Position numbers and translations under genes: made by a program
Shown here: positions 1-36,053 of the stretch, one piece after another
Layout: every line of letters begins with the position of its first letter
Position numbering within the stretch: the first letter of the stretch is position 1
Virus record (IMG/VR): IMGVR_UViG_3300025035_000063
Coordinates: 1 to 36,053 of that record
Reading direction: 5' to 3' (one strand)
Source: a virus
Taxonomy: Duplodnaviria > Caudoviricetes
Length of the DNA stretch: 36,053 bases
Notes under the pieces: generated by a model
What the model saw: only the letters and a program-made list of their open reading frames with translations
Told to the model about the DNA's origin: nothing
Database searches by the model: none

Positions 1-798
1 GAGATAGCGGCTGTCCTCGCCAAGACAACTCCGGTGGATGCGGATGTTGCTCTTATCGAGGATAGCGCCGCCGCTAATGCTAAAAAATCTGTTAGCTGGG
101 CGAATGTAAAAGCAACAATAAAAACATACTTCGATACTATATTCGCGCCATTGGCGTCACCGGCGCTCACGGGTACTCCAACAGTTGATGGGAATACAAT
201 TTGGCATTCCGGTAATGATGGCGCTGGTAGTGGATTAGATGCGGACACTGTTGATGGATATAATGTTTCCGAGTCAGTCGCCGCGAGCAGTATAGCAGCC
301 AGAAATGCAAGCGGATATTTGTATGCAGTATATTTTAATTCGTCTGCGGCTGCGCAAACTACAGATGCTACCGGATATGTGTATTATACAGCCGACGGGT
401 ATTTGCGGAAAAAAACGCTTGTCAATGTGCGACTGGAGCTACATTCGGAAACGGCAACAGCGGGAGAGGCACTGGTCGCCGGGAATATCTGTTACCTGAA
501 AAGCGATGGGAAATATTGGAAAGCAAACGCCAGTGCTGAGGCAACAGCAAGTGGTAGATTGTTAATGGCGATGGCCACAATCGCTGCAAATGCCACCGGT
601 AAGTTTTACGCTTATGGGGGGTATCGGACAACAACAGGGTTGACAACCGGTTCTATTTATTATTTATCAACTACAGCGGGGGGAATTACAACTACAGCAC
701 CGGCTACAACCGGTAATGTGGTTAGGGTGGTTGGTTATGCGAGCTCTACTACAAAGTTTAATTTTGAACCGTCTAATTCTTGGGGAGAAGTGGGATAA
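1..798 (+). CDS. Tail fibre C-terminal part (5'-truncated at window edge)
   Basis: Frame open from base 1 (EIAAVLAKTTPVDAD...); fibre motifs APLASPALTGTPT and WHSGNDGAGSGLDADTVDG; C-terminal AGEALVAGNICYLKSDG...RVVGYA small beta domain seen in phage structural proteins. Confidence 0.75.
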   Translation, partial: EIAAVLAKTTPVDADVALIEDSAAANAKKSVSWANVKATIKTYFDTIFAPLASPALTGTPTVDGNTIWHSGNDGAGSGLDADTVDGYNVSESVAASSIAARNASGYLYAVYFNSSAAAQTTDATGYVYYTADGYLRKKTLVNVRLELHSETATAGEALVAGNICYLKSDGKYWKANASAEATASGRLLMAMATIAANATGKFYAYGGYRTTTGLTTGSIYYLSTTAGGITTTAPATTGNVVRVVGYASSTTKFNFEPSNSWGEVG

Positions 799-1754
799 TG
801 GCTGATTTAGGAAAATTTTGTGCTTCATCAGACGCTAAAATATTTTGCGGTGAAAATGTTGGAAGTATTCTAAATTTGAATATTTCAACACTTTCCCCAC
901 CAACCGTATATGACAATCTTGGCCTTGTTTATTTTGAGTATCGTTCTTCATCTTCTCCATATTATACAAATTTTTCAATGCCGACTCAATTATCGGCATT
1001 TTCTTCCGGTACAGAGGCGAAATGGTTCAAGGTTTACAGACAGACATCAATCCCAAGCGTTTATAATGGGAATAGCACAATTTTCAGAATTTTTTCTGCT
1101 GATATTGATTCAGGGAATACCTATGATATTTATACGTATGACAGCAGTATGAATTTACTAAATTCTGGAACTGCTACTACATATTTGATATTGTCTGCCG
1201 CTTCGTACGATTTGAACTTAAATTATATATGGGTCAAAGTCACTCCAAACAGCGGAAGCTATGGCACAGCAAATTGCGTGTTTACAGCGGCTAAGATTAC
1301 CCCATATACCATAATCCCTGGTGGCGGTGATAGGAATATAACGTTCGGCGGCGCGGCTAATACATCGCAAACTTATAGTTGGACAACGTATAATCTTGTA
1401 ACTGCTGCAATGGTGGGTGTGACGTTTTCTCTTTATTCAACCAGAGATGCAATCAATTGTTACCATAACCCAGCAGGCAATAAATTTAGTGGGAGGCATT
1501 ATATTTTGTGGGACCCGCAATATGGAAATAATAATACAAATTTATATGACACACAAGTCGACGTGCCAAACTCTCCCGGTTCCGGAAATTGGATTGAAGA
1601 GGGGGACGCCACAAGCACAGCGCAGAATTATGATGTTTTTTACTTATGGGGGTCGCTAACTGATGGGAATGTTTATCTTATTGCTGGATTCGGTGGCGAA
1701 ACGTCTGGAGGAACTGGCGACACTGAAATAAAGGTCAAAGCGTGGACGAGTTGA
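798..1754 (+). CDS. Putative tail-associated/receptor-binding protein
   Basis: ATG at 798 overlaps the upstream TAA; S/T/N/Y/G-rich beta-type composition; follows the fibre gene; visibly AT-rich. Confidence 0.5.
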   Translation: MADLGKFCASSDAKIFCGENVGSILNLNISTLSPPTVYDNLGLVYFEYRSSSSPYYTNFSMPTQLSAFSSGTEAKWFKVYRQTSIPSVYNGNSTIFRIFSADIDSGNTYDIYTYDSSMNLLNSGTATTYLILSAASYDLNLNYIWVKVTPNSGSYGTANCVFTAAKITPYTIIPGGGDRNITFGGAANTSQTYSWTTYNLVTAAMVGVTFSLYSTRDAINCYHNPAGNKFSGRHYILWDPQYGNNNTNLYDTQVDVPNSPGSGNWIEEGDATSTAQNYDVFYLWGSLTDGNVYLIAGFGGETSGGTGDTEIKVKAWTS

Positions 1755-1787
1755 TGGTAATAATACTGTATCCTGGAGTACGTTAAG

Positions 1788-3266
1788 ATGATAACACTGC
1801 ATATCTCAGCAGACGAGCGAGTCCGGGCATGGCTGGGGTTCAACGATGCCATAGATAGAGTGGTTGGCATTTTCGGCAACATAGGCATCAAGATAAATAT
1901 CGGTCAGATTGAATCTGTAGCGAGAGACGCGGTTGATACATCAAGCGGAGGCGCCCAGACAATATACGACGGCTGGAAACACATTTCAAACTTGCGTAAA
2001 GATGTCATATTAACCCTTGACACGTTCCTCCTGTATATCCCATACTACGAGACGGATGACGCCACAGCAGGCAGGGAGTACCGGTTTGCTAACAACTATG
2101 TGGAGTTGTTCACAAACGCAAATTCTCCACGGCGGGGGGTGTTCCAGAATGAGTTCTTCTATCTGTCTGAACAACAAATACTTCTATTCATAGGGCTCAT
2201 ATGCCATGAAATCGGTCATGCGTTCCACGCGGAACACGACATGAGCACGACACCAAAGACAATCATGTATGGCCAAATGTGGCAAGCCGCTTCTGCTGAT
2301 GAATTGGTGTTTTCGAGTAAATCCCTTGAGGAAATGGGTGCAGTTGGAACGCCGATAAAGGAGGATATGATGAGAAGATACGTGCTACCATTCGACCGGC
2401 AAATGGTCTCAATGATACTTAACTACGTCAACCATGGAGAGACGCCGGACTCCACCTCCGGGTACATACGGGACGGTGTTTACTGCAGGACGGCTGACGG
2501 TGACGATAGCAAGCCCACGTACTGGCGGGGGCAATACCGGCATAACGCTATTGACTATATGATGCCAGTGGGGTCGCCAGTCTATGCACCATGCGATGGG
2601 TATGTCATTGGGGCGAGCTACAGCTCATCGGCTGGCAATGTGCTGGAAATCAGAACAGATGATTTGCCGGATAACAGAGTGTATTTCATGTATATGCACC
2701 TTGACGAGATGCTTGTGGGGAAGGACGCGAAAGTTGTTGCGGGCCAACTGGTCGCATACTCCGGCAGTACTGGGTCATTATGCGGGACGCCTCATCTGCA
2801 CCTTGCGATTGGCACGTCTTCAGGGTCAGGGAATATTGACCCGCTGGTTGACCCACGGTTTCAGCAGTATCTTAGCGGATTGCCATACGTAGTCCGGGAG
2901 GGGCACATGTTGCCCCACTTCAAGCCGTTTGTGTCAAATTCGCCCGTGCTCACTATCAACGGGGCGTATGAGACCATCGCATATAACCAGCAGGCATCCA
3001 CGTTTCAATTCGATATAACTGGTGGAGACATCAGCAAAATACTGCACATATGTAAATATGTTAAGTCAGAATGGCACGATATAGAGGATTACAGCCTCAT
3101 CCATGAGATGGGTACCCGTGGATGGGTCACACTCGACGGGTCACGATATGTATGCATTGTATTGCAGGACTCAGACCCGGGACTATATTATTTCCAAGCG
3201 GTGACCGGGTCCGGGCAATCGTCTAACCCTGTTAGGATTTGGCTACGTGATAGCATGGTGTTATAG
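1788..3266 (+). CDS. Two-domain metallopeptidase: metzincin-like domain fused to M23 peptidase
   Basis: HEIGHAFHAEHD followed by Met-turn-like TIMY; then M23 motifs HNAID, YMHL, GSTG and PHLH. Confidence 0.8.
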   Translation: MITLHISADERVRAWLGFNDAIDRVVGIFGNIGIKINIGQIESVARDAVDTSSGGAQTIYDGWKHISNLRKDVILTLDTFLLYIPYYETDDATAGREYRFANNYVELFTNANSPRRGVFQNEFFYLSEQQILLFIGLICHEIGHAFHAEHDMSTTPKTIMYGQMWQAASADELVFSSKSLEEMGAVGTPIKEDMMRRYVLPFDRQMVSMILNYVNHGETPDSTSGYIRDGVYCRTADGDDSKPTYWRGQYRHNAIDYMMPVGSPVYAPCDGYVIGASYSSSAGNVLEIRTDDLPDNRVYFMYMHLDEMLVGKDAKVVAGQLVAYSGSTGSLCGTPHLHLAIGTSSGSGNIDPLVDPRFQQYLSGLPYVVREGHMLPHFKPFVSNSPVLTINGAYETIAYNQQASTFQFDITGGDISKILHICKYVKSEWHDIEDYSLIHEMGTRGWVTLDGSRYVCIVLQDSDPGLYYFQAVTGSGQSSNPVRIWLRDSMVL

Positions 3267-3278
3267 GAGAGGAATGAT

Positions 3279-3599
3279 ATGGAACACTTCACAGAAGCGG
3301 AGGCTATAAAATATTTGCTTTGGGCGATTGGCGGGTTGATTGGTGTTGTTTTCACGGCTACATTGGGCTCACTTCGGAAAGAAGTCAACACGTCTTTGAA
3401 AATGATTTCCGGGTCACTCGTGGATATTAAAAAGGGTTTGAGACGCCATGACTCAAAAATTGCCGCGCTGGAAACGTTCGCTACTCAGAGCGCAATGGCG
3501 GCGAGGATGCACCACGGCGACTCACCCCCGCTCGTGGAGTTCCCAATGCACGGGGCATCAGTGGGTGGCAGGAGAAGTACTGATGATGACGAGATGTGA
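3279..3599 (+). CDS. Single-TM membrane protein, holin/antiholin-like
   Basis: RBS GGAGAGG; one N-terminal TM helix plus coiled coil; directly before the endolysin. Confidence 0.5.
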   Translation: MEHFTEAEAIKYLLWAIGGLIGVVFTATLGSLRKEVNTSLKMISGSLVDIKKGLRRHDSKIAALETFATQSAMAARMHHGDSPPLVEFPMHGASVGGRRSTDDDEM

Positions 3600-3613
3600 T
3601 ATTGGAGGTGGAT

Positions 3614-4021
3614 ATGGCTCAATATTTTACTGAGAATGAGATTGCGTGTCCATGCTGTGGTAAGGATAACGCTGACAGCAGGTTTCTATCAATGCTGGAC
3701 ATGCTGCGGTACCGGGTTGGTCATCCTATCCGGGTGCATTCATTCTGCCGGTGTGAGAAGTATAACAAGGAGGTTGGTGGAGTTTCGGACAGCGCCCATC
3801 TGGACGGTTTGGCCGCTGACCTCGAAGCCGGTTCGACACATGACCGCGGGCAGATGATATACGAGTGGGCGGACATCATCCGGGCTGAGAATGATAAGGA
3901 AGACACCCCGTTTCGAGTCGAGGTCGGGAAGACTTATATCCACCTCGACATTTCCCAACAGAAAGTGGCTCCGTGCGTCTGGCTGAATATTGCGAGTGTC
4001 TGCGGGACGGAGGGAGAATAA
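3614..4021 (+). CDS. Endolysin, peptidase M15 family
   Basis: YFTENEIACPCCG, RCEKYNKEVGG, SAHLDGLAAD and YIHLD motifs; GGAGGTG RBS before ATG 3614. Confidence 0.88.
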   Translation: MAQYFTENEIACPCCGKDNADSRFLSMLDMLRYRVGHPIRVHSFCRCEKYNKEVGGVSDSAHLDGLAADLEAGSTHDRGQMIYEWADIIRAENDKEDTPFRVEVGKTYIHLDISQQKVAPCVWLNIASVCGTEGE

Positions 4022-4729
4022 ATGGACAAGCTAAAAAAGGCCATTATACTGCTTGCGCACCATGCCGGGCCGGCAGTTATCCTCTGCGCCGCTCTATGGG
4101 TAGTGGTATGGACATTGGAGGCAAGGCTGGAGCGCCAGCAAAAGAAGCTATACGCGCTAACCCAGAACACCATAGAGCAATTCACGGTTATCGCGGATGG
4201 TGTGGCGAGAGCAAAGACTCAAGTGGTTGAAAAGCATACACTTAAAAAAGAAGTGCAGAAACTACCGCCAGAGGTTCGAGCTGAATTGGCGAAGCTGAAC
4301 GCAAAAGTGGAGGCGTTGTTAAACGCGCAGATAGTTGTGCCAGCATCAAGCGGCAGTGGGAACGCAACCCATACTGAGCCGTTGAAGTGGTCGTTCGTTG
4401 AGGAAGGCAAGGTGAAGCTACAGTTCACAATTGAAACCCCTTCTATACCCGGACTGCGTGATGAGATTGCTGTCCTCGGCGGAGAGTTCGATTACACGAT
4501 AGAGCCAGTTCCTATTGGCCTAACGGTTACAAAGGGGGTATACACACATGACGGGATAGACGGAATCCAGCGGTGGTATATCACGGCAGACGACGCCAGA
4601 TATGGGACACCTCTGGCGGTGAAAACGTTCGATGTGAAAATCCCCAACCTGTACAAGAGGACACGCTGGTGGAATCGGTGGTGGGTAACTATCCCCGCCG
4701 GTATCGTTATAGGAGCGGCCGCAAAATGA
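4022..4729 (+). CDS. Spanin-like membrane protein
   Basis: N-terminal TM helix, coiled coil, C-terminal WWNRWW plus hydrophobic tail; follows the endolysin. Confidence 0.45.
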   Translation: MDKLKKAIILLAHHAGPAVILCAALWVVVWTLEARLERQQKKLYALTQNTIEQFTVIADGVARAKTQVVEKHTLKKEVQKLPPEVRAELAKLNAKVEALLNAQIVVPASSGSGNATHTEPLKWSFVEEGKVKLQFTIETPSIPGLRDEIAVLGGEFDYTIEPVPIGLTVTKGVYTHDGIDGIQRWYITADDARYGTPLAVKTFDVKIPNLYKRTRWWNRWWVTIPAGIVIGAAAK

Positions 4730-4938
4730 AAAGCTCACGTATATTCGGACGCCGTAAATGGTTCGGGCTCTGGTTCGTCGTTATTGCAATCATGCTATAT
4801 TCCATCGTGGCCCATCTCATAGATATTGACAGCGATATCGCCGGGAAAGTTGTTTGGGGCGCCATCACCGCCTATGGGGCATATGTCGCCGGGAACATGA
4901 CATCAAAGTTCGTCGGTGGTGATGGGCCAAAAGGGTAG
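4726..4938 (+). CDS. Small two-TM holin-like protein
   Basis: ATGA overlap at 4726 with a GGAG RBS; basic N-terminus (GRRKW) and two hydrophobic helices. Confidence 0.6.
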   Translation: MKSSRIFGRRKWFGLWFVVIAIMLYSIVAHLIDIDSDIAGKVVWGAITAYGAYVAGNMTSKFVGGDGPKG

Positions 4939-4947
4939 ACACCGATA

Positions 4948-5286
4948 TTATTGGTCTTTGCCATCTTGTTTTTCCATCACTGTTACTATTTTGCCTCTTA
5001 TCCAATCGTATGCGACACAGGCGTCGATACCACATATTCGAACCTGATACACGCTACGAGTATTGCTATTTCTCTTAACCAGTATTGCCCGACCGGATGT
5101 TATCTCATCTATTACCCGCATCTTCTCCTCATGTGACAGGTCAATCCCGAGACGCTGTTTTGCCCGTGCGAGGGCGTGTATGTCCATAGCGATACCATGA
5201 CCTCTCGCCCGTTTCCTGCGAAATTTCTCCTTTCTGCGCTTGTCCTCCTTGAGTGCCTGTTGGTACGGCTTCCCCTTTTCGCTCAT
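4948..5286 (-). CDS. Hypothetical protein, possible RelE/BECR-like small fold
   Basis: ATGA-coupled with a GGAGG RBS; HALARAKQR...IVTV pattern. Confidence 0.55.
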   Translation of the reverse strand: MSEKGKPYQQALKEDKRRKEKFRRKRARGHGIAMDIHALARAKQRLGIDLSHEEKMRVIDEITSGRAILVKRNSNTRSVYQVRICGIDACVAYDWIRGKIVTVMEKQDGKDQ

Positions 5287-5615
5287 TTTCTCCTCCCTCT
5301 TCTGCTGTTTTTTACAATCTCAATTTTTACCGGGTAGAGCTGTTCCACCATTCTCTTTTTCAGCTTGAACATCCCGGTCTCAACGCCTTTAACATCTATG
5401 AAATGGACAGACCCGTCCACGTGGAATTCCTGAAAATCAACAACATAGCGAGTATTGCCCGGAAGGTGAAATGGCACCTGCCGAAGGAAGAACAGCACAT
5501 CCCCGCCATCGTTGCATCTTAGCTTAAGCTCCTCATAGTACTTGGCTTCCGCCTTGCTGGCGAACCTGAAACCATCATCCACTACTGGTACCGCATGGTA
5601 TTTGTGATTTTTCAT
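5283..5615 (-). CDS. DUF1064 family PD-(D/E)xK nuclease (putative resolvase)
   Basis: HKYHA...DGFRFASKAEAKYY, RQVPF, YVVDF, IDVKG, FKLKKR motifs; start re-assigned to ATG 5615. Confidence 0.85.
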   Translation of the reverse strand: MKNHKYHAVPVVDDGFRFASKAEAKYYEELKLRCNDGGDVLFFLRQVPFHLPGNTRYVVDFQEFHVDGSVHFIDVKGVETGMFKLKKRMVEQLYPVKIEIVKNSRRGRRK

Positions 5616-5616
5616 G

Positions 5617-5886
5617 TCATGCCCCCCCGCAGAAATAATCAATGCGGCTGTCCTCCAGCATGTGGATGATTTCATCCGGCGACAGAGCGGAATCAATGAA
5701 CCCCAGCTCAACCACACAGTCCCAGTCATCTGTCAGTTCGAACACCTGCACGGTGTCCACACGCTCCCCCACGATTACTTGTACTTGATCGGCAAATTCG
5801 TCACATACGTCGCATATGAATTCGTCGGTGCCACGCGGTAACCCCGACAATTTTACCGACACCTTGAAATCATTTCTGTCGTCCAT
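5617..5886 (-). CDS. Acidic hypothetical protein
   Basis: Tightly packed in the leftward operon; very D/E-rich. Confidence 0.6.
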   Translation of the reverse strand: MDDRNDFKVSVKLSGLPRGTDEFICDVCDEFADQVQVIVGERVDTVQVFELTDDWDCVVELGFIDSALSPDEIIHMLEDSRIDYFCGGA

Positions 5887-6211
5887 CAACTGCCCCCTTT
5901 TCTATCCACCAGCCATCCGGTTCTTCACGGTGGAATTCACCGGCGATTTTATAGAGCCTAACCCCAAGGTCGTAGTCGAACCACACCTCAGCACGGATAG
6001 AACCGTCCCCGGAGTCTATCAGGTCAGCCACATGTTCACGCCCGGCATGATATTGATACTGGAATCCGCTGTCTTGCCCGTACACACCCCTTTTGCTCAC
6101 TGGGAATAGACCTGCGCACAGATATCCTACCACGCACATCAGTATTGCAAGGATAGTTGCGGCCCACGCAAGGCTATTCAGGTCGTCACTTCTCTTACTT
6201 ATCTGTTCCAT
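5870..6211 (-). CDS. Hypothetical membrane-anchored protein
   Basis: GGAGGG RBS before ATG 6211; one N-terminal TM helix. Confidence 0.6.
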   Translation of the reverse strand: MEQISKRSDDLNSLAWAATILAILMCVVGYLCAGLFPVSKRGVYGQDSGFQYQYHAGREHVADLIDSGDGSIRAEVWFDYDLGVRLYKIAGEFHREEPDGWWIEKGAVDGRQK

Positions 6212-6399
6212 ATTGTGTCCCTCCAATCAATTACCAGTGGCGGGCGAATTATCTTCTCATCCACCAAGATTCCAGCTATGCGCAGTGCCCGCGTCAGCGG
6301 GTAAGCGTGTTCCTCCTGCCCCTCAGGAATGTTGACCACGCAGGAACCCGGCACTGCCCATTCCCAGCCAATAGTTATCCCATACATATAACAGAACAT
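6199..6399 (-). CDS. Hypothetical protein
   Basis: GAGGAG RBS; fits the operon packing. Confidence 0.55.
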   Translation of the reverse strand: MFCYMYGITIGWEWAVPGSCVVNIPEGQEEHAYPLTRALRIAGILVDEKIIRPPLVIDWRDTIWNR

Positions 6400-6420
6400 A
6401 TACACTCCTCACAGGACGTG

Positions 6421-6681
6421 TCAAAAGCCGCACGGTCGGCATATATCAGCGGCGATTTTGAACCAGTAGTCGTCATCATCGAGACAGGCCAGCATAGCAG
6501 ACACCGTTAGTTTGTCGAGCGGTGTTACACCATGCTCGTTGTACATCGCATACCCGCTCTTCGTCTGTATCAGCGCGCCGATAGAAAAGCCAATTGATAC
6601 AGTCCCGATTACGTCCCAGCTGTCAGACAGCTCCCCTCTGATATACGATTTTCCAGCCTCTGCGTCTCTTGTGGCTATCAT
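6421..6681 (-). CDS. Hypothetical protein
   Basis: AAGGAGG RBS upstream; fits the operon. Confidence 0.6.
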   Translation of the reverse strand: MIATRDAEAGKSYIRGELSDSWDVIGTVSIGFSIGALIQTKSGYAMYNEHGVTPLDKLTVSAMLACLDDDDYWFKIAADICRPCGF

Positions 6682-6700
6682 TTCATGCCTCCTTCTTTTT

Positions 6701-6726
6701 AGCCCCCACTGCTGCCCGTGGGGGCT
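6701..6726. other. GC-rich stem-loop in intergenic gap
   Basis: AGCCCCCAC-N8-GTGGGGGCT perfect 9-bp inverted repeat; no U-tract after it on the transcribed (-) strand. Confidence 0.6.
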
Positions 6727-6787
6727 TCCCTATACCGATGACTTTTTTTATCTGCATCGTGGGCAGCCACGGATACAGCCACTCCGC

Positions 6788-7093
6788 TCAGTAGTGATAT
6801 AACGCTTCAATGTCCGATTCATCTACACCAAGCATCTCTAATGCTCTCGCCCGATACGCCGCATCCATCGCCATGTCCTGGAGGACTGCCCTTACGCGGT
6901 ATGCCGGCGCGTCCCCGTCAGTCGGGATGGTCTGCCCGAATAGGGTCTCCATGACCCTTATGGCCTCGTCAGGCGGTCGTCTCGTAGGGTCATCCAGCTC
7001 CCACGCGGACACCAGGGGCTGGGACACGCCGAGATGTCGGGCGAGTTCCGTCTGGTTCATCCCGGACAGTTTTCTGAGGCGCTTCATCGCCAT
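6788..7093 (-). CDS. XRE-family helix-turn-helix regulator
   Basis: LRKLSGMNQTELARHLGVSQPLVSAWE motif; start uncertain (7093 or 7087). Confidence 0.85.
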   Translation of the reverse strand: MAMKRLRKLSGMNQTELARHLGVSQPLVSAWELDDPTRRPPDEAIRVMETLFGQTIPTDGDAPAYRVRAVLQDMAMDAAYRARALEMLGVDESDIEALYHY

Positions 7094-7106
7094 CCCTGTC
7101 GTCTCG

Positions 7107-7484
7107 CTAGAAGGGCGGGGCATCATCGCCTCCGTCATCAGGGGTTTCCATGTAATCTTTTAATCCCAGTATGTTTACGGTATCGCACTTGACCTGCGTC
7201 TCGTCCGTCCATGTGCCGCTGACCTTATCCTTCTTCCGCCATACGTCTATGCGCCCGGATACCTCGACGACAGTCCCTTCCATTACGCCGTCGAAGAGGG
7301 CACAATCTTCGCCCCATAGTAGGCATAGCACCTCCATGAAGTCACGTTTTGGGTCGGGGGCGATTTTGAACGCTATTCGCTCAATCCCCTTGTTCTGTGT
7401 GCGTCCACGCCAGCACTTCTTCACAACACCAGACAGTACGACGTGGTTTTTATAGACCATTCCTTCGTCCAATTTTTTTGTCAT
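7107..7484 (-). CDS. ssb: Single-stranded DNA-binding protein
   Basis: NHVVLSG, GTVVEVSGRI OB-fold pattern and acidic C-terminal DDGGDDAPPF; ATGA coupling at 7484. Confidence 0.8.
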   Translation of the reverse strand: MTKKLDEGMVYKNHVVLSGVVKKCWRGRTQNKGIERIAFKIAPDPKRDFMEVLCLLWGEDCALFDGVMEGTVVEVSGRIDVWRKKDKVSGTWTDETQVKCDTVNILGLKDYMETPDDGGDDAPPF

Positions 7485-8119
7485 CGTTTCCTCCAATCGT
7501 TTCCTGATACTCGTATCCCTACACACATCTGGGCCAGCCTGCTTTCGACACGCGCACCGAATCTGCCCCCGATAGTAGTCCCACGTGCCAGGTTCAGCGT
7601 GATGAGTGTTGGTAAGCTCTCATTATACCGCGCCATGATGATGGACTGGACTACATCCGTACGCCAGTCGGTATCCATCCCGGCTCCGAGGTCGTCCAGC
7701 AGCACGAGCGGCTCCATGTTTATGTCCGAGATATACCTCGTCGAATTTTGGCCGAACTCCTCTTTTATCTCATTGAATATCCGTGACATATCCACATACC
7801 GATATGATGGCGTCTTCTCTGCGACCTCCCTCAGAGCTGATATAGCCAGATGCGTCTTGCCAGTCCCGTTAGGACCTGCGAACAGGAGACCCTTCTTTAC
7901 CTCCGGGTAGCGTCTGCTCCACTCCCGCGCGCTATCCAGTGCTGTGGCCTGGTCGTCGGTCTGAGGTGTATATGACAAGAAACGACAATGTTGATATGCT
8001 GCGGGGATACCGGGCTCCCCCCTCGGCTCGCAGTCGCAGGGCGTGACATACTCCGTGCCGTCACGATAGATGTACTGGTACCCCTTACCATCACATTTTA
8101 CACACGATTTAGAGCTCAA
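7481..8119 (-). CDS. DnaC/IstB-like helicase loader ATPase
   Basis: N-terminal CxxC...CxC, Walker A GPNGTGKT, Walker B LLDDLG, RYNESLPTLITLN, SRL. Confidence 0.9.
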   Translation of the reverse strand: MSSKSCVKCDGKGYQYIYRDGTEYVTPCDCEPRGEPGIPAAYQHCRFLSYTPQTDDQATALDSAREWSRRYPEVKKGLLFAGPNGTGKTHLAISALREVAEKTPSYRYVDMSRIFNEIKEEFGQNSTRYISDINMEPLVLLDDLGAGMDTDWRTDVVQSIIMARYNESLPTLITLNLARGTTIGGRFGARVESRLAQMCVGIRVSGNDWRKR

Positions 8120-9192
8120 AACTCACCTCCCAGTAGGTCTCCCATACACGTGTTGATATCGTCCGTGTCAGTAGCCAGTGTCTTGCTATCCGACCTTTGC
8201 TTCGCACGGGTTGCCTTAATGCGCAGGTTGGACTCAGGCCCCATGTGGTGCCTGAGCTTCCTATCAGATAGCACCACATCACCCCAACTGAAACCATCTC
8301 GTCCAGGCTTAGACCCCTGTATATATTGGATCACCTCCAGTATCTGGTCCGGGGTATGCCCATCTCTGTCTATCATTAGGCGCATAGTCTGTTGATAGCG
8401 TGTTAGGTACTGCTCTCTATCCTGCTCCACCCGTTGCTTGTTCTTTCCGGCCATCCTCGACAGTACGTGTGAATACAGCGCCAATGCCAGATTTCGCGTG
8501 GTATCCGCATCCACCCCTCTTGTATGCTTCTGGTTCTTCTTCTGGTTCTTCTTCTGGTTCTTCTTCTGGTTCTTCTTCTGTTCCTGCTCCTGTTCCTGTT
8601 CCTGTTCCTGTTCCTGTTCCTGTTCCTGATGCCCGAATGATTGGGGTAATGATTGGGGTAATGATTGGGGTAATGATTGGGGTAATGATTGGGGGAATGA
8701 TTGGGGGAATGATTGGGGGAATGATTGGGGGAATGATTCCCCGAATGCTTTAGTATAGGATTCCATTTTGGAATCTGATACTGAGCTAAGTGTCTGATAT
8801 ACCATTGAATATATTTTGTTCTTCAATTCGCATTCTGGGATTGCGCAAAACGCCTTGCCCCACGCATAGAGGACATTTGGGTTCTGCGGTTTTTGGTAGG
8901 ACGCACTTTTTTTAAGGACTATCACACGCGCTGCCGTGTCATACTCAATCATTTCGCTTGCTGCAAGCTCGCCCAGCAGCTGCATCACTGACTCCACAGA
9001 CCAGCCGAGAGTCTCAGCGATAGAGAGCGGCCCCGCGACTACCACCCCCGGTATGATGATGCTGTGCTCACTCGTCAGCAGATATAGCCACAGTGCCTGA
9101 CCCGACGGCTTTAACCTTGACAGCCGTTGGAACGATGACCCGTACCGCCACATCCGCACGTACACCTTCCGGTAGATGCCTGGGTCATTCAT
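8116..9192 (-). CDS. Phage replication initiator (replisome organiser)
   Basis: YRKVYVRMW...QALWLYLLT winged-helix N-terminus, NPNV...IPECELK, repeat linker ending QEQEQE; directly upstream of the DnaC-like gene. Confidence 0.85.
   Translation of the reverse strand: MNDPGIYRKVYVRMWRYGSSFQRLSRLKPSGQALWLYLLTSEHSIIIPGVVVAGPLSIAETLGWSVESVMQLLGELAASEMIEYDTAARVIVLKKSASYQKPQNPNVLYAWGKAFCAIPECELKNKIYSMVYQTLSSVSDSKMESYTKAFGESFPQSFPQSFPQSFPQSLPQSLPQSLPQSLPQSFGHQEQEQEQEQEQEQEQEQKKNQKKNQKKNQKKNQKHTRGVDADTTRNLALALYSHVLSRMAGKNKQRVEQDREQYLTRYQQTMRLMIDRDGHTPDQILEVIQYIQGSKPGRDGFSWGDVVLSDRKLRHHMGPESNLRIKATRAKQRSDSKTLATDTDDINTCMGDLLGGEF
8527..8744. repeat. Nested tandem repeats inside the initiator gene; probable origin iterons
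   Basis: TTCTTCTTCTGG about x4, TTCCTG about x8, then ATGATTGGGG(T/G)A x8 at 8637-8732. Confidence 0.85.
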
Positions 9193-10064
9193 TTTTTCTT
9201 TCCTTCTATTGCCTTCTGAATCTTGTCGGCATTGTTTAGGGTCCTCGCCGTGGTCTCCAGAGCTTTTTGGTCGTATATTTCACCCTCGATGTACGGGTCA
9301 GGGTCACGGAGACCCGCTTCTATCGCCGTGGACACCCCGACCAGCTTCGACAAGCTGGATGACATGGGGATGTGCCGATGGTACAGCGCATTTAACAGAG
9401 TTTTCAGATACATAGCCTCCGTATCCGTCACCCACGGGCCGACAAGTTTACCGCTTTTGTCTCGGGATTTTGACCTGTCCTTTACAGCATCGAGGTCTTG
9501 CCTCGACTTAACTTCATGGACTGTGCCACCCGTCATGAGTCGGCATATTGCATAGCCGCAGATCATCTCGCCACGCTCATCCTCATCGAGTATAGGGGTG
9601 TGGGCGATGTCCCAGTTCCGACCTGCCCGGTACTCGAACCGCTCGTTTTTGTATACCAGTCGAACATCTTCATCTTTTACTAGGCCCAGTTCATACCCCC
9701 TCTTCACCAGCCCACGGTATCCAGGCTGCCATTGAGCCGCGTAGCATCGTCTCGCCCTGTCCCAGTAGGGGACGAGATACGCTTCCCCTGCCGGGGTATT
9801 GGGGATTAGGCCCATTTCCCCGGAGTGCATGAACCCGGATAGCACTGAGGATATATCACACTCAAGCAGGCGGGGGGTATTGCGGCAAGCCCCCCAAAAC
9901 ACGAGTGCGAGTCTCTTCGCCTCTCGCGCCGGGTCACGCCCAGCGATGCCGGTGGGGAGCACCTGCGCGAGTTGATTCACGAAAGCTTCACCGGTCAGCT
10001 GCGATTTCACCGCTTCGGCCCTCGCGATCTGTGTAGTAGTTCCTCTCTTTTCTAGGTCAGTCAT
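9189..10064 (-). CDS. recT: RecT-family single-strand annealing protein
   Basis: TPRLLECD, GLIPN...GEAYLVPY, GYRGL, GPWVTDTEAMYLKT motifs. Confidence 0.92.
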   Translation of the reverse strand: MTDLEKRGTTTQIARAEAVKSQLTGEAFVNQLAQVLPTGIAGRDPAREAKRLALVFWGACRNTPRLLECDISSVLSGFMHSGEMGLIPNTPAGEAYLVPYWDRARRCYAAQWQPGYRGLVKRGYELGLVKDEDVRLVYKNERFEYRAGRNWDIAHTPILDEDERGEMICGYAICRLMTGGTVHEVKSRQDLDAVKDRSKSRDKSGKLVGPWVTDTEAMYLKTLLNALYHRHIPMSSSLSKLVGVSTAIEAGLRDPDPYIEGEIYDQKALETTARTLNNADKIQKAIEGKKK

Positions 10065-11004
10065 AGCTAGCCCCCTTGATTGTGCACGAGATGGAACGTG
10101 ACTGTCTCATGTAGCGGTTAGCGACCTCAGGCTCAGCGGACTTCAGGGCCTTCACATCTACCCGGTTGCTGACAAGCTCCTTTATCCGCACAAGTAGGTC
10201 ATCTCCTGAATACGTACCCGGCTTCAGGTCATTTTTCAGCATAGTCTTTATCTCGTCTTCTCTTGCTTTCGCAGCTGATGCGATCTTGCCCTGCTCCGCG
10301 CATTCGATGATGAGGTCCCGGTGAGAAGCGGGCAGTTCATCGTGTGCATCATCCTCTGCCACGGTCTGGCTGATGTCTATCCCCTGCCAGCATGTCATCC
10401 GATACCGGCACCGGCGGCACCTATCATCCGACCAGTCGAGGCGCTCCGGATCGCTCATTTCTTCGTTGAAATGTCTTGCCATAGCCACAATATCCGCCAT
10501 TGTTCCAACATCAACGGGAATCGTCACCGGGAACCCTTCCCACCCATCAGCAGAAAACATATACAGGACTGCGAAGTCGAGACCCGCCAGATATGCCCCA
10601 TACGCCGCCTGAGCCGAGTACGACGCCGGGATGCCCTCGGTCTTGTATTTCCGATAGACATACGACGCCGGGCATTTTATTTCGAGCGTGCCGCTCTCCC
10701 CGTCTATCTCTACTATCCCGTCCACATGCGCGATAGTGGGGCCGTCCCCCACCTCTTTTTGCCGGGAGTGTATCCGTATATGTGGGTATTCCTCCAGCAT
10801 ATTCTCAATCGCCAACGTCTCCAGCTTTGTGCCACGTGTCATCGCCCGCTCCATCTGTATGGTATACTCGTAATCCGGGTCTACGCCCGATTTTACATAC
10901 CATAATCTGCGTGGACATCCCCAGTCCAGCCCCAGCATATCCGGGATATCAGACCCCCCGATATACCCGATTCGGTTCATAGTGCTCTTTTTGTCTGTAC
11001 TCAT
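10057..11004 (-). CDS. YqaJ/lambda-type exonuclease
   Basis: RIGYIGGSD, RGTKLE, AHVDG, LEIK, YSAQ, CRRCRYRMTC; paired with recT. Confidence 0.9.
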   Translation of the reverse strand: MSTDKKSTMNRIGYIGGSDIPDMLGLDWGCPRRLWYVKSGVDPDYEYTIQMERAMTRGTKLETLAIENMLEEYPHIRIHSRQKEVGDGPTIAHVDGIVEIDGESGTLEIKCPASYVYRKYKTEGIPASYSAQAAYGAYLAGLDFAVLYMFSADGWEGFPVTIPVDVGTMADIVAMARHFNEEMSDPERLDWSDDRCRRCRYRMTCWQGIDISQTVAEDDAHDELPASHRDLIIECAEQGKIASAAKAREDEIKTMLKNDLKPGTYSGDDLLVRIKELVSNRVDVKALKSAEPEVANRYMRQSRSISCTIKGASYD

Positions 11005-11031
11005 ACTGTCCTCCCTTGTTTGTCATTATGG

Positions 11032-11364
11032 TCACCGTCCGCCGTCCTTGACGTAGCATATACCGCCGTCCTTGACGTAGCATATACCGCCGCGCTGCTC
11101 GTTGCTGCCGCCGTCGGATACTTCACATATACCGCCGCGCTGCTCGTTGCGACCACCTTTGTGTATCCAGCATTTCCCGCCGTGCTGGGTACTGCGCCCG
11201 CCGTCGTGAACCTCACACGTGCCGGCGTACTGCTCATTGATGCCGCCGTTCTGCACGTTGCATGCGCCGCCGTGCTGGGTGACTGAGACGCCGTCTACTA
11301 CCCAGTCGCCTGCTTTGATGACCTGGCCATCCTTGGCCCTGCTCCAGCAATTTTTGCTATTCAT
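11032..11364 (-). CDS. 15-aa repeat protein C (5 units plus a half unit)
   Basis: GGAGGT RBS and own promoter; GGxNEQxGGxCxVxx repeats. Confidence 0.75.
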   Translation of the reverse strand: MNSKNCWSRAKDGQVIKAGDWVVDGVSVTQHGGACNVQNGGINEQYAGTCEVHDGGRSTQHGGKCWIHKGGRNEQRGGICEVSDGGSNEQRGGICYVKDGGICYVKDGGR

Positions 11365-11388
11365 TGGTACCTCCTATGTTAGATCCAT

Positions 11389-11417
11389 AATATATGACGC
11401 TTGTAGCGACATGTCAA
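11389..11417 (-). promoter_or_regulatory. Leftward sigma70-type promoter (repeat C, exo, recT, replication operon)
   Basis: TTGACA-17 nt-TATATT on the minus strand. Confidence 0.8.
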
Positions 11418-11449
11418 GGGAAAATATCGCTTTTGTAAAAAAAAATATG

Positions 11450-11477
11450 TTGCGAACCCGGGTAAAGGTGCTATACT
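11450..11477 (+). promoter_or_regulatory. Rightward promoter for the cro-like gene
   Basis: TTGCGA-16 nt-TATACT with extended TG and an upstream A9 tract. Confidence 0.65.
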
Positions 11478-11498
11478 GTATTGCAGGAGGAGGTGATC

Positions 11499-11723
11499 AT
11501 GGAATTAAAAGAATATTGCAAGAAAATCGGGTTTAAAAATATGAAACAATCAGCGCGGTTGGTATCTAACGCAATCGGCAAGGAGATGCCATACACTACA
11601 TTCCGTGCATACGCCTGTGGGGCGCGGAAGATGCGCTGGGAGACCGCCGTGCTGATCAGCAGGTGGAGTGGCGGGGCTGTCTCTATGGCAGACCTTGGCT
11701 ATGACATGGACGCGGTCGAGTAG
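11499..11723 (+). CDS. Cro-like HTH regulator
   Basis: MELKEY start, GARKMRWETAVLISRWSGGAVSMADL C-terminus typical of Cro/YdaS-like proteins; strong RBS GGAGGAGGTG. Confidence 0.75.
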   Translation: MELKEYCKKIGFKNMKQSARLVSNAIGKEMPYTTFRAYACGARKMRWETAVLISRWSGGAVSMADLGYDMDAVE

Positions 11724-12116
11724 ATGGAGGCCTTCACCGGGCTGTACAGACTATCCTACATCGTGACGGGTGTCGGGCGCGAACATCTCCCACCATGGTG
11801 GATGCGTGGGAGCTCACCAACTATGTACTATTTTGTGCAAAGGCAGAAGCGCCTGAGGATCATTAAAGTTGTGGTGCCGGATAAAGTCCATGTGGCCGTG
11901 CTCTCCAAACTTAGCTGTGGAAAACTGTGCTACGTAGTGGGGATATTGCTTGGCTCGTATCGTATCCCAGTCGCCCACTCCATCCAGCCCCTGGATGACC
12001 TCGCCTCGATGGAAGACGCTGCCGCTATCAGGGACGACAGAGGGGCAGGGCTGTTCATCCACAGATGGGCACCCGATAGCGGAAGTGTAGTCATAGGGGA
12101 CGAAGGGCGGCATTGA
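11724..12116 (+). CDS. Hypothetical protein, possible OB-fold
   Basis: Abuts the cro-like stop; VVVPDKVHVAVLSKLSCGKLCYVVGIL resembles an SSB-type OB segment. Confidence 0.5.
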   Translation: MEAFTGLYRLSYIVTGVGREHLPPWWMRGSSPTMYYFVQRQKRLRIIKVVVPDKVHVAVLSKLSCGKLCYVVGILLGSYRIPVAHSIQPLDDLASMEDAAAIRDDRGAGLFIHRWAPDSGSVVIGDEGRH

Positions 12117-12141
12117 TTGCCGCCCTCTTTCGCTCTTGCAT

Positions 12142-13290
12142 TCATCGCCTGTCGTCGTTGCGTCCGCCGCTCCGCACCTCACAAGTTCCGCCGTGCTGGG
12201 TACTGCGCCCGCCGTCGTGCACCTCACACGTGCCGGCGTGCTGCTCGTTGCTGCCGCCGTAGTGCACGTTACACATTCCGCCGTACTGCTCATTGATGCC
12301 GTCTTTGTAGACCCAGCACCGCCCGCCGTGCTGCTCGTTGCGACCACCGTTCTTGACGTAGCACGTGCCGGCGTACTGCTCATTGGTGCCGCCGCTCCAC
12401 ACCTCACATATACCGCCGCGCTGCTCGTTGCGCCCGCCTTCGAAGACATCACACGCTCCACCTTGTTGCTCATTGACGCCGCCGTTGTATACCCAGCACG
12501 TGCCGGCGTGCTGGGTACTGCGCCCGCCGTCGTACACATCACACCGTCCGCCGTCCTTGACGTAGCATATACCGCCGTCCTTGACGTAGCATATACCGCC
12601 GCGCTGCTCGTTGCTGCCGCCGTCGGATACTTCACATATACCGCCGCGCTGCTCGTTGCGACCACCGTCGTGGGCGTAGCACTTGCCAGCGTGCTGGGTA
12701 CTGTGCCCGCCGTCGTGGGCGAAGCATATTCCGTCGTGCTGCTCGTTGATGCCGCCCTTGAAGACCTCACACGCTCCGCCTTGTTGCTCATTGACGCCGT
12801 CTTTGTATACCCAGCACGTGCCGGCGCGCTGCTCGACATGCCCACCAGTGAGCACGTAGCACTCCCCACCGTGCTGGGTGACCCCGCCGACGCGAACAAT
12901 CACCCGGCCACTGTCTACATCTTCACCCTCACGGGCCACGGAGAACCCGAACCGGGGGAAAAAGTCATCTGGTATATCCTCATCTGCAGCGATGAGGCGG
13001 TAGCTACTGACGCAGATTTGATTCCGATCAATCATCACCCTGTCGCCCCGCCACTCGCATAGCTCGATGGTGGGACGTCTCAAGAGGCCAAGTTCATTGG
13101 CTTCTTCGTCTATTCCGAAAACCCCTCCGCATGCCTCGCGATCGGGTGTGCCTGTCCAGTCCGTTGAGTCGTTCCAGATGCCGACCCGGGTTCGCATGAA
13201 GCCCCCATATGAGACCCCCCGCTCACTCGCCCGAAGAAAGAGCCTGTCAGGGTTGACCCGGTACCTGCCTATCTTAGTCAGTTCGTGCAT
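12142..13290 (-). CDS. 15-aa repeat protein B with N-terminal globular (DUF7666-like) domain
   Basis: GGAG RBS (ATG 13296 or 13290); ~120-aa unique domain then 15 full and 2 half repeat units. Confidence 0.8.
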   Translation of the reverse strand: MHELTKIGRYRVNPDRLFLRASERGVSYGGFMRTRVGIWNDSTDWTGTPDREACGGVFGIDEEANELGLLRRPTIELCEWRGDRVMIDRNQICVSSYRLIAADEDIPDDFFPRFGFSVAREGEDVDSGRVIVRVGGVTQHGGECYVLTGGHVEQRAGTCWVYKDGVNEQQGGACEVFKGGINEQHDGICFAHDGGHSTQHAGKCYAHDGGRNEQRGGICEVSDGGSNEQRGGICYVKDGGICYVKDGGRCDVYDGGRSTQHAGTCWVYNGGVNEQQGGACDVFEGGRNEQRGGICEVWSGGTNEQYAGTCYVKNGGRNEQHGGRCWVYKDGINEQYGGMCNVHYGGSNEQHAGTCEVHDGGRSTQHGGTCEVRSGGRNDDRR

Positions 13291-13299
13291 TTCCATCTC

Positions 13300-13362
13300 C
13301 TATATGAGAAAAAAGATTAATATTATTAATATCGCTAATAACAGCCGCGTTGCCGTTCTCAT
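13300..13362 (-). CDS. 20-aa hydrophobic peptide MRTATRLLLAILIILIFFLI
   Basis: ATGA-coupled to the upstream 51-aa ORF; its TAG abuts the RBS of repeat gene B; below the ORF-track cutoff. Confidence 0.5.
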   Translation of the reverse strand: MRTATRLLLAILIILIFFLI

Positions 13363-13514
13363 TTGCCGCGCCCGACCGGGCTGACGGCAATCAATACCCC
13401 CCTGACCGACCGCGCTTGTCTTGCGGCGTCAGCCCGGTCTGACACGTACCACCGTTCCCGGACAAGCTTCACCCGCCCGGCGGACATGATAGCTCTTTCA
13501 ATTACTGCCAACAT
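13359..13514 (-). CDS. 51-aa basic hypothetical protein
   Basis: AGGAGGTG RBS; MLAVIERAIMSAGRVKLVRERWYV...GRGK; fills the gap between repeat genes A and B. Confidence 0.6.
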   Translation of the reverse strand: MLAVIERAIMSAGRVKLVRERWYVSDRADAARQARSVRGVLIAVSPVGRGK

Positions 13515-13520
13515 CTCAAT

Positions 13521-14165
13521 TCACCTCCTGTTAAAGTATCCACCGCTGAGCACATGGCACTGGCCGCCGTGCTGCTCATCGTATCCGGCTTTCAACACAT
13601 GGCACTCGCCGCCGTACTGCTCATTTTCGGCGTCCTCAAGGACGTAGCACGTGCCGGCGTACTGCTCATTGATGCCGCCGGCGTGAACCTCACATATACC
13701 GCCGCGCTGCTCGTTGTCGCCGTCTTTTAAAACGTAGCACTCGCCGCCGTACTGCTGATTGGTCCCGCCATCAATGACGGTGCACCATCTGCCGCCGTGC
13801 TGCTTATTGCTGCCGCAGTCGGATACCTCACACGTGCCGCCGTGCTGCTCGTTGATGCCGCCGTAGTACACGTAGCACGCTCCGCCGTGCTGCTCGTTGA
13901 TGCCGTCTTCGAGGACGTGGCTTATACCGTCGTACTGCTTGTTGTGCCCGCCGGAGTGAAGCTCACACTCCCCGGCGTGCTGCTCGTTGATGCCGCCGTT
14001 CTGCACGTAACACCGCCCTCCGTACTGGTCGTTGCGTGCGCCAAACAACACCTCACACGTGCCGCCGCGCTGGGTGACTGAGACGCCAGCCGCTACCCAG
14101 TCGCCTGCTTTGATGACCTGGCCATCTTGCGCCATTTCTCGAGAATTTTCAATGAAATTTGTCAT
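13521..14165 (-). CDS. 15-aa repeat protein A (12 units)
   Basis: AAGGAGGT RBS and own promoter; same repeat and N-cap as protein C. Confidence 0.8.
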   Translation of the reverse strand: MTNFIENSREMAQDGQVIKAGDWVAAGVSVTQRGGTCEVLFGARNDQYGGRCYVQNGGINEQHAGECELHSGGHNKQYDGISHVLEDGINEQHGGACYVYYGGINEQHGGTCEVSDCGSNKQHGGRWCTVIDGGTNQQYGGECYVLKDGDNEQRGGICEVHAGGINEQYAGTCYVLEDAENEQYGGECHVLKAGYDEQHGGQCHVLSGGYFNRR

Positions 14166-14182
14166 GGCTACCTCCTTCTAAT

Positions 14183-14211
14183 AATATAGCTCAGTGTTTA
14201 CTGTTTGTCAA
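14183..14211 (-). promoter_or_regulatory. Leftward sigma70-type early promoter
   Basis: TTGACA-17 nt-TATATT on the minus strand; the -35 lies inside the palindrome ACTGTT-N4-AACAGT (14200-14215). Confidence 0.8.
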
Positions 14212-14292
14212 CAGTTTTTTCGATATTATTACACTTTTTTTTATCTCTTGTGTTCTTCTGCTCCTTCTTCTTTTTCTGTTCCTGATGCCCGG

Positions 14293-14430
14293 ATGATTGG
14301 GGTAATCAGTAGGGGAATGATTAGGGGAATGATTAGGGGAATGATTAGGGGAATGATTAGGGGAATCATTATGGGAATGATTAGGGGAATCATTATGGGA
14401 ATCATTATGGGAATCATTGGGGGAATGATC
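14293..14430. repeat. Non-coding 12-bp tandem array homologous to the initiator-gene repeats
   Basis: 11 units of ATGATTAGGGGA / ATCATTATGGGA / ATGATTGGGGTA. Confidence 0.9.
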
Positions 14431-14496
14431 TAAGTGCCTGATATACCATTAGTTGCGGCACCGTTTAGGGTATATCACCACGTTTTTAGGTGCTTT

Positions 14497-15000
14497 AAAG
14501 AGACAGAGAAAGAGAAAGAGAAGCAGAAAGAGACAGAGAAAGAGAAAGAGAAGCAGAAAGAGAAAGAGAAAGAGAAAGAGAAAGAGAAAGAGAAAGAGAA
14601 AGAAAAGCGCGTGGTAAGAAAAAAGAAAGTTGGAGAGAAGGAGAGGAGAGGGAGAGAAGGAGAGGAGAGGGAGAAGGAGAGAAGGAGAGAAGAAGAAAGA
14701 CAGTCTCTTATATCTTTGAGAGAAGGTATATCTGAGAAGAGATACAGAGAGAGAGGGGGAGAGAGAGGGAGGGAGAGGGAGAGGGAGAGAGCACGCCTCC
14801 CCCTCTTTTTCTTCTCTCCTCTTCTCCCACTCCACCCCTCTGGAAGGAGACCCCTTCCCACATCTTCCCTGGCCCGCCGTGAGAGAGTGAGAGCGCCCCT
14901 GTCTTGGACCCCCTTCCCGATCCTCAGACAGAGAATTAACACCCCCCCCCCATGGCCCCGTCCCTCTCTTCCCCTATGTATTGACCCCCTCCCCAACACA
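14497..15000. repeat. Polypurine tract (AAAGAG array, GA-rich) followed by a pyrimidine-rich tract
   Basis: AAAGAG repeats 14497-14606, GA-rich to ~14790, then CT-rich to ~15000 including C10 at 14942-14951. Confidence 0.85.
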
Positions 15001-15010
15001 CAGTAATTTA

Positions 15011-15039
15011 TTGACACAGAGCCCATCAGGCCCTATACT
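15011..15039 (+). promoter_or_regulatory. Rightward sigma70-type promoter 1
   Basis: TTGACA-17 nt-TATACT. Confidence 0.75.
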
Positions 15040-15094
15040 CTCAATACCCCCCTTACCCCCGATTGGCCTCGTGGAGAGATTCACGGGGCCTTTC

Positions 15095-15123
15095 TTGACA
15101 TTACGGGATGGGTGGGTTATATT
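15095..15123 (+). promoter_or_regulatory. Rightward sigma70-type promoter 2
   Basis: TTGACA-17 nt-TATATT. Confidence 0.75.
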
Positions 15124-15132
15124 CTGCGTGAG

Positions 15133-16860
15133 ATGGCAAACAAATCACTCGGTCGCGAAACAATGATACTCACGAGGCGAAAATGGGTGGGACGTGACCC
15201 GTCGGACATCCTGCTTACCCTGCGCGACTCGCATGAGCCCTTACTTCGCAAGCTGATTGAGAGTGCTCCCTTCGCTTTATACCGGGAGCAGTTCAGGTTC
15301 GGGCCGGATACCGGATGGGCGTGGGCGCTGCGGTGGATGATTGAGAATCGGCTTGTGTTCCTGCTCAAAGAGGTCATGGGCATGGATTGGATGGGTGATT
15401 TCCACATACACGGAGAGACGGGCATGCTCAGGATGTACGAGAAGGCACAGTCCTGCGGCAGATATAACCGTATCCTGTCCATGTGGCCCCGCGGCTATGG
15501 TAAGAGCACCTACCTGACAGTTGGCGGTACTATTCAGCGCATCCTGAAGAATCCGGAGATGCGTGTTGGTATTGGCAGCTGGCGTGTTGACCTCGCAGAG
15601 AAGTTTGTATTCGCCATCTCGGAAGAGCTTATGGGGAATGACATTATCCGTGAGCTATACCCCGATGTCATATGGGATTCCCCGAAGCAGTCACCCCGGT
15701 GGACGGTGCAGAAGGGCCTTCAGGTGATTCGCAAATCACGGGATAAAGACCCGTCCATTATGCCATTCTCGATATTTAACCTGCCAACCGGTTCGCATAT
15801 GCATATCCTCTGCCTCGATGACATTGTCACACTGGAGAACGCGGATTCCGACGCCATGCAGAGGCAGGTTGACACCGCACTAAAGAACGTTTCCAACTTC
15901 CTCACCTCACCCCATGACCCAATCCACTGGACAGGTACGACTTACGGGTTCAACGACGCTGTGAATAAGGCGAAAGAGGACAGGAATTGGCTTCTCCTGT
16001 TCCGCAACTGCTGGGAGCCGGGCCTTGCCTGGAAGAAGGCGTCATACCCGGAACGCTATGACATCCCGGAGCTGACTCAGAAGTACAAGGAGGATGGCCC
16101 GTACTCATTCGCCGCCAATATGGAGCTTACCCCCGTCATCGATTCCGACCGCACATTAAGGGCCGAATGGCTGACCGAGGTAAAATACGTTCCGCCTGAT
16201 ATTGACCTGTACATGGGCGTTGACCTCGCCTTTACGTCCGGTAAGAATTCCGACCGCTCAGCTATCCTTGTCGCCGGTATCACCCCATCGAGAACGAAGC
16301 TGTACCTCGTTGACGGTATCGTGTTGAAGGCCGGTATCGAGGAGGTAATCCAATATCTGGTGTCTCTCGGTAAACAATACCAACATAAGATAATTATGGC
16401 AGGTATCGAGCTGATTTCAGGGGCGCAGGGTATTGAGCCATCCATAAGGCAGGCCCTCATCGAGGCGAATGTTCCGCTCCCCATCACGGTTATCAAGGGC
16501 TATAGCCAGACCACACCAACGAAGAATGTCAGGATAGAATCCTTTCTCGCCCCAATCATGTCACGGGGCGATATCGTCCTGACAAGACAGTTCAAGGACG
16601 CCCACCCCGATATGGAGCTCCGTGTTTATCCGGAGCTGATACAGGAGATTAACCAGTTCAAGCGGAAGGGCCATGACGACATCCTCGACGCCATTGTTGA
16701 CATCCTTATGGTGTGCCCTCCCCTCGGTAACCACCCTGAAAAATATAAAATAAACGAGAAAAGAATTGACAGAAAGGATTTTTTGCGCATATTATCGTCA
16801 AAGGGGCATAAAAAACCCATTAAGCCAGCGCGACATAGCGTGTCAGGGCGTTGGAGGTAG
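15133..16860 (+). CDS. terL: Terminase large subunit
   Basis: Walker A PRGYGKST, Walker B ILCLDD, TGT coupling motif, nuclease GVDLA...SD and HDDILDA; start uncertain (15133 or 15163). Confidence 0.93.
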   Translation: MANKSLGRETMILTRRKWVGRDPSDILLTLRDSHEPLLRKLIESAPFALYREQFRFGPDTGWAWALRWMIENRLVFLLKEVMGMDWMGDFHIHGETGMLRMYEKAQSCGRYNRILSMWPRGYGKSTYLTVGGTIQRILKNPEMRVGIGSWRVDLAEKFVFAISEELMGNDIIRELYPDVIWDSPKQSPRWTVQKGLQVIRKSRDKDPSIMPFSIFNLPTGSHMHILCLDDIVTLENADSDAMQRQVDTALKNVSNFLTSPHDPIHWTGTTYGFNDAVNKAKEDRNWLLLFRNCWEPGLAWKKASYPERYDIPELTQKYKEDGPYSFAANMELTPVIDSDRTLRAEWLTEVKYVPPDIDLYMGVDLAFTSGKNSDRSAILVAGITPSRTKLYLVDGIVLKAGIEEVIQYLVSLGKQYQHKIIMAGIELISGAQGIEPSIRQALIEANVPLPITVIKGYSQTTPTKNVRIESFLAPIMSRGDIVLTRQFKDAHPDMELRVYPELIQEINQFKRKGHDDILDAIVDILMVCPPLGNHPEKYKINEKRIDRKDFLRILSSKGHKKPIKPARHSVSGRWR

Positions 16861-16865
16861 CAAAT

Positions 16866-18614
16866 ATGGGCATAAAACAAGCCGCCATGGACAAGGCAAC
16901 CGGGTTCTTCCGTGAATTCGAGAGCTCTGTATCCCCCGCGAGGGATATTTACGAGCCCACATGGGAAACAAACCTGTCATATTACCAGTCAGAGGAAATG
17001 AACCCAGACATCGTTGGCGCGAATCACCTTTTTGTACCCAAAACGAAGGCCCTTGTTGATGTATGGGTCGCAACGAATATGGCGAACCCGCCAAAGACGA
17101 AGGCGATACCCCGCAATGAGACGTCCATGACCTTCGCCTCCAATGTATCCCAGTTGGAGTCTTACGCCTACTCACAGCCTTCCTGCCGCCGCGCCCTCTG
17201 GGATGTTGGTTGGAGTACCGCTGTTTACGGTACCGGTATCGGGTTCATCTCGTGGCGCCTGAAGAAGAAAAAAATCCGAGTCCGTGAAACTGTGGAAGTA
17301 CCGGAATTAAACATAGAACAGCAGGAAGTTCTTGAAACTGAACGAGTTGTTGAGGACTTCCCTTCCCTTGAGTATGTGAATCTGTATGATTTTTGGCCTG
17401 ACCCCAAGGGTGTGTACGCCGATGAGTTCCGGTTCGCGTACCGGAAACGGGTGTACTCCGATGAGGTTTCCCTGAATATGTATCTCGATTTCTTCGACGC
17501 GAAGCTTCCGCCTGATGTCAGGTATAAGGATTTGTCGAACCAGAGCCAGACATCCTCGGCCTACTCAAGCGTATCACAATCCACTACTGTCGGTCGGTTC
17601 TATGATTACGACCTCGATGAAGTCACGGTCCTCGAACGGTGGAACAGCGACGGCACCCTCCAGATTGTCGTGGGCCAGTATATGGTATATGACGGCCCCA
17701 GCCCGTTTGACCATGGCGAGATACCCTTTGCCGTCTGCACAATCAACCGGAACGCCGATGAGTTCTACGGCAAGGGCATCCCTGAGATTTACAGACCCAT
17801 TCAGGAGGCCCTGAATAAAGAGGTCAACACGACACTGGACAATCTTGAGATTTCCTCCTATCCCATGGTCATCACGAAGACAAATTCGAGGCTATCCGCT
17901 TACGCCTCCATTTTTGAGCTTGGCCCCGGCGCCATTATCGAGGATGACGACCCGGCAGGTGTCCAGCAACTTCGTTTACAATCAGTATCTTACGACCATT
18001 TCAACATGTTCGGCATGCTGGAGCGTCTCGGTTCCGAGGCGGTGAGTATATCGGCCCCGATGATGGGGCAGGTGGCTCCGGGCACCTCAAAGACCGCGAC
18101 GGGTATCACCGCTTTGATTGATATGGGTCTTGCCCCGGCGAGGCTGACGCAGGTTCAATTTGATGTACTCTTTTTACGCCGCGTATCACGGCAGTTTTAT
18201 TACCTGTTCCAACAATACATGCCTGAAGAGTATATTTTTTCAATAATTGACGACTCAGAAGGGGCGAGGGTGATAAAGATGGAGCGGGGTATGATAGCCT
18301 CCGACTTCGATTTCGAGCCGGAAGCGGGTTCAATGAATTACATTGACAAGGCAACCCAGCGTCAGACTTGGATGTCCCTGTTGCAGATTGCCGGGGGTAT
18401 ACAGCAGACGATGCTACAGTCCAGCGGGAAGAAGATTGAGCTGGACCGTGTGTTCGCTCAACTCCTTGACGCGTTCGGAATCAAGAACCAGAAGGAATTC
18501 GTGGTGGAGGATAAGCAGTTTCTGATGCAGGCGAAGCAGATGGCTGACGAGCAGCAGCAACAACAGCAATTGCAGGCGATGCTTGGCGGTCAGATGGGGG
18601 TGCCCCAGCAATGA
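16866..18614 (+). CDS. Portal protein (P22/podovirus type)
   Basis: Follows terL; YGTGI, YDFWPDP, PFDHGEIPF, FYGKGI, KTATG motifs and Q-rich tail; GGAGG RBS. Confidence 0.9.
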   Translation: MGIKQAAMDKATGFFREFESSVSPARDIYEPTWETNLSYYQSEEMNPDIVGANHLFVPKTKALVDVWVATNMANPPKTKAIPRNETSMTFASNVSQLESYAYSQPSCRRALWDVGWSTAVYGTGIGFISWRLKKKKIRVRETVEVPELNIEQQEVLETERVVEDFPSLEYVNLYDFWPDPKGVYADEFRFAYRKRVYSDEVSLNMYLDFFDAKLPPDVRYKDLSNQSQTSSAYSSVSQSTTVGRFYDYDLDEVTVLERWNSDGTLQIVVGQYMVYDGPSPFDHGEIPFAVCTINRNADEFYGKGIPEIYRPIQEALNKEVNTTLDNLEISSYPMVITKTNSRLSAYASIFELGPGAIIEDDDPAGVQQLRLQSVSYDHFNMFGMLERLGSEAVSISAPMMGQVAPGTSKTATGITALIDMGLAPARLTQVQFDVLFLRRVSRQFYYLFQQYMPEEYIFSIIDDSEGARVIKMERGMIASDFDFEPEAGSMNYIDKATQRQTWMSLLQIAGGIQQTMLQSSGKKIELDRVFAQLLDAFGIKNQKEFVVEDKQFLMQAKQMADEQQQQQQLQAMLGGQMGVPQQ

Positions 18615-18979
18615 AGATACCAGCATTCGTGGCGAAGTTCGCGTATAACTTACTGAATAAATGGGTCATACAGGATGGTAGCGGTTCCTTCCCGTATCAT
18701 GAGGCTGTTATTGACAAGGACGATATGGCGAGGGAACTGATTGAGACGCATGAAATCCTGAAGAGGATACCGGACCCGATGATGGAAGCCATGCACAGGG
18801 TGGTTCACGCCTCCGCGATGGGAAGCACATTGGCGCTTTTTGGCCAGAAGGACAGAGAACAGTACCTGTTTGTGTCCGGCGAGGTGTCCGGTATGAGGAA
18901 GGCAATCAATGGAATTGAGAAAATAGCGAATATGGACGTTACGCCCCTTAAGAGGCGTATATTGAACAAGGGGGACTAA
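18611..18979 (+). CDS. Hypothetical protein between portal and scaffold
   Basis: ATGA coupling; position common in podoviruses. Confidence 0.7.
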   Translation: MKIPAFVAKFAYNLLNKWVIQDGSGSFPYHEAVIDKDDMARELIETHEILKRIPDPMMEAMHRVVHASAMGSTLALFGQKDREQYLFVSGEVSGMRKAINGIEKIANMDVTPLKRRILNKGD

Positions 18980-19747
18980 ATGACTGATATGAATGAAGAT
19001 TTCGTTATGAAACAGGACGCGGACACGGCATTGGGCAACCCGGCTGAGCCGGCCCCGGATGACGACGCGAATCCCGTTTTAACGAATGACGCGAAGCAGG
19101 CATCCGATGATTCTGATGGTTCGCTCCCTATAGTGCTACTGGATGACGGCACGGACGCAACTACGGACGGGCAAGGCGACACGCCCCCGGACGTAGACCG
19201 GCTCAGCCAGTTGGAAACATCATATCGTGAGATACAGTCGTATAATACGAAGTTGATGGATATGATGGACACTATTAGTGCGGAGAATCAGGAGCTGAAA
19301 TCGCTTATCAATGGCGATGACAGTAAGGAAGTTGCAGACCCGGAAGACGATAAGCCGCTGACAAGAAAGGAGTTGAAGGAGCTTTTATCCTCACCTGAAA
19401 TTATTCAGCGGTTTGAACAGACAAAACAAACCACGGCAAGGGATAAGTGGCAGGAGAGAATCGCATCGCAGATTAAGGCCTTGCAGGCGGTCGGGATTGC
19501 CCGGCCTGGAACCCGTGTGGCGAAGTACATGGATGAATTTTTCCAGACACACGGGGAATCACTCATCAACGATGATGACGCCGCGAGGAAGGCCCTTGAT
19601 TTCGCGAAGTCGAAGATGTCCTCAGCTCCACCCGCGCCGACGAAACAGACACCTCCAGCGTCTGGCGGCGGTTCAAGCGCGGCCCATAAGAAGAGCGAAG
19701 CCGGTAAGGAGATTGTTGGCACAGGCGCGGAGGCGTTCAGATTTTAG
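18980..19747 (+). CDS. Scaffolding protein
   Basis: Acidic disordered N-terminus, coiled coil, P/S/G-rich tail; directly before the capsid gene. Confidence 0.7.
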   Translation: MTDMNEDFVMKQDADTALGNPAEPAPDDDANPVLTNDAKQASDDSDGSLPIVLLDDGTDATTDGQGDTPPDVDRLSQLETSYREIQSYNTKLMDMMDTISAENQELKSLINGDDSKEVADPEDDKPLTRKELKELLSSPEIIQRFEQTKQTTARDKWQERIASQIKALQAVGIARPGTRVAKYMDEFFQTHGESLINDDDAARKALDFAKSKMSSAPPAPTKQTPPASGGGSSAAHKKSEAGKEIVGTGAEAFRF

Positions 19748-19756
19748 GAGTATATT

Positions 19757-20902
19757 ATGACGCAAATATCAGGAATGATACGGTCTGATAAGACCGAATC
19801 GTACAGAAAAAAGACAGCAATCAATGAGAATGTCATTGAGCAGGTAAAGAACATTGCCCGATTTTCGTATCTCTTGCGGAAGCTGGGCAAAAAGCCGGTT
19901 GATTACTGGCAATTCTACGTGCAGGAGAACCCGGACAGCACCCGCCACACCGCGGTAAACAATGCCGCCGGGTACGCTATCGGGGCAACGTCCGTTCTCG
20001 TGGACGACGCCTCCGTGTTCGGTGTGAATCAGCGGATTTGGAACATTTCCACGGATGACTACACTACCGTAACCGCGATTGATGCCGGCACCAACACACT
20101 TACAGTTGACGCGCTTATAGCCGCGTGGGTTGACAACGATGTTCTGGTCGGTCTCGCTCAGGGTGTCCCGGAGGGCGGTACTATCCAGAACATGCCGTTC
20201 CATGAGCTTTCGACAGCGTACAACTACACTCAGCAGATTGTTCGCACTATCCCGATTTCATGGCGTGAACAAATTGCACCGAAATACGGCCCGGACGAAC
20301 TGGCGCTCCGACGGAAACAGGCGTTTAACCTCTTCTACGAGGACATCGAGCTCCAGCTTCTGTTTGGAGATTTGAAGACCAAGTCCGGAAGTGACGGTAC
20401 CGTAACGACTTATACAGCTGGCGTCGAGAACGTAGTTACCACTCAGTCTCTCGCGGCGGCAGCCGGTTCAGTAACGGAATCGGCGTTTGTCGGCTTTCTC
20501 CAGGACCTGGCATATTACGGGTCACAGGAGTTTATCCTCCTGGACGGGGGGCCGCTCATGTCACAAATTGCCACATACGCGATGAATGACCGGGTTGTTG
20601 AGAACAAGACATTGACCGGTATGCTGGGCACTAAGGTCACTATGTACGAGAGCACGTTTGGCCGGGTAAATTTTGTTTACCACCCGCTTATGGCGAAGGT
20701 GTATTCGAAGCTGACGACTCCGACCTATAAGGCCTTCCTTATCCCGATGCAGGACGCCGGACTCGCTATATATCGTGACCAGATGCACTTAAGCGACATC
20801 TCTGACAATGACACCACGGCGAACACGGAAGCGTGGTTCATTGATTGCGGTCTGTGGTATTCACGGGAACCGAGCTGGGGCGTTATTACGGGCATCCAGT
20901 AA
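19757..20902 (+). CDS. Major capsid protein (DUF5309/SU10-like, with beta insertion domain)
   Basis: PEG, YNYTQ, IELQLLFG, YESTFGRV motifs; AGGAG RBS; hairpin downstream. Confidence 0.85.
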   Translation: MTQISGMIRSDKTESYRKKTAINENVIEQVKNIARFSYLLRKLGKKPVDYWQFYVQENPDSTRHTAVNNAAGYAIGATSVLVDDASVFGVNQRIWNISTDDYTTVTAIDAGTNTLTVDALIAAWVDNDVLVGLAQGVPEGGTIQNMPFHELSTAYNYTQQIVRTIPISWREQIAPKYGPDELALRRKQAFNLFYEDIELQLLFGDLKTKSGSDGTVTTYTAGVENVVTTQSLAAAAGSVTESAFVGFLQDLAYYGSQEFILLDGGPLMSQIATYAMNDRVVENKTLTGMLGTKVTMYESTFGRVNFVYHPLMAKVYSKLTTPTYKAFLIPMQDAGLAIYRDQMHLSDISDNDTTANTEAWFIDCGLWYSREPSWGVITGIQ

Positions 20903-20914
20903 CGATAGTTTAAC

Positions 20915-20942
20915 GGGGGGGGTGATTACGCCCCCCCCATTT
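20915..20942 (+). terminator. Probable leaky intrinsic terminator after the capsid gene
   Basis: G8-TGATTACG-C8 hairpin with a short ATTT tail. Confidence 0.6.
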
Positions 20943-20959
20943 ACCGAAAAGGAGAAAAC

Positions 20960-21331
20960 ATGCTATACAAGTGGAAAGGGTACAAACGGCCTCAGATAGA
21001 GATGGAACCGCCAAAATGGGAGGGGGGAAGGATATTAAGCCCCCGGAAGGTAATCAAGTTCGGCCCTTTGCTGAATACGGCAATTGACGGTAAGAAGGTG
21101 CGTTTTGACGCGAATGCCGGGTATCTCGATACTGATGAAAAAAATGTGTGGGAATTTATTGAGAGTTTGCCGGATTTCAAAAGGGGGATTATCCAGAAGA
21201 TTTCGTTCAGGAAAGAGGCGGTATTCGTTGAATCGCCGGTTGAGGAGGTGTCTGAATCCCCCGTGCCGGCTGATTCCAAAAAGGCGGTCGCCGAAAAGAG
21301 GAAACCAGTCAACTCAGTCAAGGACTTGTGA
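20960..21331 (+). CDS. Hypothetical head-associated protein
   Basis: AAGGAG RBS; position after the capsid gene. Confidence 0.65.
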   Translation: MLYKWKGYKRPQIEMEPPKWEGGRILSPRKVIKFGPLLNTAIDGKKVRFDANAGYLDTDEKNVWEFIESLPDFKRGIIQKISFRKEAVFVESPVEEVSESPVPADSKKAVAEKRKPVNSVKDL

Positions 21332-21342
21332 CATAGGAGTCA

Positions 21343-21924
21343 GTGGTGCAATTATCAGAAATGTTGGCGGCGGTTCGGAACAACCTGAACGAGGTCGGTA
21401 TTACGGAGATGTTCTCGGACAGTGACATCACAGAATGGCTGAACGCCGGCACGAAGCTTGCGGCAAGGGTACTTCCGCCGCAACTGTTAATTGATTTGCA
21501 GAAAGTAGTTACCGGCTCAAACACTTATGTGGGATTGCCCGATGACTTTTTTCTACCCGTTCAGCTTTTGCTTGGATCAAGGCGTGTACCTATCATTGGC
21601 CCATCGGATGGGGGCCATGACCCCGGCCAGGACTTCGCGTTGTTTGACACCTATGGCCTGATGTGGGGCTATACTATCAAGTTCTATCCGGAGGAACCCG
21701 CAGGGTACGTGTTCTATTATCTCGCTACGCCAAGGGATATGAGCATATGGATTGGCGAACCGGGTTCGGGCGAATCAACTGACGTACCGGGTATCCCGGA
21801 AGCATACCATTATGCGCTGGTGTGTTACGCCACCTATATGGGGGCGTCAAAGGATAGGATGTTGCGGACACAATATCTTGCGATGTTCCGAGAGATACTG
21901 GGGGAGGCAAATGAACGCGCGTGA
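21343..21924 (+). CDS. Head-tail adaptor protein 1
   Basis: FSDSDITEWLN, LPDDF, IPEAYHYALVCYA adaptor-like pattern. Confidence 0.7.
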   Translation: MVQLSEMLAAVRNNLNEVGITEMFSDSDITEWLNAGTKLAARVLPPQLLIDLQKVVTGSNTYVGLPDDFFLPVQLLLGSRRVPIIGPSDGGHDPGQDFALFDTYGLMWGYTIKFYPEEPAGYVFYYLATPRDMSIWIGEPGSGESTDVPGIPEAYHYALVCYATYMGASKDRMLRTQYLAMFREILGEANERA

Positions 21925-22495
21925 AATGATTGAAGCTGTTCTCTCCAGGGTCGGCGGTGACGCGACATCATTCCCGCGCCATGTTATCGCGATGCGAATC
22001 AATTCCGTTATGAAGGAATTTGCCCGTTTCTTCCGCGATACGTTCATGACCACCGCCACCGGTACTGTAACGGCAGGCTCAACCACAATCACTATCCCCA
22101 CTGATTGCAAGGAGATTGTGTCGCTCCAGATAGGTGATTATATGTGGTATCCAATCCCGCCGGTTGACAGGGCGAATACCTACGCGGATGAGCGTGTGTA
22201 CTGGGTGCTGGGCGGGGGTATTAACCTCCGGTATTCGACTGGTTCTTCAGCGTCTTACACACTGACCTATTTGAAGATGGTGACAGATATTACTGATAAC
22301 ACTTCTGAAATTGAGTTCCCGGAACATACACGCGAGTTTGTTGTGACGATTGTGGCCTCCCGTCTATCCCCAAAGATGGTTGACCCGTATGAAGTCAGAA
22401 TGGCTCTGGATGGTCTTCGGATGGATAGCGGGGTACAGCCGGTTATGAAACGGTTGCGCGCGCGTTCCATGCGGGATGGATATGTCCGCAGTTGA
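21911..22495 (+). CDS. Head-tail adaptor protein 2
   Basis: Start re-assigned to ATG 21911 (GGAGG RBS); ITIPTD, LTY, EFPE pattern parallel to adaptor 1. Confidence 0.65.
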   Translation: MNAREMIEAVLSRVGGDATSFPRHVIAMRINSVMKEFARFFRDTFMTTATGTVTAGSTTITIPTDCKEIVSLQIGDYMWYPIPPVDRANTYADERVYWVLGGGINLRYSTGSSASYTLTYLKMVTDITDNTSEIEFPEHTREFVVTIVASRLSPKMVDPYEVRMALDGLRMDSGVQPVMKRLRARSMRDGYVRS

Positions 22496-24431
22496 CCGGG
22501 AAGAGGCTCGCAGAAGCTATATACAGCTGATTGGGGACAAGACCGCAATTGTCTCTAACGCTTCGGAGAATGTCGCCCCCCATGAAGTGGCTTACGATAT
22601 TGTCAATTTCATACCGGATAAAGTGGGCCAGCTTCGTAAGATACCCATCGGGTTCTATCGGCGTCAGTTTCCGGATAATATCGCGAAGATTATTTCATTC
22701 CATGAGAAACAGGCATCAAGATTACTCGTATCACTGGATAATGGCGCACTGTACACCCTGCTGAACCAGACAGCTACTCAGTTGACATTTCCCAGCCAGA
22801 CCCCACTGGTGCATTCCGCTACTGACGAGCCAACCGTAATTGAGGATTACTTCGTCTACCGGAATAAGCTGTTCCTCGCTACCGGAACACATGTGAACTA
22901 TGTTTATAACGGCTCCTCTCTCACGCTATGGGGTCAGGACGGCGCTATTGAGCCCGTGGACGTGTCAGATATCGTTTCGTATGCGTATGTGTCTCCTACG
23001 GCAATTTTGGCGGGCACAGTGACCATACCGTCTACCGATAACGGGTTTTGCTATGAGGTTACAACCGCCGGCACCACATCAGGGACAGAACCTGACTGGC
23101 CCACCACGGTAGGCGGCACAGTTTTGGATGGGATGGTTACGTGGACGTGTAAATCAGCGGTTACGCTCAGTGACGCGATGACAACCCATGTAAATTACAT
23201 TGTGACATGGTGGGATGGACAGTGCGAGTCCAATCCCTCATACCCATGTGCTAATACAGCCCAGCCAACGAACGCTCTTGCCGCTGTCACGCTCAGCACG
23301 GGCGGGGCTAATGTTGAGCAGATAAGGGTATACCGGTACGAGTCAGAGACGAAAACATACCGCCTTGTTAAGGGCCTTGATAAAGGTACTTATGGCATAT
23401 CTGATGATTCAACATACGTGTTCGTTGATGTTATCAGTGAGAACAGCTTAGGCGACGAGGTGGAATATGATAACGACCTGCCGCCCCGTGTGTCGAATGT
23501 TGCCGTATTCGCGAATCGTGCATGGGGAGCCGGGGATAAGCACAATCCGAATCGGCTCTATTACTCAAAACTGGAGAATCCCTACGCGTGGCCGAATTAT
23601 ATCGAGGTGGAGGATAGGTCAGGGGATGAGATTATCGGGCTTGTCCCTTTGAAAACGGAGTTGCTCATATTCAAGAAATTCTCAACCCATGTCCTTACCG
23701 GCTTCTCGGAAGACACATTCAGCGTAAAGGAGCTGTTCCCGGCTGGCGCGTATTCGAAGAGCTCTATAGTTACGGCAAACGATAGTGTATTTTTCCTCTC
23801 CCGTGATGGGTTCTATGTTACAGACGGAATGTCTGTCCGTAAAATCAGCAGTGAGATTGAGGACCATTTCAGGAGAGAGAATATATGGACAATGCAATAT
23901 ACAACATCCCTCTATGTTCCACAGTTCAACGGGATATACTGGAATATCTCTAAGCCATTCGATTCGGCAGGCGGGGTAACGTGGATATACTTGCCTGACA
24001 GGCATCAATGGTTCCGAACAACGATGGGTATTACGGACGGTGTCGTCATGGACGGCGAAGCGTATCTTGCTTTGACTGACACTGTCTATCAGATGGTTGA
24101 TACCGGGTATCCGACCGTGCAGTCTGTATATGAGACACATGACCTGCCATTGTCCACATCCACGGACAAGGCTATCGTCCGTCATGTCAGCGTCACAGGC
24201 GGCGGTATGGAGATTGGTACGCTAATTTACTTGTATTATAAAGCGGATTTCTCAGAATCATGGTCTTTGCTTGGGTCTGTGACTATTACCGCGGAGCAGG
24301 AGACCCATCGCGTTTCCTGTAACATCCACTGCAACTATTTGAAGTTGAAGCTGGAACATACCGGTGGCCTGAAGAGATTAGTTCAAATCACACTTGAAAC
24401 AATGTATAAACGTCTTGAGCCGCATGAATAG
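22476..24431 (+). CDS. Tail nozzle / DNA-stabilisation protein (P22 gp10 / tubular protein B-like)
   Basis: Beta-propeller motifs FANRAW, NRLYYS, GDEIIGL, LLIFK, VFFLSRDG, KISSEI. Confidence 0.8.
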   Translation: MDMSAVDREEARRSYIQLIGDKTAIVSNASENVAPHEVAYDIVNFIPDKVGQLRKIPIGFYRRQFPDNIAKIISFHEKQASRLLVSLDNGALYTLLNQTATQLTFPSQTPLVHSATDEPTVIEDYFVYRNKLFLATGTHVNYVYNGSSLTLWGQDGAIEPVDVSDIVSYAYVSPTAILAGTVTIPSTDNGFCYEVTTAGTTSGTEPDWPTTVGGTVLDGMVTWTCKSAVTLSDAMTTHVNYIVTWWDGQCESNPSYPCANTAQPTNALAAVTLSTGGANVEQIRVYRYESETKTYRLVKGLDKGTYGISDDSTYVFVDVISENSLGDEVEYDNDLPPRVSNVAVFANRAWGAGDKHNPNRLYYSKLENPYAWPNYIEVEDRSGDEIIGLVPLKTELLIFKKFSTHVLTGFSEDTFSVKELFPAGAYSKSSIVTANDSVFFLSRDGFYVTDGMSVRKISSEIEDHFRRENIWTMQYTTSLYVPQFNGIYWNISKPFDSAGGVTWIYLPDRHQWFRTTMGITDGVVMDGEAYLALTDTVYQMVDTGYPTVQSVYETHDLPLSTSTDKAIVRHVSVTGGGMEIGTLIYLYYKADFSESWSLLGSVTITAEQETHRVSCNIHCNYLKLKLEHTGGLKRLVQITLETMYKRLEPHE

Positions 24432-24442
24432 GAGGCTGTAAC

Positions 24443-25021
24443 ATGGCACTGTTTACGAACAATATCACGTCTGGGAGCACAATGGCAGATGTAGCCGCGC
24501 AGTTCTCCACTTGGGCGGCGAACATGACGCAGCTGACAGTCGCGGACAATTTCACTGGCAGTTTTTCCGCCAACATTTCAAATATTGTGAATGGTTTATC
24601 CGCGCTTGGCGGTACACTGTCCGGTAATCTCGCCTGCGATTCAGGGATACTGATTGACGGGCAAGATGTATCCGAGTTGGGGGACCGTGTTGATGTGATT
24701 AAGTCAGTGGTAGACAATGATTCCCTGACGAAGGACGATATTATTGTCATAGGTGGCACCGGGGCGAATGGGGATGACCTGTACTCAGTGTTCACAGCCG
24801 CATATCCGACATACTCCACAACCACGCATAATATTTATTATTCAATTACCGGGTTCCAGTTCACGCCTCTGACGAGTACGGACGCGAATTATACAGTTGG
24901 CAATTTCAGCGCGTATTGTAATGGTTCTGTTATCGTCATGTCTGGCACTGACAGGAATGGATTGAGCATATTAACGTCAGATTTGGTGGCATACTACCGT
25001 ATTCTGGCAATCACGAAGTAA
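24443..25021 (+). CDS. Putative tail structural protein
   Basis: GGAGG RBS; LSALGGTLSGNL fibre-like motif; position. Confidence 0.55.
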   Translation: MALFTNNITSGSTMADVAAQFSTWAANMTQLTVADNFTGSFSANISNIVNGLSALGGTLSGNLACDSGILIDGQDVSELGDRVDVIKSVVDNDSLTKDDIIVIGGTGANGDDLYSVFTAAYPTYSTTTHNIYYSITGFQFTPLTSTDANYTVGNFSAYCNGSVIVMSGTDRNGLSILTSDLVAYYRILAITK

Positions 25022-25033
25022 GGGGGTGGCACG

Positions 25034-25801
25034 ATGGGATTCTTCTCGAATTTATTGAGCACCGCAGCCCCGGTAGTTGGCGGCTTACTCGGCGGTGCGC
25101 CCGGTGCGGCTATCGGTGGCCTTGCCGGTGGATTGCTTGGCGGTTCCCCGTACAAGTTCACAGTACCTGATATTTCCGGTAGGTACAATGAATTAAGCCC
25201 TCAGATACAGGCTATCATCTCCCAGTTACAGCAGGGCGGTCTCGACACACGGCCATACGATGCCATGAGGAAGAACAACGAGCTTGGCGCGTTTAACACG
25301 GCGAAGAGAATGAATGAGGTTCTGAACCAGAACCTTTCAGCCCGGGGGCTGTCAAATTCGTCTATTAGGACGAGCGGGAATCAGGGCATATACGCGAAGG
25401 CTCTGGCTGATATGGCCACGCGGATGGCGCAGATTGACGCTCAGCAGGCTCAGGCTGAGAACGCTGACCGGTTACAGCGGAGCGGCATGTCATTATCAGC
25501 TATTCAGAACCTCTTGCGTTCCGGTACGAACCTCGACGCGAACGCGGGTAAATTAGCTCTTTCCGCGCAGGGGATGAATTATGGAGCGGAAGGCGATTAC
25601 AGCAATCTCCTTAGTTCCCTTGGCGCGTTCGCAGGGCAATCCGGCTGGCTTGACAAGCTGAGGCAACTCCTCGGTGGGGGCGGTGGCGGTGGTTCCGCTG
25701 ACACCTCATCCCTGTTTAACAATTCAGATTGGATGAGACGGCTGTTGAGCGGGAGCCCGGGGCTGACAACGCAGTACAGCTTCGGCGGGGGTACCCCGTG
25801 A
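25034..25801 (+). CDS. Ejection (DNA pilot) protein 1
   Basis: Gly-zipper N-terminus GGLLGGAPGAAIGG, LSARGLSNSS motif, Q/A-rich helices. Confidence 0.7.
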   Translation: MGFFSNLLSTAAPVVGGLLGGAPGAAIGGLAGGLLGGSPYKFTVPDISGRYNELSPQIQAIISQLQQGGLDTRPYDAMRKNNELGAFNTAKRMNEVLNQNLSARGLSNSSIRTSGNQGIYAKALADMATRMAQIDAQQAQAENADRLQRSGMSLSAIQNLLRSGTNLDANAGKLALSAQGMNYGAEGDYSNLLSSLGAFAGQSGWLDKLRQLLGGGGGGGSADTSSLFNNSDWMRRLLSGSPGLTTQYSFGGGTP

Positions 25802-26610
25802 ACAGCAGAATAGCCCTTGCTTCCTTGAGCGGGCTCTTGCGAGGCAATCAGCAGTATAAGCAGCAGCAGGAACAGGACGCGTGGCGCGAGCAACTTTTCA
25901 ATACGCAAGAGGATTGGCGCAATAAGCAGTTTGACTCGTTGCAGGAATGGAGGGATAAGACATTCAAGGCGGGGCGTGAGGACAGACAACGAGAATGGGA
26001 TTATAAAAACACAATAGACCCGGAGGCTACGGCGATTAAGAAACTGTCTGTAATCAGCGCGGCTTTCCAGTTGGCGAGGAATGGTGTACCGCCTAATGTA
26101 ATATCCAAATTATTTAGTGGTACTCGATTTAGTGGCGACCTAACCGAGGAAAATATTGCCAAGTTCATTAAATCAAGTGATGAGATTGAGAGTAAAAAGG
26201 AACAGGCTAAATTACAGCGCATGCGCGAAATGGCACAAGCTCAAGCTGATAGATGGCTTGAATATCAGCGTAACAAGCCTGACAAATCGGGACAAGGTAA
26301 ATTGACAAATTTAATCGGGTTACAAATGTCATCCCTTTTGAAGACGGTTAATGGAGGGCATTTTGACCCAAACGACCCGAATTCTAAGGCTACAATCGCA
26401 AGTATAGAAGCCGCGCTGAAGTACGCGGAGAACGCGGATGGTATGACGACGGAGCAAAAGCAGTTTATAGGTGCGCAGAGGCAGGCGTTTAACGCTCTTA
26501 TCCAGGAATTAGCTGATACCGTTAGACCCGAACCAGACACAACCACACCTACTAAGGAATTGGAATGGAAAAAGCTATCTGACGAAACTAATATCTTCCA
26601 GCGGAGGTGA
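25798..26610 (+). CDS. Ejection protein 2
   Basis: GTGA overlap at 25798; helical Q/E/K-rich protein between the pilot and the large internal protein. Confidence 0.6.
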   Translation: MNSRIALASLSGLLRGNQQYKQQQEQDAWREQLFNTQEDWRNKQFDSLQEWRDKTFKAGREDRQREWDYKNTIDPEATAIKKLSVISAAFQLARNGVPPNVISKLFSGTRFSGDLTEENIAKFIKSSDEIESKKEQAKLQRMREMAQAQADRWLEYQRNKPDKSGQGKLTNLIGLQMSSLLKTVNGGHFDPNDPNSKATIASIEAALKYAENADGMTTEQKQFIGAQRQAFNALIQELADTVRPEPDTTTPTKELEWKKLSDETNIFQRR

Positions 26611-26617
26611 CGACACG

Positions 26618-29600
26618 ATGAGCGACGAACCGGATAGAACGATAGCCGAAGAGGAAGACCCAAACGCTGCATACGTCCAGAATTTCCGTTCATTTCTGGA
26701 CGATAAGCGGCCTGCGTTCGACGCTATCGCCCATTCTGACTGGTGGGACGACCAGCCTGAGCAAGCGAAAAAAAGGCTGAAACTGGAATATTGGTCATGG
26801 GTGAAGTCACAGCCTGAATTTAAGGGGATTGACCAGAAGGCATATAAGGATTACATATTCAAGCAGGGCTTTCTGGACCAGCAGGGCCGTGCGCTCGGTG
26901 GCGCTTTTATGGAGGGCGCTGGTAGCGGCGGTCAGCTTCTTGGCAAGGTGTTTAATAAGCTGAACCCGGTTCTATTGCCTGTGACATTGGCAACTCAGAC
27001 CACTAAATTACTGAACCCGCCTACGGATGAACTGCCGATTGATGTTATCTCTGGCGCACTGCGCGAGGGAGGCAAGGAAGCCTCCAGAATCGGGCAGCGT
27101 ATGCAAGTGACGAATCGGCCCGAATCTAATATCGCTGAGGGCATTTTAAAGACGGAATCCGGTGTCGTTCGTGGCGCAACGGAATTGTGGAAGTACATGG
27201 CGGCTACTATGGCAGGTGGCCCTATCGCCGGTTTTGCGGGGCTTGGTATGTTAGAGGAGATAGACCCAGATATCCCACCTCAGGACCAATGGAAGAAGGT
27301 GTTAGAGGCGGGGCTGAGCGCGGCGGCAATGGGGGCTGTGTTTAAGTGGGCCGAACCATTGAAGCCATTGGTGAAGTCACTGGTAGTTGGCGGTTATGGA
27401 GCGGCAGTAACGAAGGCGAATGGCGGGACCTATACGGACTCCATAGCGCAGGGGACATCGCTTGTTCTACTCTCTGCGGCAAGCCCACGCAACAAAAACG
27501 CTGAGCTCGGTTTTGTTGAGAAAATCGGCGCTGACATACAGGCGGCGAAACATGTTTACCGCAAAGTTACGAACGCCAGCGCAGAACTTCGCGCTAAAGC
27601 GTCTAATCTCGCTGGCAGGATGAAGGCGGGCGAGGCGAAGGAGGAAGAGTTTTCCTCATTTGTTGATGACGTGAAAAATGAAATCCTCACAGACCCGGAG
27701 ACAACCGCTGAGATTGGGAAGGAATTTGATTCCGCTATTACAAACAATTTGACGAACAGACCGGTGAAGGAAGTTTTAGATGCGGCTGTTTCAGCGGACA
27801 CACATGAGCAGACAGCCAAACAGGAATTTATACAAGAGGCGAAACGGAAGGCTACAAACCAGTATGTGGAAGAATTACCCGCGGGCGTATCCGATACCAT
27901 GTCAGGGGTGCTGAAATCACTTGGCGCGGAAGCCGCGGATATTGAGCCGGTCATGCTGACTGAGATGGAACGACTCGCTGTTCTGAATGAGGGGCAACCT
28001 GAGTTGGTGATAGAGGCGTTGGGTATTGACACTGGATGGTCAACTCGCACTGCGGAGAATATGTTGATGGACATGGGTGTCCCGGCGAGTGAACAGCGTG
28101 TCTCGAAAGTAGCGAGGTTAATCAGTGAGCAGAAAATAGCGCCGGAAGACGTTTCCAGCCCCACTGATACTTCATTGCTGACCGTTGTTGACCGTTCAAG
28201 AATTAGAGATTATATTGATAGGCCGGGTAATGAACTTGACCCGACTATCCGCAAGGCACTGGACAAGGCTTCGCGCGGCGTCCGTGTCCCGGGGAAGTAT
28301 GCTAAGAGCGTACTTGATGTTGTTGACTCCTTCAGAGCCGATGCCCGCGCTGATATTAGGGGCAGATTGAAGGGCACCAAAGAAGCGGAAGGCGATTATA
28401 TACCATCAACAATGATGGATACGTCAGCAGTATCAGAAGATGTTGCAATGAATGCCTTTGACACGACTGTGGAGAAAACCGTTAATCATGTCAGAGGCAA
28501 CGTTATCCCCGCAGACAATGTGATTATGGTGGTAGACCCTGAGACCGCAAGCGGGTCACTCCAGTTGCCTGATACCCCGATAGGCAGGGGCGCTTCCACA
28601 AGGCCAATAACCGTGAAAAGGAGGGGCGAGCTTGAAGATTCCCTGAAACAGAATCTGGACACCGCGAGGTCAGCGGGTGATTCTCCAATCGCGCCTGATA
28701 CTGTTGTTGAGTTAGGAGGAATGGATATTCTCACGGGCGAAGAAGGGTATTTGAATAAGGAGACGGTCGGGCATGAGCGTCCATTCTATGCACTCGAAGC
28801 TGACAAACAGGTGGATGTCCCGGTACATGGCGAGCGTCGCATGGCCCCGGTTGCGGTAATCGCTCCCGTAGAAAGAATATTACCCGGTAAGGCCGGTAAG
28901 GGAAAAGTCAGAATTGACCCTGACACCCCGACCAGCGAGCTTTTGTATATGCTGGGCGATGACCCCCGTGTGTATACACGGGACGAAGCACGCGCCGCCA
29001 TCGAACAGAGGAACGCTGTCGCCGCTAAACATGTTGACGAACTTGCGCCTGCAAGTAGGGCAAAACATAATGTGCTGGTAGATGTAAAGCCGGAATCGCG
29101 TGGGCCGGGCGGAGAGCCGATGGTAACGGCGAAGTCTTTAGAGAACGGCAACGTTATCATGCCTGACGGGAGAAGCGTCAGCATGGAGCAGTATCGCGCT
29201 GAGTTTAAGAGACATCGAGCCCAGAACCCAACTGTCCGGAAATTCCGGAGAGTTGCAGATGCTATCCGTGACGGGGAGAACGTACCGGACAAAATACTTG
29301 ACCAGTATCCCGCGTTGAAGGATATGTATGAGGACGAACTCAACGCGATACGCAGCATAAAAGACCCGTCTGAACGGGCAGGCGCTATCAGAGCTATACG
29401 AGCGAGGAAAGCGCTCCCACGAGGATATGCCACGAAGAGCAAATTTATGCTTGCTGAAATGGGCGACGATGGCCGTGTCACCGTGTCTGATACACGCATT
29501 TTCGGGAGCGCTATTGACGCGTTCAATGCCAGAGGTGGCGAGCAGGTTGTGATTAAAGTATCGCCATCAAGGTTCCCGCCGGGCACTACACACACCGGGG

Positions 29601-32600
29601 ATATTAAGCAGACGAAAGATGGGACTGTCCTCACACTGGAGCAGACACCGCCGCCGGGTTCAATTACAAAGATATGGAAGAACCGGAAATGGCATGATAT
29701 TAAGGTCGAGGAATCAACCGACCCCATATACCGGGAACTGGATGGTGACGCCAACCGGCAACAGTTTAGCAGAGCGAACAACGATGAGCCGAACCACGTG
29801 ACACCGGACAAGGCAGCGTACACAACCATGGTTTCAAGGCAGGATGTAGTTGACGCGGTAAATCGGAAGACATTGTTCTCGGTGCGGTCTGGTGTTGAAG
29901 GCGAAGCATCTGGCGCAAGTTACGGCAACAAAGTAATTTACCTTAGCCGCTCAGGTGATATTGGAAGGCTGGCGCACGAGTTGGCCCATGGCGCGGAAGA
30001 TGTCCTGCAACTGAGGTTAGACAGATACGAGTCAATGCTAAAAATCAATGGCCTTCAAAGCAGCGCGGAGGGGTTCGCCGAGTTTTCAAGGCTCTGGTGG
30101 ACAAACCGCAAAATGGCCAAGAGCATGTTCCCGGAATTTTATGCCACGTTCAAGTCAAAATTCTATGGTCATAATACCGAATTGACGAAGCTCTATAATA
30201 TTGTGGATGAGTATTATTCAGCGTACCGTAACCAGCCCTATTTTCAACAGTTTATGGCGCAAATCGAATTTGACCCGCACCTCAGGGAGACACGTAAGGC
30301 GTCACTGAAAACGGTGTTCGGGCTTGAGATGACGAGCCAGTATTATCATGTGGAGCAACTGGCAGCTAAGTATAGGCTTTCGAGACCTGAATTGGAGTTT
30401 ATACAAAAGACTCTGTACGTTCTTGCCCCGCAAACCGATGCGGCGGTCATGGGGATATACGGCGTTGAGGGCTACAAGCCGATTGATATAGATATGGTTG
30501 AACATCCTGAGATTACGCCATTTTCTTATTTCTCGAACAAGTATTCTGATTTTAGTTGGAAGGCATATTTAAAGTCCGGTGGCGAATATGGGCTTGTCAC
30601 AAACGATTCCGGCATGGAGTTTTCCGCGTTCATGCAGGCGTTATCAGTATTGCATGAAGGTGTGGATTTGTCAGCCTCTCAATTCTTTGACACGTACTCT
30701 GTGACCCGCCAGCAGGCGGCGGATATGGTCAGATATGTAAGGAGCAAGCCGAATGGCAAATCGCTGGAAGCGGAGTATCTGTCTGATGCGAAGAAATTAC
30801 GCCAGCTCTTTGAGTTTGCGACTGACCAGCTTGTAGATTCTGGGTTAATATCAAAGGAAGAGGCGGACTCAAGAATAAATAAGGGGTACAAATTCCATGC
30901 CATCTTGAACCGGGTACAATCCACCATTGGTTCTCCGACTGTGTTCCAACCCGGTAATGTAGCCCCCGATTTTTTCAAGGTTCGGCACGGGTCAACAGAG
31001 AAGATTGTTGGTTATCTCGACGCGTACAGGGCGCTGATACCGAAGATGATGAGAACCGCGTTTGAGAACGTGAAGCAGCGGAAACTGGCGGAGTTTTATA
31101 GGGGACTGCCAGACAGCGAAGCATTCGTCAAGCATATTAAACCGGATAGTATTCTGGAGAGCCCTTCAGGTGATTCCGGTAAGGTGCTTTCTATTATAGA
31201 GAGTGTTGTTGACGGGTCAAAGGATGGTATAAACGTTAAAGCAGTAGAAGAGCTTCTTGAGACAAAGCGCGGTCATTCATGGGACTTATTCGATATGCAA
31301 ACATCAGGTGACAGGTACATGAAATATTATGATGACGGCAAGCCTGTTGTCCATCAGATACTTGACCCTGACACCCATGCTCAAATGCTGTACTTGAAGC
31401 CGGAACATTATGCTGAGGTAAACAAATTCGTCAAGGCTCTCCATTTTATATTCTCGGAGACGGCGAGCCTGAGCCGTGTGGCATTTACAAAGAACCCGAT
31501 ATTCCCATTATGGAATATGCCACGTGACACCGCTACACGTATGGCAACCACCGAGACCGGTGGACTTGGATTACCGACACTCCGCAAGGCCATCAAAGCG
31601 ATTGCGACGAATGACCCCATCGTTAGGCAGTGCCTGACCGATACGAATATGATGGGTTTCGCTTCACGTTCGCGGTCGAGTATGGACAAGGCGTTGTATA
31701 GGACGAAGGGGAGCATCACGGACAAGGTGGTTGCGAAGTATCAGGCATACCATGAGAATATGGAGTTGGTGAACAGACTCGCCGAGTACATCGGGGGGGT
31801 TGAGAAGTACGGCAACACAACCGAGGGCAGGGTTAAGGCGGCTTGGGACGCGCTGGACGTAACGTTGAATTTCCGCAGGATGGGTAAGATGGGCGGGAAA
31901 ATCAACCAGTATGTCCCCTTCTTTAATGCCGGTTTGCAGGAGCTATCGAAGATTGGTCGTCTGTTGTCTGACCCACGAACCCGGATGAGATTTGTCATAA
32001 AGGGCTTGCTGACATCAGCCCTATTGCAGGGTACTTTGGACTATGTACACCACGGGAAGGATTGGTATGATGACAGGTCAAAGTTTTTGAAAGCGACAAC
32101 GTACACCATCGCGAATGTGAATGGATATACCATATTCCTCCCGAAGCCATTTGCTATCGGCGCCATCTACTCTTCTATTGGGGAGTTGGCGGCGGTTCCG
32201 CTCACGACTGGCAAGCTTCCAACATTGAAAAATATGCAGAGCATCGCCAAGCGGGCTTGGACGCCAGTTGTGCCGAATCTAAGCGCTCCGGTCCCGTCTG
32301 CGGCGCTGGAGCTTGCGATGAATCTGAATAGGTTCATGGGGATACCCATCGAATCCAAGTCAGATGTTGATGACAATGTGCCGAAGAGGTATAGATTCAA
32401 CTCGTACACGCCAGCGTTTCTCGTATCGTTAGGGCCGATGCTGGAGAAGGTGAATATGTCACCGGCTCAGGCCGACTATGCGATACAGAAGTTCACGGGG
32501 GTTATGGGCCGCATTTTTGAAGACGCGGTGGATGGGCTGTATGGCAATCTTGGCGGCGATGTCGCGAAGCCTGCACCGGGTCGCGAGGGCTGGGCGGCTC

Positions 32601-33118
32601 CATTCGCACGGTTTGCAACACCGGACTATCTGCGGATGAGCGCGCCCTCTTCCGCATTGGCAGAAAGAATAATCAAGCTTGCGCAACTTGAAAAGAACCT
32701 CAAGAATAAAGAGTTTGGCGAGTCGTACAAGAAGAATGAATCCGAGAAACTGCCATGGCTTAAGAACAAAGATGGGCGGGCGGTGTTCGCCGCATCTTTC
32801 GCAGCGCGGAAGGAGATATTCTCACTCTTTGGCGCGAAGAGTTTTTTCATGAACGCTCGTTCAATGCCGATAGACGAGAAGACTGGTAAGCCGTCAAGAT
32901 ACCGTGTGGCATCGCAGGTAGCGGTTTTGTACAAGTTTTTCAGGCAGGACGACCATTTTTCAGAAAAGCAGAAGCTCGATATTATCTCGGCTATACGGTC
33001 GGGGAAACAGTTAGATGATGTTGTGCTCCGCAGGCTGGTATTGTCGCGCCTGACACGGTATGTCAATACCCGCAGCAAATATTATACACGCGCTCTTGAT
33101 GACCTGATGGGAGAATAG
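26618..33118 (+). CDS. Large ejection / polyvalent protein with HExxH domain and LPD38-like C-terminus
   Basis: 2166 aa; Gly/Ala amphipathic N-region, AHELAH...EGFAE, C-terminal PFFNA, PKPF, SPAQADYAIQKFTG. Confidence 0.75.
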   Translation: MSDEPDRTIAEEEDPNAAYVQNFRSFLDDKRPAFDAIAHSDWWDDQPEQAKKRLKLEYWSWVKSQPEFKGIDQKAYKDYIFKQGFLDQQGRALGGAFMEGAGSGGQLLGKVFNKLNPVLLPVTLATQTTKLLNPPTDELPIDVISGALREGGKEASRIGQRMQVTNRPESNIAEGILKTESGVVRGATELWKYMAATMAGGPIAGFAGLGMLEEIDPDIPPQDQWKKVLEAGLSAAAMGAVFKWAEPLKPLVKSLVVGGYGAAVTKANGGTYTDSIAQGTSLVLLSAASPRNKNAELGFVEKIGADIQAAKHVYRKVTNASAELRAKASNLAGRMKAGEAKEEEFSSFVDDVKNEILTDPETTAEIGKEFDSAITNNLTNRPVKEVLDAAVSADTHEQTAKQEFIQEAKRKATNQYVEELPAGVSDTMSGVLKSLGAEAADIEPVMLTEMERLAVLNEGQPELVIEALGIDTGWSTRTAENMLMDMGVPASEQRVSKVARLISEQKIAPEDVSSPTDTSLLTVVDRSRIRDYIDRPGNELDPTIRKALDKASRGVRVPGKYAKSVLDVVDSFRADARADIRGRLKGTKEAEGDYIPSTMMDTSAVSEDVAMNAFDTTVEKTVNHVRGNVIPADNVIMVVDPETASGSLQLPDTPIGRGASTRPITVKRRGELEDSLKQNLDTARSAGDSPIAPDTVVELGGMDILTGEEGYLNKETVGHERPFYALEADKQVDVPVHGERRMAPVAVIAPVERILPGKAGKGKVRIDPDTPTSELLYMLGDDPRVYTRDEARAAIEQRNAVAAKHVDELAPASRAKHNVLVDVKPESRGPGGEPMVTAKSLENGNVIMPDGRSVSMEQYRAEFKRHRAQNPTVRKFRRVADAIRDGENVPDKILDQYPALKDMYEDELNAIRSIKDPSERAGAIRAIRARKALPRGYATKSKFMLAEMGDDGRVTVSDTRIFGSAIDAFNARGGEQVVIKVSPSRFPPGTTHTGDIKQTKDGTVLTLEQTPPPGSITKIWKNRKWHDIKVEESTDPIYRELDGDANRQQFSRANNDEPNHVTPDKAAYTTMVSRQDVVDAVNRKTLFSVRSGVEGEASGASYGNKVIYLSRSGDIGRLAHELAHGAEDVLQLRLDRYESMLKINGLQSSAEGFAEFSRLWWTNRKMAKSMFPEFYATFKSKFYGHNTELTKLYNIVDEYYSAYRNQPYFQQFMAQIEFDPHLRETRKASLKTVFGLEMTSQYYHVEQLAAKYRLSRPELEFIQKTLYVLAPQTDAAVMGIYGVEGYKPIDIDMVEHPEITPFSYFSNKYSDFSWKAYLKSGGEYGLVTNDSGMEFSAFMQALSVLHEGVDLSASQFFDTYSVTRQQAADMVRYVRSKPNGKSLEAEYLSDAKKLRQLFEFATDQLVDSGLISKEEADSRINKGYKFHAILNRVQSTIGSPTVFQPGNVAPDFFKVRHGSTEKIVGYLDAYRALIPKMMRTAFENVKQRKLAEFYRGLPDSEAFVKHIKPDSILESPSGDSGKVLSIIESVVDGSKDGINVKAVEELLETKRGHSWDLFDMQTSGDRYMKYYDDGKPVVHQILDPDTHAQMLYLKPEHYAEVNKFVKALHFIFSETASLSRVAFTKNPIFPLWNMPRDTATRMATTETGGLGLPTLRKAIKAIATNDPIVRQCLTDTNMMGFASRSRSSMDKALYRTKGSITDKVVAKYQAYHENMELVNRLAEYIGGVEKYGNTTEGRVKAAWDALDVTLNFRRMGKMGGKINQYVPFFNAGLQELSKIGRLLSDPRTRMRFVIKGLLTSALLQGTLDYVHHGKDWYDDRSKFLKATTYTIANVNGYTIFLPKPFAIGAIYSSIGELAAVPLTTGKLPTLKNMQSIAKRAWTPVVPNLSAPVPSAALELAMNLNRFMGIPIESKSDVDDNVPKRYRFNSYTPAFLVSLGPMLEKVNMSPAQADYAIQKFTGVMGRIFEDAVDGLYGNLGGDVAKPAPGREGWAAPFARFATPDYLRMSAPSSALAERIIKLAQLEKNLKNKEFGESYKKNESEKLPWLKNKDGRAVFAASFAARKEIFSLFGAKSFFMNARSMPIDEKTGKPSRYRVASQVAVLYKFFRQDDHFSEKQKLDIISAIRSGKQLDDVVLRRLVLSRLTRYVNTRSKYYTRALDDLMGE

Positions 33119-33119
33119 T

Positions 33120-36053
33120 ATGGATAGAGCCAGACTCGAAGACGCCTTGAAACGGATAGAGCGGCGCATTGCTGATATTGAGAAGCGGCATATCGGCGGC
33201 CCATTCTCCCAGACGCTACCCGGAGATACTAAGGACGCGCGTGGTCGGCGCATTATTGATATTGGCGGACCCGCTACTGAGACAACAGAAGTGGGCGCGG
33301 CTACAGGCCAATCCGATAATGTGACGAACGTTTACCATGTTGGGGGCGGCGGCGGCGGCGGTACTGTGCCTGATGTTGGGGGCGGAGGCGGCGGCGGTAC
33401 TGTGCCTGATGTTGGGGGCGGAGGCGGCGGCGGTGCTGTGCCTGATTTTTACGCTCATTTTGATAAACCAAGATGTTATCTTATAGGTAGTCGCACCATA
33501 CAGTTACAGATGACTCCCCCCAATAGCACTGGTTATGCGAGATTTTCAATTAAGAAAAAACGCGATTTAGTTGACATTGGGCGGTCACAACAGTTCGAAG
33601 TTCAGGAAGTCACCTCCGGCGGTGCTGCTGTATCTGTCTGGACTGCATCAGAAGCCGTATATAAAGGGTCGAGTTTTCGTTCGCCAACCGTTGCGGACGG
33701 TACTGCCTATAGGTGCACACAGAGTGGTACAACCGGGGTGGCCGAGCCAACTTGGGGCGAGGGCACAATCGTTGACGGTACGGCAACATGGGAATTGCAA
33801 CAGGAACATCAGGCAACACTCACGGATGACTCGCTTATCAATCCCGGGTCGAATGCGGCGGCGGCAGGGTCTTTCCGGCTCATAAATATTGGTGCCTTAC
33901 CGGCTGGGGCGTGGGATACCGGGTGGGGGCATCAGCCGGCAAAGGAATGCGAGTACCTTGTTCGTTGTGAAGGAAGCGACTCGGCGATCCTGTACTCTGA
34001 CTCCGGCCATCCATTCAAGCAATTCCGTGTTCGTCCGGCTGAGGGTAATCGTGTTGGCGTTGGCCCGAATTTCACAATAGTGGAAATAGTGTCCGCAGAG
34101 TGGAGAATTCAAAACCTTTCGAACCCGCAGTACGATTGGATTTACGGGTGCCCCACGAGTATGCTTGTTAATCGCCCCTTAATTGAGTTGCCGGATGGTG
34201 TTCATTTTTTCATAGTCCCTCCTGACAAACATTTGAATGGTGTGAATGAAGACAATATCCCAGTTGGTGTCCCATTCGAAATTTCATCATACGAAATGCG
34301 AAGCGATGGCATATACACATGGGTTAGACGTTCCAACATCGCAGCCCCTATCGGTAGCGATACAGATGGGGCATTCACCCATAAGGCATACATATCGCAC
34401 AACGCATCAGATGAATCGGCATCCGCTTCCCTCAATATGTGGGTTCCGGGCGATGGCGTAATTTTCGCGTTGGCGTTTGATAACGATATTGATGTCAATA
34501 TACCCATCTATGGGCAGGACTTCTACGCCACAATAAACGCCATAAACCCCATCACTGTAGGCTCAGATATTGGCGCGATTGTGACATTCGTTGGTTGGGC
34601 CGCACCGTGGTATACGGGGAACCACTATTACCCTCATCGGAATTTTCTCTATACGTGGAAACCCAACAGCCTGACGCAGAAGGCATTTATAAAAGAACTT
34701 CCGATTGAGGGGTATGAATGCGGGTGGCACGGGACTTTAGCATGGGATAGCGTCAATGAGGGAGGATACCCCAATCAGGTGGTGGTGAATACAGGAGATT
34801 ATGCCGCAGGTCTGACGCTCGTGGGGGATGGTACTGGTTCCGACGGCTACTTCAGAAAATACTTTGTTAGCGAGAATGGCGGTACATTTAAGCTCATGCT
34901 ATCTGATACTGACGCCGCCGTAACACCATCCTCTCGTATGTGGGGAATTGGGTATCAGGTCGAATTTGGCATAGTGCATACATATACCCGCAATTTTCAC
35001 CTATGCTTCGTGTATGGTCAGTCACCGGATGACCCGGGATATAACAACAGCGCATTCACCGTTTACAGCTTACGGATGAACGCAGTGCTGTACGCAGGTT
35101 CGATTGCTGGCTCATTTGAACATACTGGAGGCGTCACCGGTGGTGACGTAATATTAGTTGGGTATGCGGCGCCGGATATTGGCGGGGATGGCCTCCTGGT
35201 GAATATTATCGCTGGAGGCAATAGTTGGGCTTATTGGTCGTTGATGTCCGAGTATACAAGCCATGGTATATCTATGTTCGACTTCTCCGCACAATTCGCA
35301 TCTTATACGATTGGCGGGTGTCTGCAACCACACCTCTCCGGTAAGGAGATTATGCTTCCCGGAATGAAGGGGACATTAGAGTGTATTGCCCGGCTCAATG
35401 TGGTGATTGACGGCTCAGATTTAGGGACATTCGCTGGCACTTATGCGTCTGTCGAAGCGTATAACCTGTGGGAAGGGGAGTCATGGGCGAACAAGAGGGT
35501 GGCTCCAGTGCTTGGAGACCCGGGTCTCTGGGTTGGTAATCCGTATAATACAAACACACCCATAGCCAATCCGGGTGGCTACCCTGTAACGTATAATGGC
35601 AGACGGTTATTCATCTTCCGATTCTCATCATACGGTGCTACATCAAACGGTGATGAGCTGGGCCGAATAGACGGTACGGTGTTCCATTACCAGTTCCAGT
35701 ACCCCCCTGTGTCAGACTCATTCACATTAACGGGTTACAACACAAATCTAATCCCAAAAGCGCTTGACACGATACGGCTGGACGAACTGACGTCTATTTC
35801 GAGCGATACAGCGAGCGGCGAAGCCAACACCGCATCGAATATTGGTGTCGGTGGCGTGGGTGTATACAAGCAAAAGGCTGGTGTTGACCTTGAGTTTAAG
35901 ACGATTAACGTTGGCTCCGCAAAACTCACACTGGCGGATGATACTACCAATGACAAGGTCGTGATTGACTTTGGCAGTGTGGCGACTACGGACTTGAGTG
36001 ATGGGTCATCAATCTACATGGTAGGCGGTACGGATGTTGCCGTGGCAGATGGC
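33120..36053 (+). CDS. Large tail fibre/receptor-binding protein (3'-truncated; absent from the ORF track)
   Basis: Manual translation: ATG at 33120 and 978 codons with no stop to the window end; ends GEANTASNIG...TDVAVADG. Confidence 0.85.
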   Translation, partial: MDRARLEDALKRIERRIADIEKRHIGGPFSQTLPGDTKDARGRRIIDIGGPATETTEVGAATGQSDNVTNVYHVGGGGGGGTVPDVGGGGGGGTVPDVGGGGGGGAVPDFYAHFDKPRCYLIGSRTIQLQMTPPNSTGYARFSIKKKRDLVDIGRSQQFEVQEVTSGGAAVSVWTASEAVYKGSSFRSPTVADGTAYRCTQSGTTGVAEPTWGEGTIVDGTATWELQQEHQATLTDDSLINPGSNAAAAGSFRLINIGALPAGAWDTGWGHQPAKECEYLVRCEGSDSAILYSDSGHPFKQFRVRPAEGNRVGVGPNFTIVEIVSAEWRIQNLSNPQYDWIYGCPTSMLVNRPLIELPDGVHFFIVPPDKHLNGVNEDNIPVGVPFEISSYEMRSDGIYTWVRRSNIAAPIGSDTDGAFTHKAYISHNASDESASASLNMWVPGDGVIFALAFDNDIDVNIPIYGQDFYATINAINPITVGSDIGAIVTFVGWAAPWYTGNHYYPHRNFLYTWKPNSLTQKAFIKELPIEGYECGWHGTLAWDSVNEGGYPNQVVVNTGDYAAGLTLVGDGTGSDGYFRKYFVSENGGTFKLMLSDTDAAVTPSSRMWGIGYQVEFGIVHTYTRNFHLCFVYGQSPDDPGYNNSAFTVYSLRMNAVLYAGSIAGSFEHTGGVTGGDVILVGYAAPDIGGDGLLVNIIAGGNSWAYWSLMSEYTSHGISMFDFSAQFASYTIGGCLQPHLSGKEIMLPGMKGTLECIARLNVVIDGSDLGTFAGTYASVEAYNLWEGESWANKRVAPVLGDPGLWVGNPYNTNTPIANPGGYPVTYNGRRLFIFRFSSYGATSNGDELGRIDGTVFHYQFQYPPVSDSFTLTGYNTNLIPKALDTIRLDELTSISSDTASGEANTASNIGVGGVGVYKQKAGVDLEFKTINVGSAKLTLADDTTNDKVVIDFGSVATTDLSDGSSIYMVGGTDVAVADG
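33337..33444 (+). repeat. 36-bp tandem repeat x3 encoding (D/H)VGGGGGGGxVP
   Basis: ATGTTGGGGGCGG(A/C)GGCGGCGGCGGT(A/G)CTGTGCCTG at 33337, 33373 and 33409. Confidence 0.9.

What the first reader, a model, noticed from the sequence alone, without database searches (positions are those of the whole stretch)
11032..14165. Three mosaic paralogues of a 15-aa Gly/Gln/Cys solenoid repeat at the head of the early operons
Seen: genes A (12 units), B (15 units plus a unique N-domain) and C (5 units) share GGxNEQxGGxCxVxx, with a nearly fixed G/Q/C/V framework and variable H/Y/W/R/E positions. C carries A's 5' cap DNA but B's internal tracts. A and C are each the first gene behind an identical TTGACA-17-TATATT promoter, and C leads the exo-recT operon. 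Inference: these are beta-roll/solenoid proteins with Cys and Gln ladders and a variable surface, diversified by unit shuffling (plausibly through the adjacent RecT/YqaJ). They could be an RT-independent repertoire of early host-takeover or anti-defence binders, or metal-binding proteins. Function is unknown.
Basis: partly seen in the sequence, partly recalled or inferred. Interest (0 to 1): 0.85.

Follow-up and report, generated by a model that had tools for sequence, protein, structure and literature searches.

The report
Recombining phage repeat rods, ART-like head
A groundwater phage carries three related genes built from a 15-residue repeat whose number, order and gene copies differ between co-occurring strains; the proteins are predicted to be rods with variable surfaces, one of them capped by a head that likely has the fold of ADP-ribosylating enzymes, so they would be a fast-changing set of binders used against the host, which is untested.

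Summary
The three genes, the 15-aa/45-nt unit, the mosaic tracts and both promoters are real; only the promoter hexamers are identical, not the spacers. Four strain contigs from metagenomes differ in unit number (A-type 8, 11, 12, 17; B 11, 15, 16), unit order and gene copy number. Linkage decays inside the unit, so recombination made the mosaics. The dominant haplotype is stable in four runs, and positive selection is not shown. AlphaFold2 gives a beta-solenoid with two strands per unit (closest solved fold TibA, Z 21). B's 'unique' N-domain is not unique: it is a remote DUF7666/phrog_18079-like head, and all 25 weak structural matches (Z 2-4) have the ADP-ribosyltransferase fold. A and C are headless, keeping only the family's cap. 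Most likely these are early host-binding rods, B with an NAD-related head and A and C as headless binders and unit donors, shuffled by ordinary phage recombination (RecT inferred). No dedicated diversifier was found. This scan has noted the DUF7666-plus-solenoid class on other DNA. New here: the 15-mer unit, the three-paralogue layout and strain-level shuffling with gene duplication. Function is untested.

The parts
13521..14165 (-). Gene A: headless solenoid, 26-aa cap plus 12 units, pI 4.9
   Evidence: identical in L001 and L003; A-type genes with 8, 11 and 17 units in L005/L006
12142..13296 (-). Gene B: head, cap, 15 units and two half units
12943..13296 (-). Head of B (about residues 1-118): DUF7666/phrog_18079-like, predicted ADP-ribosyltransferase-like fold; invariant R22, W41, G58, E81
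12169..12891 (-). Solenoid of B, two predicted beta-strands per 15-aa unit
11032..11364 (-). Gene C: headless, cap plus 5 units and a half unit; first gene before exo-recT
   Evidence: different units 2-3 in L003
14183..14211 (-). sigma70-type promoter consensus TTGACA-17-TATATT before A, followed by a GGAGG ribosome site
   Evidence: kept in L003, L005, L006
11389..11417 (-). sigma70-type promoter consensus TTGACA-17-TATATT before C (different spacer)
   Evidence: kept in L003
11033..11157 (-). 125-nt tract of C identical to B 12542-12666, including the 24-nt half-unit duplication
12542..12666 (-). 125-nt tract of B identical to the 3' end of C; L003 has a regular unit here instead of the duplication
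14093..14126 (-). 34-nt cap tract of A identical to C 11298-11331
13359..13514 (-). 51-codon ORF between A and B, conserved in three strains, no Pfam or NCBIfam match
11481..11723 (+). 80-aa gene divergent from C with its own promoter-like site (11450-11477); looks like a small regulator (inference), no family match
10057..11004 (-). YqaJ/RecE-like exonuclease directly behind C
9189..10064 (-). RecT single-strand annealing protein

Best explanation
Three paralogous phage genes whose 45-nt units recombine and vary in number, order and gene copy between strains encode predicted beta-solenoid rods that likely act early in infection as variable binders of host proteins, B with a likely ADP-ribosyltransferase-fold head and A and C without it. 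Shown: the genes, the strain variation, recombination inside units, purifying selection on the core positions, and the remote DUF7666-like kinship of the head. Predicted: each unit gives two strands; Asn4/Gln6/Cys11/Val13 face inward, and positions 3/5/7 and 10/12/14 form two outer faces, the second rich in Tyr/Trp/His/Phe (read from strand alternation, not from coordinates). Inferred: early expression from the two strong promoters; the rod selects a host target, probably a defence or host-control protein; B's head then uses or binds NAD or ADP-ribose; A and C act as plain binders or decoys and as donors of units; homologous recombination and gene conversion between units, probably helped by the neighbouring RecT/YqaJ pair, renews the surfaces. 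Odds for the steps: real genes 0.97, solenoid 0.9, recombination as source of the mosaics 0.9, ART-like fold 0.7, host-binding role 0.5, catalytic head 0.3.
For: Fold: B model pLDDT 88.9, two strands per unit; best solved match TibA55-350, Z 21.4, rmsd 2.1, 219 aligned. Head: model pLDDT 88.0; 25 of 48,161 chains reach Z 2 and all 25 are ART-fold proteins by title or by my knowledge (Arr, Tpt1, TreTu, PARPs, an anti-CRISPR); top viral matches are DUF7666 proteins, E 4.6e-4 and 1.0e-3; 12 of 53 relatives scanned hit DUF7666 weakly through the head and 21 of 53 hit phrog_18079; Atlas top three clusters are DUF7666 at 0.85-0.86 (lead only). The same head carries rods of period 15 to 22 in relatives and resembles heads fused to ankyrin repeats in giant viruses: a head-plus-exchangeable-repeat design. 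Variation: 102 unit copies from the window and four strain contigs give 69 distinct DNA units and 68 distinct peptides; 394 of 496 site pairs fail the four-gamete test; linkage falls with distance, rho -0.31, permutation p 0.0002; core pN/pS 0.07. L003 is identical to the window outside repeats but differs in B and C units; L006 has two A genes in tandem; L004 has a duplicated B end. Context: a distant relative sits directly before an exonuclease gene in another phage (L011). Known: Rad52-like recombinases including RecT promote exchange between diverged sequences (PMC3945230, abstract); a phage ART can be an anti-defence enzyme (AcrIF11, 10.1101/2024.08.26.609590, abstract).
Against: All head matches are Z 2.0-4.0, a range the tool calls a possibly common arrangement; the head profile finds no solved protein by sequence. 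The canonical H-Y-E or R-S-E triad (recalled) is not evident. The window's B lacks two residues kept in 35 of 38 relatives (C53, K93), so its head may be degenerate. Two of three genes have no head. Orthologous A units 4-12 stay in the same order between lineages about 7% apart (8 of 8 units compared), with pN/pS 0.24 overall and 0.68 at variable positions: no positive selection shown. The window haplotype recurs without differences over long unitigs in four runs and in L001, so turnover is not per-generation hypervariation. RecT/exo genes lie in the early region of many phages (established knowledge), so adjacency says little. No target, host or expression data.
Confidence: 0.42

Rival explanations
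1. The head is a non-catalytic ART-like domain (a nucleotide-, nucleic-acid- or protein-binding pseudo-enzyme), and the rods serve mainly as self-associating scaffolds; A and C would co-assemble with B rather than act alone.
For: Non-canonical active-site residues and loss of C53/K93 in the window strain; pseudo-enzymes are among the matches (TASOR, PARP13); the closest rod folds, TibA and Ag43, are self-associating adhesins (title for 4kh3; established knowledge).
Against: R22, W41, G58 and E81 are invariant in 38 of 38 heads, which suits a ligand pocket; a scaffold does not need 68 different unit peptides.
Confidence: 0.22
2. Only the bulk properties of the rod matter (acidic, Cys/His-rich: a DNA mimic or a metal sponge), and the variation is a neutral by-product of repeats lying in a recombining phage genome.
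For: A and B are acidic (pI 4.9, 5.4) with 12 and 20 Cys and 11 and 14 His; face positions 10/12/14 have pN/pS 1.26 over unique units, near neutrality; orthologous variable positions give 0.68; unit number ranges from 5 to 17.
Against: Cys positions are predicted to be buried; aromatic residues are common on one face; at positions 3, 5, 7 and 10 nearly every frequent amino acid uses one codon while Gly2, Gly9 and Val13 use all four, which suggests young amino-acid alleles spread by copying (Gly1 and Gly8 are also nearly monomorphic, so this is only suggestive); three or more gene copies are kept in a compact genome.
Confidence: 0.22
3. The rods are virion or cell-surface adhesion proteins (receptor binding or superinfection exclusion) that vary with the host surface.
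For: Fold matches to adhesins and to a tail protein of phage Andhra (Z 19.0, rmsd 6.0).
Against: The genes lie on the replication/recombination strand opposite the virion genes; no signal peptide or membrane segment is visible in the sequences; beta-helix matches are generic.
Confidence: 0.07
4. The variation, or the genes themselves, are artefacts: misassembly of repeats, or shadow frames of the + strand 308-codon ORF.
For: Strain contigs are short (1.4-3.5 kb). B::C and C::B fusion proteins in the database break at exact repeats, and the stretch between B and C shows no loss of depth in four runs, so these fusions are probably misassemblies or rare.
Against: 41 of 67 distinct units do not occur in the window and differ from the nearest window unit by 6.4 nt on average, which misassembly of one haplotype cannot give; P0001 from another source closely resembles L004's B; runs X7 and X13 hold many alternative alleles across B's head and the arrays; synonymous-biased change, promoters, ribosome sites and homologues all follow the - frame; the + ORF has no family match and antisense frames carry stops.
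Confidence: 0.04

Closest known systems
DUF7666 (PF24703) / phrog_18079 / phrog_15773 phage proteins with repeat rods
   Same: Remote head homology; head plus beta-solenoid; early-region context.
   Different: B scores no DUF7666 hit itself and its head relatives stay under the 27-bit cut-off; 15-aa two-strand unit with Gln and Cys ladders; two headless paralogues, each first behind a strong promoter; a Cys-rich head subfamily.
Small ART-fold proteins: Arr, Tpt1/KptA, TreTu/TreX, AcrIF11
   Same: Predicted topology of the head (Z up to 4.0, rmsd 3-5 over 70-90 residues); AcrIF11 is a phage ART used against defence (abstract; that 6kyf is AcrIF11 is recalled).
   Different: No sequence match; catalytic triad not evident; fused to a variable rod.
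TibA / Ag43 autotransporter passenger beta-helices; YdcK beta-solenoid repeat (PF18836)
   Same: Gly-Gly-turn beta-solenoid, Z 21.4 and 18.6; the relative in L011 passes the PF18836 cut-off, 76.8 against 30 bits.
   Different: No signal peptide or beta-barrel; A, B and C themselves do not hit PF18836.
Diversity-generating retroelements and shufflons
   Same: A pool of related sequence cassettes and a variable binding surface.
   Different: No reverse transcriptase found; no invertase or integrase among 43 ORFs scanned against Pfam; all copies are direct and coding; changes are recombined tracts and copy-number changes.
T4 RIIB (with RIIA, counters RexAB; PMC13716836, passages)
   Same: RIIB proteins appear among weak structural matches of the head (E 0.2-0.3); the CSRGLH motif aligns with CGGGFH.
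   Different: Profile match not significant (E 0.09, probability 0.6%); RIIB has an HTH and no rod.

Membership tests
DUF7666 (PF24703) | Pfam gathering score of 27 bits or more | tested here: not met
   No hit for A, B or C; 12 of 53 relatives score 14.7-25.9 bits; only P0063, found through its repeats, passes (54 bits).
DUF7666 (PF24703) | Same fold and motifs (G.S..GF.W, W..A.DW, CG.G.H, E, K) | tested here: met
   Top viral structure matches E 4.6e-4 and 1.0e-3; profile against P0063 probability 83%, E 9e-6 over 25 columns; Atlas clusters.
ADP-ribosyltransferase superfamily | Split beta-sheet ART fold | tested here: inconclusive
   25 of 25 rows are ART-fold, but Z is only 2.0-4.0; for 2aua, 2jqn, 6kyf and CNFy the fold assignment is recalled.
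ADP-ribosyltransferase superfamily | Catalytic triad H-Y-E or R-S-E (recalled) in strands 1, 2 and 5 | tested here: inconclusive
   Invariant R22 and E81, H or F at 60, K at 93; no residue-level structural alignment was available to place them.
ADP-ribosyltransferase superfamily | NAD-dependent ADP-ribose transfer | not testable with these tools
   Needs an enzyme assay.
Diversity-generating retroelement | Reverse transcriptase gene | tested here: not met
   PF00078 finds 0 matches in the record; controls ring in 3 of 14. The record is classed as linear, 43% complete by CheckV, although both ends lie in tail-like genes and the longest contig holding the same exonuclease is 36,810 nt.
Diversity-generating retroelement | Template/variable repeat pair differing at adenines | tested here: not met
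   All repeat copies are coding; differences are whole-codon alleles of all base types and recombined tracts.
Shufflon / invertible cassette system | Site-specific recombinase and inverted cassettes | tested here: not met
   All units are direct repeats on one strand; no such recombinase among 43 ORFs scanned.
YdcK beta-solenoid repeat (PF18836) | Pfam cut-off of 30 bits | tested here: not met
   No hit for A, B or C; the relative in L011 passes.
Self-associating autotransporters (TibA, Ag43) | Signal peptide and C-terminal beta-barrel | tested here: not met
   The proteins end within 10 residues of the last unit; no autotransporter family hit.
T4 RIIB | Significant homology and an N-terminal HTH | tested here: inconclusive
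   hhalign E 0.09; structural E 0.2-0.3; B has no HTH hit.
Known anti-phage defence proteins | PADLOC model match | tested here: not met
   0 hits for 7 of 7 proteins.

The most novel reading that the evidence does not exclude
A phage-encoded, reverse-transcriptase-free repertoire of target-programmable effectors: 45-nt units traded among several early genes by the phage's own annealing recombinase rewrite two binding faces of a beta-solenoid, which steers an ADP-ribosyltransferase-fold head (B) or acts as a decoy (A, C) against host defence proteins. It would be the phage counterpart of variable repeat receptors and would assign a function to the very large DUF7666-plus-solenoid class.
Probability: 0.15. 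Interest if true: 0.9.

Novelty: new variant of a known kind. Interest (0 to 1): 0.58.

Why it matters
Head-plus-solenoid early proteins are widespread in phages and catalogued only as domains of unknown function; 'DUF7666' has 0 hits in the paper library. This locus offers a natural experiment: the same head with different rods, headless copies, and strains that differ almost only in the rods. That makes two open questions testable: whether the DUF7666-like head is an NAD-using enzyme, and whether rod sequence sets the target. If so, a large family of phage 'hypothetical proteins' would be a recombination-diversified arsenal, and the 15-residue two-faced rod a possible binding scaffold.

Tried and rejected
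No match for A, B or C in Pfam, PHROGs or PADLOC, and only one sub-cut-off NCBIfam hit for A; none in solved sequences or in annotated phages by tblastn with A or with the head relative P0050. The Atlas gave only unnamed viral clusters at 0.79-0.80 for A. No longer fused form of the head among proteins of 509-2000 aa (weak evidence). IMG/VR scans found only one contig of this phage and no relative of the exonuclease. L002 is the window's own record and was not counted as support. No RNA holder was listed among 24 runs; this says nothing on expression. A fold of B with A could not be run because the queue was full, so co-assembly is untested. Rfam found nothing in 10900-15200; the A-B spacer folds with z -2.4, not followed further. 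RIIB kinship is not established. B::C and C::B fusion records (P0003, P0068, P0069, P0071, P0018) were set aside as possible misassemblies. From the 65 hits, 12 were left out before the family scans: three from this phage population or chimeric with it (P0002, P0004, P0018), one fragment (P0064) and eight low-complexity matches. The head and A-orthologue comparisons were out of register and were replaced; only the all-unit rows are used. Those are pairwise, uncorrected and not independent, so values above 1 were not taken as proof of selection. The seven joints were laid at 85% likeness and may come from sister strains or repeats; they were not counted as rearrangements. Paper searches with no hit; with listed hits that looked unrelated by title and abstract start.
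Full report
Setting. The window is the whole record G000 (36,053 nt): a tailed phage with terminase, SU10-type portal, capsid and adaptor genes on the + strand, and exonuclease (YqaJ), RecT, replication initiator, DnaC-like loader, HTH and resolvase genes on the - strand. All 24 listed runs that hold 9200-16000 are groundwater or aquifer metagenomes. The record is classed as linear and 43% complete. Both ends lie in open tail-like frames and the longest contig with the same exonuclease is 36,810 nt, so I infer that it is nearly whole.

Observation. A (214 aa, 12 units), B (384 aa, 15 units plus two 8-aa half units) and C (110 aa, 5 units plus a half unit) are as described. Lag-45 identity is 0.60-0.63 against at most 0.43 in 2000 codon shuffles per gene. 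C shares 34- and 33-nt exact tracts with A in its first half, and 32- and 125-nt tracts with B after that. The 125-nt and 34-nt tracts appear as separate unitigs at about twice the local depth in runs X1 and X24, so both copies exist. TTGACA-17-TATATT precedes A and C, with different spacers, and a third copy precedes the terminase on the other strand. Each gene has a GGAG(G) ribosome site. The promoter of A is kept in L003, L005 and L006. The - frame is the coding one: its core positions change synonymously (pN/pS 0.07), and it has homologues. The 308-codon + strand ORF has no family match.

Variation among strains. A scan of metagenome contigs gave 5 loci from 64 candidates; L002 is the window's own record. 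L003 matches the window exactly over 3.5 kb except in repeats: B has a regular sixteenth unit where the window has the 24-nt duplication, and C has other units 2-3 (near the contig end, so less secure). L004-L006 belong to a lineage about 93% identical outside the arrays. L005 has an A gene with 8 units, L006 two A genes in tandem with 11 and 17 units, and L004 a gene ending like B followed by a B with 11 units in another order. P0001, from another source, is close to L004's B but differs in units 1-3. The 102 unit copies caught by my pattern give 69 distinct DNA units and 68 distinct peptides, and 394 of 496 pairs of informative sites show all four gametes. Linkage falls with distance inside the 45 nt (rho -0.31 over 359 pairs, p 0.0002 in 5000 permutations), which is the mark of recombination in short tracts. 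At positions 3, 5, 7 and 10 each frequent residue is nearly always one codon: alleles arose once and were copied around.

Results against fast or adaptive change. L001 has A and the first 229 codons of B unchanged, with 5 mismatches in 9.6 kb elsewhere. Long unitigs identical to the window occur in all four runs laid. A units 4-12 are collinear with L006's first A gene (8 of 8 units compared), with pN/pS 0.24, 0.04 at framework and 0.68 at variable positions; the head gives 0.30-0.44. Over distinct units, positions 3/5/7 give 3.7 and 10/12/14 give 1.3, but these pairs are not independent. Database proteins that fuse B to C or C to B break at exact repeats, and depth between B and C is not reduced (the tool warns that depth is no copy number), so I treat them as probable misassemblies.

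Structure. AlphaFold2 on a 38-row alignment gives B a mean pLDDT of 88.9: a head of about 118 residues, then two short strands per unit, with the half units absorbed as extra strands. The rod is closest to TibA55-350 (Z 21.4, rmsd 2.1, 219 residues), then a tail protein of phage Andhra and Ag43; a shared fold shows no function. By alternation along the strands, Asn4, Gln6, Cys11 and Val13 point inward, and 3/5/7 and 10/12/14 outward; I could not inspect coordinates. The N-terminal 'cap' of A and C (AxDGQVI...W.V.G.V) matches the linker between head and rod in B and in distant relatives, so A and C are headless members.

The head. A search of 1.84 billion representatives with B gave 65 hits. 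I aligned 35 of them as head relatives, with B, P0001 and P0070 making 38 rows; their rods have periods of 15 to 22. A second, unrelated head type carries a very similar 15-aa QSGGxC rod. Of 53 hits scanned, 13 match DUF7666, 12 of them below the cut-off, and 21 match phrog_18079. The head model (pLDDT 88.0) matches DUF7666 proteins best among viral structures, then N-terminal parts of giant-virus ankyrin proteins and, weakly, RIIB. Against 48,161 solved chains, 25 reach Z 2 and none reaches 5. All 25 have the ADP-ribosyltransferase fold by title or by my knowledge of them; for four entries that assignment is recalled. The scores are low and the unanimity is the evidence. R22, W41, G58 and E81 are invariant in 38 of 38 rows; C53 and K93 are kept in 35 of 38 and in L004-L006 but not in the window's B. 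The profile match to T4 RIIB is not significant.

Context elsewhere. In L011 a relative with a 17-aa rod of the same design lies directly before an exonuclease and passes the YdcK repeat cut-off. A relative of the second head type lies between repressor genes and an AAA-domain gene in PP511522. L012-L014 give too little flank to judge.

How it most likely works. The promoters before A and C would give early expression. The rods would present two variable faces to a host protein; B would add an NAD-related head; A and C would bind without it and supply units. Recombination between the roughly 60% identical units rewrites the faces, changes rod length and duplicates genes. That RecT-type proteins favour exchange between diverged sequences is reported (PMC3945230, abstract read); their role here is inferred only from adjacency. 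That phage ARTs and rIIA/rIIB act against defence systems is reported (10.1101/2024.08.26.609590, abstract read; PMC13716836, passages read). PMC7824862 (passages read) treats rIIB as a transcription factor and, in those passages, does not describe this head. I give the whole chain 0.42; the rivals are a non-catalytic scaffold (0.22), bulk properties with neutral variation (0.22), an adhesion role (0.07) and artefact (0.04).

Novelty. It is not a DGR or a shufflon. It fails the DUF7666 cut-off but is a remote relative. Library searches found no paper on DUF7666 or on this design; subscription papers are mostly missing from the library and I opened no supplementary files, where family tables could list these proteins. 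Earlier notes of this scan describe DUF7666-headed 8- and 9-residue rods, headless paralogues and an RIIB/ART lead on other DNA; none matches this sequence or genome. So the class is catalogued but uncharacterised, and this is a new variant: a 15-mer Gln/Cys unit, three paralogues at the heads of two early operons, and shuffling and gene duplication seen directly among co-occurring strains. Interest 0.58.

Noticed in passing
window 14251-14450 and 8596-8805: The spacer upstream of A holds a 76% identical copy (212 nt, E 6e-41) of the inner part of the replication-initiator gene, including its 12-bp repeat array (8.7 copies in the gene, 11.4 upstream of A). It could be a second iteron-like site; the copy number differs in L003.
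   Followed up: partly
window 11001-11040: C's stop falls where B's shared tract reads a Cys codon, and another frame runs on to a stop that overlaps the exonuclease start; C may have been shortened by the tract shared with B.
   Followed up: partly
L004, L005, L006 heads of B: Within the sister lineage the heads differ almost only by amino-acid changes (7 non-synonymous and 0 synonymous, 5 and 1). The numbers are too small to call selection.
   Followed up: partly
P0017, P0023, P0031, P0042, P0043, P0049, P0054, P0061, P0029: A second head type (MC..S....S..DSHE..I...L.D) without a convincing Pfam match carries nearly the same 15-aa QSGGxC rod; three phage records hold relatives.
   Followed up: partly
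window 13359-13514 and 13365-13460: A conserved 51-codon ORF between A and B overlaps a long inverted repeat; the spacer folds at -80 kcal/mol, z -2.4.
   Followed up: partly
window 8116-9192: The replication initiator carries runs of FPQS/LPQS, QE and KKNQ repeats.
   Followed up: no
window 26618-33118: A 2166-aa protein with an LPD38 domain, typical of injected polyvalent proteins.
   Followed up: no
window 33337-33446: Three 36-nt repeats encoding poly-Gly linkers near the start of the 978-aa open-ended tail-like gene.
   Followed up: no
BFVD matches: Giant-virus ankyrin and DUF4116 proteins appear to share the same head fold, which suggests that the head-plus-repeat design extends beyond phages.
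   Followed up: no
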